Shown here: positions 1-64,000 of the stretch, piece after piece
Layout: every line of letters begins with the position of its first letter
Numbering within the stretch: position 1 is the first letter of the stretch
NCBI GenBank assembly: GCA_964472315.1
Contig: CAYYJS010000007.1
Location: 14,299 to 78,298 of the forward strand
DNA length: 64,000 nucleotides
DNA from: an uncultured Victivallales bacterium
Lineage (GTDB): Bacteria > Verrucomicrobiota > Kiritimatiellia > UBA8416
Direction of reading: 5' to 3'
Notes under the pieces: generated by a model
Told to the model about the DNA's origin: nothing
The model's database searches: none
The model's input: only the letters and a program-made list of their open reading frames with translations
Program-made: the position numbers and the translations under genes

Positions 1-520
1 ATCCCTGCTGTTGGACGCGATCATGGCTGTGCTGGAGGGGAGCGCAAAGGGCGGTGCGTCCGGACTGGTGGAAATGACGCCCCCCGCCCTTCAAGGAAGG
101 GTCCGGCCTTCCGCGCGGATTCTCCTGGTGGAGGACAACGCCGTGAACCGCATGGTGGCTCTCAAGCAACTGCTCAAGCTGGGCTACACCCGTACAGACG
201 CCGCCTGCAACGGACGCGAAGCCGTCGAAGCATTGGCGACGAAAGAGTATGACATCATCCTGATGGACTGTCAGATGCCCGAAATGGACGGCTTTGAAGC
301 CACGGGGCGCATTCGGGACCAGGAACGGCAGCGGGGGGTGGCGGGCCGCAGGACGCCCATCGTGGCCATGACGGCCAATGCCCTGGAAGGCGATCGGGAA
401 AAATGCGTCGAAGCAGGCATGGACGATTACATTTCGAAACCAGTCCGGGTCGAGCTCCTGAAGAAAGTGTTGGAGCAGTGGGGCCCGGGGGGAACTGTCC
501 GGGAAGGAAGCGTGGCGTGA
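1..520 (+). CDS. C-terminal CheY-like receiver (REC) domain of a hybrid sensor kinase / response regulator; 5' end truncated by window
   Basis: ORF 11..520 translation has the receiver signature: [13 protein letters not shown]...[14 protein letters not shown]...MTANA. Frame is open to the window start. Confidence 0.7.
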
Positions 521-573
521 CCGCGTTGAAGCCTGAAGAACTGGAGGATCGCGCCCGGCAAGGGTTTGGCGGG

Positions 574-903
574 ATGGTTCCCGACCTGGCCGAACGGTGC
601 CGCGAATTCGCCGTGGATGCCTCCGAAGTGGAGGATGAGATGATGTCGATTTTCAAGCCCCATATTGGCGGAGTGATCGCCGCGATCGCGGTGGCGGCGG
701 CGAACCGGAGCGAACCGGAGATCCGACGGAGCGCCCACTCCCTGCGCGGGATGGGCGGGACGATCGGGGTCCCCACGTTGTCGGTGGTCGCGGCGGAACT
801 GAGCGAGGCCGCCAAGCGGGGCGATTACAGCGGGTGTCTGGCGCTGGCGCGGGGGCTCCAGGAATGGGACCGCGCCTGGTCACTCGGGAGGGCCACGTCA
901 TGA
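574..903 (+). CDS. Histidine phosphotransfer (Hpt) domain protein
   Basis: HSLRGMGGTIG motif (phospho-His of Hpt) in ORF 403..903. Start moved to the internal Met at 574 downstream of the REC stop; exact start uncertain. Confidence 0.55.
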   Translation: MVPDLAERCREFAVDASEVEDEMMSIFKPHIGGVIAAIAVAAANRSEPEIRRSAHSLRGMGGTIGVPTLSVVAAELSEAAKRGDYSGCLALARGLQEWDRAWSLGRATS

Positions 904-2516
904 CCGCGACTTCCCTTGTCGCGAGCGATCGCCTGGTCGGGCGCGTTCTGGTGGTCGACGATGAGCTCCCGAACCGGGAGTACCTGCGCAAACTTCTGAC
1001 GGGGCGGGGGTGCCAGGTGACGGTGGCGGACAGCGGCGAGCAGGCGTTGCGGCTGACCTGCCAGGAAGTTCCGGACCTGATCCTTGTGGACATCATGATG
1101 CCGGGCATGACGGGGTATGACGTTTCCCGGTCCCTGCGGGCGGACCCCCGGACCCGTGACATCCCCGTGATTATGGTGACCGCCCGGGCGGACATCGAAG
1201 ATATCGAAACGGGGTTCGATGCCGGCGCCTTCGACTACATCCGCAAGCCGTTCAATCCGCGCGAGTTGATCGCCCGGGTCCACAATGCCCTGGACCTGAA
1301 GCGCAGCCATGACGCATTGATGCAGTGGAAAGAGCGAATGTCCCGCGAACTCAAAATGGCGGGATCCCTGCAACGCAAACTGCTTTCAACCACGCCCCTG
1401 TTCTCCGCGGACCTCGAAGTCCGGATGACGTACCGCCCCAGCATGGCCATCGGAGGCGACGTATTCGATGCCATCAAGCTGCCGGACGGGTCGGTGTGCG
1501 TCTATGTCGGCGACGTATCCGGACATGGGGTGGGTGCGGCGATGGTCGCCTCCCTGTTGAAAGTGATCGTCACCGAGGTTGTCTTGGGATACTGGGCGCA
1601 AGGGGTTGCCGTGGTGCATCGGACGATCGAAGAACGGTTCCGGCGCAATGTGACCAACCCCGAAATCTATGCCACGCTGTTTCTTGGCCTCTACGATGCG
1701 GGCGCACGGGTGTGGAAATGCGTCAACTGCGGGCATCCCGAACCCTTGGTCTGGGATGGAAACGCCGCTCCGAAAGTGCGTCCCCTGTCGGGGGACGGGA
1801 GTCTCCCCATCGGATTCGATGACGGGCATCTGGTCGGGGAGGAAGAACCGGCCGAGTTGACCATGCGCGCGACGCCGGGGGCGTCTCTGCTGATCTATAC
1901 GGACGGCCTCTCGGAAGCCTGTCGCGCGAGCCGAGACGATGTCTGCGGGATAGACGGGGTCATGGCGGGATTCGCCGCAGCCATGGCGACCAATGGCGAC
2001 AAGGTTTCCGAGGGACTCATGGATCGCCTCATCCAGGATGGCTACCACCTGGACAAGGATGACTGTACCGTCATGATCGTCCACTGTCTGGATCCCGCCG
2101 AGATCGTCCTCGAAACATCGATTCCCCCCACGATGGGGGCTGTGGCGAAACTGGCCGAGAACAGCGAGCATGCGCTTCTCGCATCCGGTTGGGGGGCTAC
2201 GGCCGCCGGCGCCGTACGGTTGCTTGTCATGGAGTATGGCGCCAACCTTGTCGAGCATGGCCGGAGCCCGGCATCGTCGAAGATCGCGTTTCAGCTTCGG
2301 CAGCGCGCCTCGTCCTGCAGAATCCTGTTTTCGGATAGCGGGAGGGATTGGGATATGGACGGCTGGCTGGCGCGGGAATACACGGCGAGCCCATCGGATG
2401 AGCGCGGCCGCGGTTGGGCGATCATCCGGGCCATCGCCTCCCGGATCGAGATGATCCGGCGTTACCATGAGAATATCGGGGTTTTTGAGGTTGCAAAGGA
2501 CTACCACCCCAAGTAA
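900..2516 (+). CDS. Fusion protein: receiver (REC) + PP2C/SpoIIE-type Ser phosphatase (RsbU-like) + HATPase_c anti-sigma-factor-kinase-like (RsbW-like) domain
   Basis: REC: VLVVDDE...LILVDIMMPGMTG...VIMVTARAD. PP2C: SMAIGGDVFD...VYVGDVSGHGVGAAM...YTDGLSEA. C-terminal HATPase-like: MEYGANLVEHG...GRGWAIIRAIA. ATG at 900 overlaps the Hpt stop (ATGA). Confidence 0.8.
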   Translation: MTATSLVASDRLVGRVLVVDDELPNREYLRKLLTGRGCQVTVADSGEQALRLTCQEVPDLILVDIMMPGMTGYDVSRSLRADPRTRDIPVIMVTARADIEDIETGFDAGAFDYIRKPFNPRELIARVHNALDLKRSHDALMQWKERMSRELKMAGSLQRKLLSTTPLFSADLEVRMTYRPSMAIGGDVFDAIKLPDGSVCVYVGDVSGHGVGAAMVASLLKVIVTEVVLGYWAQGVAVVHRTIEERFRRNVTNPEIYATLFLGLYDAGARVWKCVNCGHPEPLVWDGNAAPKVRPLSGDGSLPIGFDDGHLVGEEEPAELTMRATPGASLLIYTDGLSEACRASRDDVCGIDGVMAGFAAAMATNGDKVSEGLMDRLIQDGYHLDKDDCTVMIVHCLDPAEIVLETSIPPTMGAVAKLAENSEHALLASGWGATAAGAVRLLVMEYGANLVEHGRSPASSKIAFQLRQRASSCRILFSDSGRDWDMDGWLAREYTASPSDERGRGWAIIRAIASRIEMIRRYHENIGVFEVAKDYHPK

Positions 2517-2540
2517 CAATGCCGCCGGTTTTTCGCTCCC

Positions 2541-3275
2541 ATGAATGACAGCATTTACGCGGCTCGTGCGGCAATGTTCAAGGAACTGAATCTGCCGACA
2601 TCCCATTCCGGCATCCGGATGTTACGGATGCGCCACATCGTCAAGCTCGGTTTCTGGGAAGTCGGATTGAGAAGCGTCTATGCCGTGAAGCGGGTCATGG
2701 ACCTGGCCATCGGGGCGATGGCGCTGATCATGCTGGTGCCGCTGTTCCTGGCGGTGGGGCTGGCGATCGTTCTGGAAGACGGGTTCCCCATCTTTTTCGC
2801 CCAGGACCGTGTCGGGCTGAATGGCCGGGTGTTCCGCTTCTACAAGTTCCGCTCCATGTTCCGCAATGCCGAACAGCTCAAGGACGCGCTCATGAAGCAG
2901 AACGAGTCCGGGGACGGGGTCATTTTCAAAATGAAGAACGACCCCAGGATCACCAGGGTCGGGCGGTTCATCCGACGGTACAGCATCGACGAGATGCCGC
3001 AGTTTCTCAACGTGTTGCTGGGCGACCTCTCGATTGTCGGGCCGCGTCCTCCGGTCCCCAGGGAAGTGGCCCAATACACACTCGACGATCGCAAACGGTT
3101 GCACATCAAACCGGGTCTGACCTGCCTATGGCAGATTCAGGGCCGATCCGAGATTCCGTTCAAGGAACAAGTGCGGCTCGATTTGCAGTACATCCACAGC
3201 CAGAGTGTGATAAAGGATCTGGCGATCATGGTGAAGACCGTGCCCGCCGTGTTGCTGGGCCGGGGGGCGTTTTGA
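2541..3275 (+). CDS. Polyprenyl-phosphate sugar phosphotransferase (bacterial sugar transferase, WbaP/WcaJ C-terminal-type)
   Basis: Single TM followed by the Bac_transf signature: VFRFYKFRSM...DPRITRVGRFIRRYSIDEMPQFLNVLLGDLSIVGPRP. Confidence 0.85.
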   Translation: MNDSIYAARAAMFKELNLPTSHSGIRMLRMRHIVKLGFWEVGLRSVYAVKRVMDLAIGAMALIMLVPLFLAVGLAIVLEDGFPIFFAQDRVGLNGRVFRFYKFRSMFRNAEQLKDALMKQNESGDGVIFKMKNDPRITRVGRFIRRYSIDEMPQFLNVLLGDLSIVGPRPPVPREVAQYTLDDRKRLHIKPGLTCLWQIQGRSEIPFKEQVRLDLQYIHSQSVIKDLAIMVKTVPAVLLGRGAF

Positions 3276-3291
3276 AAGCGGAGGCAATGCA

Positions 3292-3630
3292 ATGAATGTC
3301 AAGTTTGAAGAACGCGGGGCCATCGGGGTGGTGATGCCGCAGGGGGCCATAACGGCCGAAACCACCGATTCGTTCCGGGATCTGTTTGTGGACTGGTTCC
3401 GGCGTGCGGACGGCGTGAAGAATGTGGTCCTTGATCTTTCGCAGGTGGATTTCATGGACAGTTCCGGTCTGGGCACCATCATTGCGTTGCTCAGGCGGGT
3501 TACGGAGCGGGGAGGGGATATGAAGATTGTCGGCCCGAAGAGGGTCCGGATGATTTTCGAGATTACCCGTGCGTACAAGGTTTTCGACATCGTCGATTCC
3601 GTGGACGAAGCCATTGCAATATGCGAGTGA
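3292..3630 (+). CDS. STAS-domain anti-sigma-factor antagonist (SpoIIAA/RsbV-like)
   Basis: 112 aa; DLSQVDFMDSSGLGTIIAL motif with the phosphorylatable Ser in the canonical position. Confidence 0.85.
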   Translation: MNVKFEERGAIGVVMPQGAITAETTDSFRDLFVDWFRRADGVKNVVLDLSQVDFMDSSGLGTIIALLRRVTERGGDMKIVGPKRVRMIFEITRAYKVFDIVDSVDEAIAICE

Positions 3631-4078
3631 AAGCGGTTCTTCACACGGGTTTGGTCGAGTCCTGGGCGACCGTGCTGGGTGATATTCCCTGGCCGCTCCT
3701 GCCCGTCGGGAATCGCCCTTTTATCGAGTATTGGTTCGAAGAGTGCATCCGTCACGGTATCAAGGACATCCGACTCGTCCTGGGAGAAGGCGCCCATGCC
3801 TGGGGCGCATCCTGCCGGACGAAGAGTTGAAACAGCTCGGCGTCTATTTCGAGGATCGCATGTACGGCGATCTGGTCTTCCTGATGAATACGGCCATTCA
3901 GATTGTGCCGAGTTTCATGGGAAACAAGCGGGTGGCGGGGTTGCATGGCTTCCATCCGAAGGATGCGGATTCGTATGCGATGCTGCTAAGCAACCGTCCG
4001 ATCCCGGAGTCGGTCACCCGTATCCATCGCATCCACGACCTGATGGTGCGCGACTTGCCCGAACTCACTTGGCCGTAG
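3627..4078 (+). pseudogene. Gene remnants: N-terminal ~65 aa of a nucleotidyltransferase (frame 0) followed, after a frame change, by a C-terminal ~80 aa fragment resembling the nucleotide pyrophosphatase/phosphodiesterase (AP-superfamily) family
   Basis: VKAVLHTGL...PLLPVGNRPFIEY...DIRLVLG matches the NTP_transferase N-terminus but stops at 3830. The overlapping frame carries GLHGFHPKDADSYAMLLSNRP (G-HG(Y/F)...M...GP motif), the same C-terminal signature seen in the AP-superfamily protein at 27695. Neither piece is full length. Confidence 0.3.
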
Positions 4079-5168
4079 GGGGCGCGGCGGTCCGGGCGAG
4101 GGTGTTGGATTTCGTGTCCTTCCAGACCCCCTTGAGCTGCCCGGACTTGAGCCGGGCATTGGCGGCCAGCAGGACAACCGCGTCCATCAGAAAGCCCAGA
4201 CACGCCGTCGGCAGTTTCAAGGGTATCTGAGCGAAGGGAAGGTGGGTCAGGCGCTTGAAGCGGACCGCCAGCGCGCCGGGATACATGACCCACCAGCCGC
4301 CCGCTTTCACCCGCTCGCGGATCAGGGCGCGATACCATTCCGGGTCGCGGGCGTTGTTGTCCCGGATGATTTCCCCGGCGTTCCGGTCGCCCACGCGATC
4401 TTTCAGGTACTCGCGGAGATACACGTGGATGGCGTGCGCGATCTGCTGGCGGCGCTGGTTGAGGAACACATCCCGGAGACGGGTGTAGGATTCGAAGACA
4501 TGCGAAGCGTTGGGTGCGCGGATCACGCGGCGGTTATCCGCGGGCCGCCGGAAAAGATCCGTGCAGACCATGAACTTGATGAAGCCGTCGTCCGTCATCA
4601 GGCCGGGCGGCATGTAGATGTCGCGGAGGATGGGACCGCGCGCGCAATAGAGTTGACCGGTGATCTGGGCAGGGGCCGCCTGCGTCATCTGGCCGACGGC
4701 CAGCGAGATGCGATCGAAGAGCGTTTTGCGCTTCTTGAAGAGAATGTGCTTCTGAGGCAGATCGGTGGAGACGAGCGCCTCGGGATTCCTCTCCAGCGCG
4801 GCGACCATGCTGGCCAGCGTTTCGGGGTTTGAGAACGTGATATCGGCGTCCATGAGCACGAGGTAATCGGCATGGGGATCCGCGAAGTCGTGGACATAAT
4901 GGTTCCACGCATTCGCTTTTCCCGGTTCCGGCAAGACATGCACCTGCCAGCTCAGGGTTTCGGGAGGGAAGGGCGCGGCCAGGGATTCCAGGGCGGTCCG
5001 GGCGATGTCCGCCGTGTTGTCGGTGCAAGCGTTTGGAACGACGACGATTTCGAAATGGGCTTTCAGGTCGGTCAGTTGCTTCAGCAGGCTTTGCTCAAAC
5101 AGGGACTTGAGGCTGGTCGCGATGATTTCGGCTTCGTTCCACGCCATGATGCCCAGACTGATTCTCAT
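4065..5168 (-). CDS. Family 2 glycosyltransferase
   Basis: ISLGIMAWNEAEII...VVVPNACTDNTADIA...LVLMDADI (DxD) GT-A fold signature. Start chosen at Met 44 of ORF 4065..5297; upstream part is low-complexity. Confidence 0.7.
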   Translation of the reverse strand: MRISLGIMAWNEAEIIATSLKSLFEQSLLKQLTDLKAHFEIVVVPNACTDNTADIARTALESLAAPFPPETLSWQVHVLPEPGKANAWNHYVHDFADPHADYLVLMDADITFSNPETLASMVAALERNPEALVSTDLPQKHILFKKRKTLFDRISLAVGQMTQAAPAQITGQLYCARGPILRDIYMPPGLMTDDGFIKFMVCTDLFRRPADNRRVIRAPNASHVFESYTRLRDVFLNQRRQQIAHAIHVYLREYLKDRVGDRNAGEIIRDNNARDPEWYRALIRERVKAGGWWVMYPGALAVRFKRLTHLPFAQIPLKLPTACLGFLMDAVVLLAANARLKSGQLKGVWKDTKSNTLARTAAPPTAK

Positions 5169-5351
5169 CCCGAACCACCCTTCTGCCGTGCGGTCTTGAC
5201 TCTTCAAGGGCCGCATCATAGCCGGAATCGATTCCCCCGGAAGGAAAACCCGCCATGCCTCGTCCACGGCTCCTGGAGGGCGAGGCGACATGAACACCCA
5301 ACAGCCAACAAGGACAGTCCTTTATCGACTGTGTCCCTTATCGACTGCGGG

Positions 5352-6113
5352 TCAATGGCGGGGCTCAAGTTCGGTGTAGCCGACGTCGTCCGAATCGAGC
5401 ATCGTCTTCAGGTCGGCGAGGCCGCGGGCGACGTCCTCCGGCGATCCCTTGATGCCGAGGTGCACCCGCGGGCCGTCCTTGGCAAACGCAGGCAGACTCG
5501 AAAAGCCGAGGGTGGGATGCGCCAGGATGAACTGCTCCATGAGGTAGACGAGATCGGCCTCCTTGGCGCGCGGCAGGACGAGCGTGGCGGAGGCGCGTTC
5601 GGCGCCCAGTGCGAAGTGGGTCTCGAGCACCCATCGCATCATCGGGTGCGCCATGGAAGGGAACCCCGGCAGGAAGTACCCGTTGGCGATGAAAAACCCG
5701 GGGACCCGGTTCACGGGGTTGGGAACGAGCCTGGCACCCTTGGGAAAGCAGACCATCAGCAGCCGCTGCGGGGTGGCCCCGCCCTCGAATCGTTCGCGGA
5801 TGATGGCGACGCCTTCCGGGTGGTGTTCGAGTTCGATACCCAGCGCGCGGGCCGCGCAATCCCGTGTCAGGTCGTCCGGGGTCGCGCCGATGCCGCCGCA
5901 ACAGAAGAAGGGCTCCGGCCGGGCAAAGGCCCAGCGCAACTGCGCCTCGATCGTCGGCGCGTCGTCGGGCAACGTCATGGTCCAACCCAACGGGATGCGG
6001 TATTCCGTCAGGAGTCCGAGCGCAAAGGGGAAATGGGCGTCGGTTTGTTGTCCGTCGAGGACTTCGTTTCCGATCACGATCAGACCGAACTGCGCGGCGT
6101 GTCTCTTTGTCAT
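5352..6113 (-). CDS. Molybdopterin-binding (MoCF_biosynth/CinA-like) domain protein
   Basis: GLIVIGNEVLDGQQTD...CCGGIGATPDDLT motif of the MoaB/MogA/CinA fold. ATG overlaps the upstream TatD stop (ATGA coupling). Confidence 0.7.
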   Translation of the reverse strand: MTKRHAAQFGLIVIGNEVLDGQQTDAHFPFALGLLTEYRIPLGWTMTLPDDAPTIEAQLRWAFARPEPFFCCGGIGATPDDLTRDCAARALGIELEHHPEGVAIIRERFEGGATPQRLLMVCFPKGARLVPNPVNRVPGFFIANGYFLPGFPSMAHPMMRWVLETHFALGAERASATLVLPRAKEADLVYLMEQFILAHPTLGFSSLPAFAKDGPRVHLGIKGSPEDVARGLADLKTMLDSDDVGYTELEPRH

Positions 6114-6922
6114 ATCGCGGGGCTCCCGGGGTTCAGTTGCCAGAGTTTCGAGGCGTTGGTGGTGGTCAGCGTCATGATGGCGTTGGGGGTGACGCCGCGC
6201 AGTTCGGCAAGGCGTTGCGCGACGATGGGGAGATTGGCCAACTGGTTGAGCGGCCGGGCGTCGGCGACGGACGTCCCCGCGGGGGCGCCGCCGACGGGCA
6301 GCATATCCGGGCTATCGGTCTCGACGAGCAGGCGATCCTCCGGTACGGCGGGAACGGTCAGGGCGGCGCGGCGGTTGCCGGGATAGGTGATCGATCCCGC
6401 GAACGAAAAAAGGGCACCCATGTCGGCAAGTTCCCGAATGAGTTCGGGCGCGCCGGAATAGGCATGCATGACAAAGCCCGCCGGGTAGGGCGCCCACGGG
6501 CGCAGCACGTCGAGCAGGGCGGCCCAGGCCTCGCGGCAATGCACCGTGAAGGGCCGGCGCAGGTCGCGCGCGAGGGCGACCTGCGCGGCGAACGCGTCGC
6601 GCTGCACGGTATCGGCGCGCGGTTTGACGGCATGGTCCAGGCCGATCTCGCCGACGGAGGCGCCGGGGTTGTCCGCGAGCCTGCGTGCGAGCCGGTCGAG
6701 CCAGTCGCCCGAGGCGGAGGCGGCATACCAGGGGTGGACGCCGAAGGCCGGGAGCACGCCGGGATGTTCATCCGCCAGCATTCCGACGCGAGCCCAGTCG
6801 TCCGGCGCCGACCCGCAGCATACGCAGGCGATGACGCGGGCCGCGCGGGCGCGGGTCAGAATGTCGGGCACCAGTCCTGACAGGCGTTCGTCCTGGAGGT
6901 GACAGTGTGCATCGATGAACAT
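6110..6922 (-). CDS. TatD-family metal-dependent hydrolase/DNase
   Basis: MFIDAHCHL...GEIGLD...HCR...ETDSP signature; start set at MFIDAHCHL (alternative Met at 6943). Confidence 0.8.
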   Translation of the reverse strand: MFIDAHCHLQDERLSGLVPDILTRARAARVIACVCCGSAPDDWARVGMLADEHPGVLPAFGVHPWYAASASGDWLDRLARRLADNPGASVGEIGLDHAVKPRADTVQRDAFAAQVALARDLRRPFTVHCREAWAALLDVLRPWAPYPAGFVMHAYSGAPELIRELADMGALFSFAGSITYPGNRRAALTVPAVPEDRLLVETDSPDMLPVGGAPAGTSVADARPLNQLANLPIVAQRLAELRGVTPNAIMTLTTTNASKLWQLNPGSPAI

Positions 6923-6932
6923 GGCGATCAGG

Positions 6933-9503
6933 TCATCCGGCATCGGGCGTGGGTGAAGGCGGCGGCGGTGGTTCGGCCAGGGGCAGGTAGATGCGGAACG
7001 TCGAACCGACGCCGGGCGTGCTGTCGACGGTGATATGGCCCTTGTGCTGGGTGACGATCCGGTACACCGTCGAAAGCCCGAGGCCCGCATTCCGGTCATC
7101 CTTTTTGGTGCTGAAAAAGGGCTCGAAGATATGGGTCATCGTTTCTTCCGACATGCCGACGCCGGTATCGGCGATCGTGATGACTCCGTAACCCACGGCG
7201 TTTACGGAGGCGTCGGCGACGCCTGCCATCAGCGGGTCGCGTCCCTCGCTGAAGTCCACGCGAGTGGTGGCGATGGTCAAGGTTCCGCCATTCGGCATCG
7301 CCTCGGCCGCGTTGATGGCGATGTGGAGGATGGCCTGACTGATCTGACTCTCGTCGACCTCCACCTTGCCGACGTCATCCGACGCCTCGACCGTCAGTTT
7401 CACGGACTGCGGCATGGCCTTGCGGAGCAGTTCCGAGATGCCGTCGATGGCGCGCCGCAGGCGGACCTTGACGGTGCGCAGGTCGGCCGGGTGGGCGAAG
7501 GTCATCAACTCGGTCGTCAACGGCGTAATCCGGTTCACGGACGCGATGATCTGTTCCAGCAGGTGCTGGAGATCGATGGAGTCGCCGGCCTTGCGGCGCG
7601 CCAGTTCGGCGCTGCCGAGGATCATCACCAGAATGTTCGTGAAATCGTGTGCGATCTTATGGGCCAATTGACCGACGGCGGCCATTTTCTGCGACTGGCG
7701 CACCTGACGTTCCAGCACCCGTTCCGCCGTTACGTCGCGCTTGACGGCCACGAAACTGGCGATCTCGCCGTCCTCCGCGTCCCTGAAAATCGGCGAAATC
7801 GCGGCGTCTTCCTCGTAGAGCGAGCCGTCCTTGCGGCGGTTGATGAAATGGCCGCGCCAGGTCTTGCCGGCGCGCAGCGTTCGCCAGATCTCGGCGTAGA
7901 ACGCGGGGCTGTGCCTGCCGCTCATGAAGATGCGCACATTTTGCCCCATGACCTCGTCCGCGGTATAGCCGGTGCTCGCCAGAAGGTAGGGGTTCGCGTA
8001 CTCGATCTTGCCGTCGGCATCGGTGATCAGAATGGACTCCGCGGCCTGGTTCACGGCCGCCGCGAGTTGTCTGATCTGTTCGCCGCTCTGCTGAACCTGT
8101 ACGCGCAGGGCATCGCGCGCTTCGATCAGCGATTCGCGTTGCCGCTTCTGCTCGGTGATGTCCCGGAACACCGCCAGGATGCGCCAGTGTCCGAGGATGG
8201 AGCAGCGCTGCAAATCGACCGATATCCAGAACGTGGAGCCGTCCCGGCGGTAGGCAAGCCACTCGAAGGTCTGTCGCCCCTCGGTGACGGCTTTATCGAG
8301 CCAGCGCCTGGCATCGGCGGCGGCGTAAGGCGCCGTCTCGCCGACGGGCAGGGACGCCAGGTCTTCGGGCGCGCATCGGAACATGCGCAGGGCTTCGGCA
8401 TTGGCATCGAGAATCCGCAGACTCCCGATTTCGTGGACGAAAATGCCGTCCGATGTGACGTCGAAAATGGTCCGGTAGGTTTCGGCGGCGACTTGCGTGG
8501 CGCGCCGGTTGTCGGCCATGAGCTGCAGGCGGCGACGGGAAAGGGTGGATGCCGCGAGACACAGGGATGCGAGCAAGGTCGCCAACGCGAAGACCAGCGC
8601 GAGCATGCCGGGCGGCGTCCAACCCGCGGTGTTGCGCAGAACCAGCAGGGTCCAGTTCCCGGCGGGATCATCCATGTCGATGGGGTGTCGTGCGACCGCG
8701 TACCGTGACGCTTCGAAATCGGTGTAAGGTTGGGTGGCGTCCAGGAGGATGGGGGAGGGTTGCTTCGCCGCGTCCGCGGCGGCATTCGATGGCATGGTCG
8801 TCATCGTCGACACGTACCGCAGGATCCAGTCCTGACGGTTGGCCGAAAAAACCTCACCGGACGGGTCTACGACGGCGACCGTGTCCGTCGAATGGGCGAA
8901 GAGCGAGTCGATATCGTCCGCGGGCATCTTGACCACGACGACGCCGATGACGGAGGAGTGGCCGTCTCTGTCGGGCAATGACCGAACCGGGGCCGAATAG
9001 TAGATGCCGCGCTTGCCGGTGGTGAGTCCGAGCGTCATGTAGCGCGCGGGACGGCCCTCAAGGGCGCGTCGGAAGTACGGCCGGAAGTCGTACGCGATGC
9101 CGGTGGCGGTCGCGCCGTCGTCGAACGGGCTGCAGACGACGATGACGCCGGCGGTGTTCATGCCGTAGATGACCGAAGCGTCGAGAAGGTCGCGCGTCTG
9201 GATCAGCGACTGCACGAGGCTTGGCGGGTCGGGCGGCAGTACGCCGGTCACCGTACTCTTCAGACGCAGGTTGGACACCCCCATGGCATCCGCCGCGCCG
9301 CGGGCGGGTGACCGTCGAAGCGTCTCGTCGAACCGGGCGGCATACTCGTGCGTGTCCCGTTGGAAACGGCGCGCGTGATGGTCGCGCATGCGCAAGGCGA
9401 CAAGCAGGCAGACCGTCCCGGCGATGACGAGCGTCAGGGCCGCGGCCGCGACGAACGGCATCAGTCGGAAGCGTCTGGCGGTTTCGAAGGAGCGTTCCTG
9501 CAT
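6933..9503 (-). CDS. Sensor histidine kinase with periplasmic Cache-like domain, two TM helices, two or more PAS domains, HisKA and HATPase domains
   Basis: TM1 FVAAAALTLVIAGTVCLLVAL; ~270-aa periplasmic region; TM2 LALVFALATLLASLCLAA; PAS segments (YRTIFDVTSDGIFVHE..., ILITDADGKIEYANP...); H-box QLAHKIAHDFTN; HATPase GTLTI...DTGVGMS...GLGLS. Start chosen at MQERSF. Confidence 0.8.
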   Translation of the reverse strand: MQERSFETARRFRLMPFVAAAALTLVIAGTVCLLVALRMRDHHARRFQRDTHEYAARFDETLRRSPARGAADAMGVSNLRLKSTVTGVLPPDPPSLVQSLIQTRDLLDASVIYGMNTAGVIVVCSPFDDGATATGIAYDFRPYFRRALEGRPARYMTLGLTTGKRGIYYSAPVRSLPDRDGHSSVIGVVVVKMPADDIDSLFAHSTDTVAVVDPSGEVFSANRQDWILRYVSTMTTMPSNAAADAAKQPSPILLDATQPYTDFEASRYAVARHPIDMDDPAGNWTLLVLRNTAGWTPPGMLALVFALATLLASLCLAASTLSRRRLQLMADNRRATQVAAETYRTIFDVTSDGIFVHEIGSLRILDANAEALRMFRCAPEDLASLPVGETAPYAAADARRWLDKAVTEGRQTFEWLAYRRDGSTFWISVDLQRCSILGHWRILAVFRDITEQKRQRESLIEARDALRVQVQQSGEQIRQLAAAVNQAAESILITDADGKIEYANPYLLASTGYTADEVMGQNVRIFMSGRHSPAFYAEIWRTLRAGKTWRGHFINRRKDGSLYEEDAAISPIFRDAEDGEIASFVAVKRDVTAERVLERQVRQSQKMAAVGQLAHKIAHDFTNILVMILGSAELARRKAGDSIDLQHLLEQIIASVNRITPLTTELMTFAHPADLRTVKVRLRRAIDGISELLRKAMPQSVKLTVEASDDVGKVEVDESQISQAILHIAINAAEAMPNGGTLTIATTRVDFSEGRDPLMAGVADASVNAVGYGVITIADTGVGMSEETMTHIFEPFFSTKKDDRNAGLGLSTVYRIVTQHKGHITVDSTPGVGSTFRIYLPLAEPPPPPSPTPDAG

Positions 9504-9643
9504 GACGGGAACATCATACGGTGGGGGCGCGCCGGTCGGAAGCAGAAAACGCGGGAAGTGGATTGGCGGCGTTGCAGAGGGCACTGAGGGCTTGCGGCCC
9601 GTCGTTGTCTATGGTTCACTGGCACCATAGAGGGGAGAAAGCC

Positions 9644-10264
9644 ATGATGACGAGAGTGGATGGTTGGGTCGGGTCGGCGCTGGGTGTTCTCGTGGTCGCC
9701 GCGATGCTGTCGGGGTGTCAGACGACGCGACAGGTCAGTCGGGTTGGCGTCGACGAGGTGATTGACTTGAGCGGGCGGTGGAATGACACCGATTCGCGTC
9801 TGGTCGCCGAGGAGATGATCAGCCAGTTGTCGCAGGCGGGGTTTGTCGGCGAGTTTCGCGATACGAAGGGGCGGAAGCCGGTGATGATGGTGGGCATGGT
9901 GCGCAACGAGTCGGACGAGCACATTGCCCTGGACACGTTCATCAAGGATATCGAACGGGCGCTGGTCAACTCCGGACGCATCCGAGTGGTTGCCGACAGC
10001 GGGGAACGCGCCGAACTGCGCAACGAGCGCCACGACCAGCAATCGTTCGCCTCCGAAGAGTCCGCCAAGCGTCTGGCCGCGGAAACCGGCGCCGATTTCA
10101 TGCTCAAGGGAGCGCTGAAGACGCAGGTGGATGCGATTCAGGGACAGCAGGTCAAGTTCTACCAGATCGATCTGGAGCTGATGGACGTCGAGAACAACGA
10201 AAAGGCGTGGATCGGTTCGAAGAAGATCAAGAAGCAGGTCAAGCAGCGGCGCGTGACCTGGTAG
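9644..10264 (+). CDS. Lipoprotein of the COG3417 family (LpoB/FlgO-like)
   Basis: RBS AGGGGAG, signal peptide with lipobox LSGC; overall similarity in layout to LpoB (VDSVNNRT.../...YVL.G.L.....Q..L.Q..E..W). Confidence 0.6.
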   Translation: MMTRVDGWVGSALGVLVVAAMLSGCQTTRQVSRVGVDEVIDLSGRWNDTDSRLVAEEMISQLSQAGFVGEFRDTKGRKPVMMVGMVRNESDEHIALDTFIKDIERALVNSGRIRVVADSGERAELRNERHDQQSFASEESAKRLAAETGADFMLKGALKTQVDAIQGQQVKFYQIDLELMDVENNEKAWIGSKKIKKQVKQRRVTW

Positions 10265-10298
10265 TGCGCGGCGTCGCCACACACGAGGCGGGGGTCTG

Positions 10299-11696
10299 GT
10301 GCGAAGTCTTCTCATAGCGGCATTTGCGGCATGCCTGGGCTCGCTGACCGGTGGTTGCGCCTGTCTGCTCACGTATGACACGCATTACCCGCTGGCGGAG
10401 CAGAATCTGGCGCAGGGCGGCTACGAGGCGGCCGCGGCGCAGATCCGTCAGAACAAGGAACTCTACACCGCCAAGAACGCGGTCCTGTACTACCTCGATG
10501 CGGGGATGCTCGAGCACTATGCCGGAAACTTCGACGCCAGCAACGTGATGCTGACCGAAGCCGAGCGCGGCATCGAGGACGGCTATACCAAGAGCGCGAG
10601 TCGCGGGGCGGCGGGATTGCTGCTGAACGACAACACGTTCGCCTACGCGGGCGAAGACTACGAGAACGCGTACGTCAATGTCTTCAAGGCCCTGAACTAC
10701 CTTGGCAAGGGCGAGCCCGAGAGCGCTTTCGTGGAAGTCCGCCGGGTCAACAACAAGTTGTCCATGCTGGGGGACCGGTACGCGGCGCAGACGCAGGCTT
10801 TCAATGCGGAGATGAAGGAGTACGGGCAGGCGCGGCGGACGCCCCGGAACTACTTCCAGGAATGCGCGCTGGGGCGGTTTCTCAGTCTGGTGCTGTACCG
10901 GCACGATGGCAAGCTGGACGATGCCCGCATCGATCTCGACCATTTGCGTCGGGCATGGAAGGTGCAGCCCGGAATGTACGATTTCGCCGAACCGCGGTTG
11001 CCCGGCTGTCTGTCGCCGTTAACCGCGGATCAGGCCCGGCTCACCGTCGTCAGTTTTACGGGGCGCGCGCCGATCAAGGAAGCCGAGACGCTGCATGCGT
11101 TCTCGCTCACGAACCAGGTCGTCATCAGCATCCAACCGCCGGAGAGCATGACGGCGGACCGGGCGGCGGTCGTGTTGCCGTGGAAGGATATGAAGCCCGG
11201 GTACCATTTCAAGTGCACGATCCCGAGGCTCATCGCGCGCGGCTCGGCCGTGACGCATGTCCGTGTGATTGTCGACGACAAGCTGGCGTTCTCGCTCGAG
11301 TGCATCGAGTCGCTGGAGAACGCCGCCCGGGAAACGTTCCGTATCCGGCAACCGATGATCCTGTTGCGGACCGGCATCCGTGTGCTCATGAAGGGGGTGG
11401 CGGTGCATCAGGCGCGACAGGAGATCAAGAAGGAGGCGAAGGACGACGCAATGGGTGACTTCCTCGCTTTTCTGGCGATGGAGGCGGTCATGGCGACCGA
11501 AATCGCCGATTGCCGGATTTCGCGCTTTTTCCCGGCACGGGCCTACGTGGGCGAGGTCGACGTGACGCCGGGGACGCACGCCGTCCGCGTGGAGTATCTG
11601 GGCGCGGACAAGCAGGTGTTGTACACGCATGATCTGGGTGCCGTGGAAGCGCGCGGTGGAAGCCTGAATGTCAAGGAGTCGGTATGTATACAATGA
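10299..11696 (+). CDS. Large lipoprotein, unknown function (middle gene of the three-lipoprotein cluster)
   Basis: Signal peptide with lipobox LTGGC; 465 aa; no recognised catalytic motifs. Confidence 0.55.
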   Translation: MRSLLIAAFAACLGSLTGGCACLLTYDTHYPLAEQNLAQGGYEAAAAQIRQNKELYTAKNAVLYYLDAGMLEHYAGNFDASNVMLTEAERGIEDGYTKSASRGAAGLLLNDNTFAYAGEDYENAYVNVFKALNYLGKGEPESAFVEVRRVNNKLSMLGDRYAAQTQAFNAEMKEYGQARRTPRNYFQECALGRFLSLVLYRHDGKLDDARIDLDHLRRAWKVQPGMYDFAEPRLPGCLSPLTADQARLTVVSFTGRAPIKEAETLHAFSLTNQVVISIQPPESMTADRAAVVLPWKDMKPGYHFKCTIPRLIARGSAVTHVRVIVDDKLAFSLECIESLENAARETFRIRQPMILLRTGIRVLMKGVAVHQARQEIKKEAKDDAMGDFLAFLAMEAVMATEIADCRISRFFPARAYVGEVDVTPGTHAVRVEYLGADKQVLYTHDLGAVEARGGSLNVKESVCIQ

Positions 11697-12757
11697 TGAA
11701 GGTGGCGGGGAAGTTCGCGGGTTCGGCGGCCTGTCTGCTGGTTGCCGTCTCGTGCGCGACGAATGCGGGCGTCGGCACGCCTCAGGCGGCGTCGGCGCAA
11801 ACGAAAGGCGTGCCCGAATGGGTGACGAATCCCGGCCGCCGCTATCCGGCGGCGCACTATCTCGTGGCCGTGGGTTCCGGGGATTCCCGGCGCGCGGCCG
11901 AGGACAACGCGGTGGCGGGATTGGCGCGGATCTTCGAATCGAAGATCGACTCCGAGGAAACGCTGGTGGAGCACTATCGGGAGCTGATGGGCGCGCGCGG
12001 GAACACGTTCGAGGCGACGTCCGACATGGACCGGCGCGTGCGCATCCGGGCCAATCAGGAATTGCTTAATGTGCAGTTCGGCGAGAGTGGCGTCGATGGA
12101 GCGGGGCGGACGTATGCGATCGCCTACATGGAGCGGGGCGTGACCGCGGGCATCTACGCGAAGCGCATCGAGGAGAATGCGGCGGTTGTCGCGCGCTTCG
12201 TGACGCGGGCCGGCGAGGTGACGGATGCGGCGCGGCGCTATGCCTTCCGGAACGCCGCGTGGATCGTGGCCAAGGCGAACCAGGATTACATCCGGCAGAT
12301 GGACATCATTGTGCCCGGCTCGTCGTCCCGGCAGAGCCCGGGGTATACGGTGGACGGGTTGCGGATGGCCGCGTTGGAGGCGGCGCGCGACCTGCGGGTG
12401 ACGATCGGCGTCGAGGGCGACGAAGGCGGTGTGGTGACCGAGACGATCGCCAAGGCGGTCACCGGGCTTGGTTTTGCCGTGGTCGAGGCGGATGCGACGA
12501 TGGACGTGAAGGCGACGTTGCGCATCGAGCCCACGGATCTCAAGCGCGCGGATGCCGAGTTCGTGCGCTACGAATACGGCATCCGGATCATGCAGGGCGG
12601 GGTCACGCTTCTGGGGACGAGCGGCAACGGACGCGAAGGGCATGTGTCGCTGTCCGCGGCGCGCAAGCGGGCCCTGGTCCGCGCCTGCGGGGAGATCGAG
12701 AATCACCTCAGCGCCGGACTTCGGCGTTACTTCGACCGGTTGGTCAAGGACGCCTGA
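11684..12757 (+). CDS. LPP20-family lipoprotein (FlgP-like)
   Basis: Lipobox VAVSC; LPP20-type segment YLVAVGSGDSRRAAEDNAVAGLARI; overlaps the preceding gene by 13 nt. Confidence 0.65.
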   Translation: MYTMMKVAGKFAGSAACLLVAVSCATNAGVGTPQAASAQTKGVPEWVTNPGRRYPAAHYLVAVGSGDSRRAAEDNAVAGLARIFESKIDSEETLVEHYRELMGARGNTFEATSDMDRRVRIRANQELLNVQFGESGVDGAGRTYAIAYMERGVTAGIYAKRIEENAAVVARFVTRAGEVTDAARRYAFRNAAWIVAKANQDYIRQMDIIVPGSSSRQSPGYTVDGLRMAALEAARDLRVTIGVEGDEGGVVTETIAKAVTGLGFAVVEADATMDVKATLRIEPTDLKRADAEFVRYEYGIRIMQGGVTLLGTSGNGREGHVSLSAARKRALVRACGEIENHLSAGLRRYFDRLVKDA

Positions 12758-12790
12758 CGCGGCGCGTGCTCCGTGGCGGGCACGCGGCGG

Positions 12791-13459
12791 CTATCGCGTG
12801 GCGAGTTCCTCTTCGGTGTCGGCGTGGTCGGTCCGTACCGAGGCGTGGATGTGGGCACCGCCGCGGGCGGGCGACTCGTGGTAGACCCAGTCGAATCCCG
12901 CGGCCCAGCACAGCTTGGCGAGTTCCTCCAGGCCCAACTCGTCGCAGGTGACATCGATGGCTCGTCCCTCCTTGTGCAGGGACCGCGAGTTGTGGATCTT
13001 GGTTGGACGATACGCATCGTGAACTTCGAGCGTGCCGTTCCGTGTGGCGACGAGCGCGATCAGGCGCCGCAGGGGGAGATCCAGGGCGCGGTGCACCGAA
13101 TGGTCGCATTCGTCGTCGCCGGTATCGTGGTCGCTTTCCCACCAGACGCGCGAATCGTCGACATACACGAGGTCGCGACCGGGCGAGAACCGTTCGGGGT
13201 CGACGCTGCCCGAGACATCCATCTCGCGGCGTGTGGGGAGGTGCGTGTTGCGCGGAAACGCGGCGGGTATGTCGCGTACGGCCGTCAGCGGTTGTGTCGC
13301 CGTCGGGGGCGATACCGACTCCACGGGCGCGATGTCCTGTGCCCGCGAGTGCCGGCGTTCCACCCGATGCAGCAGCATGCCGACGACCGTCGCGCACAGC
13401 AGAATCCCGCCGGCGATCGCCATGACCGCGAGCCTGCCCATGGTCGTGAGTCCACGCAT
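12791..13459 (-). CDS. Membrane-anchored zinc hydrolase with Hedgehog N-terminal ('Hedge')/LAS-peptidase-like domain
   Basis: N-terminal TM (LAVMAIAGGILLCATVVGMLL). C-terminal SLHKEGRAIDVTCDE...AAGFDWVYHESPARGGAHIHASV aligns with Shh-N SLHYEGRAVDITTSD...EAGFDWVYYESKAHIHCSV, including the His/Asp/His zinc ligands. Confidence 0.6.
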   Translation of the reverse strand: MRGLTTMGRLAVMAIAGGILLCATVVGMLLHRVERRHSRAQDIAPVESVSPPTATQPLTAVRDIPAAFPRNTHLPTRREMDVSGSVDPERFSPGRDLVYVDDSRVWWESDHDTGDDECDHSVHRALDLPLRRLIALVATRNGTLEVHDAYRPTKIHNSRSLHKEGRAIDVTCDELGLEELAKLCWAAGFDWVYHESPARGGAHIHASVRTDHADTEEELATR

Positions 13460-13722
13460 TATCGGTGCCGCCTCCGTGGGAACGGGTTCTCGGAATCCCC
13501 GACGCGGGGAACGATGCGCCCGTACTGAAACGCGGACATGATAGGGGACCCGCGCGCCGCTGTCAAACGGCCGGCACGGGCGCGGCCAATCTCCCGTCCC
13601 CGCGACGCGAGGTCGCGGGGGACGGCTCCAGAATGCGAATTGCCGCCACGGGCGGCAAAAGCCTTGTCAAGGCTTCGAATGTGTGTTACCCACCACAGCC
13701 TGTCAGGAGCCTGGATCGAACC

Positions 13723-14835
13723 ATGGACGAACGAACGGCATATATCGCGCTTAATATGATGGAGGACATCGGTCCCGTCGGCGTGCGCGCCCTGGTCGCG
13801 AAACTCGGCTCCGCCGCCGCGATTTTCGAGGCCGCGCCGGCCGACCTGCGGGCCGCGGACGGCATCGGACCGAAGACGGTGGAGGCGATCGTGCGGCAGC
13901 GCGGCGCTATCCGTGTCGACGAGGAGCTGGCGCTGGCGGAAAAGCTGGGTTGCCGGCTCGTGGCGCAGATCGATCCGGAATACCCGGCGGCGCTGGGTGC
14001 GATCCACGATCCGCCGCTCGCGCTCTACGTGCGGGGTGAACTGCGGAACCGGGACCGGCACGCCATCGCCGTGGTCGGAACGCGCCGTGCGACGCAATAC
14101 GGCATCGATTGCGCGCGCAAGCTTTCGTATCAGTTGGCGCAGGCCGGGTTCACAATCCTGAGCGGGCTGGCGCGGGGCATCGATACCGCGGCGCATGAAG
14201 GTGCGATCCAGGGCGGCGGGCGTACGGTGGCGGTCATCGGCGCGGGACTTGCGGAGGTCTACCCGCCCGAGAACCGGCCGTTGGCCGACCGGATCTCCGA
14301 ACACGGGGCCGTCGTGAGCGAATTTCCGATGCGACGGCAACCGGACAAGACCACGTTTCCGATGCGCAACCGGATCGTCAGCGGCTTGTCGCGGGGGGTC
14401 CTGGTGGTCGAGGCGGGGCGCCGGAGCGGCGCCTCGATCACCGTCGAACAGGCTCTCCAGCAGGGACGCGACGTATTTGCCGTGCCGGGACGTATCGATT
14501 CGTATGCCTCGCAGGGCGCCAACGACCTGATCAAGGCGGGCGCTCCGCTGGTGAGTTCCGTGGATGACATTCTGGGCCACTACGAGCTTCTGTTGCCGTC
14601 GCGGCAACCGGCCGGCGGCGATGCGGCGGGGGCGGGTGCCGCGCGGCCCCGGCCCGAATTGTCGGAAGGCGAGTCCGCTCTCGTCGCGCTGATCGGGCGC
14701 GGCGTGAGCGATGTCGACGGGTTGATCCGCGAGTCCGGCCTGGGTCCGGCCGCGGTGGGCGCCCTGCTTGTGGCGCTGGAGTTGAAGCGTGTGACCCGTG
14801 CCCTGCCGGGGCGGCAGGTCGCGCTGGTTGGATGA
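13723..14835 (+). CDS. dprA: DNA processing protein DprA (Smf)
   Basis: LSGLARGIDTAAHEGAL...GTVAVIGAGL...NRIVSGLS Rossmann core plus C-terminal winged-helix region. Start at MDERTAYIAL (13723). Confidence 0.85.
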   Translation: MDERTAYIALNMMEDIGPVGVRALVAKLGSAAAIFEAAPADLRAADGIGPKTVEAIVRQRGAIRVDEELALAEKLGCRLVAQIDPEYPAALGAIHDPPLALYVRGELRNRDRHAIAVVGTRRATQYGIDCARKLSYQLAQAGFTILSGLARGIDTAAHEGAIQGGGRTVAVIGAGLAEVYPPENRPLADRISEHGAVVSEFPMRRQPDKTTFPMRNRIVSGLSRGVLVVEAGRRSGASITVEQALQQGRDVFAVPGRIDSYASQGANDLIKAGAPLVSSVDDILGHYELLLPSRQPAGGDAAGAGAARPRPELSEGESALVALIGRGVSDVDGLIRESGLGPAAVGALLVALELKRVTRALPGRQVALVG

Positions 14836-14866
14836 CGTGTTTCCATCGGTAGGGAGTGCTAGAGAT

Positions 14867-17416
14867 ATGGGCAAGAAACTGGTTATCGTGGAATCGCCGG
14901 CCAAGGCGAAGACCATCAACAAGATCCTGGGGCATGACTACATCGTCAAGTCGTCGATGGGGCATGTGCGCGACCTGCCGGAGAAACGTCTCGGCGTCGA
15001 TATCGAACACGGGTTCGCACCGTCCTACGTGCTGGTCGAAGGCCGCAAGAAGGTGATCGGCGAATTGCGCGCCGCGGCCAGGGAATGCGACGAGATCTTT
15101 CTCGCGCCTGACCCGGACCGGGAAGGGGAGGCGATCGCCTGGCACCTGAAGGCCGTGTTGGAACCGGAGGCCGGCGACAAGCCGTTCTATCGGATTCAGT
15201 ACAACGAGATCACGCCGCGCGCCGTGCGCGCGGCCTTCGACGCGCCGGGGGTCATCGATACGCGGCGTGTGGATGCCCAGCAGGCGCGCCGCGTGCTGGA
15301 CCGCATCGTCGGGTACAAGGTCAGTCCGCTGTTGTGGCGGCATGTGCGCCGGGGGCTCAGCGCCGGACGCGTGCAATCGGTGGCGCTGCGGCTCGTGTGC
15401 GAACGCGAAGCCGCCATCCGCGAGTTCAAGCCCGAAGCCTACTGGCTCCTTGGCGCGCTCGTCCGCAAGCTGGTGGTGCCGTTGAGCCCGTTCCGGATCC
15501 GTCTGGTGCGCATGGACGGCGCGAAGATCGAGGTCAAGGCCGCCGACGAAGCCCGGCGCATCGAGACCGAACTGCAGGGCCGCCCGCTGGTCGTCGGGCA
15601 GGTGACCACGCGCGACGTGAAGCGCAACCCGTATCCGCCGTTCATCACCAGCACGCTGCAGCAGGCGGCGTCGACGGTGTGCGGTTTCTCGCCGCGCCGG
15701 ACGATGCAGATCGCGCAGAGCCTGTACGAAGGCGTCAACCTCGGCGGCGGCCCCGAGGGTCTGATCACCTACATGCGAACCGATTCGTTTACCGTGGCGC
15801 GCGACGCGCAGGAAGCCTGCCGCGGGTTCGTCGAGCGCACCTACGGCAAGGAGTACTGCCCCGAGAAGCCCAACGTGTACCGCAGCCGATCCGGGGCGCA
15901 GGAGGCGCATGAAGCGATCCGGCCGACCGATGTGTGCAGGACGCCGGACCAGGTGAAGGCGCACCTCGATCCGGCCGAACATAAGCTCTACAAGCTGATC
16001 TGGGAGCGCTTTGTGGCGTCGCAGATGGTCCCGGCGATCGTCGAGCGCCGCACGGCCGTGATCGAAGCGCGGCCGACGGCCGGCGCGGCGGAGGGTACGC
16101 ACCATTACGAGTTCCAGGCAACGGCGTCGGAGGTCAAGTTCCCGGGATACCGGCTGGTTACACGCGAGGAAGAAAAGGCGCCCGAAGAGGGCGATGAGAT
16201 CGAGGTGCTGCCGGTGCTGACCGAGGGCGAGCCGCTCGTGTGTCTCGAGGTGCTCTCCGAACGCAAGGAGACGCAGCCGCCGGCGCGCTTCTCCGAAGCG
16301 TCGCTGGTGAAGGCGCTGGAAGCCAACGGCGTGGGCCGCCCGAGCACGTATGCGCAGACCCTTTCGACGCTCCAGGCGCGCAGCTATGTCGAGCTCAAGA
16401 ACCGCTCCCTGTGGCCTACGGACCTCGGTATGGAGGCGAACGCGCTGCTGGTCAAGAGCCTGAACGAACTCTTCGACGTGGGGTTCACGGCGTCGATGGA
16501 GGATACGTTGGATAAGGTGGAGAGCGGCGAGGTGGAATGGACGACCATGCTGGCGACGTTCTACGCGCAGTTCTCCACGTGGATGGAGCGGACGAAGGAA
16601 GCGCCGGCGGATACGGCGCACGTACAACGGGTGCTGGCGTTGTTCGCCGGAGTTTCGGCGTGGGCGCCGGAGACCAAGCGCGGGCGGCGCACGTACAGCG
16701 ACGAGCGCTTTGTCGCCTCGATCGTCAAGCAGATCGCGGACGAAAAGCCGGTGACGCCGCGGCAGTTCGAGGCGCTCGCGAAGATCGCGTGCCGCTATCG
16801 CACGCAGGTTGCGGGGATCGAGGATGCGTTGACGGCCTGCGGGATGGAAGCGCTGCTGACGGCGCCGGAACTGGAACCGCCCCTGGCCAGTTCCCTGCGC
16901 AAGCTCGATGTGCTCGACGGCATCGAGCTGGACGAATCGACCCGCAAGTTCATCGACTCGCTGGGTGAGCAGGTGCGGGGGGGGCGCCGGCTCTCGCCGG
17001 CGCAACTCGCGGCGCTCGACAAGACCGTCCTGTCGCGCGGCAAGGAGATCGAGGGTTTCGACGGGCTGCGCGAGGAACTGGGCCTTGGCGGTCAGTCGTT
17101 GCCCGAGGACAACGAAAGCGCCCCGCTGCTGGCGCTGATGGCGCACGTCCGGGAATGGCAGCCGCCCGTCAAACGCGGCAAGCGCGAATTCGACGACAGT
17201 GCGTTCCTGGAGTCCTTGAGCCGGCAGTACGAGTCCAAGCGCTACCTGTCCGACCGACAGCGGGCGGCGCTGAAACGCATGCTGGTGCGCTACCGGGCGC
17301 AGATTCCCGACTTCGATACGGCGGCTTCGACCTACGACCTGAAGGCGGCGCCGAAGCGGGTCGGCGGTCGGCGTGGCGGTCGCGGGGGCAAATCCGCGGC
17401 GTCGTCCGAGGAATAG
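14867..17416 (+). CDS. topA: DNA topoisomerase I with non-canonical C-terminal tandem-repeat domain
   Basis: RBS AGGGAG; MGKKLVIVESPAKAKTI...EGE...DPDREGEAIAWH Toprim; catalytic-Tyr region YMRTDS. The C-terminal 270 aa lack Cys4 zinc ribbons and instead hold two ~48-aa repeats and an RGG tail. Confidence 0.9.
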   Translation: MGKKLVIVESPAKAKTINKILGHDYIVKSSMGHVRDLPEKRLGVDIEHGFAPSYVLVEGRKKVIGELRAAARECDEIFLAPDPDREGEAIAWHLKAVLEPEAGDKPFYRIQYNEITPRAVRAAFDAPGVIDTRRVDAQQARRVLDRIVGYKVSPLLWRHVRRGLSAGRVQSVALRLVCEREAAIREFKPEAYWLLGALVRKLVVPLSPFRIRLVRMDGAKIEVKAADEARRIETELQGRPLVVGQVTTRDVKRNPYPPFITSTLQQAASTVCGFSPRRTMQIAQSLYEGVNLGGGPEGLITYMRTDSFTVARDAQEACRGFVERTYGKEYCPEKPNVYRSRSGAQEAHEAIRPTDVCRTPDQVKAHLDPAEHKLYKLIWERFVASQMVPAIVERRTAVIEARPTAGAAEGTHHYEFQATASEVKFPGYRLVTREEEKAPEEGDEIEVLPVLTEGEPLVCLEVLSERKETQPPARFSEASLVKALEANGVGRPSTYAQTLSTLQARSYVELKNRSLWPTDLGMEANALLVKSLNELFDVGFTASMEDTLDKVESGEVEWTTMLATFYAQFSTWMERTKEAPADTAHVQRVLALFAGVSAWAPETKRGRRTYSDERFVASIVKQIADEKPVTPRQFEALAKIACRYRTQVAGIEDALTACGMEALLTAPELEPPLASSLRKLDVLDGIELDESTRKFIDSLGEQVRGGRRLSPAQLAALDKTVLSRGKEIEGFDGLREELGLGGQSLPEDNESAPLLALMAHVREWQPPVKRGKREFDDSAFLESLSRQYESKRYLSDRQRAALKRMLVRYRAQIPDFDTAASTYDLKAAPKRVGGRRGGRGGKSAASSEE

Positions 17417-17426
17417 GGAGCCACGT

Positions 17427-18401
17427 GTGAGCGGAACCGACCGGGTATCGGCGGCGGACCCCGCCGTTCGGGCGTTCGCGATGTACCAGCAGGGGGAACG
17501 GAATGCGTCCCCCCATACGATCGCGAACTACCTGATGGATATCCATCAGTTCGTGAGCCATGCCTGGGGCATCGAGGCGAAGCCCCCGTATCCCTGGCGC
17601 GAGCCGGACCGGTTCATGGCGCGTGCGTTTCTCGTGGAGTTCCAGAAGCAGGGGGCGGAGCCGGCCACGACGGCGCGGAAGCTGGCAAGCCTGCGTTCGT
17701 TCTACCGGTTTCTCGTGCGGGACGATCTGGCGGCGACCAATCCGTTTGCCGGACTGCGCGCGCCGAAGCGGGCGCGTAAGCTCCCGGACGTGCTGTCGGT
17801 GGCCGACGTCTCCCGGCTTCTTGACGCGCCGGTAGCGGCGTTGGCGGGCGTCGAGCGCAACGCCGACCGGCCGCCCGATCCGATATCGCGCTACCTCGTC
17901 CTGCGCGATGCCGCATTGCTGGAGTTCCTGTACAGCACCGGCGCGCGCGTCGCCGAAGCGGCCGGGCTGACCGAACGTGACGTGGACATGCTCTCCGGCG
18001 TCGCCGTCGTGAGGGGCAAGGGCAAGAAGGAGCGCCTGTGCCCGCTGGGCGGGCCGGCCTGCCGGGCGATGCGACGCATGCTGGGCCACGCCGACGCCGT
18101 GTGGGGGGGCGCCCGGAAGGACGCCAAACCCGTGTTCCGCAATGTGCGGGGCGAGCCCATCACGCCGCGGTCGATCGAGCGCCTGATGAAGAAGTACCTC
18201 GCCGACGCGGGGCTTGGCCATACGTTCTCGCCGCATGCGCTACGCCACTCGTTTGCGACGCATCTGCTGGATGCCGGCGCCGATCTGCGCAGTGTGCAGG
18301 AACTGCTCGGACATGCCAGTCTGTCGACGACGCAGATCTACACGCATGTCTCGGTGGAGCACCTGCGGCGCGTCTACCAGGAGACACATCCGCGGGCGTG
18401 A
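17427..18401 (+). CDS. xerC: Tyrosine recombinase XerC/XerD family
   Basis: GTG start 7 nt after GGGAG. Motifs ARVAEA (R), HALRHSFATHLL (HxxR), LGHASLSTTQIYTHV (catalytic Tyr). XerC versus XerD cannot be resolved from sequence alone. Confidence 0.8.
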   Translation: MSGTDRVSAADPAVRAFAMYQQGERNASPHTIANYLMDIHQFVSHAWGIEAKPPYPWREPDRFMARAFLVEFQKQGAEPATTARKLASLRSFYRFLVRDDLAATNPFAGLRAPKRARKLPDVLSVADVSRLLDAPVAALAGVERNADRPPDPISRYLVLRDAALLEFLYSTGARVAEAAGLTERDVDMLSGVAVVRGKGKKERLCPLGGPACRAMRRMLGHADAVWGGARKDAKPVFRNVRGEPITPRSIERLMKKYLADAGLGHTFSPHALRHSFATHLLDAGADLRSVQELLGHASLSTTQIYTHVSVEHLRRVYQETHPRA

Positions 18402-18410
18402 CCGCGCCCA

Positions 18411-19589
18411 TCAGCGGGGTTCGGCGATGCAGTAGAGGTGCTGCATGCCGCGGATATACAGCCGGTCGCCGTCGAACACCGGGCTGGCGCGCGTCCGTTC
18501 GAGCGTGTTCTCGGCCACGACGGTGGGGGTGTCCGTGGCGGTCACGACGAGTGTAATGCCGTTGTCGGAGCAGAGGTAGAGCAACCCGCCCGCGGCCGCG
18601 GGCGAGGCGTAACACTGGCCGTTGCGGGCGTTCATGACCGCGAACGTCGTCTCCGTCACGCATGTGCCGTCGGCTGGCTGGAGGACGGTCAACGTGCCGC
18701 TCTGACGCAGCGCGAACAGGCGTCCGTTGCAGAGGATGGGCGAGGCATAGTAGCGGCCCTGCTTGACCGGCGTCTGCCACCGTTTCTCCGGCGCGGCGTC
18801 GGCGTTCAGCGTCCACGCCGACGCATGCTGGTCGTCCACGCCGGCGACATAGGCGACGCCGTCGAGCACCACGGGCGCGTTGTAGTTGAGCGTGCCCAGG
18901 CCGCTGCCGACCGTGCGTCCGTCGGCGACGGCGAGAAGCAACCCCGACGCCGTGAGGACGGCGGCCGTATCGCCGAGGCGCACGGCGACCGTGGAGCCGT
19001 GTCGCGACGGCGACGTGACGGTCCACACCGGTTCGCCGGTTTCGGCGTTCAGGCCGGAGACGTCGCCATGGGCGACGACCAGAATGTCTCCGCTCAGAAG
19101 CGGTGAACTGCAATGGCCCCATGCGGAACCGCCGAGGGGCAGCGTCCGGCTCCAGAGTCGGCCGCCGTCACGGTCGTGCGCGGCGACGATGCCGGTGCCG
19201 CAAAACGTGTAGACCCTGCCATCCGCGCCGACGGCGGGTGTCGCGGTGGTGCCGCCCGTCTCGCTGTGTCCGCCGGACTTGCCGCCTGGCGTGGCCACGG
19301 TCCAGAGGATCGTGCCGGTCGCCCGGTCCAGGCAGAGCAGGCGGTCCGGTTCGGCCGTTACGAAGATCCGGTCGCCCCTCAGCGCGGGCGACCCGTTGCT
19401 CCAGGATGGCATGGGCGTCTTCCAAACCACATTGCTTGTGGGGGACCAGTGTCGCGGCGGGTGGGATGCATCGAAGGTGCCCGATCCGTCGCGCCGCCAG
19501 CCGAATGCGGACTCGTCGCGCCCGTTCGCCGTCGTGGCCGCCAGCCATCCCAGAATGGTCACCATGCCCAATTGCCTTGCGGTCATCAT
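18411..19589 (-). CDS. Secreted PQQ-like beta-propeller repeat protein (BamB-like fold)
   Basis: Signal peptide; repeated G-x-L/V-x-A-x-D-x-x-T-G-x-x-x-W blocks (e.g. LDRATGTILWTV, LNAETGEPVWTV). Confidence 0.7.
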   Translation of the reverse strand: MMTARQLGMVTILGWLAATTANGRDESAFGWRRDGSGTFDASHPPRHWSPTSNVVWKTPMPSWSNGSPALRGDRIFVTAEPDRLLCLDRATGTILWTVATPGGKSGGHSETGGTTATPAVGADGRVYTFCGTGIVAAHDRDGGRLWSRTLPLGGSAWGHCSSPLLSGDILVVAHGDVSGLNAETGEPVWTVTSPSRHGSTVAVRLGDTAAVLTASGLLLAVADGRTVGSGLGTLNYNAPVVLDGVAYVAGVDDQHASAWTLNADAAPEKRWQTPVKQGRYYASPILCNGRLFALRQSGTLTVLQPADGTCVTETTFAVMNARNGQCYASPAAAGGLLYLCSDNGITLVVTATDTPTVVAENTLERTRASPVFDGDRLYIRGMQHLYCIAEPR

Positions 19590-19763
19590 CGTCCATGCCT
19601 CCCGAGGTTGTGTTCGGCGCCCGGCACGACCGATCGCCGGTCGAACTCTAGCGCCGCCATGGTCTTTCGGGCGAGCTCATTCAATGTCTTTTCAGAAGTG
19701 GCGACTTTGGCTATTATGCCCGTCCGAGAATACCAGAAGAATCAGTGTCGGAAAGGATCAGGC

Positions 19764-20714
19764 ATGACAAATGGCGCAGGCGGCCGGGAGTTGCATATCC
19801 CGTCGGGGTCGACGCTGGATGGCGAGGCATACAGGCAGTTTCTCAGGGACGCTGTGCGGTTGCTGGGAAGGTGCCCGCAATACTTGGCGTCGGGCGAGGA
19901 CATCCACGTGCTGGAACTGGCGCATCTGGTTCCGCCGGTACCCGAAACCATACTGGCCATCTACGTCGGGATCAACGATGCCGTCTGCAACAAGGGCCTG
20001 GTGACGCCGTTTCTCCCGCGGCACGGGCACAACAACGTCTTCGTGTTCGACCCCGGGGTGTATGCGGGCGGGGATGACGTGCCCGACGGTACGGTGGACG
20101 CGAAGCGACTGCTGGCGGGATTCGAGCCGCCGAACGCATCGTGGTCGGATGCCTGGACCTACGTGATGATCGCGGATCCGGCGCGCTCCTTCGCGAGTCT
20201 GTGGGCCGAACGCGGCTACATCGACATGGTGCCCGCCAAATTCGAGGACTTCACGATGCTGTCCGATCCCGCCGTAAGCAAGGTGTGCACGTTCGTCGAT
20301 GAAGCCGCGTTCGAGCACCCCGTCAACCGCGCGCGTCCCTATTTGAAGGCCGCGCGCGAGCGCGGCCGGCGGTGCGCCGGCGAATTCGCGATCCCCGAAG
20401 GGCTGACCGGCGAGGTGGATGGGCTTGTGCCGGTGGTGTTGCACCGCGGCGAGAAGCTGTACGTCGCGCGGCCCGACTTCGGGCCCTGTCAGCATGCGTG
20501 GTCGAATCTGCACCCGGACAACCGCGAGGCGGCGGTTGTGAACGAGAACTCGGCCGTGCCGCTCGACCTGGTGGTGGCGAAGCCGCCCGTGTCGGCGGCG
20601 CATGCGAAGAGTCTGGTGCCGCCCAAGGGCAGCGCCGACATGACCACGGACTGGTTCCTGCGCGGGCTGCAGGTGCACCGCTTGCCGCTGTTGCGCGGGG
20701 CGGTCAAAGGGTAG
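19764..20714 (+). CDS. Hypothetical protein, first gene of a four-gene sugar-metabolism operon
   Basis: ATG with AAGGA upstream; 316 aa; no recognised motif. Confidence 0.5.
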   Translation: MTNGAGGRELHIPSGSTLDGEAYRQFLRDAVRLLGRCPQYLASGEDIHVLELAHLVPPVPETILAIYVGINDAVCNKGLVTPFLPRHGHNNVFVFDPGVYAGGDDVPDGTVDAKRLLAGFEPPNASWSDAWTYVMIADPARSFASLWAERGYIDMVPAKFEDFTMLSDPAVSKVCTFVDEAAFEHPVNRARPYLKAARERGRRCAGEFAIPEGLTGEVDGLVPVVLHRGEKLYVARPDFGPCQHAWSNLHPDNREAAVVNENSAVPLDLVVAKPPVSAAHAKSLVPPKGSADMTTDWFLRGLQVHRLPLLRGAVKG

Positions 20715-20735
20715 CGGACGAACGGGAGGAGACCC

Positions 20736-21956
20736 ATGGCAGTGGATGTTCTGATTCTGAATACGGCGGTGATGGATTTTCGCAGCGCGGACTTCACGTT
20801 CGTCAATGCGCTGGTTGGACCGGGCGGCCTGGCCAAATGCGCGACGCGCGACATGCCGGCCTACACGCAGGCGCAACTGAAGGCGTACCTGGACCGGGGG
20901 TGCGCCACCGCCGGCGGTCCCGGCAATACGGCGCCGCTCGTCGCGCGCGCCGGCGTCGGCATCGCGGCGGGTGTGGTGCTGGGGCGCGGGACCCGCGACG
21001 GACTCGATGTCGTGGGACGGGCCTTTTACGATACCATGACCGCCAACGGCGTCGACATGTCCGCGACGGTGGTGCATCCGGAACTGCCGACCGGCACGAC
21101 GTTCATCTGCGACTCGGACGACGGCGAGCGCGGGGGCATCGGGTACTTTCCCAACGCCAACCATGCGTTTGACTTCGCGATGTTCAAGCCGGCCGTCGAA
21201 CGTCTGCGGCCGCGCATCGTCTATTACATGTATTCCGGTCTTTCCGACCGGGGGGACGCCAACGGCGGCCGCGACCTGGCCGCGTTCATGGCCTGGTGCC
21301 GCGACCAGGGGGCCATCACGATCGCCGACAGTCACACGCTGACGAGCAACCCGGAGGCGCTGATCGATCAGGGGACGCCCGTGGACGAATACCGGCTTCT
21401 GGAGCCGTTGCTCCCCACGCTGGATCTGTTCTTCACGTCCGCGGACGAGGCGAAGATGATCCAGAACACGTTGGGTCCGGCGCGCGCGTGGCGGCGGTAC
21501 GGCGGCGACGAGAACATCCGGGAGGCGCTCGCGTTCCTGACCGGGCGTTTCTGGCGGGACGTTCGCCGGCCGTGCATGTTCGGCGTCACGGTCAAGGACG
21601 GCGCCTATGCGACGTGGATGAATGCCGACGGCGTGAAGACGCCCACGGAGCGTGTGAAGTCGCGCTTCATGATCCGCACCGTGACCGACCTTGTCGGGGC
21701 GGGCGATTCTTTCCGTGCCGGCTTCATCACCTATGTCGCGCGGCATGCCGACGCGTTCCGCGCCGGCATGCTGGACTATCGCGAGGCCATCCAGATGGGC
21801 AACCTGATGGCGACGCTGTACGTGACCGCGCCGCTGTGCGACCGCTACCGCCACATCGCACCGTATGCCGACCTGCTGCGTGTCATCCGCGGCGGGCGGT
21901 CTTTCGATACATTGGATGCACTACGGGAGGAGATCGACCATGACGCACATGCGTAA
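20736..21956 (+). CDS. PfkB-family carbohydrate kinase (ribokinase-like)
   Basis: DLVGAGDSFRAGFI (PfkB signature 2) near the C-terminus; N-terminal ~90-aa extension. Confidence 0.75.
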   Translation: MAVDVLILNTAVMDFRSADFTFVNALVGPGGLAKCATRDMPAYTQAQLKAYLDRGCATAGGPGNTAPLVARAGVGIAAGVVLGRGTRDGLDVVGRAFYDTMTANGVDMSATVVHPELPTGTTFICDSDDGERGGIGYFPNANHAFDFAMFKPAVERLRPRIVYYMYSGLSDRGDANGGRDLAAFMAWCRDQGAITIADSHTLTSNPEALIDQGTPVDEYRLLEPLLPTLDLFFTSADEAKMIQNTLGPARAWRRYGGDENIREALAFLTGRFWRDVRRPCMFGVTVKDGAYATWMNADGVKTPTERVKSRFMIRTVTDLVGAGDSFRAGFITYVARHADAFRAGMLDYREAIQMGNLMATLYVTAPLCDRYRHIAPYADLLRVIRGGRSFDTLDALREEIDHDAHA

Positions 21957-23016
21957 AGCGATGCCCTGGGATGGGCGCGTGGGCAATGGCGCCCAGGTGG
22001 CGGGCATCGAGGTGTCCGAATTGACCGACGGACCGGGGCGGGGCGTGCGTATCGCGTGGGTGAACACGGGTACGCCGTTGCGCTTCAAGGTCGTCATCGA
22101 CCGCGGGCTGGATATCGCCGACGCCTTCTACGGGCAGCATAGTCTGGCCTGGCTGAGCGCGTGCGGCACAGTGGCGCCGCAATCGGATCCCGCGGGCGGA
22201 ACCGAATGGCTGCGGGGGTTCGGGGGCGGGTTGGTCACCACGTGCGGTCTGTCGCATGTCGGCCCGCCGGAACCGGACGCCGGTGACGCGCGGGGCGTCC
22301 ATGGCCGTGCGAGCAACCTGCGCGGCGCGTTGGAGACGGTCCGCGGACCGTCGCTCGCCGCCGGCGACCTCGACATGACGATCGAGGGTGTGGTGCGCGA
22401 GATGCGCCTGTTCGGTCCGCAGCTTGAACTGCGGCGCCGGTACGGTATGCGCGTGGGCGAACCGACGATCCGGATCCGCGATGTCGTCACGAACGTGGGC
22501 AACACGCCGGCGCCACACATGCTGCTCTATCACTGCAACTTCGGATGGCCCCTGATCGATCGGGGCACGCGGCTGCTTTGGAAGGGTGGATGCGAGTCGC
22601 GCGGGTTGCCGATGGACGATGCGATCTTCGCCGCGGGGGGGCGGCCGGACATCTGTCCCGCGCCGGACGATGCGCACCGGGGCTCTACCGAAGCTTGCGG
22701 GTTCATCCGGTCCCGCGCGGGCGGCGGCGGCATGTGTACCGCCGGGGTCCACAACGCCCGACTGGGGTTGGCCTTGCGGATGGATTTCCGCGCCCGTCAG
22801 CTTCCCTGGATCACCAACTGGCAACACTGGGGACCGGGAGAGTACGTCACGGCGCTGGAGCCCGGCACCCATCCGCCGATCGGCCAGCAGGCGGCGCGCG
22901 CGGCGGGCACGCTGATCCTGCTTGCGCCGGGGGAGAGCCGGACGTACGAACTGACGCTGACGGTGCTGGCGGCGAAGGCGGCCATTGCCGACTGGAGGCG
23001 CATGTTCGATGAGTGA
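21940..23016 (+). CDS. Aldose-1-epimerase-like (DUF4432 / galactose mutarotase-like fold) protein
   Basis: RBS GGGAGG; beta-sandwich epimerase-like motifs (HGRASNLRG..., YHCNFGWP). Family assignment is by motif resemblance only. Confidence 0.55.
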   Translation: MTHMRKAMPWDGRVGNGAQVAGIEVSELTDGPGRGVRIAWVNTGTPLRFKVVIDRGLDIADAFYGQHSLAWLSACGTVAPQSDPAGGTEWLRGFGGGLVTTCGLSHVGPPEPDAGDARGVHGRASNLRGALETVRGPSLAAGDLDMTIEGVVREMRLFGPQLELRRRYGMRVGEPTIRIRDVVTNVGNTPAPHMLLYHCNFGWPLIDRGTRLLWKGGCESRGLPMDDAIFAAGGRPDICPAPDDAHRGSTEACGFIRSRAGGGGMCTAGVHNARLGLALRMDFRARQLPWITNWQHWGPGEYVTALEPGTHPPIGQQAARAAGTLILLAPGESRTYELTLTVLAAKAAIADWRRMFDE

Positions 23017-24307
23017 ATCGATGGCGGCACGCAAACACGTTTTCGTGGGGTTCGGGTTCGGACCGATCCAGGCGGGGTTGTTCCTCAAGGAAGCGCACGC
23101 GAGCGGCGCCTTCGAGCGGCTTGTCGTGGCGGAGATCGACCAGCGGCTGGTTGACGCGGTCCGCGCCAACGGCAACCGCTACGTGGTGAACGTGGCGCGG
23201 GCCGACGGCGTCTATCGGGAATCGGTCGACGGCGTGGAAATGCTCAACCCGCGCGTGGACCGCGATCTGGCATGCCTGCGCGAAGCGTTGGCGCGGGCGA
23301 CGGAGATCGTCACATCGCTGCCGTCCGTCGATTTCTATGCGGCCGGGACGCCGTCGGTCGCGTCGTTGATCGCCCAGGGCGTGCGTTCGGACGAAGCGCC
23401 CGGCACGCTGGTCTATACGGCGGAGAACAACAACCATGCGGCCGAGGCGCTCGATGCCGCGGTGGCCGCCGCCGACGGCGCGCCGCGCGGCCGGCCGGTG
23501 CAGTTTCTCAATACCGTGATCGGCAAGATGAGTCAGGTTGTGGCCGATGCCGAGGCCATTCGCGCGCTCGGTATCGCCGGCATGGCGCCGGGCATCGACC
23601 GGGCGTTCCTCGTCGAATCGTTCAACCACATCCTGGTGACGCAGTCGACGCTGGCGGCGCTAAAGCCCGGTATCGGCGTCTTTGAGGAGAAGGCCGACCT
23701 GCTGCCGTTCGAGGAGGCGAAACTCTACGGGCATAACGCGATCCATGCCGTCATGGCGTACCTGTCCGAATGGCGGGGGTATCGGCGCATGAGCGAGGCG
23801 GGCGACGATGCGCTTGTCATGGGCGTGGCGCGTGCCGCCTTCCTCGACGAATCCGGCGTGGCGCTCGTGCGCAAGTACGCGGGGTTGGGCGATACGCTGT
23901 TCACGGAGGCCGGCTATCGGCGCTACGCCGCGGACCTGCTGGCGCGGATGACGAACCGCCATCTGGCGGACGCCGTGGAGCGTGCGGGTAGGGACCCCGT
24001 GCGCAAGCTTGGGCTGTCCGACCGGATCTACGGGGCCATGTCCCTCGCGCTCGGGCAGGGGATATCGCCAGTCAATATGGGACGGGGTGCGGCGGCCGGC
24101 CTGATGAAACTCGTGAGCGAACGCGAACGGCATGGCGTCCCCGCGTCGCTGTCGGAGTCGATCGCGCACCGGCCGCCGCGGGCGTGGGCGCCACCGCTGC
24201 TGGACTGGGTGTGGGCGCGGAACGTATGTCCGCACCGGGATGCCCTGGTCGCGCTTACGATCGACGGTCTGGATTGGCTGGGCGCGCTCAAGGAACATGG
24301 TCGGTGA
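23009..24307 (+). CDS. Mannitol dehydrogenase-family (MtlD-like) NAD-dependent polyol dehydrogenase
   Basis: RBS GGAGG; N-terminal Rossmann HVFVGFGFGPIQAGLF as in mannitol-1-phosphate 5-dehydrogenase; ATG overlaps upstream stop. Confidence 0.6.
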   Translation: MSESMAARKHVFVGFGFGPIQAGLFLKEAHASGAFERLVVAEIDQRLVDAVRANGNRYVVNVARADGVYRESVDGVEMLNPRVDRDLACLREALARATEIVTSLPSVDFYAAGTPSVASLIAQGVRSDEAPGTLVYTAENNNHAAEALDAAVAAADGAPRGRPVQFLNTVIGKMSQVVADAEAIRALGIAGMAPGIDRAFLVESFNHILVTQSTLAALKPGIGVFEEKADLLPFEEAKLYGHNAIHAVMAYLSEWRGYRRMSEAGDDALVMGVARAAFLDESGVALVRKYAGLGDTLFTEAGYRRYAADLLARMTNRHLADAVERAGRDPVRKLGLSDRIYGAMSLALGQGISPVNMGRGAAAGLMKLVSERERHGVPASLSESIAHRPPRAWAPPLLDWVWARNVCPHRDALVALTIDGLDWLGALKEHGR

Positions 24308-24569
24308 CCCGCGGTTCCTATTGCCGGTAGTAGCCCGCCGTCACGGTACACCGCCTGAACCGCCCGATCGGGATCGGGAGAGGTGTGCCACGGACGACGA
24401 TAAATGCGCCAAATGTGCTTAAGTAAGCGCCATTCGATTCTGGGATGACGGCAAGATAGCGCGCGGACATTTCGGAAGACAAGCCGACAAAACCGCAGGG
24501 CGGGACTGACGGAGGATCTGGGTAGCCGACCCGCTGGTCGGCCCGAAATGCCGAACTGGGGAATCGACG

Positions 24570-25724
24570 ATGAAAGCGGTGGAACAGAGGAAGGCACCAT
24601 CGGTGGCGCTGGCGCGGTGCGGGGACTATGGGGCGGGATTGGCGGAGGCGGTGGCGCGCGCGGTGGATCTGTCGGGCGGGCTGGAGGATCTGATCCGGCC
24701 GGGGCAGACGGTGCTGCTCAAGCCCAACCTGCTGACCGATGCCGAGCCCGAGCGCGCCAAGACCACGCATCCGGAGTTGGCGCGGGCGGTGATCCGGCTG
24801 GTGCGCGCCCGCGGCGCCAACTGTGTGGTGAGCGACAGCCCGGCCAGCGTGATGAAGATCGCGCGCGTGTGGGAACGTACGGGCTTCCGGCGGCTGTGCG
24901 AAGAAGAAGGTGTGCCGCTGTTGTCGCTGGAGCAGGAAGGCGCGGAAGCGTTCGAGGAGAACGGCGTGAAATTTGCCGTGGCGCGCCGGGTGCTGGATGC
25001 CGACGTGGTGATCAGTCTGCCGAAGGTCAAGACGCACGTGCTGACCACGTTCACCTGCGGCGTTAAGAACCTGTACGGCTGCGTGCCGGGAATGCGCAAG
25101 TCCGCGATGCATAAGGTGTACTTCCGGCAGGCGCGTTTCTCGCGCGTGCTGGCCGGCATCTATGCGCATGTGCGGCCGGCGTTGACGATTGCCGATGGGG
25201 TGGTGGCGATGGAAGGCAACGGGCCATCTTCGGGCCGGTTGACGACGCTGGGGCTGGTGGCGGCGGCGCGGGATGCGGTGGCCCTGGATGCGGTGCTCTG
25301 CGAAGTGGCGGGTTTGCGGTCGGCGAGCGTGCCCTATCTGCGCGAAATGAAGCGGCGCGGGCTGGGGGAAACGGATTGGCGCGCCGTGGACGTTGTGGGC
25401 GAGTCGATCGATAGCGTGCGGCACCCGTTCCTGGCGCCCAACACGACCGGGGTGCGGCTGATGCCCCAGTGGCTGGTCGATCTGGCGGCGCCGCTGGTGT
25501 GGTGCCGGCCAGGTTTCTCGGAGCAATGCGTCTTCTGCGGGCGGTGCGTGGAGATGTGTCCGGCCGGCGCCTTGAGCATGGAGAAGGGGCAGCGGCCGAA
25601 GTTGAACCCGAAGGCCTGCATCGAGTGCTGCTGCTGCCACGAGGTGTGTCCGCACCATGCGGTGGAGATGCGGCTGAGTCCGCTGCTGCAGCGCATCAAG
25701 AAGCGCGACTCCTGTTTGCGCTGA
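24570..25724 (+). CDS. DUF362 domain protein with C-terminal 2x[4Fe-4S] ferredoxin domain
   Basis: DUF362 core (VLLKPNL...) followed by CVFCGRCVEMCP and CIECCCCHEVCP cluster motifs. Confidence 0.7.
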   Translation: MKAVEQRKAPSVALARCGDYGAGLAEAVARAVDLSGGLEDLIRPGQTVLLKPNLLTDAEPERAKTTHPELARAVIRLVRARGANCVVSDSPASVMKIARVWERTGFRRLCEEEGVPLLSLEQEGAEAFEENGVKFAVARRVLDADVVISLPKVKTHVLTTFTCGVKNLYGCVPGMRKSAMHKVYFRQARFSRVLAGIYAHVRPALTIADGVVAMEGNGPSSGRLTTLGLVAAARDAVALDAVLCEVAGLRSASVPYLREMKRRGLGETDWRAVDVVGESIDSVRHPFLAPNTTGVRLMPQWLVDLAAPLVWCRPGFSEQCVFCGRCVEMCPAGALSMEKGQRPKLNPKACIECCCCHEVCPHHAVEMRLSPLLQRIKKRDSCLR

Positions 25725-25943
25725 GACGGATTGCTGGTCGGGGGAGACCGAGGGAGCCGTCGGTAGGTGTGCGGGGGTCTGTCCGTTCCCGGTCCCCGTT
25801 TCCGTGTGGCCCGGTCGTTGTCGATGCCCGCGTGGGCCTTGCGCGTGCAAAGACGTGCATCCGGCTGTGAATCGCGCTAAGGTCCCACAGGTTAGGAACG
25901 TCTGTTCAGTGGTTTTTCGTCGATACCGGAAGAGAGGGGCGCC

Positions 25944-26780
25944 ATGACGATTATCGAGCCGCATATCCACATGTACTCACGTACGACCGACGACTACCAG
26001 GCGATGTACGCGGCGGGAATACGGGCGTGCGTGGAGCCGTCCTTCTGGATGGGGACGAACCGACGGTATGCCGGGACGTTTTTCGATTACTTCCAGTTGA
26101 TCCTGGAATTCGAGACCGTGCGTGCGCGGCGGTTCGGGATCGACCACTATGCGGCGGTGTCGCTGAATCCGAAAGAGGCGGAGGATGCGGTGCTCGCCGA
26201 CGAGGTGATCGCCGGTTTGGACCCGTACCTGTCGCATGCGCGCTGCGTGGCCATCGGCGAGATCGGGTTCAACGCCATCACGTCCGGCGAGGAACGGGCC
26301 TTCGTCCGTCAACTCGTCCTCGCGCGGGACCGCGGCATGCTTGTCATCGTGCATCTGCCGCACACGAACAAACTGGCCGGCGCGCGCCGGACACTCGCGC
26401 TCATCCGGGAGGTCGGTGTCGATGTGGATCGCGTCGTGATCGACCACAACACGGAGGAGACCATCGCGTTGAGTCATGCGTCGGGCTGCTGGAGCGGCAT
26501 GACCGTGTACCCGATTTCGAAACTGACGCCGGCACGGGTCTCGGAGATCATCCGCGAGCACGGCAGCGAGCGCATGATCGTCAACGGCTCGGCGGACTGG
26601 GGCGTTTCGGACCCGCTCAGCCTGGTCAAAGTGGTCGATTACATGAAGCGGGATGGCCACGATGACGCGACGATCGGCAATCTGGTGTTCAACAATGCGT
26701 CGGCGTTTTACGGGCAATGTTCGAAATGGCGGCCGGAGCTGAACCTGGCGCCGATTCCGCCTCGGGAATTCCAGCGGTGA
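25944..26780 (+). CDS. eboB: TatD-like metal-dependent hydrolase (EboB-like)
   Basis: MTIIEPHIHMY...GEIGFN...VIVHLPH...IDH TIM-barrel hydrolase motifs; first gene of the ebo-type cluster. Confidence 0.7.
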   Translation: MTIIEPHIHMYSRTTDDYQAMYAAGIRACVEPSFWMGTNRRYAGTFFDYFQLILEFETVRARRFGIDHYAAVSLNPKEAEDAVLADEVIAGLDPYLSHARCVAIGEIGFNAITSGEERAFVRQLVLARDRGMLVIVHLPHTNKLAGARRTLALIREVGVDVDRVVIDHNTEETIALSHASGCWSGMTVYPISKLTPARVSEIIREHGSERMIVNGSADWGVSDPLSLVKVVDYMKRDGHDDATIGNLVFNNASAFYGQCSKWRPELNLAPIPPREFQR

Positions 26781-26782
26781 GC

Positions 26783-27682
26783 ATGACGGCGCGGGACAGA
26801 ATGCGGGGTTGGTTGGAGCTGCTGCGGTTGCCCAACCTGCCGACCGTGCCGGGCGATCCGCTGGCCGGCTGGCTGTTGTCGGTGGCCGCGGGCGGGGTGG
26901 CGCCGCGTGCCGGTGCCGCCGGTGTCGCTGGGGCCATGGCGGCGGCCTTGTGTCTCTACCTGTGCGGCATCCTGCTCAACGACGTGGCCGATATCGGCGA
27001 AGACGGTCGCGCAAGGCCGTGGCGGCCGTTGCCGTCCGGACGCGTGCCGTCGCGGGAGGCGGCGCTGGCGGCGACGGCGCTGGCGGGCGGCGCGCTGGTC
27101 GCGGCCTTTCGTGTGTCCGTGGCGACGGGCCTCGTCGCCGCGGTGTTGTCGCTCGCGATTCTGGTGTATACGTTTGTCGCGCGGCGCTGGGCGTACGCGG
27201 GGATGGTCACGATGGGGTGCTGTCGGGGACTGAGCGTACTGCTCGGCGCGTCGGCCGCCGTCGGGCCGTTCGCGCCGGCGGCCCTTGGTGCGGCAGTGGC
27301 GGTGGCCTGTTACGTGATGGCGCTGTCCGCGATCGCCCGCCGCGAGACCGATCGCCGCCGTATCGGCGCGCCGCGCTTTGCGCCGCTGGCGGTGGGTGTC
27401 GTCGGCATCGGTGCGGTCGCCGCGCTGGCCGGCACGGCGCCCGTGGCGGCGGGATTGTGGCTGGCGGCGTTTGTCGCGAGCGGCTGGAGCAATGCCTGGG
27501 CGCTTCGCGGCGTGCCGGAACCCGAACGCGTGGGGCGGACGGTCGGCGCGTTCGTGCGGGGGCTGGTGCCGATGCAGGCGTCGCTCTGCGCGCTGGCGCC
27601 GTGCGGCGCGTGGGTTGGCGGCGCCATGGCGCTGCTGTGGTGCACGAGCGCCGCGCTAGCGCGGCGGTTTCAGGCGAGCTGA
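26783..27682 (+). CDS. eboC: UbiA-family prenyltransferase (EboC-like)
   Basis: NDVADIGED (NDxxDxxxD) prenyl-diphosphate-binding motif; about 8 TM helices. ATG 3 nt after the eboB stop. Confidence 0.8.
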   Translation: MTARDRMRGWLELLRLPNLPTVPGDPLAGWLLSVAAGGVAPRAGAAGVAGAMAAALCLYLCGILLNDVADIGEDGRARPWRPLPSGRVPSREAALAATALAGGALVAAFRVSVATGLVAAVLSLAILVYTFVARRWAYAGMVTMGCCRGLSVLLGASAAVGPFAPAALGAAVAVACYVMALSAIARRETDRRRIGAPRFAPLAVGVVGIGAVAALAGTAPVAAGLWLAAFVASGWSNAWALRGVPEPERVGRTVGAFVRGLVPMQASLCALAPCGAWVGGAMALLWCTSAALARRFQAS

Positions 27683-27694
27683 GGCGGGTCCCGG

Positions 27695-29023
27695 TTGTCG
27701 GATGGCGTGGCGAGAGAAGGGCATGGGGATGGCGTGAAGCGAGTTGTGGCGATTCAAGTGGCGGCGTTGGGGCGCGAGTTCCTGCGCAAGCACGGCTGCG
27801 AACGGCTTTGCGGGCTGCCGATACGGGCCGCCGACGCGGTCTTTCCGGCGGTCACCTGCACGGCGCAGGCGGGTTTCCGAACGGCGAGCCGTCCCGCCCG
27901 GCATGGCATGGTCGCGAACGGGTTTCTCCAGCGCGAGCTGGCCCGGACGTTGTTCTGGGAACAGTCGGCCCGGTTGGTATCGGGCGAACGCATCTGGGAT
28001 CGCGCCCGCGCGCATGGCGCCCGTGTCGCTCTGCTGTTCTGGCAGCAGAGTCTGGGGGAGAGCGTGGACATAGTGCTCTCGCCGGCGCCGGTGCACAAGC
28101 ATCACGGGGGCATGATCCCGGACTGCTATGGACAACCGCCGGAGCTGTACGCCGATGTCACGCGCGCGGTGGGTCGCCCCTTCAACCTCGCGCGCTACTG
28201 GGGACCGATGGCGTCCGCCGAATCGTCGCGCTGGATTGCGGAGGCCACGTCCCGCGTGCTGGAACGTGCCGAGGCGCCGGATGTCTGCTTCACGTATCTG
28301 CCGGCCCTGGACTACGATCTTCAGCGTTACGGTCCCGACCATCCCCGCGCGAGTCGCGCGCTGGGCGATGTGCTGAAACAGATTGACGGCGTTGTCGCCG
28401 CGGCCCGGAAAGGCGGGTACGAGATTCTGATCTTCGGGGACTACGCCATCGAAGCGTGTTCCGCGCCGGTCTTCCCGAACCGGGCGTTGCTGGAGGCCGG
28501 GCTGATGCGGGTACGGCGGGTGCGCGGCATGCTGTATCCGGACCTGCATGCGAGCCGCGCCTTCGCGGCGGTCGACCATCAGGTGGCCCACGTCTACGTC
28601 CGCGAGGCCGCGGATATCGAGGCCGCGGCGCGTGTGCTACGCGGCTTGGACGGGGTGGGGGAAGTGATGGACGCCGCACGGCAGACCGGGGCGGGTATCG
28701 CGCATCCGCGTGGCGGCGAACTGGTTGCGGTTGCGGCGCCGGGCCGTTGGTTTGCCTACGCGTGGTGGGCGGCTCGGCGGGAGGCCCCCGAGTATGCGAC
28801 GCATGTCGACATTCACAACAAGCCAGGGTATGACCCCGCGGAACTTTTCGCCGGGATGCCCCCATGGCAGGTCAGCCTCGACGCGGCCAGAATCCGAGGC
28901 ACCCACGGGCGTGTCGGCGCCGGGATGGAGATCGCCTGGGCATCGACGATGATTGACGGGACTCCGTCCGACATGGCAGAACTGGCGGGTCATTTGTCGA
29001 CTTGGCTGAATGAAGGGTTGTGA
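27695..29023 (+). CDS. eboF: Alkaline-phosphatase-superfamily nucleotide pyrophosphatase/phosphodiesterase-like protein (EboF-like)
   Basis: AP-superfamily motifs including the C-terminal GTHGRVGAGMEIAW (G-HG...M) block. An alternative GTG start at 27734 is possible. Confidence 0.7.
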   Translation: MSDGVAREGHGDGVKRVVAIQVAALGREFLRKHGCERLCGLPIRAADAVFPAVTCTAQAGFRTASRPARHGMVANGFLQRELARTLFWEQSARLVSGERIWDRARAHGARVALLFWQQSLGESVDIVLSPAPVHKHHGGMIPDCYGQPPELYADVTRAVGRPFNLARYWGPMASAESSRWIAEATSRVLERAEAPDVCFTYLPALDYDLQRYGPDHPRASRALGDVLKQIDGVVAAARKGGYEILIFGDYAIEACSAPVFPNRALLEAGLMRVRRVRGMLYPDLHASRAFAAVDHQVAHVYVREAADIEAAARVLRGLDGVGEVMDAARQTGAGIAHPRGGELVAVAAPGRWFAYAWWAARREAPEYATHVDIHNKPGYDPAELFAGMPPWQVSLDAARIRGTHGRVGAGMEIAWASTMIDGTPSDMAELAGHLSTWLNEGL

Positions 29024-29026
29024 CGC

Positions 29027-30208
29027 ATGGCAGGTTCATCGGAAACGGTGCAACAACGGTTCGCCGTCGAATTCGCGTATCCGGTTGTCTTTACGCATGG
29101 GGTGTTCGACCCGGCCAACCCGGCGCTGGCGGATGTCCTGCGGGCGCGCCGCGAGGATGTGCCGCACCGTGCGCTTGTCTATATCGACGATGGTGTCTGG
29201 CAGGCGTGGCCCGATCTGCCGGAGCGGGTGGCGGCTTATCTTGGCGGTCTCGGCGATGTGGCCGTGCTGGCGTCCGAGCCCCGGGCTGTGCCCGGCGGCG
29301 AGCGTGCCAAGCAAGGCTGGGATATCGTGCGCGGCATCATGACCGGCATCGGCGATAACCGTCTCTGCCGCCACAGCTTCGTGATCGCCATTGGCGGCGG
29401 AAGCATGCTCGACATGGTCGGTTTCGCCGCCTCCATCGTACACCGCGGCGTGCGTCTGATCCGCCTGCCGACGTCGGTGCTGGCGCAGGCCGACGGCGGC
29501 GTTGGCGTCAAGAATGGGATGGATGAGCACGGCGTGAAGAACTATGTCGGCAGCTTCGCTCCGCCGGCGGCCGTCATCAACGACTACGATTTTCTCCGGA
29601 CGCTGCCGGATCGGTATTGGCGCGGGGGCGTTTCAGAAGCCTTCAAGGTTGCGATGATCAAGGACGCGGACTTTTTCGACGAGCTGTGCGGCATGGCCGT
29701 CCGGTTGCGCGCGCGCGATGCGCGCGCGATCGAACGGGTGGTCCGAAGGACGGCGGAACTGCATCTGGAACATATCCGGAGCAGTGGCGACCCGTTCGAG
29801 TTCGGCACGGCGCGGCCACTCGACTTCGGTCACTGGGTGGCGCACAAGCTCGAAGTGCTTTCGCACTACACGGTAAGCCATGGCGAAGCGGTGGCCATCG
29901 GCATCGCGATCGACGCCTGCTACGCGGCGAGTCAGGGCCTGTTGCCGGCCGCCGACCGCGACCGGGCGCTCGTGGCGATGGAAAGCATTGGTCTGCCGCT
30001 GTTCCACCCGTTGCTGACGCGACGGACGTCCTCGGGGACGTTGTCGGTTCTGGCCGGTTTGGAGGAGTTCCGCGAACACCTCGGCGGTCGGTTGACCGTG
30101 ACGCTGCCCGACGGCATTGGACGCGGACGGGAGGTGCACGACATGGACCATGGCTTGATCGAGGCCGCGGTCCGATGCCTGGAGGATAGGAGCGTCCATG
30201 CGCCTTGA
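29027..30208 (+). CDS. eboD: 3-dehydroquinate-synthase-like sugar-phosphate cyclase (EboD-like)
   Basis: DHQS fold motifs: IAIGGGSMLDMVGFAAS, GVKNGMDEHGVKNYVGSF and metal-binding His pairs. Confidence 0.8.
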   Translation: MAGSSETVQQRFAVEFAYPVVFTHGVFDPANPALADVLRARREDVPHRALVYIDDGVWQAWPDLPERVAAYLGGLGDVAVLASEPRAVPGGERAKQGWDIVRGIMTGIGDNRLCRHSFVIAIGGGSMLDMVGFAASIVHRGVRLIRLPTSVLAQADGGVGVKNGMDEHGVKNYVGSFAPPAAVINDYDFLRTLPDRYWRGGVSEAFKVAMIKDADFFDELCGMAVRLRARDARAIERVVRRTAELHLEHIRSSGDPFEFGTARPLDFGHWVAHKLEVLSHYTVSHGEAVAIGIAIDACYAASQGLLPAADRDRALVAMESIGLPLFHPLLTRRTSSGTLSVLAGLEEFREHLGGRLTVTLPDGIGRGREVHDMDHGLIEAAVRCLEDRSVHAP

Positions 30209-31355
30209 GACGCAGCCGCCCGTGCATCTGACCTATTGCCTGAACGTCCATCCCGGCGAGACGTGGGGCGAGAACCTGGCGGCGATCGAGACGTACGCCG
30301 TCGCCGTCCGGGACGCCGTCGGCGCGGGCAAACCGTTCGGGTTGGGCCTGCGGTTGAGCGCGCGGGCGGCCGAGACGCTGGCGGCGCCCGCGGTTCTGGC
30401 GCGGTTCCGGGAGACGCTGGCCCGTCACGATTTCTATGTGTTCACCGTCAACGGCTTCCCGTATGGCGACTTCCATGGAAAACCGGTCAAGACCAACGTC
30501 TACCGGCCGGATTGGCGCGATCCGCATCGGCTTGTCTACACGAAGCGCCTGACGGATATCCTCGGCGCGCTCCTGCCGGAGGGCGTTGCCGGCAGCATCA
30601 GCACCGTGCCTGTATCGTATGGCGACTGGATGCGGACCGGCGACGACTTTGCCGCCGCCCTGGCCAACCTGCGGGCCTGTGCCGCCTACCTGGCGGCGAC
30701 GGAGCGGCGGACCGGGCGGCGGATCCGATTGGCGCTCGAACCGGAGCCGGACTGCTGCATCGAAGATACGGCCGGCGCCATCGACTTTTTCGACCGCGCC
30801 ATGGCGGGGTGTGGCGACCGCTGCTTCCGCGAGTATGTCGGCATCTGTTTCGATACGTGTCACCTGGCCGTCCGGTTCGAGGACCCGACGGCGAGTCTGC
30901 TGGCGCTCGTCGCGGCGGGGATCGCGGTGCCGAAGGTCCAGGTGAGCGCGGCGTTGCGGTTGCCGTGCGCGGCCCGGGGCCGCGAGCGTCTGGCGCGCTT
31001 CGGCAATCCCGTCTACCTGAACCAGGTGAAGGTGCGCGAGGGCGGTTTGGTCGTCGCGTACGACGACCTGCCGGCTTTTCTGGCGTCGCCGGCCACCGAG
31101 GACGCGGAGGCGCGCATTCACTGCCATGTGCCACTGCACTTCGACGGCGACGCCGAGGTCGGATCGACACACGCCGGGTTGACGCCGTCGTTCTTCCGTG
31201 CCGCCATGCGTGCCGGCGTCGATCACTTCGAAATCGAAACGTACACCTTCGGTGTGCTGCCGCCGGAATTACAGGCGGGCGGCATCGTCGACAGTGTCGC
31301 CGCGGAGTATCGCTGGGTACTGGCGCGGCTGCCGCAAGCGTGCGCGGCATCGTAG
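30198..31355 (+). CDS. eboE: Xylose-isomerase-like TIM-barrel protein (EboE-like)
   Basis: Sugar phosphate isomerase/epimerase TIM-barrel; overlaps the eboD stop by 11 nt. Confidence 0.7.
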   Translation: MRLETQPPVHLTYCLNVHPGETWGENLAAIETYAVAVRDAVGAGKPFGLGLRLSARAAETLAAPAVLARFRETLARHDFYVFTVNGFPYGDFHGKPVKTNVYRPDWRDPHRLVYTKRLTDILGALLPEGVAGSISTVPVSYGDWMRTGDDFAAALANLRACAAYLAATERRTGRRIRLALEPEPDCCIEDTAGAIDFFDRAMAGCGDRCFREYVGICFDTCHLAVRFEDPTASLLALVAAGIAVPKVQVSAALRLPCAARGRERLARFGNPVYLNQVKVREGGLVVAYDDLPAFLASPATEDAEARIHCHVPLHFDGDAEVGSTHAGLTPSFFRAAMRAGVDHFEIETYTFGVLPPELQAGGIVDSVAAEYRWVLARLPQACAAS

Positions 31356-31376
31356 ACGGGCGATCCGCCGGTCGGG

Positions 31377-32249
31377 CTACAGCCAGAGCGGCATCGGCCC
31401 CGGGGTCTCGCGGTCCAGCCGGCGGGACGCCAGAAGCGCGTCCAGGGCGGCGAGCATGCCGGGCTTGTCTTTCGGCAGGCGGCCTTCCAGAGGCACGACG
31501 TTGGAGGCGTGATTGGCGCGGAAGACCGTGCTCGCGAGGGCGGTGCCGGCGATGAGCGCCCGCAGTTCGTGGACGACCTGCCATTCGGTCAGTGGCGTGA
31601 ACCGGCCGGCGGCCGTGTCGTCGTACAGCGGTGTGCCGGGGGTCGGCACCACACGCAACGCCGACAGGAGTCGCGGTTGCATGCGGGTGACGGCGGCGGC
31701 CGTCCGTTCGGCATGCGCGTCGCTGCGGGCGGCGCCGCCGAGGCCGAGGAGGATCATGACCGACAGGCGCAGACCGGCGGTCTGCGCCAGGATGCCGGCC
31801 TGAACCATGCCGGTGGCGGTCTCGCCCTTGTGGCAGTCGGCGAGAATGGACTCGTCGCCGCTTTCCAGCCCCATGTACAGAGTGTGCAGTCCGCGCGCGC
31901 GCAGGGCGCGCAGTTCGGCCTCGGACTTGCGTGCGATCGAGCTTCCGTTGGCGTAGAGACTGACGCGTGTCAGACCGGGCAGCGCCTCCCGGAGCAGATC
32001 GAGCATGGCGGCCAGTTCGTCGAAGGGGCGCGCCATGACGTCGCCGTCCGCCAGGAAGACGCGAGACGCGCGGGGCGAAAGGCGGGCTTCCGCGCGGATG
32101 AGCCGACGCACGGCATCCAGCGACAGCCGGCGGCAGGGGATGCCGCGATACATGCCGCAGAACGTGCAGCGATTGTGCGGGCATCCCCGGTCGACCTGCA
32201 GGATCAGACTGTCGGCTTCGGCCGGGGGGCGGTAGAGCGGCATATTCAT
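31377..32249 (-). CDS. Radical SAM protein
   Basis: CPHNRCTFCGM (CxxxCxxC) 20 aa from the N-terminus. Start at MNMPLYRPP (32249); the long ORF upstream of it is low-complexity. Confidence 0.75.
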   Translation of the reverse strand: MNMPLYRPPAEADSLILQVDRGCPHNRCTFCGMYRGIPCRRLSLDAVRRLIRAEARLSPRASRVFLADGDVMARPFDELAAMLDLLREALPGLTRVSLYANGSSIARKSEAELRALRARGLHTLYMGLESGDESILADCHKGETATGMVQAGILAQTAGLRLSVMILLGLGGAARSDAHAERTAAAVTRMQPRLLSALRVVPTPGTPLYDDTAAGRFTPLTEWQVVHELRALIAGTALASTVFRANHASNVVPLEGRLPKDKPGMLAALDALLASRRLDRETPGPMPLWL

Positions 32250-32253
32250 GGGG

Positions 32254-33201
32254 TCAGAGGTCGAGGGTGAGTTGTCCGCGGACGGTGACTTTGCGTCCCG
32301 ACGACAGGGCGGGATCGGACGTGTAGTACACGACGAATCGGACGCCGGGGAACTCCGCGGCGAGGGCGTCGCGGATGTAGTTCTCGACGGCGACGACATT
32401 CGAGTCATCGTCGTCCGAGAACCCCACGCTGATCGGCTTATCGAGGCCGCGCATGTGCGCGATGCGGATGACGTGTTCGACGAAATCGCGTATGGCGAAC
32501 TGCTTGCGCTCCTCGGTATCGGGCGAGGCGGTGACATCCGAGCCGAACAGGCGGCGGAACTCCGGGGACATGACGCCGTGGTACTTGCAGTGGTTGAGGT
32601 AGTAGTCGAGAAACTCCCTGTCCAGTTCGAAGAGGTGACCGGGGTCGAAGCAGGCGGCGTAGCCGCGCAGATTGGTGAGCATAACCCGCTTCTCCGACTC
32701 GTCGAGCACGACATCGATGAAGTACTCGACCGCGGCGCGGATGACGGAGGGACTGTGGCCGCGGGCGGTGACGATCGCGAAGAGGCGACCCTCGACGAGG
32801 GTTTGGCGGAACTTGCGGAAGCTGGGGGCGGCCGATGTCTCGCCGCGCACGACCTTGTCGATGGCGGCGCGCGTATCGCGCAGGAAGACGTTTTCGTTGT
32901 CGACGTCGATGTCGCGGAACTCCCGGAATGCCTCCTCCCAGTTGTCGTGAGGGGGGCGGTAATGCTCGCGATCCTTGCGGATGACGCTGAACACGGATGT
33001 GGACACGGCGTGCGGGACCCAGTCGCCGGCGTCGGTGCGCCGTTCCAGGTGGATGCGTGTGGGCATGTGGAAGATGTTATCGTCCCAGTCGAAGATGTAG
33101 TACTTCAGATCGCGGTCGGCGACCGAATAGTTGACCGGATGCCGGGGGCCGGGTTGGCCATCTTTGCGCTGGGGTGTCACAGAGCGGAGAGCATACCGCA
33201 A
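32254..33201 (-). CDS. Hypothetical protein, possibly HAD-like (YYIFDWDDNIF motif); partner of the radical SAM gene
   Basis: 315 aa; 4-bp gap to the radical SAM gene. FDWDDN resembles a HAD motif I (DxDx[T/V]) variant, but assignment is uncertain. Confidence 0.5.
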   Translation of the reverse strand: MRYALRSVTPQRKDGQPGPRHPVNYSVADRDLKYYIFDWDDNIFHMPTRIHLERRTDAGDWVPHAVSTSVFSVIRKDREHYRPPHDNWEEAFREFRDIDVDNENVFLRDTRAAIDKVVRGETSAAPSFRKFRQTLVEGRLFAIVTARGHSPSVIRAAVEYFIDVVLDESEKRVMLTNLRGYAACFDPGHLFELDREFLDYYLNHCKYHGVMSPEFRRLFGSDVTASPDTEERKQFAIRDFVEHVIRIAHMRGLDKPISVGFSDDDDSNVVAVENYIRDALAAEFPGVRFVVYYTSDPALSSGRKVTVRGQLTLDL

Positions 33202-33324
33202 CCGCGCGGGGTGTGGAACTGGAAAGTGTGGCGGCTGTCGCTATCGCCCGCTGGCTATCTGTCGTTTGCCGATCGGAGTTCCGGATTTCTCGTTGCGGTA
33301 AGCGGATGGGGTGCACCCCAGGGC

Positions 33325-33786
33325 ATGTCGGAAGCAGGACGCGAAGTGCTGGGAACTCGAAAGCCGAGTTCGATGCCGATGGCGCGCGAGTTCTACATGC
33401 CGAGTTGGAAGGCGTGGAGTCGACAGGTGCGGCAGGCGGGTTGCCCGGTCGTCGATGTGGACAGCGACGGGTTTATCGGCGATCTGATACCGCTGTGGAT
33501 CGAGTCGGGTGTCAACGCCTGCGACCCGATCGAGGTGGCCGCGCACTGCGACATCGTCGATTTCCGTCGGCGGTTCGGCAAGGCGATGACGTTCCGGCAG
33601 GGCATCGATAAGCGATGCATGGCCGCGGGCGGGAAGTCGCTGCGTGACGAGATGCGCCGGATCGAGCCGGTCGTTCGCGACGGCGGGTACATTCCGGGAT
33701 GCGACCACGGGATCCCCGCTGACGTCTCCTGGACGAACTTTCTCGAGTATTGCCGCCTGCTTGGCGGAGTGACCGGTTGGCTGTAA
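33325..33786 (+). pseudogene. C-terminal fragment of a uroporphyrinogen-decarboxylase-family (URO-D/MtaA-like) protein; N-terminus missing
   Basis: ~150-aa ORF ending DGGYIPGCDHGIPADVSWTNFLEY, typical of the URO-D family C-terminus. No room for the N-terminal ~200 aa because the minus-strand gene ends at 33201. Confidence 0.3.
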
Positions 33787-33898
33787 GGCCAGCCGGTTTT
33801 TGGCGTGCATGGCCCGGGCCGGCGGTCCGGGAAGGGGGCCGGACTCGCCGTCGCGATGGACCGCGGCGACACGGTATGCACGCGGCCGAAAATCAATC

Positions 33899-33912
33899 GT
33901 TAAAAAATTAAC
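33899..33912. promoter_or_regulatory. Candidate operator GTTAAAAAATTAAC (inverted half-sites GTTAA/TTAAC) 141 nt upstream of the [FeFe]-hydrogenase operon
   Basis: Exact 15-nt AT-rich match (GTTAAAAAATTAACA) also present at 48026..48040 ahead of the [NiFe]-hydrogenase operon; GC-rich background makes a chance match unlikely. Confidence 0.4.
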
Positions 33913-34053
33913 ATAATAGAGTTGACGTCCCGTGATGGGCCTGCCACACTTTTCGGATGCTTAGACCGGGCAGCCGTGTCAGGCACATGACGCGGCGCCG
34001 ACGGGCGGGCGCCCGGAGCTGTACGGATATTGACCCGGAACCGGAGGAAGGAC

Positions 34054-36216
34054 ATGGCCAAGCCGATCGACCTCATTGCGGCAAAACGGAGAGAGGCCGT
34101 CATACGCCTCTTCGAGCAGAAGTTCCAAGCGCACACGCGCATCACGGTGGGGTCCGCCACGTGCGAGAACGCGGCGGGCGCTTCGGAAGTCCATGCGCGG
34201 TTGCAGGCGCTGATGGATGAGCACTGCCCTCAGGGCGTCGTGGTCAGCCGTGTCGGGTGCGCGGGCAAGTGCGATATGGAGCCGGTCGTGACGGTGATTT
34301 CGCGCGGTACGATTCCGACCAAGTACGTGAACATGACGCCCCGGCGGGTGGAGCAGGTTTTCCGGGACCATATTCTGGGCGGCAAACCGGTGGAAGCCAT
34401 GTCGATGCGTTACAAGGCCGGGATCACGCATGCCGAACGCGTGGTCAGCGTCTGCGAGTGTGAGGTCTGCCTGAAGAATGGCGGCAAGCAGGTCGAGGAA
34501 GCGTTCCAGGCCGCCATCGAAGAGGCGGGACTGTCCGACCGCGTGGTGGTCATGCACTCGGCCTCGCAAGGGTTGGACGATATCGGGCCTGTGGCGCTCG
34601 TCTATCCGGACGACGTCATGTACCAGGAGATGACGCCGGATAGGGCTCGTGAGGTCGTGAAGAACCATTTCGTCGGCGGACAGCCCGTGGCGGAGTACGC
34701 CTGGTCGGGGGATCGTCTGACCAACCGATTTCTTCCGGTCTTCGGCGATGTTCCCTTTTTCGGCAAGCAGCTTCGCCTGACGCTTCGCAACTGCGGCGTG
34801 ATCGATCCGGAGAACCTGGACGAGTACTTGGCGGTGCGCGGTTATGAGGCCGCGGCGCGTGTGCTGACCGACGGTCAGGCGCAGGCCGTGATCGAGGCCG
34901 TCAAAGCGTCCGGCCTCCGCGGTCGCGGCGGCGGCGGGTTCTCCACGGGCACGAAGTGGGCCTTCGCGGCTCAGCAGCAGTCCGACGAGAAGTTCATCAT
35001 CTGCAACGCCGACGAGGGCGACCCCGGCGCGTTCATGGATCGCAGCACGATCGAAGGCGATCCCCACACCATTTTGGAGGGGATGATCATCGGGGGGTAC
35101 GCGATAGGCGCGACCCGCGGTTTCATCTACATCCGTGCGGAGTATCCGCTGGCGATCGTCCGTCTGGAGAAGGCCATCGCCGCCGCGCGTGCGGCGGGCA
35201 TCCTCGGCAAGCGCGTGATGGGTTCGGACTACGACTTCGATATCGAAGTGCGGCTGGGCGCCGGCGCATTTGTCTGCGGCGAGGAGACGGCGCTGATTCA
35301 CTCCATCGAAGGCAAGCGGGGCATGCCGCGTCCGCGTCCGCCGTATCCATCCGTCGAGGGGCTGTGGGGCAAGCCGACCGTCATCAACAACGTTGAAACG
35401 TTCGCGAACATCCCCGTGGTCATCCTGGATGGCGCCGAGTGGTTCAAGTCGCTCGGGACGAAGACCAGCGCGGGCACGAAGGTGTTTGCGCTTGCCGGCG
35501 ATGTGAACAACACGGGGTTGATCGAAGTGCCGATGGGCACGACCCTGCGCGATGTCGTCTACGGGGTCGGCGGCGGGATCAAAGGCGGGCGGGCGTTCAA
35601 GGCGGTTCAGACGGGCGGTCCGGCCGGCGGATGCCTGCCGGCCTCCGCGCTCGATACGCCGATCGATTACGACACGCTGGCGCGCGCGGGCAGCATCATG
35701 GGCAGCGGCGGCATGATCGTCATGGACGACGGCGCGTGCATGGTCAACGTCGCCAAGTTCTTCCTGGATTTCACGCAGAGCGAATCATGCGGCAAGTGCA
35801 CGCCCTGCCGCGAGGGCACGAAGCGCATGCTCGAGATCCTGACGCGCATCACGGCCGGCGAAGGGCGGGAGGACGATATCGACAAACTGCTGCGGCTTGC
35901 CGATACCGTCAAGAAGACGTCGTTGTGCGGGCTTGGCCAGGCGGCGCCGAATCCGGTGATCAGCACGATCACGCATTTCCGCGGCGAGTACGAAGCGCAT
36001 ATACGGGACAAGCACTGTCCGAGCGGCGTGTGCAAGGCACTGGCGAGTTTCGAGATCGATGCCGGGAAGTGCATCGGTTGCGGCGCTTGTCGCAAGGCCT
36101 GCCCGGTGCATTGCATCGCGGGTGAGACACGGAAGGTGCACGTCATCGACCAGTCCCGCTGCGTGAAGTGCGGGAGTTGTTATGAGGTCTGCAAGTTCGA
36201 TGCGGTAAAGAGGTGA
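34054..36216 (+). CDS. hydB: [FeFe]-hydrogenase NuoF-like flavoprotein subunit (HydB/HndC-like) with two N-terminal thioredoxin-like [2Fe-2S] domains and C-terminal 2x[4Fe-4S]
   Basis: RBS GGAGGAAGG; NADH/FMN-binding GLRGRGGGGFSTGTKW, SLCGLGQ (N3 cluster); CIGCGACRKACP and CVKCGSCYEVC ferredoxin motifs. Confidence 0.85.
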   Translation: MAKPIDLIAAKRREAVIRLFEQKFQAHTRITVGSATCENAAGASEVHARLQALMDEHCPQGVVVSRVGCAGKCDMEPVVTVISRGTIPTKYVNMTPRRVEQVFRDHILGGKPVEAMSMRYKAGITHAERVVSVCECEVCLKNGGKQVEEAFQAAIEEAGLSDRVVVMHSASQGLDDIGPVALVYPDDVMYQEMTPDRAREVVKNHFVGGQPVAEYAWSGDRLTNRFLPVFGDVPFFGKQLRLTLRNCGVIDPENLDEYLAVRGYEAAARVLTDGQAQAVIEAVKASGLRGRGGGGFSTGTKWAFAAQQQSDEKFIICNADEGDPGAFMDRSTIEGDPHTILEGMIIGGYAIGATRGFIYIRAEYPLAIVRLEKAIAAARAAGILGKRVMGSDYDFDIEVRLGAGAFVCGEETALIHSIEGKRGMPRPRPPYPSVEGLWGKPTVINNVETFANIPVVILDGAEWFKSLGTKTSAGTKVFALAGDVNNTGLIEVPMGTTLRDVVYGVGGGIKGGRAFKAVQTGGPAGGCLPASALDTPIDYDTLARAGSIMGSGGMIVMDDGACMVNVAKFFLDFTQSESCGKCTPCREGTKRMLEILTRITAGEGREDDIDKLLRLADTVKKTSLCGLGQAAPNPVISTITHFRGEYEAHIRDKHCPSGVCKALASFEIDAGKCIGCGACRKACPVHCIAGETRKVHVIDQSRCVKCGSCYEVCKFDAVKR

Positions 36217-36227
36217 GAGAACAACCG

Positions 36228-37985
36228 ATGAGCACAGAGGTTAAACTGACGATTGACGGAATTCCGACCGCGGCCGAGCCCGGCACGACGGTCATGCAGG
36301 CCGCGGACGACATTGGCATCCGGATTCCGCGGCTCTGTTACCACCCGAGTCTAAGCGTGCTCGGCGCCTGCCGAATCTGCATAGTCGAGGTCGAGGGGCA
36401 GCGGAACCCGGTGGCCTCGTGCGCCTTCCCGGTTGCCGAGGGCATGAAGGTGCGCACGTCGTCGCCGCTGCTGAGGCGATTGCGGCGCGACATTGTGGAA
36501 CTGCTGTTGGACAACCATCCGAAGGAATGCACGACGTGCGAGCGCTGCGGAAGCTGCGAACTGCAGGACCTGGCCCACAGCCTGGGCGTGCGCGAGCGGT
36601 TGTACGAGGGCGAGCGCAAACGCTTCGAGCGCGACTGCAGTTCGCAGGCCGTCATTCGCGATCCCGAGAAGTGCATCCTCTGCGGCCGGTGCGTGCGCGT
36701 GTGCGAGGAAGTACAGGGCGTGACCAATCTCAGCCAGCAGTACCGGGGATTCCTCAACTTCGTGGCGCCGGCGCACAACGACAAGATGGTCGATTCGGTT
36801 TGTATCCAGTGCGGGCAGTGCATCAACGTATGTCCGACCGCCGCCTTCGTGGAGCACAACAGCACGGATGTGGTGTTGGAAGCGCTGGCCAACCCGAACC
36901 TGCACGTCGTCGTGCAGACGGCGCCGTCCATTCGTGCCGCGCTGGGCGAAGGCTTCGGTTATCCGCCGGGAACGGCCGTCACCGGTAAGATGGTGACCGC
37001 CTCGCGCCTGATGGGGTTCGACAAGGTTTTCGATACGAACTTCAGCGCCGACCTGACGATCGTCGAAGAAGCGACGGAATTCCTCTCCCGCATGAAGGCT
37101 GGCGAGCGGCTTCCCCTGATCACCTCCTGCTCGCCGGGGTGGGTCAACTTCCTCGAGCATTTCTACCCCGAGTTGATCCCGTACGCGTCAAGCTGCAAGT
37201 CGCCGATGAGCATGCTTTCGACTTTGCTCAAGACATACTACGCCGACATCGCCGGGATCGATCCGAAGAATATCTTCGTTGTGGCGGTGATGCCCTGTAC
37301 GGCCAAGAAGTATGAGTGCGGGCGTCCGGAACATGTGGCGCCGTGGGGCAAGCCGTATACCGACGCGGTGTTGACGACGCGTGAGTACATCTGGCTGGCC
37401 AAGTGCCTCGGGGTCGACTTCGTGAATCTGCCGGACGGCGAGTTCGACAGTCCCCTGGGCGAGTCTTCAGGCGCCGGCGACATCTTTGGCGCGACCGGTG
37501 GCGTCATGGAAGCCGCCCTGCGGACCGCCTACGAGAAGGTTACGGGGAAGATATGCCCCGACCTGGACTTCGTGGCCGTCCGCGGCGTCGAAGGTCTCAA
37601 GGAGGCGGAGATCGACATCGACGGGACGATCGTTCGTGTCGCCGTGTCCAACGGACTGAACAACGCGAAGACGTTGCTGGATGCGGTGATTCAAGGTGAG
37701 CGGCAGTACCATCTGATCGAGATCATGGCGTGCCCTGGCGGATGTGTCGCCGGCGGCGGACAGCCGTATCCGCCGGACGGGATGTATGTTCTGGATCCCG
37801 AACTGACCCGGAAACGCGCGCAGGCGCTCTACGCCATCGACGCCGGCAAGAAACTGCGCAAGTCCCACGAGAATCCATCGATCATACGGCTCTACGAGAA
37901 GTTTCTGGGCGAACCGAACGGTCACAAGTCCCACGAGCTTCTGCATACATCCTATAACGCCAAGGAACCACGAGGGATACGATGA
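36228..37985 (+). CDS. hydA: [FeFe]-hydrogenase catalytic subunit (HydA/HndD-like) with N-terminal [2Fe-2S] and [4Fe-4S] domains; atypical L1 motif TSCSPGW
   Basis: RBS AAGAGGTG. H-cluster motifs L2 MPCTAKKYE and L3 EIMACPGGCVAGGGQP are present; L1 reads ITSCSPGW (canonical TSCCPxW). Confidence 0.85.
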   Translation: MSTEVKLTIDGIPTAAEPGTTVMQAADDIGIRIPRLCYHPSLSVLGACRICIVEVEGQRNPVASCAFPVAEGMKVRTSSPLLRRLRRDIVELLLDNHPKECTTCERCGSCELQDLAHSLGVRERLYEGERKRFERDCSSQAVIRDPEKCILCGRCVRVCEEVQGVTNLSQQYRGFLNFVAPAHNDKMVDSVCIQCGQCINVCPTAAFVEHNSTDVVLEALANPNLHVVVQTAPSIRAALGEGFGYPPGTAVTGKMVTASRLMGFDKVFDTNFSADLTIVEEATEFLSRMKAGERLPLITSCSPGWVNFLEHFYPELIPYASSCKSPMSMLSTLLKTYYADIAGIDPKNIFVVAVMPCTAKKYECGRPEHVAPWGKPYTDAVLTTREYIWLAKCLGVDFVNLPDGEFDSPLGESSGAGDIFGATGGVMEAALRTAYEKVTGKICPDLDFVAVRGVEGLKEAEIDIDGTIVRVAVSNGLNNAKTLLDAVIQGERQYHLIEIMACPGGCVAGGGQPYPPDGMYVLDPELTRKRAQALYAIDAGKKLRKSHENPSIIRLYEKFLGEPNGHKSHELLHTSYNAKEPRGIR

Positions 37986-38473
37986 GCACCAGCACTGACG
38001 GACTGAGCGCCGGGATTGTCGACTATATCAAGGCATGCCGGGAGAAGGAGCACCCCGAGAGCTATCTTATCCCCGTGCTCCAGAAAGTGCAGAGCGAGCA
38101 GGGCTTTCTGTCGAAGACCGGCATGAACCAGGTGGCGCAGCTCATGCAGGTGCCGACCGCGATGGTTACCGGGGTGGCCACGTTCTATCACTTCTTCACG
38201 TTCAAGCCGCGCGGAGAGAAACGCGTGACGGTGTGCATGGGGACGGCGTGCTTTGTCCGCGGTGCGGACAAGGTGCTCGACCGGGTCAAGGAACTGCTGG
38301 GGATCGGCGAGGGCGAGACCACGAGCGACGGCCGGTTTTCCATCGACTGCGCGCGTTGCATTGGCGCGTGCGCGCTGGCGCCGGTCGTGCTGGTAAACGA
38401 TAAGGTGTATGGCAACGTGACCACCGCGCAGGTCGAGAATATCCTCGCGGATCACGGTTTCGTTGTCGCGTGA
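37982..38473 (+). CDS. hydC: NuoE-like thioredoxin-fold [2Fe-2S] subunit of the hydrogenase (HydC/HndA-like)
   Basis: CMGTAC...CARCIGACALAPV motif (Cx4C...Cx3C); ATG overlaps the hydA stop (ATGA). Confidence 0.8.
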   Translation: MSTSTDGLSAGIVDYIKACREKEHPESYLIPVLQKVQSEQGFLSKTGMNQVAQLMQVPTAMVTGVATFYHFFTFKPRGEKRVTVCMGTACFVRGADKVLDRVKELLGIGEGETTSDGRFSIDCARCIGACALAPVVLVNDKVYGNVTTAQVENILADHGFVVA

Positions 38474-38565
38474 GGAGCGGCGTTGGCATGCCCGATTGCC
38501 GGTTGCGCAACGCGCCCGGCATGCAGGCCCGCGAACGGGCGACCAAACAAGAGAGGCTGATGGCA

Positions 38566-38949
38566 ATGAGCAAGAAGGTTCTGTTGATCGACGATGACGT
38601 GGACCTGGTGGCTGCCAACACCGCGGTGCTGGAAGCCGAAGGCTATACGGTTGTAAGCGCGAACGACGGCGCGGCCGGCATCGACATGGCCAAGGCCGAG
38701 AAGCCCGACCTGGTCATTCTGGATGTGATGATGGCGCACGATACCGAAGGGTTCGAGGTGAGCCGCAAGATGCGTGATTTGCCCGAGCTCCGGAAGACGC
38801 CCATCATCCTGCTGACCGGCATCAAACAGGCGATGAGCCTGCCGTTTCGCTTCGAACCCGATCAGGATTGGCTGCCGGTCAAGGTCATTCTGGAGAAGCC
38901 CGTTCAGCCCGCCCGGTTGATCGCGGAGGTAAGCAAGTACCTGGCGTAG
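38566..38949 (+). CDS. Stand-alone CheY-like response regulator receiver protein
   Basis: RBS GAGAGG; KVLLIDDDVD...DLVILDVMM...ILLTG receiver motifs; last gene of the [FeFe]-hydrogenase operon. Confidence 0.7.
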   Translation: MSKKVLLIDDDVDLVAANTAVLEAEGYTVVSANDGAAGIDMAKAEKPDLVILDVMMAHDTEGFEVSRKMRDLPELRKTPIILLTGIKQAMSLPFRFEPDQDWLPVKVILEKPVQPARLIAEVSKYLA

Positions 38950-38965
38950 GCATGCCTACACCAGG
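38940..38965. terminator. 26-nt near-perfect palindrome (CCTGGCGTAGGCA|TGCCTACACCAGG) between convergent REC gene and hypB: candidate bidirectional terminator
   Basis: Inverted repeat with one mismatch, centred between two converging stop codons 6 nt apart; no U-tract. Confidence 0.4.
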
Positions 38966-39744
38966 CTTTGCAGGTAGGCGAGCCAGGCGGCCATGCCATC
39001 GCCGGTACGGGCGCTCAGTTCCAGGACAAAAACGCCCGGCCGGACGGTGCGCAGGTTTTCGCGACAGCGGGACAGGCTCCAATCCAGGTGCGGGATCAGG
39101 TCGGTCTTGGTCAGAAGCACCACCGGCGCCTGCGCGAACAGCGACGGGTACTTGGCCGGCTTGTCCTCGCCTTCGGTCACCGACAGCAGGGCGATCTTGA
39201 AATCCTCGCCCAGGTCGAAGGCCGCGGGACAGACGAGGTTGCCGACGTTCTCGATGAACAGGATGCGCGTGTCGTCCGCAACCGCCCCCGGGAGCGCCTC
39301 GGCGACGCGGTCGGCGTCGAGATGGCAGGCGTTGTTCGTTTCGATCTGCGTTACGGGCGCGCCCTTGCCGCGCAAGCGCCGCGCATCGTTATCGGTCTTC
39401 TGGTCGCCCGTGATCACCGCGCACGGAAGCTTGCCCCGCAGTGCCGTCAAGGTCTTCTCCAGCAGGTAGGTCTTGCCGGATCCGGGCGATGAGATCATGT
39501 TGATCGCCACGATGCCGCGCGCCTTGAGCCACGCGCGGTTCCGCCGCGCGACCTCGTCATTGTGGCTGAGGATCCGTTGCTCGAGCCGGATGACTCGACC
39601 GGATTCGTCGTGTTCGTGCGCATCGCCGCCGACGGCATCGTGCGTATGGCTGTGGGCCGGGCGGCCGTCGCCGTGGTGGTGCCCGTGTCCCCCGGTATGC
39701 GCGTGCGTGTGGTGAGGATCGTCGCATCCGCAATTTTTACACAT
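38956..39744 (-). CDS. hypB: Hydrogenase nickel-incorporation GTPase HypB with His-rich N-terminus
   Basis: RBS AAGGAGAC; MCKNCGCDD...HHTHAHTGGHGHHHG His-rich metal-binding stretch; P-loop GSPGSGKT. Confidence 0.85.
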   Translation of the reverse strand: MCKNCGCDDPHHTHAHTGGHGHHHGDGRPAHSHTHDAVGGDAHEHDESGRVIRLEQRILSHNDEVARRNRAWLKARGIVAINMISSPGSGKTYLLEKTLTALRGKLPCAVITGDQKTDNDARRLRGKGAPVTQIETNNACHLDADRVAEALPGAVADDTRILFIENVGNLVCPAAFDLGEDFKIALLSVTEGEDKPAKYPSLFAQAPVVLLTKTDLIPHLDWSLSRCRENLRTVRPGVFVLELSARTGDGMAAWLAYLQSLV

Positions 39745-40117
39745 TCGAGTCGTCTCCTTGCTTGTCGCCACCCGGCGCATCGACCTCGACGGCCGTCAGC
39801 AGCAGATCCTGTCCGCCCGTCAGCCGCACGTCGCACGAACCGCAGGCTTCGCACACGTAGATCGGGAAATCCGGCGTGGCGTCGATGCCGCATGCATGGC
39901 AGTGCAGGTGTGCCGGCACGGCCGTGATATCGAGGGCCGCCCCGCCGACGCTCGTGCCCTCCGCCGCGAAAGGAAAGGCCATCCGCAGGGCTTCCGGATC
40001 GACGCCGCTGAGGGCGCCGACCGAGACGTGTACGGCGCTGACGCGCGACGATCCCGCGTCTTTCGCGACCGCCGTCACCTGGTCGACCAGCGCCTGCGCT
40101 ATCGATAGTTCATGCAT
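39737..40117 (-). CDS. hypA: Hydrogenase nickel-incorporation protein HypA
   Basis: Starts MHELSIA; zinc ribbon CHACG...CEACGS; overlaps the hypB start by 8 nt. Confidence 0.8.
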   Translation of the reverse strand: MHELSIAQALVDQVTAVAKDAGSSRVSAVHVSVGALSGVDPEALRMAFPFAAEGTSVGGAALDITAVPAHLHCHACGIDATPDFPIYVCEACGSCDVRLTGGQDLLLTAVEVDAPGGDKQGDDSNV

Positions 40118-40119
40118 GG

Positions 40120-41139
40120 TCAGCAAATCCTCGGCAACAGTTCCCCGCGCGGCACATCGATCAGGCGGCGGCCGCCGGTCAGCGTGGTCATCGACACCCG
40201 GCCCGCCACATCGGTCACCCGGCCGATCGCGGCGGCGCGTCCGCCGTTCTCCATACCGCGCCAGCGGCGCACAATCTCATCCGAGACGTCGGGACCGCAA
40301 ACGAGCGCCAGGCGCCCTTCGCTGGCGACCTGCAGCGGATCGAGTCCGAGCATCTCGCTGACGCCGCGTACGCCCGCCGAGAGCGGTATCGCCGTTTCGT
40401 CGAGCTCGATGCCGACCGGTCGTCCGTCGACGAGCTCGTTCAACACCGCGGCGAGCCCGCCGCGCGTGGGGTCCCGCATGAAGCGGATCTCGCCCGCGAG
40501 ATCGGCCACCGCCAGGACAAGCTCGTGCACGGGCGCGCTATCGCTCAGGGGTCCGTTGGCGATATGGATGTCTTCGCGGGCCGCGAGCACGGCAAGCCCG
40601 TGTTCGGCGATCGTGCCGTTGATGAGCACGTGGTCGTCGGGCTTCAGCAGGTTGGCGCCGAGCCTGAATGCGGGTAGCAGTTCGCCGATACCGGCCGTGT
40701 TGACAAAGATGCCGTCGGCCTGTCCGCGCGCGACGACCTTCGTATCGCCCGTGACGATCTCGACGCCGCAGCGCTCGGCGGCGGCCTTTACGGCGTCTAG
40801 CACCCGCCGCAAGGCGGCCATCGGGAACCCCTCCTCCAGAATCAGGGATAGCGAGAGCCACCGCGGACGGCCGCCGGCGACGGCGATATCGTTGACCGTC
40901 CCGTGTACGGCGAGATCCCCGATGTTGCCGCCGGGGAACTCGTAAGGCGTTACGACGAAACTGTCCGTCGTGAAAACCAGGCCCCGACTGGGCAATGCCA
41001 GCGTCGCCGCGTCCGGCAAGCCCTGCAGCGCCTTGGCGCTGAAGCGCGACACGATTTCCGCATCGATGAAAGCGCGGGTCAGCCGTCCGCCGCCGCCATG
41101 CGCCAGTTGAATCGTCTCGTCCACGTCATCGCCTCGCAA
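40120..41139 (-). CDS. hypE: Hydrogenase maturation carbamoyl dehydratase HypE
   Basis: AIR-synthase-like fold; C-terminal PRIC motif typical of HypE. Confidence 0.85.
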   Translation of the reverse strand: MRGDDVDETIQLAHGGGGRLTRAFIDAEIVSRFSAKALQGLPDAATLALPSRGLVFTTDSFVVTPYEFPGGNIGDLAVHGTVNDIAVAGGRPRWLSLSLILEEGFPMAALRRVLDAVKAAAERCGVEIVTGDTKVVARGQADGIFVNTAGIGELLPAFRLGANLLKPDDHVLINGTIAEHGLAVLAAREDIHIANGPLSDSAPVHELVLAVADLAGEIRFMRDPTRGGLAAVLNELVDGRPVGIELDETAIPLSAGVRGVSEMLGLDPLQVASEGRLALVCGPDVSDEIVRRWRGMENGGRAAAIGRVTDVAGRVSMTTLTGGRRLIDVPRGELLPRIC

Positions 41140-41165
41140 ATCGCTTCATCCAACGCAACTTCTTA

Positions 41166-43412
41166 TCATGATGCATGCAGTCCGGCAACCACGGCCTGCC
41201 CGAAGGCGATGCCGCCATCGTTGGGCGGGATGCGCTGATGGGTGAGCACCCGAAAACCCATCGCCTCCAGTCGGGGTGCGAGAATTCCGCACAGCAGCCG
41301 GTTCATGAACACCCCGCCGGTGAGCGCCACCGTCCGCAAGGCGCTGGAGCCGGCCGCGGCGTCGACCATGCGGCAGGCGGCATCGGCGACGGCCAGGTGG
41401 CAGGCCAGCGCCTGAGTCGCGCGAGCATCCGCGTCGAGTTCGCCGAGGTCCGAAAGATACGCGATGGCCGGCGTCCAGTCGACTTCGATGCAGCCATCGT
41501 TGCGCTCGTACATCGCGAACGGCAGCGATGCGGGGTGTCCCGCCGGAGCGCGCCGTGCGGCCGCTTCCAGACAGATGGGGGCCTGTCCCTCGTAGGACAG
41601 CGCGACGGGCGCGAGGCCCAGCAGCACGGCAAAGGTGTCGAACAGGCGCCCGGCGGCGTGCGTGAGCGGGGCATTGAGTCCGCGCTCGCACTGGCGTCGC
41701 CAGACCGCGCAGGCTTCCTCGCCGGCGCCGTAACGGCTGAGGATATGGGGTAGGGGAACGATGCCGCCCTGTTGCCAGCGGGCGACAAGCTGGCGCACCG
41801 GTTGGTGGACGGCGGCATCGCCGCCGGGCAGCGCCGCGGGACGGAACGTCGCGCGGCGCGTGATGCCGGATGCGGTTACGGCGAGCAGTTCGGCGCCCCA
41901 GATGGCGCCATCGGGCCCAAGCCCCGTGCCGTCGAAACAGAGCGCCAGACCCTCGGTTTCGCCGTGTTCGGCGAGGCAGCCGACCGCGTGGGCGGCATGG
42001 TGCTGCACCTCGACAACCGGCACGCCGGCGCGTGCGGCCAGCAGATGGCCCAGGCGCGTCGCGTGCATGTCGGGGTGTGCATCGACGGCCACGCAGGCGG
42101 GTTGGCGGTCGAAGAAGATCGGCAGTTCGCGCGCGGCGCGTTCATGGGCGGCTATGGCTTCGGGCGTCTCCAGGTCGCCGATATGCGGCGACAGCACGAC
42201 CCGGGAGTCATAGCCGAGCGCGATCGTGTTCTTGAGTTCGGCGCCCATGGCCAGGACGTTGCGCGCCAGCGGATGGGTCAGTGTAATGGCCGACGGCGCG
42301 TAGCCTCTGGCGCGGCGCCAGACCTGCGGGCCACGCGCCTGCAGCACGACCAGCGAGTCGTCGTTGCGCAAGTTCACTTCACGGTCGTGCACGAGAAAGC
42401 AGTCGGCGATATCCGCGAGCCGACGGTACGCTTCATCGTTCGCGATGCAGATGGGTTCGGCGCGTTTGTTGCCGCTCGTCATGACCAGATAGTCGAACGG
42501 CGGCGTGGGATCGTCCGGCAGTCCCTGCGCGAGCAACAGGTGCAGCGGGGTCGTGGGGAGCATAACCCCGAGCGTTTGGGTGTCGGGTGCGATGAGATCG
42601 AGGGCAAGCGGAGTCTCCGATCGCTCGTCCACGTCCAGAACGACGATGGGTGCCTGGGGCGACGTGAGCAACTCCTCCGCTTCTGGCGTTACGCGGCATA
42701 CGCGGCGGGCGCAGGCGAGGTCACGCGCCATGACGGCGAAGGGTTTGGCCGGGCGTCGCTTCCGATCGCGGAGGAGGGCGATGGCCGGCCGGTTCTCCGC
42801 ATCGACGGCGAGCAGGAATCCGCCGAGACCGCGCACGGCGACGGTCTGGCCGGCGCGTAGGCGGCGTCGCGCTTCGCGCAGGGGTTCGCCGGCGATCGAC
42901 CGGCCCCGGCAATCGGTCAACGAGACCCGCGGTCCGCAGGCGGGGCATGCCGTCGATTCGGCATGAAAACGCCGGTTGGCGGGGTCGGTATACTCGGCGC
43001 GGCACCGCGGGCACAGCGGGAAGGCGGCGAGCGTGGTGCGCTCGCGATCGTAGGGCATGGCGTTGACGACCGTGTAGCGCGGTCCGCAATTCGTGCATGT
43101 CGTAAACGGGTACCCATGACGGCGGTCGTCGGGGTCCATGATCTCGGCACGGCATTCGGCGCACATGGCGAGATCGGCGGGAATGCTGACGTCCATGGGT
43201 TCGTCATCCACGCTGGACGCGACGGTGAACGGTGCGGGTACGGCGCCCGAGGGTAGCGGGACGTCGGAGATGAGTGCGATCGAGTCGATGGCGGCGATGG
43301 CGGGCAGGGAGGCCGGCAGGCGCGCGGCGAAGTCGTCGATGGCGGCGGGAGCGCCTTCCAGCACGATCAGGACCGACCCGGAGCGGTTCAGGACATGGCC
43401 GCCCAGCCCCAT
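41166..43412 (-). CDS. hypF: Carbamoyltransferase HypF (acylphosphatase + two Zn-fingers + YrdC + Kae1-like domains); true start probably upstream of the first ATG
   Basis: CTNCGPRYT...CPRCRAEY...CPACGP zinc fingers; YrdC and Kae1-like segments. The acylphosphatase motif TVQGVGFRPSVYRLA is encoded in-frame upstream of ATG 43412 (to about 43505) with no ATG. Confidence 0.8.
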   Translation of the reverse strand: MGLGGHVLNRSGSVLIVLEGAPAAIDDFAARLPASLPAIAAIDSIALISDVPLPSGAVPAPFTVASSVDDEPMDVSIPADLAMCAECRAEIMDPDDRRHGYPFTTCTNCGPRYTVVNAMPYDRERTTLAAFPLCPRCRAEYTDPANRRFHAESTACPACGPRVSLTDCRGRSIAGEPLREARRRLRAGQTVAVRGLGGFLLAVDAENRPAIALLRDRKRRPAKPFAVMARDLACARRVCRVTPEAEELLTSPQAPIVVLDVDERSETPLALDLIAPDTQTLGVMLPTTPLHLLLAQGLPDDPTPPFDYLVMTSGNKRAEPICIANDEAYRRLADIADCFLVHDREVNLRNDDSLVVLQARGPQVWRRARGYAPSAITLTHPLARNVLAMGAELKNTIALGYDSRVVLSPHIGDLETPEAIAAHERAARELPIFFDRQPACVAVDAHPDMHATRLGHLLAARAGVPVVEVQHHAAHAVGCLAEHGETEGLALCFDGTGLGPDGAIWGAELLAVTASGITRRATFRPAALPGGDAAVHQPVRQLVARWQQGGIVPLPHILSRYGAGEEACAVWRRQCERGLNAPLTHAAGRLFDTFAVLLGLAPVALSYEGQAPICLEAAARRAPAGHPASLPFAMYERNDGCIEVDWTPAIAYLSDLGELDADARATQALACHLAVADAACRMVDAAAGSSALRTVALTGGVFMNRLLCGILAPRLEAMGFRVLTHQRIPPNDGGIAFGQAVVAGLHAS

Positions 43413-43516
43413 CGCCCGGGCCAGGCGATAGACCGACGGACGGAAGCCGACGCCCTGGACGGTGCCGGTCAGACTGTACGTGCGGCGGACAAGCAGCGTC
43501 GGTTGGGGTGCGGGCG

Positions 43517-43969
43517 TCAGCTTTGCACCTCCTTCAGCGCGACGGCGACATAGTCGGCGAACCGTGCTGCCACGGCCGCGGAAAGGCCGTCGCCCATGGT
43601 CATCGAAGCGGGCTGGATGGCCACGATGCGGATTGGCGGCACCGGCTGCCCGATCTGGCGCGCAAGCTGAACCAGCTTGAGCACGTCGCCCTCGTGCGTC
43701 GATATGGTCCCGACGACCTTGCGGGAGTCGACGTCCTCGGGGCCGAAGGCGATCCAGTCCCCCGGCTGCCCGCCGAAGTCGGCGGCATCGACGATGACGA
43801 CGCCGTCGGTCTCCGGCTCGAAATACGTCAGCACCTGCATGCCGTTGTTGCCGATCTCGACGGCCTCGAAACCGTCGTCAAGGTGGTTGTCGGCGATATG
43901 CTCGACGATGCGGAGCCCGATACCGTCATCGCCCATGGCGTAGTTACCGAGACCGAGCAGGTAGCGCAT
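43517..43969 (-). CDS. Hydrogenase maturation endopeptidase (HycI/HoxW/HybD family)
   Basis: MRYLLGLGNYAMGDDGIGLRIVE N-terminus and internal His-containing motif typical of [NiFe]-hydrogenase C-terminal proteases. Confidence 0.75.
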   Translation of the reverse strand: MRYLLGLGNYAMGDDGIGLRIVEHIADNHLDDGFEAVEIGNNGMQVLTYFEPETDGVVIVDAADFGGQPGDWIAFGPEDVDSRKVVGTISTHEGDVLKLVQLARQIGQPVPPIRIVAIQPASMTMGDGLSAAVAARFADYVAVALKEVQS

Positions 43970-44051
43970 GTCCTGGTCCTTGATCGGGCGCGAAAAGAGG
44001 CGGGGCGCCGGCGTTTGCCGGCGCCCCGCAAGGGCTGGCTCTTCGCGCCGG

Positions 44052-45392
44052 TTACTTCTTGAACGTCACATCGAGGTAATGCGTGGAGCAGGAGATGCAG
44101 GGGTCGTAGGCACGGACCAGCATCTCGAGTCCCAGTTCCATCTCCTTTTCGGACTTGTTGGCCGCCACCAGTTCGGGGACGAGCGCGTTGAAGTCCTGTT
44201 GGATGTTGGCGTGATTCTGCCCGGTGGGAATGATGCAGTTGCCCATCGTGCAGAAACCGGCCGGATCGTAGGCGTACTCGTGGAACAGGATGCCACGCGG
44301 CACTTCCGTCGCGGCGGCGCCGCGTGCAAATCGCGTGGGCGTGGCCGGCTTCTCGTCCTTCAGTCCCTTTGTGAGCAGCACGTCGATGTACTCGACGGTC
44401 TTGAAGACGCTGTGGACGCATTCCACGAACTGCGCGATGCTGTTCATGTAGGGGTTGAAGCACAGGGGCTTCAGACCGAGCCCGACGGCCAACTTCCTGG
44501 CCTCGGGATGGAGTTGGTCGTGGCTGTTGTTGAAACGGGCCAGGGCGCCGGCCATGTAGCTGGCCATATTGTGCTTGGCGTACTTGGCCGTCGACTGGTC
44601 CACCACGTATTCGTTCGTCACGGAACGGTAGTCGGCGACGTCGATCAGTTCCTGAGCGCCGTCGGGCATCCGGCAGCCGATCTTGCCGTCATACAGGCCA
44701 TATTCCTTGTCGTCGACCAACGCGACGTACTCGGTCTGGCGCGTGAACGGTGGAATGCCGCCGGCGAGACTGAGCAGCGTCTTATAGGTTTCGACCGCAT
44801 CGGGTACGCAAGCCAGCAGCTTGTCCTTCAATTCGCGCAGGTTGGCTTCGGCCTCGCGCACGGTGCGGGCGCCGCCGGGCAGCGACGCGAAGCCGCCGAC
44901 GATCGCGCGGGTGGGGTGCGTGGTGCGTCCGCCGATGCAGCTTCCCCATTCGTGGCCGAGGCGCTTCATGCGCAGGGCGCGCTTGACGACCTCGCCGTGT
45001 GTCGGCACCAGCGGGAAGACCGAGGGCACACCCAGCAGATCGGGCGCTACGAGGAAGTAGACATGCAGGACATGCGAGTCGAAATTCTCGGCATGCTTGA
45101 GAATGCGCCGCAACAGGTCCGTCTGCTCCGAGATTTCGATGCCCAAGGCGGCCTCGGTCGCCTTCAGGGAGGCGAGGGTGTGGCCGACCGAACAGATGCC
45201 GCAGATGCGGCTCGTGATGCGCGCCACTTCGCTGTAGTGGCGTCCGCGCACCATCGCTTCGAAGAACCGCGGCGCCTCGGGCACCTGCCACTGGCAGGTC
45301 TCGACGGTGCCGTTGGTCACGTTGACCACGATGTTGCCGTGGCCTTCGACGCGCGTGAGATGATGGACATTGATCTTCGCGTTCTTTGTCAT
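44052..45392 (-). CDS. [NiFe]-hydrogenase large (alpha) subunit, group 3 (sulfhydrogenase/HydA-like)
   Basis: N-terminal RVEGHG, RICGICSVGH (L1 CxxC) and C-terminal DPCISCSTH (DPCxxCxxH) Ni-Fe-ligating motifs. Confidence 0.85.
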   Translation of the reverse strand: MTKNAKINVHHLTRVEGHGNIVVNVTNGTVETCQWQVPEAPRFFEAMVRGRHYSEVARITSRICGICSVGHTLASLKATEAALGIEISEQTDLLRRILKHAENFDSHVLHVYFLVAPDLLGVPSVFPLVPTHGEVVKRALRMKRLGHEWGSCIGGRTTHPTRAIVGGFASLPGGARTVREAEANLRELKDKLLACVPDAVETYKTLLSLAGGIPPFTRQTEYVALVDDKEYGLYDGKIGCRMPDGAQELIDVADYRSVTNEYVVDQSTAKYAKHNMASYMAGALARFNNSHDQLHPEARKLAVGLGLKPLCFNPYMNSIAQFVECVHSVFKTVEYIDVLLTKGLKDEKPATPTRFARGAAATEVPRGILFHEYAYDPAGFCTMGNCIIPTGQNHANIQQDFNALVPELVAANKSEKEMELGLEMLVRAYDPCISCSTHYLDVTFKK

Positions 45393-46141
45393 TATGCGTC
45401 ACCTCTGAAGTTGGCCGTGAACATGCGGGACTTGTTCCGGGCCCACGTTTCGGGCAGTTTGCCGTTCTCGATCAGCACCTTCTCCATCGATTCCTGGTTG
45501 GCGTTATCGACCATGCCTCGGCAGGCCTCGCAGGGAATCCCGTCGGCGGGGCAGGGCGCCCCGCAACCGGCGCGGGCGATGGGACCGAGACAATGGTCGC
45601 CGTCGTCATAGCGGCATACGGTGCCGCGCCGTTTGCATTCCATGCAGACGGGATAGGAGGGGATATAGACCTTCGCCGTCCCGTTGACGAGCTGGGTTAC
45701 GACGCGGATGAATTCGCCGCGATCCATCGGGCAGCCATGGACCTCGTAGTCGACTTTGATGGCCGCGGAGATCGGCAAGGCCTTCTTGGATGCCAGGTGC
45801 GGACGGTCCTTGTCGTCGCCGTAGACCTCATTGGCGTAGTCCGACGTATGGTTCTTCAGGGCGTTGATGCCTCCGCAGGTGGCGCAGGCGCCATAGGCGA
45901 CAACCACCTTTGCCCGGTTGCGAATCTCCTCCAGGCGCCGGCGGTCGGATTCGCGCGTAAACGACCCTTCGACGAAGGCCACATCGATGGGACCGGTCGT
46001 CTTCTCGGACATCGCTTCGCGGAACTCGACCGGTTCCACATTCTCCAGGAGTTGGACGAACGGCTCGCCGAAATTCGTCAGTTCAATCTGGCAACCTTCG
46101 CAACAGGCGAAGTCGAACCATGCACATTTTACCTTGGCCAT
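45392..46141 (-). CDS. [NiFe]-hydrogenase small (delta) subunit, group 3b-like
   Basis: Cys clusters FACCEGCQ, GACATCGG and CPM...C typical of the cytoplasmic small subunit. Confidence 0.8.
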   Translation of the reverse strand: MAKVKCAWFDFACCEGCQIELTNFGEPFVQLLENVEPVEFREAMSEKTTGPIDVAFVEGSFTRESDRRRLEEIRNRAKVVVAYGACATCGGINALKNHTSDYANEVYGDDKDRPHLASKKALPISAAIKVDYEVHGCPMDRGEFIRVVTQLVNGTAKVYIPSYPVCMECKRRGTVCRYDDGDHCLGPIARAGCGAPCPADGIPCEACRGMVDNANQESMEKVLIENGKLPETWARNKSRMFTANFRGDA

Positions 46142-46980
46142 TATATCGCCTCCTCAAGCGCTGCAATGTCGGAGAACCGGAAGACGGGGCCGTCCATACA
46201 GACGTACTTGTCGTTGATCTGGCAGTGACCGCATTTGCCGACACCGCACTTCATGCGACGTTCCAGGTCGACGTAGACGTTCGACCGCGGGATGCCGAGC
46301 TTGTCGATCTCGGCGATCACGAACTTGTACATGATCGGCGGACCGCAGATGATGACCCGCGTGTCGGGACCGATATCCCCGACCTTCGGGAACAGCGTGG
46401 TAATCACGCCGACGTTCCCTTCCCAGCCATGGGCGGGACGGTCGACGGTTTCAAGATAGCGCATGCAGGAGCTGCATCGCCACATCTCCAGGTCCTCCGC
46501 GAACAGCAGGTCGCTCGGGCTCTTGGCGCCGAAGAACAGCGTGAACTTGCCGAACTCGTCGCGCCGATCCAGGATATACTGGATCATGCTGCGCACGGGG
46601 CACAACCCGATGCCGCCGGCGACGATGAGGACGTCGTGGCCTCTGAACTCCTGCACCGGGAAGCCGTTGCCGAGCGGGCCGCGCACGGTCAGCGTATCGC
46701 CGACATTCTGCGATGCGATGGCGCTGGAGACCTTGCCGATGACGCGGACGACCAGATCGAAACGGTCTCCGCTGGTGGGCGAACTGGCCATGCCCAGCGG
46801 AATCTCGCCGTAGCCGAAGCGGCCGACTTCGACGATCTGGCCGGGTTGGTACTCGAACTTGCCGCCGTTCCGCAGCTTGAGTCGGAAGTGTTTCTCGGTG
46901 GCGGTGATCATGTCGGCTTTGACGATCTCCGCGACCTGCGGGAGAAAGATGTTCTCGTTGGTTGTATGACAGGCGGACAT
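46141..46980 (-). CDS. Sulfhydrogenase gamma-like subunit (FAD/NAD(P)-binding oxidoreductase with C-terminal [2Fe-2S]; AsrB/PyrK-like)
   Basis: Ferredoxin-reductase-type FAD/NAD folds plus C-terminal CGVGKCGHCQ cluster motif. Confidence 0.8.
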   Translation of the reverse strand: MSACHTTNENIFLPQVAEIVKADMITATEKHFRLKLRNGGKFEYQPGQIVEVGRFGYGEIPLGMASSPTSGDRFDLVVRVIGKVSSAIASQNVGDTLTVRGPLGNGFPVQEFRGHDVLIVAGGIGLCPVRSMIQYILDRRDEFGKFTLFFGAKSPSDLLFAEDLEMWRCSSCMRYLETVDRPAHGWEGNVGVITTLFPKVGDIGPDTRVIICGPPIMYKFVIAEIDKLGIPRSNVYVDLERRMKCGVGKCGHCQINDKYVCMDGPVFRFSDIAALEEAI

Positions 46981-46982
46981 GC

Positions 46983-48005
46983 TTACTGCTCCATGATCTT
47001 GTTGATGACAGTGGCGGGGTTCGCGATGTTGGCCGTGCAGGCACCCGAACAGCGGCCGCAGCCGGTGCAGGCCGGGCCGCCCAGCACGTCGTTAAGGTAG
47101 GCCGCTTTGCGCATGAACCGGTGGCGATAGCGCTCGCTGCGGTCCTCGCGGAAGTTCTCGGTGCCACCCATGGACGTGACCTCGGAGAACTCGCTCGTCA
47201 GGCAGGCATCCCACAGGCGGAAACGCGTGCCGGACTTGCCATCCACGTTCCATTCGTCCTGCACGTCGAAGCAGTAGCACGTCGGGCAGACGATGTTGCA
47301 GCTCCCGCAGGAGAAGCAATCCTTGGACAGTTCCTCCCAGACCGGCGAGGAAAAGGACCCGCGAACCTTCTCGCGGATTTCGTCGGCGGTTCCGTTCAGC
47401 TTCTCGGGGCAGTTGCGCTCGGCGTCGGCGTTGGCTTTGGCCGCGGCGGCGACTTGGCGGGTGGTGGCCGGCGTAAAGGTCCCGAGCGCGAGCAGGGACT
47501 CGCCGCGCGGCGTCAGCGTTTCGATCGCGTAACCGCCCGCGATGCGGGTCATGAACAGGTCATGGCCCGTGGCGGGTCGGCCGGCGTTCATCGTGCCGAA
47601 GAACGCGTGCTTGTAGTGGTTCTGGACGCTGGCGCCGATGACGATGGTGGCCTTGCGGTACGCCATGTAGTTGTTGTCGACCTTGCGGTCCTGGTAGAAG
47701 GTGTCCGACATGGCGATCCCCTTGATGTCATAGGGATGCACGCCGAGGAGCACCTGTTCCTTCGGGTCGAGACAGGCTCGGAAGCCGCTCGCATCGAAGG
47801 CGATCAGATCCTGTTTCGTCGGGAAGAACGCCTTCTTCGGCGGCAGGATGGTGGTGTCGTAGTCCAGTCGCAGATCATCCACGGTTTCGAGCCGCTCGAA
47901 TACGAAACGTGTTCGTTTGGCCACGGGCGCGATGACCGGATACTTGCCCATCAGGCCTTCCACGAACGCGGCAAGGTGCTGATCGCTCAGGAAATGTTGC
48001 TGCAT
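46983..48005 (-). CDS. Sulfhydrogenase beta-like subunit ([4Fe-4S] protein, AsrA-like)
   Basis: CFSCGSCNIVCPTCYC and CTGCGRCSGAC motifs. Start moved to MQQHF (48005) preceded by AAGGAT; the ATG at 48020 lacks an RBS. Confidence 0.75.
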   Translation of the reverse strand: MQQHFLSDQHLAAFVEGLMGKYPVIAPVAKRTRFVFERLETVDDLRLDYDTTILPPKKAFFPTKQDLIAFDASGFRACLDPKEQVLLGVHPYDIKGIAMSDTFYQDRKVDNNYMAYRKATIVIGASVQNHYKHAFFGTMNAGRPATGHDLFMTRIAGGYAIETLTPRGESLLALGTFTPATTRQVAAAAKANADAERNCPEKLNGTADEIREKVRGSFSSPVWEELSKDCFSCGSCNIVCPTCYCFDVQDEWNVDGKSGTRFRLWDACLTSEFSEVTSMGGTENFREDRSERYRHRFMRKAAYLNDVLGGPACTGCGRCSGACTANIANPATVINKIMEQ

Positions 48006-48025
48006 GCCATATCCTTTCATGTGCT

Positions 48026-48039
48026 GTTAAAAAATTAAC
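48026..48039. promoter_or_regulatory. Second copy of the GTTAAAAAATTAAC motif, in the 5' leader 21 nt upstream of the [NiFe]-hydrogenase operon start
   Basis: Identical 15-mer to the one at 33899..33913. Confidence 0.4.
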
Positions 48040-48147
48040 AGATCGGTGTTTAGCGCGAAACTACCATGCGTCGCTGGCCACATCAAGCAGTTATCTGAAG
48101 AAATCCCACCCGTGCCCGCCGCAGGGGGCAAAAGGCCTGTCAGCAAC

Positions 48148-48681
48148 TCAATCCTTGGCGCCCTGTGCCGTCTTCAGAGCCTGGAGCTGCGCCTCGTACA
48201 GCGCGCGCGCCTTCGTCAGCAGCGCTTCCTTCTCCGAGTCGCGTGCCGCATCGCGCGCGTTTTGCTCCTTGGATTGGCCCTTCTTTCGATTCGTTTCGAG
48301 CGTCCGTTCCTCGGCGGCCTTGGCCATATCCTTGGCGGACAGATCGGAGGCCTTGGCGTCGGCGTCGCTCTTGTCCTCGTATTCCTTCATGGTGCGGACC
48401 TTGCCCGGCCCGCATGCGGCGCGCGGGAAAGCCTTGTTGCCCAGCGCTTCGTCATTTCGCCATTCCTTCTGGGCTTGCGCCATGGCCTTCGCGGAGAGCC
48501 GCGATTCCAGTGCGATCTCGGCCTCGGCAGCCTTGAACGCTTCAGGGCTCATGACCACATAGCTCACACTGCCGTCCCACGCATCGACTTTGACGAGCAG
48601 GAACCGATCACGGGCCACGGCCGGCGTCGCGGCCATGAGCACAAGGGCCAGCAAGCTCGCAAATAATTGAGTGCTTTTCAT
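48148..48681 (-). CDS. Secreted Ala/Lys/Glu-rich protein of unknown function
   Basis: Signal peptide MKSTQLFASLLALVLMAATPAVA; charged, coiled-coil-like remainder. Confidence 0.5.
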   Translation of the reverse strand: MKSTQLFASLLALVLMAATPAVARDRFLLVKVDAWDGSVSYVVMSPEAFKAAEAEIALESRLSAKAMAQAQKEWRNDEALGNKAFPRAACGPGKVRTMKEYEDKSDADAKASDLSAKDMAKAAEERTLETNRKKGQSKEQNARDAARDSEKEALLTKARALYEAQLQALKTAQGAKD

Positions 48682-48703
48682 CGAACGACCTTCCGTTATC
48701 GGG

Positions 48704-48925
48704 CTACGCGGCACGTTCTACCACGATCGCCGGGTTGACCTGCTCGCGCAAAATGCGTTCTATGCCCTGTTTCAGCGTCATCATGGCGTGCGGACAGCCC
48801 CCGCACGCGCCTTTGAGACGCAGTTTGACGTTGGTGCCGTCAATTGCCACGACTTCGAGATCGCCGCCGTCAGCCTGCAGCATCCCGCGAAGCTGTTCGA
48901 GTTTGTCACGAATCTGCTGTTCCAT
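48704..48925 (-). CDS. NifU-like (Nfu) Fe-S cluster scaffold domain protein
   Basis: GACGGCPHAMMTLKQGIE motif (CxxC of the Nfu domain). Confidence 0.7.
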   Translation of the reverse strand: MEQQIRDKLEQLRGMLQADGGDLEVVAIDGTNVKLRLKGACGGCPHAMMTLKQGIERILREQVNPAIVVERAA

Positions 48926-49020
48926 AGAGGTATCTTCCTTTCGCGCTTGTTCCATGGCTGAATGCCACTAAAATCGTGGCACCATTGCATGGGAACGGCA
49001 AGGAGAAACTGGCGTTGAGC

Positions 49021-50097
49021 ATGGGGCATAGTCTGGAATCGATACCACGAGGCACGGTTGCGGTGGGCATGAGCGGCGGTGTCGATAGCAGTGTCGCGGC
49101 GTCGCTGGCGATCGAGACCGGGCGGCCGGTGATCGGCGTGACGGCGCGGATGACGACCGAGCATTCCCGGTGTTGTTCAGAGGAAGACACCTCCCGTGCC
49201 GCGCGCGTCTGCGAACAGCTTGGGATCGCGCATCATGTCATAGACGTGCGGGAGGCCTTCGCCCGCCGGGTGGTCGATTACTTCGCCGATTCCTACATTG
49301 CCGGTCGTACGCCGAGCCCGTGCGTGGTCTGCAACCGTGCGATCAAGTTCGGCGCGTTGCTCGACGGGGTTCGTGCCCTCGGTGCGTCCGTTCTGGCGAC
49401 TGGCCATTACGCGCGCAGGTCGATTGCTCCGGACGGTCGCCCGGAGCTGCGGCGTGGGGCCGATCCCGTGAAGGACCAGTCCTATTTTTTGGCACGCCTG
49501 ACGCCCGACCAGCTCGCCGCCGCGGCGTTTCCGCTCGGCGATCTGCATAAGTCGCATGTGCTGGCGATGGCCGCGACGCGCGGTCTGGTGGGGCGCGCCG
49601 GTCGGGAGAGTCAGGAGCTGTGTTTTGTCACCTCCGGAACATCTGGCGACTGGATCGACCTGCGGCGCCTCGACGCGCCGCCGGGCGGCGACTTTGTCGA
49701 CGCCGCGGGACGCGTTCTCGGAAGGCATTCGGGTATTCATCACTACACGGTGGGGCAGCGCAAGGGGTTGGGGATTGCATTGGGCTATCCCGCTTTCGTG
49801 ACGGCGATCGATCCGTCCACGAACCGGGTCGTCGTCGGACCGCGCGCGGCGGCCATGCGGGGGGACATGCGGGTGACGGAGGTGGCATGGCTGGCGGAGC
49901 CGCCGCCCGCGGCGGACTTCCGTTGTGCCGTGCAGATCCGATATCGCCACGACGCAGTGGCGTGCCGCGTCACGGAACTTGTGTCGGGGACGTACGATGT
50001 CGTTTTCGACGCGCCGCAGTTTGCCGTTGCGCCGGGTCAACTCGCGGCGTTCTACGATGGCGCGCGCGTGCTCGGCGCGGGATGGATCGTGGGGTAG
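49021..50097 (+). CDS. mnmA: tRNA-specific 2-thiouridylase MnmA
   Basis: VAVGMSGGVDSSVAA PP-loop, catalytic Cys residues, HYAR motif. Start at MGHSLE (49021); alternative ATG at 48976. Confidence 0.85.
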   Translation: MGHSLESIPRGTVAVGMSGGVDSSVAASLAIETGRPVIGVTARMTTEHSRCCSEEDTSRAARVCEQLGIAHHVIDVREAFARRVVDYFADSYIAGRTPSPCVVCNRAIKFGALLDGVRALGASVLATGHYARRSIAPDGRPELRRGADPVKDQSYFLARLTPDQLAAAAFPLGDLHKSHVLAMAATRGLVGRAGRESQELCFVTSGTSGDWIDLRRLDAPPGGDFVDAAGRVLGRHSGIHHYTVGQRKGLGIALGYPAFVTAIDPSTNRVVVGPRAAAMRGDMRVTEVAWLAEPPPAADFRCAVQIRYRHDAVACRVTELVSGTYDVVFDAPQFAVAPGQLAAFYDGARVLGAGWIVG

Positions 50098-50178
50098 CGG
50101 CGCGGGTGTGGGGCGGGGGGATGACGGTCGGGAGCGCGAGGGATTTGACGGTTTCCGGATCGTATTCTAGCATGCCTC

Positions 50179-51069
50179 ATGCTTTTTCTCATTCTCGCCT
50201 CGGTCCTTTGGTCGCTTTCGTTCGGTCTGATCAAGCGGACGCTGAGCGGCGTCGATGCCGACCTGACGGCTTTTCTGCGGCTGGCCATCGCCTTCCTGGT
50301 CTTTGCGCCGTTCCTGCGGCCGGGATGCGTCCGTGGCGCGATGCGGGTCCGTCTGGCGATGATCGGCGCGGTGCAGTACGGCGTCATGTATACGCTGTAC
50401 ATACGCGCCTATGCGTGTCTGGACGCGCACGAAGTGGCGCTGCTGACCGTGCTGACGCCGATTCTGGTTGTCGTCTGCGACGACCTTGTCGAACGCCAAT
50501 TCAGCCGCACGAGCTTCCTGGCCGCCGGGTTGGCGGCGGCGGGCGCGGGCTACCTCGTGGCCGGCCCCGATCTGACCTGGCCGCGATTGCGCGGGGTCGG
50601 GGTGCTGCAACTTTCCAACCTCTGTTTCGCGGTCGGGCAGGTTGCCTATCGGCGTATCCGGTTGCCAGGCCGGGGGGTGGAACCAACCTCGGCGTCCGAC
50701 CTTGCCGCGTTCGCCTGGCTGTATGCCGGTGCGGCGCTGACGGCCGGCACGGCGTGGGCCGTCACCGGTGGGATGGGAGGCATGGACGAACTGACGTCGC
50801 GGCAATGGCTGGCCATTCTCTACCTGGGCGTCCTGCCGTCCGGCGTCGGGTTCTTTCTCTGGAACGTGGGCGCGCGGCGTGTCCCCGCGGGGGTGCTGGC
50901 GGTCATGAACAACCTGAAGGTGCCGCTGGCCGTCGCGCTGGCGTTCGCGTGTTTCGGGGAGCGGGGCCATCTCGCGCGACTGCTGCCGGCCTGCACGGCC
51001 CTGGCCGTGGCGCTGTGGGCGGCGCACGGACCGCGGGTCAACCGGCAATCGCCTTCACGATCAGACTGA
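50179..51069 (+). CDS. EamA/DMT-family transporter (10 TM)
   Basis: Two EamA repeats; hydrophobic throughout. Confidence 0.75.
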   Translation: MLFLILASVLWSLSFGLIKRTLSGVDADLTAFLRLAIAFLVFAPFLRPGCVRGAMRVRLAMIGAVQYGVMYTLYIRAYACLDAHEVALLTVLTPILVVVCDDLVERQFSRTSFLAAGLAAAGAGYLVAGPDLTWPRLRGVGVLQLSNLCFAVGQVAYRRIRLPGRGVEPTSASDLAAFAWLYAGAALTAGTAWAVTGGMGGMDELTSRQWLAILYLGVLPSGVGFFLWNVGARRVPAGVLAVMNNLKVPLAVALAFACFGERGHLARLLPACTALAVALWAAHGPRVNRQSPSRSD

Positions 51070-51174
51070 CCGACGCCGCCGACAGGGCAAGATAGAGAAT
51101 GGCTGTGTAGTGATGCTGACGGGTGAAGGCGATCCAGGCGAGATCCGTGGTCGTATAGCCGTTCGGCCACATGA

Positions 51175-51741
51175 CTACGCACGCGACAGGAACTCGCTGG
51201 TGCGCGTGTCGACGCGGATGACCTCGCCGGAGGAGAGGTACTCGGGAACCTGAACGACCAACCCCGTACTCAGTGTCGCCGGTTTCGTGCGGGCCGTGGC
51301 CGAGGCGCCGCGCACCGAGGGGTCGCAGGCGACGACTTCGAGCGTGGCCACGGCCGGCAGTTCGATGCCGATGACGCGGCCATCGCTTACCAGGGCTACG
51401 ATACCTTCCATGTCCTCGGTGATGAACTGCCGCTCGTACGAAATGTCGTCATCGTTGAACGCGATCTCGCTGAAGTTCTCGGCATCCATGAAGGTGCTGG
51501 TGTTGGCATTGGCGTACGAAAACTGGATCGGGCGCTTCTCGAACTGGCAGGGGTCAAGCATGTCGTCGCCCTTCAACGCCTTGTCCACCTTGTTTTTCGT
51601 CCGCAGATTCCTGAAACGGAAACGGTACAGGCTGGCCGACCCGCGCGCGGAAGGGGTCGAAACGGACAGTTGCTCGACGACGTGCGGCATGCCGTCGATC
51701 GCGACGACATCGCCCCGTTTGACATCACATGCCTTGGGCAT
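51175..51741 (-). CDS. efp: Elongation factor P
   Basis: 188 aa; RBS GAGGTG; KOW-like N-terminus with the modified-Lys-loop region and two OB domains. Confidence 0.9.
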   Translation of the reverse strand: MPKACDVKRGDVVAIDGMPHVVEQLSVSTPSARGSASLYRFRFRNLRTKNKVDKALKGDDMLDPCQFEKRPIQFSYANANTSTFMDAENFSEIAFNDDDISYERQFITEDMEGIVALVSDGRVIGIELPAVATLEVVACDPSVRGASATARTKPATLSTGLVVQVPEYLSSGEVIRVDTRTSEFLSRA

Positions 51742-51834
51742 CGTTACACCTCGTGGATGGCGGGTTTCGGAAAGCGCCAAACGTATGCGCGGGAGGCACC
51801 GCAAGGCAAGCTTGTTCGTCGGGCGCCGTTCCCG

Positions 51835-52848
51835 CTAGGCCGACCGCTTGACGAGGCGGATGCGTCGCCGTGTGGTAGGCGGCTTCTCCGGCTCCGGCGG
51901 CGCATGCTTGCGGATGACGATCTGCCGCTTGCCGCCGTTGCCGCCGATTGCCGCGAAGCGGGCACGCGGCGGCGGCATGATGACGCAGTCTACCGGCGAC
52001 GCGCGTTTTCGGATGACGATGCGGCCCTTGGACAGCTTGCCTACTTCGGATACGACCTCATCCCACGATGCGTACCGATCGGCCGGAGCACGCATCATGA
52101 GCTTCTCCATTACGGAGATCACCCCGGGCGGCAGCGTGGGGTTGACCTGTCGCGGCGGCGGCAGGTAGCCGTGTCTTTGGCCCTCCATGGCTTCCGTCGG
52201 CGAAAGCTCGCCGAAGGGCATCCGGCCGGTCAGCATGTGGTAGAGACTGGCGCCGAGCGCGTACATGTCGCAGCGGAAGTCCAGCGTGTCGTTCCCGGCG
52301 GCCTGCTCCGGCGACATGTAGTACGGGGTGCCGACGATCATGCCGGGTGTCGCGGCGACCATCGGATGGAGCGGATCGAGGCGCAGACTGATGCCCACGT
52401 AAGCCAGCTTGATGGCGCCGTCCGCGTCGATGCGCATACTGCGCGGCGTCACATTGCGGTGGATCATGGACAACTCGCGCCATGCGTGCTGAAGCGCGTC
52501 CGCGATCGCTTCGGCGATGCGGAGGGCGCGGGACAGCGAAAGCGGCTGCCCGGAGGTCAGCAGGTCGGCCACGCGCGGGCCGTCCACATGCTCCATGACC
52601 AGGTAGCTCACCGGGTTGGCCTCGACGGCATCGTAGATGGACACGATATTCGGATGGTTAAGCCTCGCCGTGTGCTTGGCTTCATCGATGAACCGCCTGA
52701 CCTCGCCGTCGGCGATCGCGCAATCGGGCTTGAGGACCTTGATGGAAACGACGCGCTGCAAAGACTGCTGATACGCCTTGAAGACGTCGGTCACGCAGCT
52801 TTCCCCGATCCGTTCGAGGATATCGAAGCCTGGTATGTCGTATGCCAT
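51835..52848 (-). CDS. Ser/Thr protein kinase-like protein lacking both catalytic Asp residues (predicted pseudokinase) with basic C-terminal tail
   Basis: Kinase fold (ERIGESCVTDVFKA..., VVSIKVL, GTPYYMSPE). HRD loop reads IHRNVTPRS and DFG reads AYVGIS. Start at MAYDIPGF (52848). Confidence 0.7.
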   Translation of the reverse strand: MAYDIPGFDILERIGESCVTDVFKAYQQSLQRVVSIKVLKPDCAIADGEVRRFIDEAKHTARLNHPNIVSIYDAVEANPVSYLVMEHVDGPRVADLLTSGQPLSLSRALRIAEAIADALQHAWRELSMIHRNVTPRSMRIDADGAIKLAYVGISLRLDPLHPMVAATPGMIVGTPYYMSPEQAAGNDTLDFRCDMYALGASLYHMLTGRMPFGELSPTEAMEGQRHGYLPPPRQVNPTLPPGVISVMEKLMMRAPADRYASWDEVVSEVGKLSKGRIVIRKRASPVDCVIMPPPRARFAAIGGNGGKRQIVIRKHAPPEPEKPPTTRRRIRLVKRSA

Positions 52849-53212
52849 GGCGTAGTCTTGTACCCTAAGAACGTGCGCCGGAATAGCATTATTGGAAAAA
52901 AGGGGGGAGAAGCGGCGAAGACGGCCGTGCGAAAATCCGGACGGGTGAGCGCCGGGTGGTGCACGCGTCGATGAAGGGTCGATACATGCGCGCAACATCG
53001 CAGTGGCGGTGAAGCAGGCGGTGGTGTAGGATACGAGGCTACGGATGGGATCTTCTGGTGAATAGGGATCGGCGAGGCAGGCATGCCGATGGGATGATTG
53101 GTGCGGAGCGAGTGGCGATGCCGGCGATGGTGCCGGGCCTGTCGTCGGGGCTTGCCGCGCAGGTGCGGTGCCTGACGTGTCCGCAACGAGCCGGGATTCA
53201 GGAGGTTTGGCC

Positions 53213-53785
53213 ATGAGGTTGCTGACGACGGTTGCGATAGCGGTTGGATGGCTGGTAGCGGGAGCGTGCATGGATGGGGAGGCGGCAGTGACCAATATCT
53301 ACGACATGACGATGCGTGATATCGACGGGAAGAGCGTGAGCCTTGGATCTTTCAAGGGGCAGGTGATGTTGATCGTCAACGTGGCCAGCAAGTGCGGTTT
53401 CACCGGACAGTACGAAGGGCTGGAGAAACTCTACACGACCTACACGAACCGGGGCTTCGTCGTGCTCGGTTTCCCCGCCAACGATTTCATGGGTCAGGAA
53501 CCGGGCACGGAATCGGAAATCAAACAATTCTGCACGCTGACCTATGGCGTGACCTTCCCCATGTTCGCCAAGGTATCGGTCAAGGGCAAGGACATGCACC
53601 CCCTCTATGCGTTCCTGACATCGAAGGAGACCAACGCGGAGTTTGGTGGTGCGATCGCGTGGAACTTCAACAAGTTTCTGATCGGCCGCGACGGGGCGGT
53701 TCTGGGACGTTTCGGAAGCCGCGTCAAACCGGACGACAGGGATCTGGTCGCTGCCGTGGAAATGGCGCTTGCGGCAACGCCATAG
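53213..53785 (+). CDS. Glutathione peroxidase with signal peptide
   Basis: RBS GGAGG; VNVASKCGFTGQYEGLE (catalytic Cys), LGFPANDF and WNFNKFL Gpx motifs. Confidence 0.85.
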   Translation: MRLLTTVAIAVGWLVAGACMDGEAAVTNIYDMTMRDIDGKSVSLGSFKGQVMLIVNVASKCGFTGQYEGLEKLYTTYTNRGFVVLGFPANDFMGQEPGTESEIKQFCTLTYGVTFPMFAKVSVKGKDMHPLYAFLTSKETNAEFGGAIAWNFNKFLIGRDGAVLGRFGSRVKPDDRDLVAAVEMALAATP

Positions 53786-54076
53786 AGACCCTCGCGAACT
53801 TGCGCTTTCCCCCCCCCTCTCTCGCCCTGCCGTCTGCCCGTGCCGAAACGCAGACACGTGCAAGGCGGCAGGCGACGGAGACTATCGTGCGAATTCCTGT
53901 CGCACCATTGCTTTGCCTTGACCGTGGCAGTCGGTTTCGGTACCTTGCCGCCCGTTGATCTTTTCATCGATGACCGCCTTTCGTGTGTCGATGGTGTTGC
54001 CGTACGGCATCACCGCGGCATGGACATCCCTGAGGAGGGGCGGCGATTGCGAAGAAAAGACCAATGGTTACGGGCT

Positions 54077-54168
54077 GGAGGGTTGGCAGAGCCCGGTTGA
54101 ATGCGCATGACTCGAAATCATGTGTGGCCGTAAGGCCACCGGGGGTTCAAATCCCTCACCCTCCGCCA
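54077..54168 (+). tRNA. tRNA-Ser (anticodon CGA), 92 nt with long variable arm
   Basis: Folds by eye: acceptor GGAGGGT/ACCCTCC, D-stem GCA/TGC, anticodon stem CATGA/TCATG with loop CTCGAAA, variable arm GTGGCC-GTAA-GGCCAC, T-arm GGGGG-TTCAAAT-CCCTC, discriminator G, encoded CCA. Confidence 0.85.
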
Positions 54169-54212
54169 TCCTTCGCCCCGCGGGCTTTGGCTGGCACGCC
54201 ATTTTGAAATTC

Positions 54213-54270
54213 GGCGATTCTTGCCCGCCGAAGCGCCTGGCGCGAAGGGGTCTTGCCACGATCAGACCAG
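54213..54270. repeat. Left copy of ~58-bp imperfect direct repeat flanking the tRNA-Ser island (putative att-like site)
   Basis: GGCGATTCTTGCCCGCCGAAGCGCCTGGCGCGAAGGGG...CCACGATCAGACCA matches 62018..62077 apart from one substitution and a short central indel. Confidence 0.5.
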
Positions 54271-54312
54271 AATCCCCGTCGCCAGAAGCAGGTTTGAAAA
54301 AGAAGCTTCCTG

Positions 54313-55533
54313 CTATGGCAGTTGCGCCAGAAACTCCGCGGCACCGGCCATAACAAGGGTGCGGCTGCCGGTCTGCACAACGCGCCACCCCGCACTTCCT
54401 GCACTCACTTGAATGGCTATGCCGCACGACAAGGATGGCAGGAATCGCCGCCAGTTTTGGGAGGGGGCCGCCTCTCCCAGCTTCGCCTCGACGGGAAGCC
54501 ACGGTTTGCCGTCGCGGGTAACGAGAAAATCGATCTCCATCCCCTCCTTGTTGCGCAGGTAATGCAATTCAAAGACGCCCTCACCCGAGTCCGTCCAGAG
54601 ATGGCAGGCCTTCAGTAGATGCAGCGCGACCAGATTCTCGAACCGAGCACCCGCCTCCGGCACTTCCGATGAATCCCACATATAGAACTTGCCTTCCTTG
54701 CGGATGGAGCGAGCAATGCTCGTGGTGTAGGGCTTGACCTCGAAGAGATAGTACAGTTCCTTGAGATAGGCCAACCAGCGTTTCACCGTCGGGTGTGATA
54801 CCTCCAGAAGATCGCGTAACGACGCCACGCTCAGAGGGCTTCCGACGCGTTCCGGCATCAGGGACGCGAGCATCTCCACCTGACTCAGTTCGGGAATGCG
54901 ACTCAGGTCGCGCAGGTCCTCGCGAATCACTCGTTCCAGCCTGTTGCGCCGCCAAAGACGAGCCTTGCGCTCGTCCTGAGCCAAGAAGGGCTCCGGGAAC
55001 GGACCATACCGCAACAGGGCTTCGAGGCTCGACTTCGTGGACTTTGTGGCCTCCGGCAAACCGCGAACCCATGCGGCCATGACCGCATCCGGCCGGGGTG
55101 CCGGGACCTCGCGCAACTCGCCCAGCGAGAAAGGATGGAGTCGGTAGTGATGGTATCGCCCGAGTAGACTGTCGCTGCCCTTGCGGTAAACATTGAGCCG
55201 GGCACTGCCCGTGACGAGGATATCGATGGGGTCGGTCAGTGTGTCATAGATCCCTTTCAGCGAGCTTTTCCACCCCTTGGCTTTGTGCAGCTCGTCAAAA
55301 ACGGCCATCGGCGGCGCGCCGACGGAGGGCACGGGGAGCGTTTGCTTGGGATCCTTGACCCACTGGCGACGGAAGGGAACGTCATCCCAGTTCCGGTACA
55401 CGCCATTCCGCTTCTTCAACATCATACGGGCCAGCGTCGTCTTCCCACATTGCCGTGGCCCGGACACAAAGGCCATCTTGTGGTCGGCAAACGTCAACGC
55501 CTCGATCACCGGCTCCAAGTATCTCGGTTTCAT
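54313..55533 (-). CDS. AAA-family ATPase with DUF4143-like C-terminal domain
   Basis: Walker A GPRQCGKTTLA; typical architecture of the ATPase/DUF4143 family. Confidence 0.65.
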   Translation of the reverse strand: MKPRYLEPVIEALTFADHKMAFVSGPRQCGKTTLARMMLKKRNGVYRNWDDVPFRRQWVKDPKQTLPVPSVGAPPMAVFDELHKAKGWKSSLKGIYDTLTDPIDILVTGSARLNVYRKGSDSLLGRYHHYRLHPFSLGELREVPAPRPDAVMAAWVRGLPEATKSTKSSLEALLRYGPFPEPFLAQDERKARLWRRNRLERVIREDLRDLSRIPELSQVEMLASLMPERVGSPLSVASLRDLLEVSHPTVKRWLAYLKELYYLFEVKPYTTSIARSIRKEGKFYMWDSSEVPEAGARFENLVALHLLKACHLWTDSGEGVFELHYLRNKEGMEIDFLVTRDGKPWLPVEAKLGEAAPSQNWRRFLPSLSCGIAIQVSAGSAGWRVVQTGSRTLVMAGAAEFLAQLP

Positions 55534-55975
55534 TTGCGACTATAGTGACGCCTGGCGTTAATCCAGTCAAGACTTGAAAGGCATCCCTTCGGACGGCTCT
55601 GCCCGACTTGCCGATCCGGGGCGACGGCGTTTCGTCGTCGGTCTTGCGCTGGTCGCTCGCTTCCCTTGCTCCGAATGGCCTCCCGCCGTCTTTCCGCCAG
55701 CTTCACCGACACCCGCCGCAGGCGGGGCAGTCGGTCGTCGTCAGCCACGAGCGACGTCGAATGGCCTCCCGGCGGCTCTCGATCCCGGAGGTCCCGAATC
55801 CGGGCGCGCGTCTTCACTTCCTCTGGTTCCGTATGTCTGCATGCCGTGAAGCCCTTCGATAAGACTCAGGACACGGCCGGTTGCGGCCCGGACACGCCGG
55901 AGCCTCCGGCTCTGGCGTGGAAGGGGCGCAACCGGCGGAGCGGCGAGAAGTCACCAAGTGGCGTTCAGCCACTTG

Positions 55976-56980
55976 TCATGCCTTCGAGTCTTTTGGGCGA
56001 AGGTCTCTCACCACGCGCGGTGCGTGCTCAGTCTGGATCCCGTATTGCTCAGAGAGAACCGCCGCTATGTCGGCCGGTGTGACTTCTTTCCGTGCAGTGC
56101 CCGATGTCAGCGCGGAAACCTTCACGAAGGTTGCCGCACTTTCGATGAGGTCAACGATCCGATCCGGCATCGCGCGTTCCTCCGGCATCTCACTGGTCGC
56201 CCTGACGATGGCGGCAACGGCTGCCGGTTCAAAGGTGATTCCCTGCGCAGCCGCGATCTCTTTCGCCCAAGCGTCCGCGAGATCGCAGCACTCCTCCTGT
56301 GACGGGTCAGCAAGTTGAACCACATGGAAACGCCGCACCAGCGATGGGGCCTTGTCCGCCAACTCTTTCCACATGGCGGGCGCAGTTGTGACGATACACG
56401 GCGTCACTTGCTCGGCCAGGACAGTTGTCAGAAGCGCGAAAATGGCATCGGACTTCAGGTGGGCCGGAAAGAGCCCGTTGAAATCGTCCAGCACAAGAAT
56501 GGCCGACCGTCGTCGACTGAGTAAGCGGAACAGGTGCGAGAGACGCCGACAGACTTCCGCCGCGCCTTCGCAGTCCGACGCAATATCGCTTCCGTGAAGC
56601 TCCAGGAGTTCGCAGTCGGTCAAAGAATGAGGAGTCTTCCTTCGCAGAAGTGTCGTTGCGAGACCCTCCACCAGTGCCGTTTTACCCACTCCTGGTTTTC
56701 CGACAACCGCAATGTGTCGCGTCCCTGTCCGGGCGAGAAAACGAAGCATCTTCCGCAATTCGCCTTCTCGCCCCTCAAACGGCGCGAGTTTTCCCTCGTG
56801 CGCCAGGCGCGAGAGATTTCGACCAAACCATTCCGCGAAACGGCCGCCCGGTTTGGCGTGTCCGTCTTCGAGAATCTCCCACTTGGCCCCTTTGGAACTG
56901 GGCCGCGCGTGTGGTCGCTTGAGACTCTCCAGACTCACGCATCCCGCGCAAGACGGCAATCTCGGCATGCGCGATGCCAA
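55976..56980 (-). CDS. Single-domain Clp-like AAA+ ATPase (ClpA/ClpB D1-like)
   Basis: GREGELRKMLRFLARTGTRHIAVVGKPGVGKTALVEGLATTLL resembles the ClpA/B AAA-1 module (GRDEEI...LIGEPGVGKTAIVEGLA); Walker B ILVLDDF. Confidence 0.55.
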   Translation of the reverse strand: MASRMPRLPSCAGCVSLESLKRPHARPSSKGAKWEILEDGHAKPGGRFAEWFGRNLSRLAHEGKLAPFEGREGELRKMLRFLARTGTRHIAVVGKPGVGKTALVEGLATTLLRRKTPHSLTDCELLELHGSDIASDCEGAAEVCRRLSHLFRLLSRRRSAILVLDDFNGLFPAHLKSDAIFALLTTVLAEQVTPCIVTTAPAMWKELADKAPSLVRRFHVVQLADPSQEECCDLADAWAKEIAAAQGITFEPAAVAAIVRATSEMPEERAMPDRIVDLIESAATFVKVSALTSGTARKEVTPADIAAVLSEQYGIQTEHAPRVVRDLRPKDSKA

Positions 56981-57272
56981 GATGAATGCCGAAGTCTATG
57001 GTGGTGCGGGCTGACATGGGCGTTCATTGGTTGCCGGAAACTACGTCCGTTTGCGCCGCGGGCCAGACTCCCTCACGGCCATTGGGGTCGGCGTCGCTTC
57101 CAAATAGGAGCGACCGACTTCGCTCCAGAATCGCTGCGACGCCTCGTGAAAGTAGACGAGCAGACGATCTGCGGATAGACCGCGAGTCTCCCGCGCGATG
57201 CGCGCCTGCGCCCGATCCTTCATCTCGATGCACCGAAACCCTGCCGTCTTCGGAAACCGCTCCCAGAATGCT

Positions 57273-57770
57273 TCATTCATCGAAACTCACCTCCTTCGGG
57301 CTGACAATCGTCAAAACGCCGTAGCCGTTGAGCAGGTTCACCTGATTGTACCCTTTGATCTTATCCAGTTTAACAATGTGCCGGAAGTTCCATGATACGA
57401 TGGCATCCGCCCGGGCCACGGTCGCCGCCGCCACATGCCGGCAATCGTCCAGCCACGCTTCCGGCACGACGCCGCGCGCCACATACTCGCGCGCCAGCGA
57501 CTCGACTTCGGAAGTAAAGGCGACTCGCTCGCGGTGTACGTCCGGCAGATCGCTGAAAAGCTGCCGGACCAGCTCCGGCGCGTCGAGCAACTCCGCTTCC
57601 AGCACTTCCGTGAAGAGCAAACGCGCCTTGCCGTCCAGCACGGCGGCAATGACACGCCGCGAGTCGGCCGCGAACTCGTCGTCAAAACAGCCGCCGATCA
57701 CGGACGTGTCCAGATACAGCCGCCAGGGATTGCCTGGAAGCCTCGTTGACTGGGCAACCTTACGCTTCAT
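57273..57770 (-). CDS. PIN-domain protein (VapC-like putative toxin)
   Basis: Acidic residues in PIN positions: YLDTSVI, TEVLEAEL, LDDCRHVAAATVARADAIVSWNFRHI. Confidence 0.5.
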   Translation of the reverse strand: MKRKVAQSTRLPGNPWRLYLDTSVIGGCFDDEFAADSRRVIAAVLDGKARLLFTEVLEAELLDAPELVRQLFSDLPDVHRERVAFTSEVESLAREYVARGVVPEAWLDDCRHVAAATVARADAIVSWNFRHIVKLDKIKGYNQVNLLNGYGVLTIVSPKEVSFDE

Positions 57771-58062
57771 AGATCAGTCTCCCTTCGCGTGCGACGGTAG
57801 CGGGCAGGGATGTCACGACCGCCAATCCCTTCTCAAACTCCCGCCGCGTGAAAACGAGCACATCCTTTGCGATTCCCATGCCGCACAACGCGCGGAATGC
57901 CTGCTGCTCCCGCTTGTGGCGCGGCAGCGGCGAATCTCGAACGACGACAAGGAAGTCGAAGTCGCTCTGCTCCGTGGCCTCGCCGCGGGCGCGGGAACCG
58001 AAAAGGTAGATACGTTCTGCGGGCATACTGCCGCGCAAGCGGCGCGGAACAATGCTGTGCAT
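57760..58062 (-). CDS. Nucleotidyltransferase (Pol-beta/MNT superfamily) domain protein, overlapping the PIN gene
   Basis: LFGSRARGEATEQSDFDFLVVV (GS-x9-DxD) nucleotidyltransferase motif; 11-nt overlap with the downstream PIN gene. Confidence 0.6.
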   Translation of the reverse strand: MHSIVPRRLRGSMPAERIYLFGSRARGEATEQSDFDFLVVVRDSPLPRHKREQQAFRALCGMGIAKDVLVFTRREFEKGLAVVTSLPATVAREGRLIYEA

Positions 58063-58120
58063 GAAAAGCGAGTCTCACCGGCGATTCTAGGCATATTGTC
58101 GTCATATTGCTTCCTTGTTT

Positions 58121-59905
58121 CTATTCCGCGTTCTCTGTGGAGAGTTCAGCTTGTCGTAACACGAGTTGTGTTGCGTCTTCGGCGAGATCGGGCGGATAGC
58201 CGTACTTGGCCAGCAGGCGGCGGACGTTGCGACGCAGACTTGCCCGAACCGATTCGCGCTGGGTCCAGTCGAGTTTAGGCATGCGGCGTACCATCTCCGT
58301 GAGTTCACGCGCCATGAGGCGCAGGGCGTCTATCTGCATGATCTCGCGGGCAGAACCGTTTTCTGCCAAAGCATCGTAGAATGCGGTTTCCTCGCTGGTC
58401 AGTCCGAGTTCTTCGCCGTGCTTCTGCGCGTCCCGCAGGGTCTTTGCCAGATCAATCAGCCGCGTGATCATCTCGGCGGTGGCCCCCTTCTCGCGGGCAG
58501 ACCGCTTCCGGGGCGACGAATCCGCTTGAAGGAACAGGATGTATTCATTCTGCACGTCCACGGCGATGGTTTTGCCCTTCGTAATGACGGAAAGGTCATC
58601 AGGCGACAACTTGACGACATCGCCGCCCCAGCGGCGGCCGAAGGGTGTGTCGGCACCGTCGGTGGCATCGAAAGGCGCGGGCACGATGTGGATCTGTTCC
58701 GCACGGTAGCGGGCACGGGATTCGCGGCATTCGGATGCGCCGCCGCCTTGCGTAGCAGCGGCTTCAGTTTTGCCGGAAAGATCGCCCAGTTCGGCCTCGA
58801 GCTCCTCGACGGTCGGGAGGTTGCCTTTGAGTTCGGTCGGTAGATCTTCGGTGAGCTGCTTCTTCCAATCGGCCACACCGATCGGGCGGTTGAACCCGCT
58901 GAGCGCATATTCCGCGATGATACGATCCTTGCCCTTGCACAGTAGCAGGCCAATGGTGGGTTTGTCGTCAACGTGCCGCAGCAGGTCATCCACGGCGGAC
59001 ATGTACATATTGAGCTTGCCGACGAACTCCGGTGCGAACGGGACCGCCTTGAGTTCTACCACCACATAACAGCGCAGCTTGAGATGGTAGAACAGGAGGT
59101 CGAGGTAGTAATCGGCGCTGGAGAATTCGAGATGCACCTGGCGTCCGACGAAGGCAAACCCCGCGCCGAGTTCAAGCAGGAATTTCTGCACGTGATCCAC
59201 CAGCGCCTGTTCGACCTCCCGCTCGCGGCGGGGATCGGCGGTGCCGATGAAGTCGAACAGGTAAGGGTCCTTGAATATCTGCGCGGCCATGTCGGAGTCG
59301 GCGGGCGGCAGCGCAGCGGCGAAGTTGTGGACGGCTTTGCCCTGACGCTTATGCAGGTTGTTCTCGATCTGCAAAGCGAGGATGTTCCGCGACCAGCCGT
59401 TTTCAACGGTTTTGGCTGCGTACCAGAGCCGTTTATCTCGTGCCTTGAGCTTCTCGATCAAGGCCAGATTGTGGTACCAGGTGATTTGTGCAAGCGACGC
59501 TTGCACAATTGCGCGATCTGGCCAGGCCTCCGAGAATTTCCGCATGTATTTGAGGTTGCGCGCCGATAACCCCCGCATGTCAGGAAAGGCCTCGCGCAGG
59601 TCGGCGGAGAGCCTGTCAATGACCTTGGCGCCCCAGCCTTCGCGCTCCTGCCTCTGGAGAATGACCTGCCCGATATCCCAATAGAGCAACGTCATGGCCG
59701 CATTGGCGGAAAGCACCACACGCAGACGTTCGGTGCGAATCCGTTCTTTGAGGTCGTTCAATGTGGACGCATATCCGCCCGGAAGCGCCACATGAGAAGG
59801 CGGCACCGGGAAGGCCGCGCCCTCCCGGGCTCGACCGCGCGCCAAGCGGGATAGTGCTGCTCCGTCGGTGGCAGGCGTCTCCGCCGCTTTGCGTTTAGCT
59901 GCCAT
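58121..59905 (-). CDS. Fusion of a DUF1016 (YhcG-like PD-(D/E)xK nuclease) N-terminal region with a type I restriction HsdR C-terminal (DUF3387-like) domain
   Basis: N-terminal LKERIRTERLRVVLSANAAMTLLYWDIG and ELKAVPFAPEFVGKLNMY PD-(D/E)xK region. C-terminal ETAFYDAL...LTEMVRRMPKLDWTQRESVRASLRRNVRRLLAKYGYPPD matches the conserved HsdR C-terminal helical domain. ATG overlaps the hsdM end. Confidence 0.6.
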   Translation of the reverse strand: MAAKRKAAETPATDGAALSRLARGRAREGAAFPVPPSHVALPGGYASTLNDLKERIRTERLRVVLSANAAMTLLYWDIGQVILQRQEREGWGAKVIDRLSADLREAFPDMRGLSARNLKYMRKFSEAWPDRAIVQASLAQITWYHNLALIEKLKARDKRLWYAAKTVENGWSRNILALQIENNLHKRQGKAVHNFAAALPPADSDMAAQIFKDPYLFDFIGTADPRREREVEQALVDHVQKFLLELGAGFAFVGRQVHLEFSSADYYLDLLFYHLKLRCYVVVELKAVPFAPEFVGKLNMYMSAVDDLLRHVDDKPTIGLLLCKGKDRIIAEYALSGFNRPIGVADWKKQLTEDLPTELKGNLPTVEELEAELGDLSGKTEAAATQGGGASECRESRARYRAEQIHIVPAPFDATDGADTPFGRRWGGDVVKLSPDDLSVITKGKTIAVDVQNEYILFLQADSSPRKRSAREKGATAEMITRLIDLAKTLRDAQKHGEELGLTSEETAFYDALAENGSAREIMQIDALRLMARELTEMVRRMPKLDWTQRESVRASLRRNVRRLLAKYGYPPDLAEDATQLVLRQAELSTENAE

Positions 59906-61571
59906 TGCGCAACCCTTCAAGCCGCGCGCGCACGACTCCCATCAACCGTTCGCCCTCGCCGAAGCACGCCTCCAACTTCGCCAGCAGACGCGGATACTGC
60001 TCCGCGAAGGGCTCGGCGTCCTCTTCCTGCGCCTCCGCGCCGACGTACCGGCCGGGAGTGAGCACAAAGCCGTGCTTCTTGATCCCTTCGATCTTCTCCG
60101 CCTTGCAGAAACCGGGGATGTCGCGGTACTCCCATATGCCATGCTGCGCCTCGTCCCACCAATCCGGCGCGGGTTCCCCGCGCCATTGGCGGAAGGCGTA
60201 GACCATACGGCCGATGTCGGAGTCCGGTTTCGGGTCGCCCAACCCATCGGCCAGCATGGACTCGCCGTCATCGCCGCCGGTAAGCACGCGCAGAATGCGG
60301 GTTTGCATCGTTCCGAGTTTGCGGGCGTCCAGAAAAAGCATCTCGCCACTGCGATCCCGTCCGCCGTGCTTGAGATTCTTTCCCGTCTTGTTGCGGGTGA
60401 GGAACCAGAGGCAGGCGGGAATGCCTGTGGTGAGGAATAGTTGGGACGGCAATGCTATGACTGCATCCACGAGATCCGCCTCGACGATGCGCTGGCGGAT
60501 GTTGCCCTCAGCACCCCCCGCGGAGAGCGAGCCATTGGCCATGACAAACCCGGCCACACCGCCGCCTCGCCCGTTGGGCGTCGCGAGATGGTGGATGAAG
60601 TGTTGTATCCAGGCGAAGTTGGCGTTGCCAGTGGGCGGCGTGCCGTACTGCCATCGCACGTCGTCGGCCAGCAGTTTTCCGGACCAGTCGGAGATGTTGA
60701 ACGGCGGATTGGCAAGGATGTAGTCAGCGCGCAAGTCGGGATGAAGGTTGCGCAGAAACGTGTCCGCCGGTTGCGAACCGAGATTGGCCTCGATGCCGCG
60801 GATGGCGAGGTTCATGTGCGCCAGCCGCCAGGTGGTGGGATTGGATTCCTGCCCGAAGATGGAAATATCGGTCTTCTGTCCGCCGTGGGCTTCGACGAAG
60901 CGTTCAGACTGGATGAACATGCCCGCCGAACCGCAGCATGGGTCATAGACCCGGCCCTCGTAGGGTTCAAGCATCTCGACCAGCAGTCGCACGATACAGC
61001 GCGGCGTAAAAAACTCGCCGCCGAGTTTGCCTTCAGCCTGGGCGAATTTGCCGAGGAAATATTCGTAGACCCGTCCCAGCGTGTCACGGGCCTTCGCGCG
61101 GTCGCCCTTGAAACCGATGTTGGCGATCAGGTCAATCAGCCCCTTCATCTTTTCGGGCGCAATGCCCCGGCGAGCGTAGTCGCGTGGGAGTTTGCTCTTG
61201 AGGTTCGGATTGTCGCGCTCGACGGCAAGGATGGCGTCGTCGATGAGGGTTGCGATCTCGGGCCGCGCGGCCTGATTCTGGAGATTGGCCCAGCGTGCCT
61301 CAGGCGGCACCCAGAAGACCCGTTCGGCGGTGTACTCGTCACGGTTCTCGAGGAGGCTTTCGATCTGCGGGCCGGCAATGCCGTCGGCTTCCAGTTCCGC
61401 CCGGAGTTCCACGCGTCGCGCCTCGAACGAATCGGAGATGTATTTGAGGAAGAGCAGGCCGAGGACGACATGCTTGTACTCGGCGGCGTCGATCTGGCCG
61501 CGCAGGGCGTCGGCCGATTTCCAGAGGATCTCGGCGCTCGCCAAGTCCGAGTTGTTTCCATTGTCTGCCAT
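59895..61571 (-). CDS. hsdM: Type I restriction-modification N6-adenine DNA methyltransferase subunit HsdM
   Basis: RBS AAGGAGA; HsdM N-terminal domain (LWKSADALRG...); motif I (VYDPCCGSAGMFIQ) and motif IV NPPF. No hsdS or hsdR nearby. Confidence 0.85.
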   Translation of the reverse strand: MADNGNNSDLASAEILWKSADALRGQIDAAEYKHVVLGLLFLKYISDSFEARRVELRAELEADGIAGPQIESLLENRDEYTAERVFWVPPEARWANLQNQAARPEIATLIDDAILAVERDNPNLKSKLPRDYARRGIAPEKMKGLIDLIANIGFKGDRAKARDTLGRVYEYFLGKFAQAEGKLGGEFFTPRCIVRLLVEMLEPYEGRVYDPCCGSAGMFIQSERFVEAHGGQKTDISIFGQESNPTTWRLAHMNLAIRGIEANLGSQPADTFLRNLHPDLRADYILANPPFNISDWSGKLLADDVRWQYGTPPTGNANFAWIQHFIHHLATPNGRGGGVAGFVMANGSLSAGGAEGNIRQRIVEADLVDAVIALPSQLFLTTGIPACLWFLTRNKTGKNLKHGGRDRSGEMLFLDARKLGTMQTRILRVLTGGDDGESMLADGLGDPKPDSDIGRMVYAFRQWRGEPAPDWWDEAQHGIWEYRDIPGFCKAEKIEGIKKHGFVLTPGRYVGAEAQEEDAEPFAEQYPRLLAKLEACFGEGERLMGVVRARLEGLRNGS

Positions 61572-61572
61572 A

Positions 61573-61779
61573 TCAGAAGTCTCCTTGCGTATGGCTACTC
61601 TTCTGGGCGGCCTTTCCTGAGTCCACCCACTTGTCGACCTCACTCAGTTTGATCTTCCACAGTCTACCGACCTTCCGGGCGGGCATGCCCTTGCGCTCGA
61701 TCCAAACATAGACCGTTTCCCGTTTGATGCCCAAGTGCTCAGCCACTTCTTCAACCGAGGACCACGGCTCTCTCTTCAT
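61573..61779 (-). CDS. Small HTH DNA-binding protein of the excisionase/AlpA-like family
   Basis: EVAEHLGIKRETVYVWIERKGMPARKVGRLWKIKLSEVDKWV, a typical Xis/MerR-like wHTH. Confidence 0.5.
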   Translation of the reverse strand: MKREPWSSVEEVAEHLGIKRETVYVWIERKGMPARKVGRLWKIKLSEVDKWVDSGKAAQKSSHTQGDF

Positions 61780-62017
61780 AGTCAATTCCCCTGGCGTTGC
61801 CGCATTGGCACGGAATGCACTCATATGTATCCCGTTACACAGGGAAAGACAAGGATGACCTCAATTCGTGACAGTGCTGCCCCGGAACCGCCGTCGCGCG
61901 CACCGCGTGAGGGGGCGCAAGAGCGGATACCGCTTTGACGGCCTGGAATACGGGAACCCTTCGGCAAGCTCAGGGCAGGCAAGCGCGCTCAGCCTTGGAG
62001 GGCGCGACGGCGGACGC

Positions 62018-62077
62018 GGCGATTCTTGCCCACCGAAGCGCCTGGCGCGAAGGGGGATTCAGCCACGATCAGACCAC
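62018..62077. repeat. Right copy of the ~58-bp imperfect direct repeat bounding the island
   Basis: See 54213..54270. Confidence 0.5.
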
Positions 62078-63334
62078 GGGGCCGGGAACCGGACATGCAA
62101 GACGGGATCGGTCTTCCGGTCGTTCGTCTTGTCCGTAGCATGCGAACCAGATGGTTCCGGCCAATCCGAAGCCGGAGGCGATGAGGAAGTTTGTCGCCGG
62201 TCCGATCTGCCATAGAAACGCGCCACCAAAGGCGGCCACCGAGACGACGACGTCTCGCATCAGGTAGTACAGCCCGAACATGGCGGCCTTCCGTCCTTCG
62301 GGCGCCAGGTCCATGATCAGGGCCTTGCGCGTCGGTTCGCCAAACTCCTTCAGGCCTCTCAGCACGAAAGCCGCGACCAGCGGCCAGAACGACTGGCAGT
62401 GGATCAGGGCCAGCGGGAACAACGTGAAGAACACGAACGTCAGCAAGACGAACGGCTTTTTCGTGGTCCGGTCCGCCAGCCACGCCACGGGGATGTAGAC
62501 GAGGACCGCCGTAACCATCTCGACGCTGGTGAGCACGCCAAATTCGAAGGCCGAAACCGGCGATGCCACGCGCTTCATGGCCCAGACCACCACGAAGGCA
62601 TACGGTATCTGCTCGCAGAATCGCACCAGAATGTCCGAGACCAGAAGGCGGCGCAGCGCCGGCGACATCTCGCGGAACAGCCGCATCGGATTCCGTTCCG
62701 CCGACGGTTCGTCACCTTCATCCGGCGCATGCGCGGGGATCAGGCGCTGTTGCAGGACCAGGGCGACAACCGCCAGCGCCAGGGCGCCGACAAACGCCAC
62801 GCGCACGCCGGCGGTCTCGCCCCACCGGTTGATGAATAGGCCGCCGACCAGCGGCCCCAACGCCATCGGGATACGGCGCACCAGCGAATGCATGGAGACG
62901 CCCATCGTCCGTTTGTTCTTCGGCAGGACGCGCGATACCAGGTCCATGGTCGCCGGCAGCGAAATCGCGGTCCAGGAGAGGAAGAAGAACGAGCCGCCGA
63001 TCACCGCCGGCCATGCGGGGATCAGGATCACGATCAGGAATCCGACCATGGCCAGGAGATTGAAGACCAGAAGCGCCCGCTTGGTGCCGAGGCGATCCGA
63101 AAGGTAGCCGCCCGGGAACGAGTACAGCGCCGAGAGGAGGTTGTCGAGACCGTTCAACAGACCGACCGATAGCACGCCCCCGCCGAGGGCCATCAGGTAG
63201 ATCGGCAGGAAGCGTTCGGCCATCCGCTCGCCCATGCCGACGAGGATGACCATGCCGAGCAGCCCCGCGATGCCACGGTTGAGCCCGAGGAAGGCCAGCG
63301 CCGTGTAAGCGGAACGACAGGATGCGGGTTTCAT
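62069..63334 (-). CDS. MFS-family transporter (12 TM)
   Basis: Hydrophobic 12-TM profile; start at MKPASCRS (63334); the upstream ORF part is P/S/T-rich low complexity. Confidence 0.7.
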   Translation of the reverse strand: MKPASCRSAYTALAFLGLNRGIAGLLGMVILVGMGERMAERFLPIYLMALGGGVLSVGLLNGLDNLLSALYSFPGGYLSDRLGTKRALLVFNLLAMVGFLIVILIPAWPAVIGGSFFFLSWTAISLPATMDLVSRVLPKNKRTMGVSMHSLVRRIPMALGPLVGGLFINRWGETAGVRVAFVGALALAVVALVLQQRLIPAHAPDEGDEPSAERNPMRLFREMSPALRRLLVSDILVRFCEQIPYAFVVVWAMKRVASPVSAFEFGVLTSVEMVTAVLVYIPVAWLADRTTKKPFVLLTFVFFTLFPLALIHCQSFWPLVAAFVLRGLKEFGEPTRKALIMDLAPEGRKAAMFGLYYLMRDVVVSVAAFGGAFLWQIGPATNFLIASGFGLAGTIWFACYGQDERPEDRSRLACPVPGPVV

Positions 63335-63404
63335 GGGTTTCGCATCGAGCGCCCCGTGCGTGTTGGCGGCTTGGGACCCGCTCCCGGATGGAGCGGGCGT
63401 GACG

Positions 63405-64000
63405 TCAAGCACGCGTATTCGGGGTGGGGTGGTGGTTGGCCTTCTCGAGGTGCAAATGGCGGACATCCTTGCCGTTGACCGCGTAGATGGTGGCTTCGGC
63501 GATGTTGACGGCGTGATCGCCGACACGTTCCACCGAACGCGTAATCATCATCAGGTCCAACGCACGGCCGATGTTGTTCGGCTCCCGTTCCATGCAGCCG
63601 ATCAACTCGGCGGTCAACCGGTCGTGGATGGCGTCCACTTCGGTATCCATCCGCAGAATCTCGATCGCCTGGTCGGTCGAGCGATCCGCGAATGCCTTGA
63701 TGCTGAGGCGCAGCATCTGCCGCGCGATCTCGGCCATCCTGGGCAGATCCGTGAGCGCCTTGAGCGGCTCCACGGTCAGCATGTGCTGCACGTGGTGGCA
63801 GATATGTTCCGTCTGATCGCCAATCCGTTCCAGCGCGCCGCTGATGCGCGGTATCATCAGGAGCAGCCGCAAGTCCGCGGCAACCGGCGTGTAGATGCCG
63901 ATCATCTCCACGGTCTTGTCATCCACTTCCAGTTGCAGTCCGTCCATTCTCTTCTCGTCGTCGTAGACGCATTGCAGCAGGTTCTGCTCGCGCTCGGTCA
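63405..64000 (-). CDS. phoU: Phosphate-uptake regulator PhoU (N-terminus beyond window end)
   Basis: Two PhoU repeats with ERIGDxxxxI and VERVGDHAVNIAE motifs. Confidence 0.7.
   Translation of the reverse strand, partial: TEREQNLLQCVYDDEKRMDGLQLEVDDKTVEMIGIYTPVAADLRLLLMIPRISGALERIGDQTEHICHHVQHMLTVEPLKALTDLPRMAEIARQMLRLSIKAFADRSTDQAIEILRMDTEVDAIHDRLTAELIGCMEREPNNIGRALDLMMITRSVERVGDHAVNIAEATIYAVNGKDVRHLHLEKANHHPTPNTRA

Follow-up and report, generated by a model that had tools for sequence, protein, structure and literature searches.

Does an [FeFe]-hydrogenase in which serine takes the place of a cysteine ligand in the L1 motif of the H-cluster still build a normal active site, or does the deviation mark an inactive, sensory or mis-sequenced protein? 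This question is raised by hydA, a gene located in a 64,000-nucleotide stretch of DNA from an uncultured Victivallales bacterium (hereafter the window, to which all positions refer). In the canonical motif TSCCPxW, the first Cys is the proton-relay residue and the second position ligates the [4Fe-4S]H subcluster. This assignment, made in an earlier sequence-only reading of the window, agrees with our alignment to CpI and with Katsyv et al. 2023 and Kertess et al. 2017. In HydA, the second position is Ser. The sequence-only reading left three implications side by side: Ser ligation, an altered, sensory or inactive H-cluster, or a local sequence error. Only Ser ligation, for which the published structure of Acetobacterium woodii HydABC provides the precedent, is retained here.

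The substitution has been described before. According to Katsyv et al. 2023 (PMC10021017), L1 of A. woodii HydA1 reads ITSCSPGW, Ser301 replaces the Cys ligand in the cryo-EM model of HydABC, and the enzyme is active and displays typical FTIR states, including protonated and hydride states. The same paper indicates a medium resolution for the A. woodii cryo-EM data (3.49 Å is quoted for one map) and names Cys299Tk, of Thermoanaerobacter kivui, as ligand of cluster A1 (PMC10021017). Kertess et al. 2017 (PMC5855289) note a Ser at this ligand position in about 20% of sequences. In the CrHydA1 studied there, the L1 ligand is C115 (construct numbering; the neighbouring cysteine is 114), and the engineered variants C115S, C115D and C115A were inactive and retained little of the [4Fe-4S] cluster. 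TSCSPGW has also been recorded in two trimeric confurcating hydrogenases of Melainabacteria ACD20 (Di Rienzi et al. 2013, PMC3787301). A search of the later literature for a natural Ser ligand (‘serine ligand’ with HydABC, and Ser301) returned Katsyv 2023 alone. As the same substitution is published in the active A. woodii enzyme, Ser at L1 is already known and the gene in the window is an ordinary further example.

The hydA gene and its operon

The catalytic subunit is encoded together with two partner subunits, followed by a response regulator gene:

34054..36216, forward strand: hydB, NuoF-like flavoprotein subunit, 720 aa from ATG (the open reading frame opens at TTG 34030)
36228..37985, forward strand: hydA, catalytic [FeFe]-hydrogenase subunit, 585 aa, assigned on NCBIfam, Pfam and PDB matches
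37982..38473, forward strand: hydC, NuoE-like thioredoxin-like [2Fe-2S] subunit, 163 aa, its start overlapping the hydA stop (ATGA)
38488..38949, forward strand: stand-alone receiver-domain response regulator (Pfam Response_reg), 14 bp after hydC

The hydA open reading frame opens at GTG 36213 and ends at 37985. The called start, ATG 36228, is likely the true one, as the resulting 585 aa agree with a database protein that is 100% identical to HydA over 585 aa and with the gene calls on three public contigs. HydA scores 825.1 bits against NCBIfam NF040763 (FeFe_hydrog_A6; curated cutoff 765), which places it in this family, titled ‘NADH-dependent [FeFe] hydrogenase, group A6’ by NCBIfam. The match spans HydA residues 10-584 and profile positions 1-571 of 571. 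Pfam domains comprise Fer2_4, NADH-G_4Fe-4S_3, two Fer4, Fe_hyd_lg_C and Fe_hyd_SSU; the Pfam search detected no PAS or other signalling domain. The PDB matches obtained with phmmer are 8a6t_A of T. kivui (1e-180), 7q4v_A of A. woodii (7e-177) and CpI (1e-136), with H-domain identities to HydA of 53%, 51% and 48%, respectively. The first two are HydA1 subunits of electron-bifurcating HydABC complexes, and a check of the PDB entries confirmed what they are. No second H-domain or HydS-like gene was found in the window.

Both neighbours that define a HydABC/Bfu-type complex are present: a NuoF-like HydB and a NuoE-like HydC, each adjacent to hydA. The bifurcating-type operon of hydB, hydA and hydC proposed in the sequence-only reading was correct in gene order and enzyme type. 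In HydB, an FMN/NAD(P)H site is accompanied by a [2Fe-2S] ferredoxin-like domain at the N-terminus and a 2x[4Fe-4S] domain at the C-terminus; the Pfam matches are Complex1_51K, NADH_4Fe-4S, SLBB and two C-terminal Fer4. Its residues 131-719 align to residues 8-597 of 599 of A. woodii HydB (7q4v_B, 771 bits), leaving an extra N-terminal extension of ~130 aa. HydC matches Pfam 2Fe-2S_thioredx (5e-50), and its best PDB match is A. woodii HydC (7q4v_C, 2e-37). Among 79 related loci with a Ser-type L1, hydB lies directly upstream of hydA in 77. The order hydB-hydA-hydC occurs in 37 closer loci; in more distant ones, hydC is located upstream of hydB-hydA. A homolog of the response regulator is found downstream of hydC only in the eight closest PVC-group loci among the related loci, and its membership in the hyd operon is uncertain.

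In the examined parts of the window, no HydE, HydF or HydG maturase genes were seen near the operon, an observation counted against the reading preferred below. The sole radical-SAM open reading frame near the operon (31377-32714, reverse strand) is of the B12 type and weakly HpnJ-like.

H-cluster motifs and proton pathway

The residues relevant to the H-cluster and to proton transfer are distributed over hydA as follows (all on the forward strand; numbering from ATG 36228):

37062..37091, forward strand: VEEATEFLSR with proton-transfer residues Glu281, Glu284 and Arg288, corresponding to CpI E279, E282 and R286 in an ungapped alignment
37119..37142, forward strand: L1 motif ITSCSPGW, I298-W305, encoded by ATC ACC TCC TGC TCG CCG GGG TGG
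37128-37130, forward strand: Cys301 (TGC), proton-relay Cys, equivalent to CpI C299, T. kivui C298 and A. woodii C300
37131-37133, forward strand: Ser302 (TCG), [4Fe-4S]H ligand position, equivalent to CpI C300, Cys299Tk and Ser301Aw
37185..37205, forward strand: ASSCKSP, in which Ser321 corresponds to the CpI proton-transfer residue S319 and Cys323 lies at the position of CpI A321 (alignment to CpI)
37290..37316, forward strand: L2 motif MPCTAKKYE, canonical, with ligand Cys357 and with Lys360
37719..37766, forward strand: L3 motif EIMACPGGCVAGGGQP, canonical, with ligands Cys502 and Cys506

Re-reading the window gave the same eight L1 codons as the sequence-only reading, although the motif starts one base upstream of the 37120 given there, and the Cys-Ser pair, placed there at 37131-37136, occupies 37128-37133. 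Its description of L2 and L3 as canonical held, both motifs being located at the positions above. It had further proposed an alignment with CpI and HydA1 as a check. In this alignment, Ser302 falls on the ligand position of CpI Cys300 without gaps. The phmmer alignments to the PDB chains of CpI, T. kivui HydA1 and A. woodii HydA1 are gap-free for ~100 residues around L1.

HydA thus contains what defines a group A H-domain, namely L2 of the form MPCxxKxxE, L3 of the form ExMxCxxGCxxGGGQP and their three Cys ligands. The proton-transfer pathway is complete as well, with Cys301, Glu281, Ser321, Glu284 and Arg288 aligning to CpI without gaps. Under a strict L1 definition (TSCCPxW, with Cys at the position of CpI C300), HydA is left out, as Ser302 stands there. 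This definition of [FeFe]-hydrogenases is too narrow: the active A. woodii HydA1 has Ser at this position, and so do 15-20% of sequences. Since L1 pairs a relay Cys with a Ser at the ligand position and the F-domain clusters are present, HydA belongs to the Ser-ligand subclass of HydABC enzymes.

Sequence support and conservation of Ser302

DNA identical to that of the window, including the TCG codon, is present in the Logan assemblies of three separate runs (SRR12261223, SRR12261224 and SRR12261225), with zero mismatches across 3.5-8.2 kb. Among database homologs, the 120 closest (68-100% identity) all have the Cys-Ser pair: 117 carry TSCSPGW, and the remaining three SSCSPGW or TSCSSGW. The pair is equally present in 79/79 related loci from GTDB species genomes (51% to 78-80% identity), where 78 fit the motif pattern and one (L034) has TSCSSGW. 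These loci span many phyla, with hosts in Verrucomicrobiota, Victivallales, Holophagaceae (including the cultured Geothrix terrae), Armatimonadota, Christensenella, Synergistaceae, Chloroflexota and other groups. Both Cys301 and Ser302 are therefore invariant in 199 relatives (120 homologs and 79 loci).

All six Ser codons are in use over the 78 loci in which the codon was read: TCG (22), AGC (21), TCT (15), TCC (9), TCA (9) and AGT (2). Such codon diversity indicates that this position is under purifying selection for Ser and argues against a shared error.

Distribution of Ser and Cys at the ligand position

A census was taken of the best 148 representative proteins (50%-identity clusters) with L1 aligned. 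The L1 pair is Cys-Cys in 107 of them, Cys-Ser in 22 (15%) and Ser-Cys in five, the rest being scattered degenerate forms. The 15% of Cys-Ser matches the ~20% quoted by Kertess et al. 2017.

A rough NJ tree groups the Ser forms mainly around A. woodii, T. kivui, CpI and the query, but with Cys forms in between, so that a single Ser-type clade was rejected. The Fitch minimum for the Ser/Cys site on this rough tree is 12 changes. Both the TCN and the AGY codon family are used for Ser, and these are interconvertible via a single-step Cys (TGY) intermediate. Taken together, the interleaved tree, the 12 changes and the two codon families hint at repeated switching between Cys and Ser at this site, although this is suggestive only.

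A Cys at the position of CpI A321 (SSCKSP), which occurs both here and in A. woodii, was considered as a compensating cysteine. This candidate was rejected for lack of covariation with the Ser ligand: the Cys is shared by many TSCCP enzymes and replaced by Ala in several TSCSP enzymes. A covariation scan over 380 H-domain columns compared 15 Ser-type with 93 Cys-type representatives. The top column was an Ile before the L3 Met, present in 9/15 Ser-type and 11/93 Cys-type proteins (p = 1e-4, ignoring phylogeny), followed by a Gly after the L1 Pro, in 13/15 and 35/93, respectively (p = 4e-4, likewise ignoring phylogeny). Neither column was accepted as diagnostic of the Ser type, both being borderline after multiple testing with kinship left out of account.

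Proposed function and alternative explanations

We propose, with a probability of roughly 0.85, that HydA is the catalytic subunit of a HydABC-type (Bfu-family, group A6) hydrogenase with an H-cluster that is normal except for a clade-fixed Ser302 ligand. The complex would be an [FeFe]-hydrogenase linked to NAD(P)H and ferredoxin. On the model of A. woodii HydA1, the oxygen of Ser302 would fill the fourth coordination position at the [4Fe-4S]H cubane, and the other three cubane ligands would stay thiolates, provided by Cys357 of L2 and by Cys502 and Cys506 of L3. The proton pathway (Glu/Ser/Glu/Arg) is retained together with the relay Cys301, and by analogy with A. woodii HydA1 the enzyme is expected to be normal and bidirectionally active. 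The sequence of HydA, the conservation of Ser302, its alignment to the ligand position and the operon are direct observations, whereas homology is the ground on which we predict that Ser302 binds Fe directly through its oxygen, that the enzyme is active and that the complex bifurcates or confurcates electrons.

The Ser-Fe coordination drawn on here comes from a medium-resolution cryo-EM model of a homolog with a 51% identical H-domain, which speaks against the proposal, as does the behaviour of CrHydA1: [4Fe-4S] incorporation and activity were almost entirely lost in C115S, so a Ser cannot simply be assumed to work as a ligand. Both points lend some weight to an arrangement in which Ser302 is no ligand and Cys301 or a water/hydroxide is the fourth ligand of [4Fe-4S]H with a rearranged proton relay; the poor cluster binding of C115D and C115A points the same way. 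We nevertheless hold this arrangement to be quite improbable. The A. woodii model has Ser301 as ligand, and the typical FTIR states of that enzyme, protonated and hydride states included, make a diversion of the relay Cys unlikely. Moreover, the invariance of Cys301 and Ser302 across the 199 relatives suggests two separate roles for these residues. A different doubt concerns electron transfer and not the cluster. HydABC look-alikes that oxidise NADH without ferredoxin may exist, as Syntrophomonas wolfei Hyd1ABC is reportedly a non-bifurcating NADH-dependent hydrogenase. The NCBIfam family name would suit such an enzyme, and sequence cannot reveal bifurcation. This option seems unlikely here, given that the alignment of HydB with its bifurcating A. 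woodii counterpart runs end to end and takes in both the [2Fe-2S] domain at the N-terminus and the 2x[4Fe-4S] domain at the C-terminus, and that each of the three subunits finds its best PDB match in a proven bifurcating complex.

Sensory hydrogenases (HydS, groups C and D) are characterised by a C-terminal PAS or other signalling domain and by loss of proton-pathway residues. The departure of L1 from TSCCP and the response regulator gene after the operon could be read as signs of such a sensory or regulatory protein, or of a catalytically dead one. HydA, however, has no signalling domain, its proton pathway is complete and its L2 and L3 are intact, it scores above the cutoff of the catalytic group A6 (NF040763), it is encoded in a HydB/HydC context and it shares its motif with the active A. 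woodii enzyme; the response regulator, for its part, is kept in just eight close loci. We therefore regard a sensory or dead enzyme as very improbable and set aside the inactive or sensory variant offered in the sequence-only reading. The local sequencing or assembly error also offered there, by which TGC became TCG, is practically negligible. Only the deviation from the textbook motif speaks for it, while it requires two base changes, the three independently assembled runs agree with the window throughout, and Ser is encoded in all 199 relatives with six codons among them. The HydABC-type enzyme with a Ser302 ligand is thus the reading taken forward.

In genome annotation, an H-cluster motif of the form TSCSPxW is no reason to call a protein defective, sensory or mis-sequenced, since functional multimeric [FeFe]-hydrogenases with this motif form a large natural subclass (~15-20% of sequences). 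Of interest to enzymology is the contrast between native Ser-type enzymes, in which a normal H-cluster is assembled, and CrHydA1, which the same exchange destroys. To the question of the Ser ligand, the window contributes one more example together with conservation statistics. A more speculative thought, which we consider doubtful, is that Ser/Cys at the first [4Fe-4S]H ligand acts as an evolutionary tuning switch, native Ser scaffolds having adaptations that make Ser competent. Such a switch could set the potential of the cubane or the catalytic bias, for instance in confurcating versus bifurcating HydABC. In the searchable literature, we found no measurement of the effect of an O-ligand on cluster potential or catalytic bias.

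Comparison with known hydrogenases

A close known counterpart is A. woodii HydA1 (PDB 7Q4V, 7Q4W and 8A5E). Its L1 string is the same as that of HydA, ITSCSPGW, it is of similar length (583 aa versus 585 aa here) and alike in domain architecture, and the partner subunits find their best or near-best PDB matches in HydB and HydC of A. woodii. The two H-domains are nevertheless just 51% identical. In related loci about as distant as A. woodii (51-56% identity), hydC precedes hydB-hydA, in contrast to the order hydB-hydA-hydC here, and A. woodii HydB lacks the N-terminal extension of ~130 aa. The hosts differ as well: A. woodii is a Firmicute acetogen, whereas the present host is a PVC-group bacterium, with Kiritimatiellae, Verrucomicrobiota and Victivallales as the nearest named relatives.

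T. kivui HydA1 (PDB 8A6T and 8BEW) is the best overall PDB match, with the same HydABC architecture and 53% H-domain identity, but it has the canonical TSCCPSW with Cys299 as ligand. CpI of Clostridium pasteurianum, the prototype of group A, has the layout of F-domain and H-domain seen here and shares the proton-pathway residues and the L2 and L3 motifs, at 48% H-domain identity. It differs in being monomeric and ferredoxin-dependent, with TSCCPGW and without HydB or HydC partners.

The Melainabacteria ACD20 pair carries TSCSPGW as does HydA, but has lost a Cys of motif 3, whereas L3 is intact here. Engineered CrHydA1 C115S, finally, has the Cys to Ser exchange at the very position of the natural Ser302. 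It loses most of its cluster and all of its activity, while the natural Ser-type enzyme of A. woodii is fully functional, which argues for an adaptation of the scaffold in natural Ser-type enzymes.

Genomic context of the hydBAC operon

A gene for a response regulator lies 14 bp 3' of hydC, and at about position 38950 the [FeFe] hydBAC operon and a [NiFe] hydrogenase cluster meet tail to tail. The features on either side of the operon are as follows.

Features flanking hydBAC (window positions, strand)
within 26717-31355, +, UbiA prenyltransferase
within 26717-31355, +, type I phosphodiesterase
within 26717-31355, +, 3-dehydroquinate synthase-like protein
within 26717-31355, +, xylose-isomerase-like TIM barrel
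31377-32714, -, B12-binding-type radical SAM protein
32248-33786, +, candidate 512-aa ORF immediately 5' of hydB
38488-38949, +, stand-alone receiver-domain response regulator
38956-39780, -, HypB
39737-40126, -, HypA
40120-41139, -, HypE
41166-43412, -, HypF
43517-43969, -, HycI
44052-45392, -, [NiFe] hydrogenase alpha subunit
45392-46141, -, [NiFe] hydrogenase delta subunit
46141-46980, -, [NiFe] hydrogenase gamma subunit
46983-48020, -, [NiFe] hydrogenase beta subunit

The top NCBIfam match of the response regulator is DVU0259/DivK-like, under the cutoff. Homologs 3' of hydC are confined to the eight closest loci, from Verrucomicrobiota and Victivallales, which suggests that the hydrogenase operon is under lineage-specific regulation.

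Among the 79 related hydA loci from GTDB species genomes (L004-L082), hyd gene order divides by distance from the window enzyme. Loci with at least 62% identity are ordered hydB-hydA-hydC; in those with 51-56% identity, hydC lies 5' of hydB-hydA, often with an additional gene between hydC and hydB. Every locus is Ser-type (Ser at the [4Fe-4S]H ligand position of HydA), whichever its gene order.

The representative search also returned P0121, a predicted protein of 4122 aa with seven tandem [FeFe]-hydrogenase H-domains, in all of which TSCCA(S/G)W replaces TSCCPxW. This could reflect an artefact of assembly or gene calling, or else an unusual repeat protein.

Upstream of hydB, neither the 512-aa ORF nor the minus-strand ORFs overlapping it (32254-33201 and 33241-33810) matched Pfam or NCBIfam. 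The radical SAM protein, of the B12-binding type, has weak HpnJ and methyltransferase-like matches and is neither HydE nor HydG. The plus-strand genes further upstream are unconnected with hydrogen metabolism and may form a small biosynthetic cluster. The GC content of the window is 64.9%.

Comparison with known hydrogenases

The four [NiFe] subunit genes, followed by HycI and Hyp genes, encode a hydrogenase resembling group 3b sulfhydrogenases; in an NCBIfam scan of the alpha and beta subunits, both scored under the equivalog cutoffs.

At its N-terminus HydB is extended by about 130 aa (34054-34450); the extension has a weak thioredoxin-like [2Fe-2S] match and may be a fused HydD/HndB-like domain. 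HydB of the Acetobacterium woodii electron-bifurcating HydABC (7q4v_B) lacks it, as the alignment begins at query residue 131.

Follow-up and report, generated by a model that had tools for sequence, protein, structure and literature searches.

Within the window, the whole 64,000-nucleotide stretch that was analysed, a 7.7-kb block of DNA (the islet) lies between a tRNA-Ser gene and a transporter gene. The features of the locus are as follows.

54077..54168, + strand: tRNA-Ser(CGA), intact, with CCA end (ARAGORN; Rfam tRNA 54.4 bits)
54170..54250, no strand: imperfect hairpin of ~80 nt, directly 3' of tRNA-Ser
54212..54269, + strand: left direct repeat, candidate attL, 58 nt
54313..55533, - strand: AAA_14 + DUF4143 ATPase, 406 aa, PADLOC candidate PDC-S01
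55534..55975, no strand: gene-less gap of ~440 nt
55976..56968, - strand: stand-alone AAA+ ATPase, 330 aa (gene call from Logan contig L001)
57041..57280, - strand: 79-aa ORF, sharing 8 nt with the PIN-like gene upstream of it
57273..57770, - strand: PIN-like protein, 165 aa, overlapping the nucleotidyltransferase (NTase) gene by 11 nt
57760..58062, - strand: MNT-type minimal nucleotidyltransferase, 100 aa, PDC-S09, MntA-like
58052..58120, - strand: recombination scar, intergenic DNA plus the first ~18 codons of a SAM-methyltransferase gene (ATG at 58105)
58121..59905, - strand: chimeric ORF, 594 aa, YhcG/DUF1016 nuclease fused in frame to an HsdR C-terminus
59895..61571, - strand: hsdM, type I methyltransferase subunit, 558 aa, full-length and intact
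61573..61779, - strand: HTH_17 protein, 68 aa (HTH_17 5e-15)
61780..62016, - strand: conserved non-coding leader of the HTH/R-M cassette, ~240 nt
62017..62076, + strand: right direct repeat, candidate attR, 60 nt
62069..63334, - strand: MFS transporter, 421 aa (MFS_1 2e-35; exact protein match P0001)

The tRNA-Ser(CGA) gene, which an earlier note on this DNA had placed at the same position, is the only tRNA that ARAGORN finds in the window and serves as a landmark for the left side of the insertion site. The right host flank is the MFS gene, which comes last after pstSCAB-phoU in the gene table of contig L084. Both flanks are of housekeeping type, as the note had said: glutathione peroxidase is encoded at one end, and MFS, PhoU and the pst operon are found at the opposite end. 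The closest relatives share only 85% (MFS) and 60% (kinase) protein identity, and synteny with them is absent.

The imperfect 58-bp repeat described in the same note is real and present in two copies, ~92% identical and separated by 7,747 nt, but its identity ends one base earlier than had been given, before 54270 (G) and 62077 (C). The first block of 39 nt (54212-54250 and 62017-62055) contains a single G/A mismatch, the middle differs (5 nt, TCTTG, on the left versus 7 nt, GATTCAG, on the right), and the repeat closes with an exact 14-mer, CCACGATCAGACCA, at 54256-54269 and 62063-62076. The palindrome GCGCC-T-GGCGC can be read in its fully identical 23-nt core. The MFS gene ends within the right copy, which covers its stop codon (62069-62071) and final codons, and the left copy carries a non-coding duplicate of the last 8 nt of that gene plus the stop codon. 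The note's observation that the repeats are clear of the tRNA also stands, since the left copy begins 44 nt downstream and leaves the tRNA 3' end outside. The arrangement is compatible with an insertion in which ~58 bp of the tRNA-MFS spacer was duplicated.

In the hairpin that follows the tRNA, the 3' arm is formed by the opening 39 nt of the left repeat. The reverse complement of 54169-54212 aligned to the left repeat with a score of 24 (12.6 ± 2.3 for shuffled sequence; 4 of 2000 shuffles), and the predicted DNA fold has an energy of -23.1 kcal/mol (z = -2.1). The right repeat found no hairpin partner in the same reverse-complement test. Because the stretch just after the tRNA pairs with the left copy and the right copy is unpaired, the left copy lies in the original context of the spacer, and the hairpin is probably the original structure of the tRNA/MFS spacer. 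Long imperfect palindromes are typical of repetitive extragenic elements, so that the 58-bp sequence might be thought a dispersed intergenic repeat (REP/BIME/RIME-like) unrelated to the arrival of the genes. We consider this very unlikely: a 38-mer of the repeat, allowing up to three mismatches, matched exactly twice in the window (0 of 100 shuffles gave two matches), and neither blastn-short nor nhmmer detected another copy, degenerate ones included, in the ~72 kb of this genome covered by the window together with Logan contigs L084 and L103. Searches that required an exact 23-mer gave no true match to the repeat core in JGI metagenomes, in IMG/VR or in 185,579 species representatives of GTDB. 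Moreover, the right copy lacks a palindrome partner and overlaps a stop codon, and the two copies share one orientation and coincide exactly with the ends of a compositionally foreign block.

The segment between the repeats is foreign in composition. Its GC content is 61.3% versus 65.4%, and its GC3 0.729 versus 0.808 (Mann-Whitney p=2.5e-6), bearing out the skew in GC and codon usage for which a check had been proposed. Its tetranucleotide distance lies near the top of 113 windows of the same size and is matched by only one of them.

The islet is also a mosaic, made up of cassettes that are found apart from one another elsewhere: a type I R-M operon led by an HTH gene, an operon of the NTase, PIN-like and AAA+ genes together with the 79-aa ORF, and a stand-alone AAA_14-DUF4143 ATPase. 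The R-M module is shared with contigs L093 and L097, and the AAA_14 cassette, gene only, with L102. The content had been described as exclusively accessory, which holds for the ATPases, the NTase/PIN-like pair, hsdM and the HTH gene; the 79-aa ORF and the 440-nt gap had gone unmentioned.

The AAA_14-DUF4143 gene (Pfam 1e-24 and 1e-23; PDC-S01 2.6e-55) is a self-contained single-gene cassette, with 86.7% DNA identity to L102 over 55571..54317 only and different neighbours there. No frame of the adjoining gap (55534..55975) matched a protein family; it carries a 61-nt imperfect palindrome (55876-55936) and a 23-nt repeat (at 55672 and 55758). The stand-alone AAA+ ATPase resembles the first (D1) ring of ClpA/ClpB/ClpC (Pfam AAA/AAA_16/nSTAND1; NCBIfam ClpA 2e-35 at profile positions 157-437; PDB ClpC1/ClpB 2e-29). 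The 79-aa ORF has no family match. The PIN-like protein scores below the Pfam cutoff (PIN_3, E=5e-4) and has the LDTSV...E...D pattern, with no match in PDB or PADLOC, and the nucleotidyltransferase matches NTP_transf_2 (4e-10), PDC-S09 (2e-11) and, at 34.9 bits against a cutoff of 60, MntA.

The R-M operon has been gutted. HsdM is complete (N6_Mtase 9e-95, HsdM_N; MTase_I 3.6e-166) and 89% identical to the L093 protein over its full length, but it is orphaned, with neither hsdS nor a functional hsdR. The earlier reading of hsdM as carrying a nuclease fusion does not hold: hsdM is separate, and the fusion lies in the adjacent ORF (Pfam DUF1016_N, YhcG_C and T1RH-like_C; PDC-S02), the nuclease part of which is of PD-(D/E)xK type. 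Residues 6-483 of this chimera are 82% identical to the full-length 479-aa protein P0122, and residues 481-599 are 98% identical to residues 917-1035 of the L093 HsdR, its last 119. Among the 120 best-scoring homologues listed and inspected, the chimera alone carries PF11867, and the YhcG::HsdR fusion is unique. Intact relatives have the gene order hsdM-yhcG-hsdS-X-hsdR, and the fusion is a scar left when ~4.7 kb was deleted, with the loss of hsdS, an embedded gene and residues 1-916 of HsdR. The junction maps to ~58482-58500 on both protein and DNA and is present in the independent Logan contig L001. Since methylation and restriction both need HsdS (PMC11411939), and hsdS and most of hsdR are deleted, the type I R-M system is non-functional and neither methylates nor restricts. 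A second scar lies just downstream. In the gene table of L097 a SAM-methyltransferase gene follows hsdR; window positions 58052-58482 are 89.8% identical (blastn) to L097 positions 10372-9942, with homology ending at 58052, and 58052..58120 is thus what is left of a lost methyltransferase gene.

The small HTH gene had been taken as excisionase-like and as a sign of mobility. Its best NCBIfam match is MAD1 (60 bits), with excise at 58.7 bits. A single nucleotide separates its stop codon from the ATG of hsdM, and the AAGGAG motif of hsdM falls inside the 3' end of the HTH gene. In L097 and byk59pqU, R-M or defence operons open with HTH genes that belong to its 90%-identity cluster, and in L096 an R-M/methylation-linked defence operon is led by a member of its family. 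On the strength of the hsdM linkage and these relatives we rejected an excisionase function; the gene is the leader of the R-M operon and presumably a regulator. The cassette includes its non-coding leader, as homology to L097/L098 (82.6%, blastn) runs from the HTH gene to 62018-62021, within 4-9 nt of the inner edge of the right repeat.

Type I R-M operons with embedded defence genes, such as TgvAB of V. cholerae VPI-2 (PMC11411939), are among the closest parallels to this cargo. Examples of the form hsdM-yhcG/DUF1016-hsdS-X-hsdR and the PADLOC candidates PDC-S01/S02/S09 share with the islet an hsdM followed by an overlapping YhcG/DUF1016 PD-(D/E)xK gene, with AAA_14-DUF4143 and MNT-type NTase genes nearby, and the hsdM-YhcG/DUF1016 arrangement recurs in L093, L096 and plasmids of Polaromonas, Arthrobacter and Deinococcus. 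In contrast to these operons, the islet lacks hsdS and retains HsdR only as 119 C-terminal residues on YhcG. The HTH gene recalls MAD1 of the MADS system, in which a small HTH gene also comes first, tightly linked to a methyltransferase gene and with a conserved leader, but its 60 bits fall short of the MAD1 cutoff of 80 and the other MADS genes are absent. Functional analogues of the leader would be RptR, a regulator upstream of a type I R-M system (PMC12255303) with a different fold, and the C-proteins of type II R-M systems.

No integrase is encoded in the islet or within 28 kb to its left and 10 kb to its right, which extends an absence already noted for the islet itself. Remnants of integrase, relaxase or replication genes were not detectable in it, even as pseudogenes, and it holds no phage genes. 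The description of a degraded or satellite element is therefore right as to degradation, given the ~4.7-kb deletion, and unsupported as to a satellite. The only tyrosine recombinase gene of the window, XerC/D-like, lies at 17343-18401 and adjoins dprA-topA. Elements of the IMEX type lack an integrase of their own and are flanked by direct repeats, and this gene could in principle have served insertion by host XerC/D at a dif-like site. We regard such an origin as barely credible, because the repeat has no dif-like architecture and, with its 58 nt, is twice as long as a dif site, the sole weak dif-like motif (33906-33926) is far from the islet, and the site adjoins a tRNA and is not a recognisable chromosome dimer-resolution site.

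The reading we favour, at a probability of roughly 60%, is that the ~7.75-kb block was inserted by recombination of a circle and then decayed. Horizontally acquired defence-type DNA would have entered the spacer of ~100 nt that separates tRNA-Ser(CGA) from the MFS gene convergent with it, duplicating ~58 bp of that spacer. A duplication of this size that includes the MFS stop codon suggests that a circular element integrated through one crossover, of the site-specific or the Campbell type, which would leave attL-like and attR-like repeats. The recombinase may have been lost or always supplied in trans. In the decay that followed, the repeats drifted to ~92% identity, and the deletion in the R-M operon produced the orphan HsdM and the in-frame YhcG::HsdR-tail chimera; the remaining cargo is a patchwork of independently circulating cassettes. 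The duplication, the foreign composition, the mosaic make-up, the deletion and the lack of an integrase are established, whereas we infer the origin of the repeats in recombinase-mediated integration and the present immobility of the islet.

Three features of the locus count against this reading. Most tRNA-targeting integrases yield a repeat that includes the tRNA 3' end, which here lies outside; remnants of integrase, relaxase and replication genes are absent; and the 5/7-nt replacement in mid-repeat means that the copies are not a clean att core. The exact 23-mer searches of GTDB representatives, JGI metagenomes and IMG/VR likewise yielded no related integrase-bearing element with the same repeat.

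The position of the repeat outside the tRNA and the lack of an integrase remnant give some weight to an origin without site-specific integration. The duplication would then be a by-product of recombination, illegitimate or homology-assisted, as defence genes turned over at this tRNA-adjacent hotspot, for instance of an ectopic crossover with donor DNA bearing the same spacer, and the repeats were never att sites. Several other junctions in the islet are not site-specific (58052, 58482-58500, 55571 and 54317), indicating that patchwork recombination has been frequent in it, and cassette L097 has no flanking repeats of its own within its 11.5 kb. We nevertheless think this route unlikely: a clean, sharp-edged target duplication of 58-60 nt is the product expected of a circle's single crossover, the illegitimate joins of the islet show a few bases of microhomology at most, and the L097 homology stops at the repeat edge.

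If the 58-bp repeats were instead working attL and attR sites, served by an integrase elsewhere in the genome or in a helper, the islet would be a cis- or trans-mobilisable defence cassette, a true CIME or satellite. Direct repeats are kept at both ends next to a tRNA, the palindrome in the 23-nt core could be a crossover or binding site, and CIMEs with retained att sites are documented as a class (PMC5704250). Continued mobility is nonetheless improbable, as the repeats have drifted apart and differ by a central indel or replacement, and the cargo is visibly decaying; the 54 kb upstream and 10 kb downstream contain no integrase apart from the housekeeping XerC/D-like gene; and the repeat was not found again in public collections. 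Both junctions recur in independent per-run assemblies (left, L001-L003; right, L084). L084 (SRR12261224), the only Logan contig with a complete MFS gene, shows the site occupied, and none of these contigs presents an empty-site variant.

Returning to insertion followed by decay, the islet shares with P4-type integrase islands (tRNA-adjacent, with tyrosine recombinases) its position 3' of a tRNA, direct repeats, atypical base composition and accessory (defence) cargo, but differs in lacking an integrase gene or pseudogene, in repeats that are only ~92% identical and in a repeat set 44 nt downstream with the tRNA 3' end outside. With CIMEs it has in common att-like direct repeats, the lack of recombination and transfer genes, and internal decay (PMC5704250), whereas its att sites are candidates and it shows no sign of descent from an ICE or IME, containing no relaxase, coupling protein or conjugation remnants. 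We conclude that the islet is an ordinary, decayed, CIME-like element and not a new kind of mobile element. CIMEs are described mainly from Firmicutes, whereas the host here is a PVC-group (Lentisphaerota/Verrucomicrobiota-like) MAG.

The only tRNA gene in the 64-kb window, tRNA-Ser(CGA) (54077-54168, + strand; called by ARAGORN, with which Rfam agrees), is followed after 44 nt by the left copy of a direct repeat, and the right copy lies 7,747 nt further on. The two copies, of 58 and 60 nt, are 91.5% identical and are made up as follows:

Direct repeat flanking the island
54212-54250 (left) and 62017-62055 (right): 39-nt block, one G/A mismatch
Between the blocks: variable stretch, TCTTG (left) vs GATTCAG (right)
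54256-54269 (left) and 62063-62076 (right): exact 14-mer, CCACGATCAGACCA

A 38-mer allowed up to 3 mismatches occurs exactly twice in the window, and two matches were found in no shuffle. No third or degenerate copy was detected by blastn-short or by an nhmmer profile of both copies in ~72 kb of the same genome, comprising the window and Logan contigs L084 and L103. The earlier note had described an imperfect direct repeat that brackets the island and does not overlap the tRNA, and both statements were confirmed. With an exact 23-mer required, the repeat core has no true match, and no related element carries it, in 185,579 GTDB species representatives, JGI metagenomes or IMG/VR; the sole JGI hit falls inside a coding region with unrelated flanks and was dismissed as chance. 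Two copies within the ~72 kb covered, with no true match in these databases, tend to speak against a dispersed palindromic repeat (REP/BIME/RIME-like), which we place third in likelihood among the rival explanations.

Since the left junction is reproduced in three contigs (L001-L003) and the right junction in a fourth (L084), all from independent per-run assemblies, the arrangement is not a mis-join of the metagenome-assembled genome. The per-run contigs break within the glutathione peroxidase gene (53404, which is position 1 of L103, Logan SRR12261225_11006) and within the tRNA (~54095), and no single Logan contig bridges glutathione peroxidase, tRNA and island; candidate causes are coverage or a k-mer common to other tRNA-Ser genes.

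The MFS gene ends inside the right repeat, which covers its final codons and its stop codon (62069-62071), whereas the equivalent bases of the left repeat are non-coding; this identifies the repeat as duplicated host DNA. In addition, the left copy serves as the 3' arm of an imperfect hairpin of ~80 nt, the 5' arm of which starts directly after the tRNA (inverted-repeat score reached by 4 of 2000 shuffles; fold z-score -2.1), and its variable G, read from the sequence, is a pairing base. Because the right copy has no such partner, it is the left copy that seemingly lies in the original tRNA/MFS spacer. Beyond the repeats, the sequences on the left and right are unrelated to each other. Taken alone, neither repeat folds better than shuffles, and searches of the repeats and leader for structured RNA with Rfam returned only the tRNA above noise (sX4 and plastid matches were far under their gathering scores). 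A degenerate tRNA 3' end before the right repeat (ACCCTTCGGCA vs ACCCTCCGCCA) was considered and rejected, as its score was under the shuffle mean. Both copies may stem from one sequence containing the motif GATTCTTGCC twice, through substitution and small indels, and divergence of this kind would fit either an old event or attP/attB heterology.

On the other side of the right repeat, homology to an independent cassette found at related loci (contigs L097 and L098) covers the HTH gene and 240 nt of its leader and ends within 4-9 nt of the repeat's inner edge. As the homology stops there, this edge is a real junction between foreign and host DNA. The genes of the island all lie on the minus strand:

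Genes and gap of the island
61573-61779 (-): HTH_17 protein, 68 aa
59895-61571 (-): hsdM, 558 aa
58121-59905 (-): chimeric ORF, 594 aa, with DUF1016_N, YhcG_C (PD-(D/E)xK) and T1RH-like_C domains
57760-58062 (-): MNT-type nucleotidyltransferase (NTase), 100 aa
57273-57770 (-): PIN-like protein, 165 aa (PIN_3 only at E=5e-4; typical acidic-residue pattern present)
57041-57280 (-): ORF of 79 aa
55976-56968 (-): AAA+ ATPase, 330 aa, aligning to the D1 ring of ClpA/B/C
55534-55975: gene-less gap, 440 nt
54313-55533 (-): AAA_14-DUF4143 ATPase, 406 aa

The earlier description of the gene content holds for the two ATPases, the NTase/PIN-like pair, hsdM and the HTH gene, and fails for the proposed fusion partner and the excisionase label, as set out below. 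Three of the products fall in PADLOC candidate families (AAA_14 protein, PDC-S01; YhcG part, PDC-S02; NTase, PDC-S09). An MNT-HEPN (type VII) toxin-antitoxin pair was rejected, as the NTase scores 34.9 against the MntA cutoff of 60 and its partner is PIN-like, not HEPN.

Composition sets the island apart from its surroundings. Its GC content is 61.3% vs 65.4% for the rest of the window and the mean GC3 of its genes 0.729 vs 0.808 (Mann-Whitney p=2.5e-6), so that the skew in GC and codon usage named as a check in the earlier note is present and downward in both measures; only 1 of 113 same-size windows matches its tetranucleotide distance from the window average. Its parts have separate affinities. 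Together with 38 nt upstream, the AAA_14 gene shares 86.7% identity with L102, a contig of a different study, in which the gene has different neighbours and homology stops at the stop codon; the restriction-modification (R-M) module is 85-92% identical to the related loci L093 and L097; and the NTase/PIN/AAA+ block has no match among the related loci compared. These matches show the islet to be a mosaic of independently circulating cassettes. DNA-level plasmid or phage matches are confined to hsdM and yhcG, and a phage, satellite or plasmid origin was rejected, PHROGs giving no structural, replication or integrase match. The earlier view of a degraded or satellite element is therefore retained for degradation, on account of the R-M deletion described below, and abandoned for the satellite.

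Most probably an ancient recombination event, which duplicated ~58 bp, brought a defence islet into the tRNA-Ser/MFS spacer; the islet carries no integrase and is in decay. A circular element would integrate by one crossover, duplicating the shared segment to give attL and attR, and the host duplication, the left-spacer hairpin and the sharp foreign/host edge on the right give the geometry expected of such a circle. A duplication of 58 nt greatly exceeds the target-site duplications that transposases make. Judged as a tRNA-targeting island, the islet has the adjacent tRNA, the flanking direct repeats and the atypical composition; it has neither the 3' part of the tRNA gene within the repeat nor an integrase of its own. 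The absence of an integrase or recombinase claimed earlier was upheld, no match to Phage_integrase, Resolvase or Recombinase being found in the island ORFs, in other reading frames or within the gap. The gap of 440 nt and the other frames also gave no Pfam match at E<=1, so that a pseudogenised integrase was rejected there too. The flanks, correctly described before as housekeeping, comprise on the left (28 kb) hydrogenases with Hyp maturation genes, along with MnmA, EamA, EF-P, glutathione peroxidase and a Ser/Thr kinase, and on the right MFS, phoU and the pst operon; no recombinase was seen in either stretch.

Just downstream of the AAA+ gene lies a 61-nt imperfect palindrome (55876-55904 and 55908-55936, 83% complementary), and a 23-nt direct repeat occurs in the gap at 55672 and 55758, 86 nt apart; the gap may represent a terminator together with the decayed edge of a cassette. 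An integron or CALIN, suggested by the same-strand cassettes and the palindrome, was set aside: there is no IntI, and the palindrome ends are unlike the attC R'/R'' consensus, a comparison made by eye only. A scan of the island for sigma-70 promoters and terminators gave counts equal to shuffle expectation.

Elements that keep their att sites after loss of integration and transfer genes are known as CIMEs (PMC5704250). The islet is similar in form, with recombination and transfer genes absent and with repeats that are present, if diverged, as candidate attL and attR; it differs in bearing no sign of ICE or IME ancestry, since genes for integration, conjugation or mobilisation, and remnants of them, are lacking in the island. 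Nothing points to mobility at present. Among the rivals, the likeliest is duplication of the ~58 bp by non-site-specific recombination at a hotspot; second comes an element that a trans-acting integrase could still mobilise. A Xer-dependent integrative element (IMEX) was rejected because the repeats have no dif-like motif in or near them (28-bp sites were sought). The only dif-like match in the window (33906-33926, - strand; GTCAACTCTATTATGTTAATT, 3 mismatches) is equalled in 3 of 100 shuffles, lies in an AT-rich region upstream of a hydrogenase operon and is not convincing as a dif site.

An empty site was sought through both flanks. Apart from the source contig, the identical MFS protein turns up in a single Logan contig, which shows the occupied state. 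Across 80 GTDB-representative loci and three closest-protein contexts, none has a downstream tRNA-Ser and none is syntenic; the next MFS relatives are 85% identical and stand in unrelated contexts without a tRNA. The nearest relative on the kinase side (60% identity) keeps kinase, EF-P, EamA and MnmA, and diverges on the tRNA side.

Comparison with related loci accounts for the R-M module. An intact layout, hsdM-yhcG-hsdS-X-hsdR, is reported for L093, L096 and L097. Window 61589-58500 matches L093 937-4029 and window 58482-58117 matches L093 8768-9133, leaving ~4.7 kb of L093 absent, namely hsdS, a 225-aa gene and hsdR codons 1-916. Residues 6-483 of the chimeric ORF are 82% identical to the whole of P0122, the 479-aa YhcG/DUF1016 relative on L093, and residues 481-599 are 98% identical to HsdR 917-1035 of the same contig, its last 119 residues. 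The equivalent of 917-1035 of 1035, fused to YhcG, is all that remains of HsdR in the island. The join is in frame and is spanned by Logan contig L001. Among the best 120 of 8,000 scored homologues of the chimera, the window's own protein alone has the HsdR C-terminal domain, and the remainder are DUF1016+YhcG proteins, nearly all of 350-490 aa. HsdM is full-length, 89% identical to that of L093, and retains its NPPF motif. One in-frame deletion has thus reduced the operon to an orphan methyltransferase and a chimeric ORF. An orphan hsdM with a nuclease fusion had been proposed; hsdM is indeed orphaned, but it is separate and intact, and the fusion, of YhcG with the HsdR tail, is the mark left by that deletion.

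No ORF with Methylase_S is present in the island, and in the relatives hsdS comes after yhcG; between hsdM and the next ORF there is no space for it, because those genes share 11 nt, or 26 nt if raw ORF coordinates are used. In type I enzymes HsdS is needed for methylation and restriction alike (PMC11411939), so without an hsdS provided from another locus the system is non-functional. Past the stop of hsdR, the match to L097 goes on for 69 nt into the first ~18 codons of the downstream methyltransferase gene and breaks off at 58052, precisely the point at which the NTase gene starts. This segment, 58052-58120 (-), is a second recombination scar within the island; at 58105 it has the ATG of what remains of the SAM-methyltransferase gene located after hsdR in L097.

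The L096 operon (7202-20519; JGI Ga0194125_10000412) is an intact relative in which HTH_17, DUF4062/HATPase_c_4, hsdM, yhcG, hsdS, Abi_C, an OLD/TOPRIM ATPase, a UvrD helicase and hsdR follow in that order, the ATPase and helicase forming a Gabija-like pair, so that three extra defence modules are nested within one type I operon. No integrase was seen in this R-M locus, and no flanking repeats surround the related R-M islands of L096 and L097.

The HTH_17 gene had been taken as excisionase-like, a label that did not survive. A single base separates its stop codon from the hsdM ATG, the AAGGAG motif of hsdM sits within its 3' end, and its relatives lead other defence operons. HTH genes of the same 90%-identity cluster or family come first in L097 (HTH, HATPase_c_3, hsdM, hsdS, Abi_C, hsdR), and the type I operon of L096 is likewise headed by an HTH_17 gene. 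A gene of the same 90% cluster heads a different operon on contig 'byk59pqU' of JGI 3300072015 (genes 1571-11768); there it is followed by a 265-aa gene, PIN, a 1027-aa N6_Mtase/Eco57I protein, a DEAD/SWI2-SNF2 helicase, DUF932 and HARE-HTH/Mrr_cat, a methylation-based system that is MADS- or BREX-like. Small repressors leading type I R-M islands have a precedent in RptR (PMC12255303). As leader of methylation-based defence operons here and in related loci, the gene lends no support to mobility. The ~80 nt directly upstream of its start (61780-61860; TCATCCTTGTCTTTCCCTGTGT..GATACATAT) are nearly invariant across five unrelated contigs (L097-L101) and are likely the promoter/operator of HTH-led defence operons.

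Of the NCBIfam models, MAD1, which describes the HTH component of the methylation-associated defence system (MADS), matches the protein best, with 60 bits vs a cutoff of 80; the generic "excise" model scores alongside. The HTH is MAD1-like but under the cutoff, MAD2 reaches 46.9 vs 720 bits, and other mad genes are absent from the island beyond a weak mad8-like P-loop match; membership of MADS was rejected.

HsdR probably docks onto the methyltransferase core of HsdM and HsdS through its C-terminal helical domain. The HsdR tail of the chimera might tether the PD-(D/E)xK nuclease to intact HsdM, and a motor-less restriction or defence module would then stand under the MAD1-like HTH leader. That the chimera is such a working neo-subunit, and/or that the repeats are live att sites, we regard as very improbable. 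Were the repeats active att sites for a trans-acting integrase, the island would be a mobilisable defence cassette in PVC bacteria and a rare documented CIME-like element outside the Firmicutes.

The locus is a clear example of defence-islet decay. For annotation its value is that an "excisionase-family" HTH_17 beside a tRNA and direct repeats mimics a mobile-element hallmark, when here and in several related loci this gene leads methylation-based defence operons. Every component of the islet is of a known kind, the only features worth remark being the YhcG::HsdR-tail chimera, unique among the best 120 homologues, and the recurrent MAD1-like HTH leader; the islet findings raise no new question.

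Elsewhere in the window, the only tyrosine recombinase (17343-18401, + strand) is XerC/XerD-like, at 308 bits vs a cutoff of 335. It sits after dprA (13450-14835) and topA (14795-17416) in the classic dprA-topA-xer neighbourhood and is presumably a housekeeping gene without connection to the island, which lies 36 kb from it. The window also encodes two hydrogenase systems (33991-38473, + strand; 44052-48026 and 38956-43877, - strand). One, a NuoF-like/[FeFe]-hydrogenase/NuoE-like trio, is arranged like an electron-bifurcating enzyme; the other is a [NiFe] cluster of four genes that includes FAD/NAD and Fe-S subunits, and after it come maturation genes for HypF and for HypE-like and HypB-like proteins. 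The presence of both points to an anaerobic, fermentative organism of the PVC group. A 291-aa ORF (12791-13666, - strand) matches the Hedgehog N-terminal signalling domain (PF01085, E=1.7e-10, profile 52-161) and is probably an unusual bacterial Hh-N/DD-peptidase-like zinc hydrolase.
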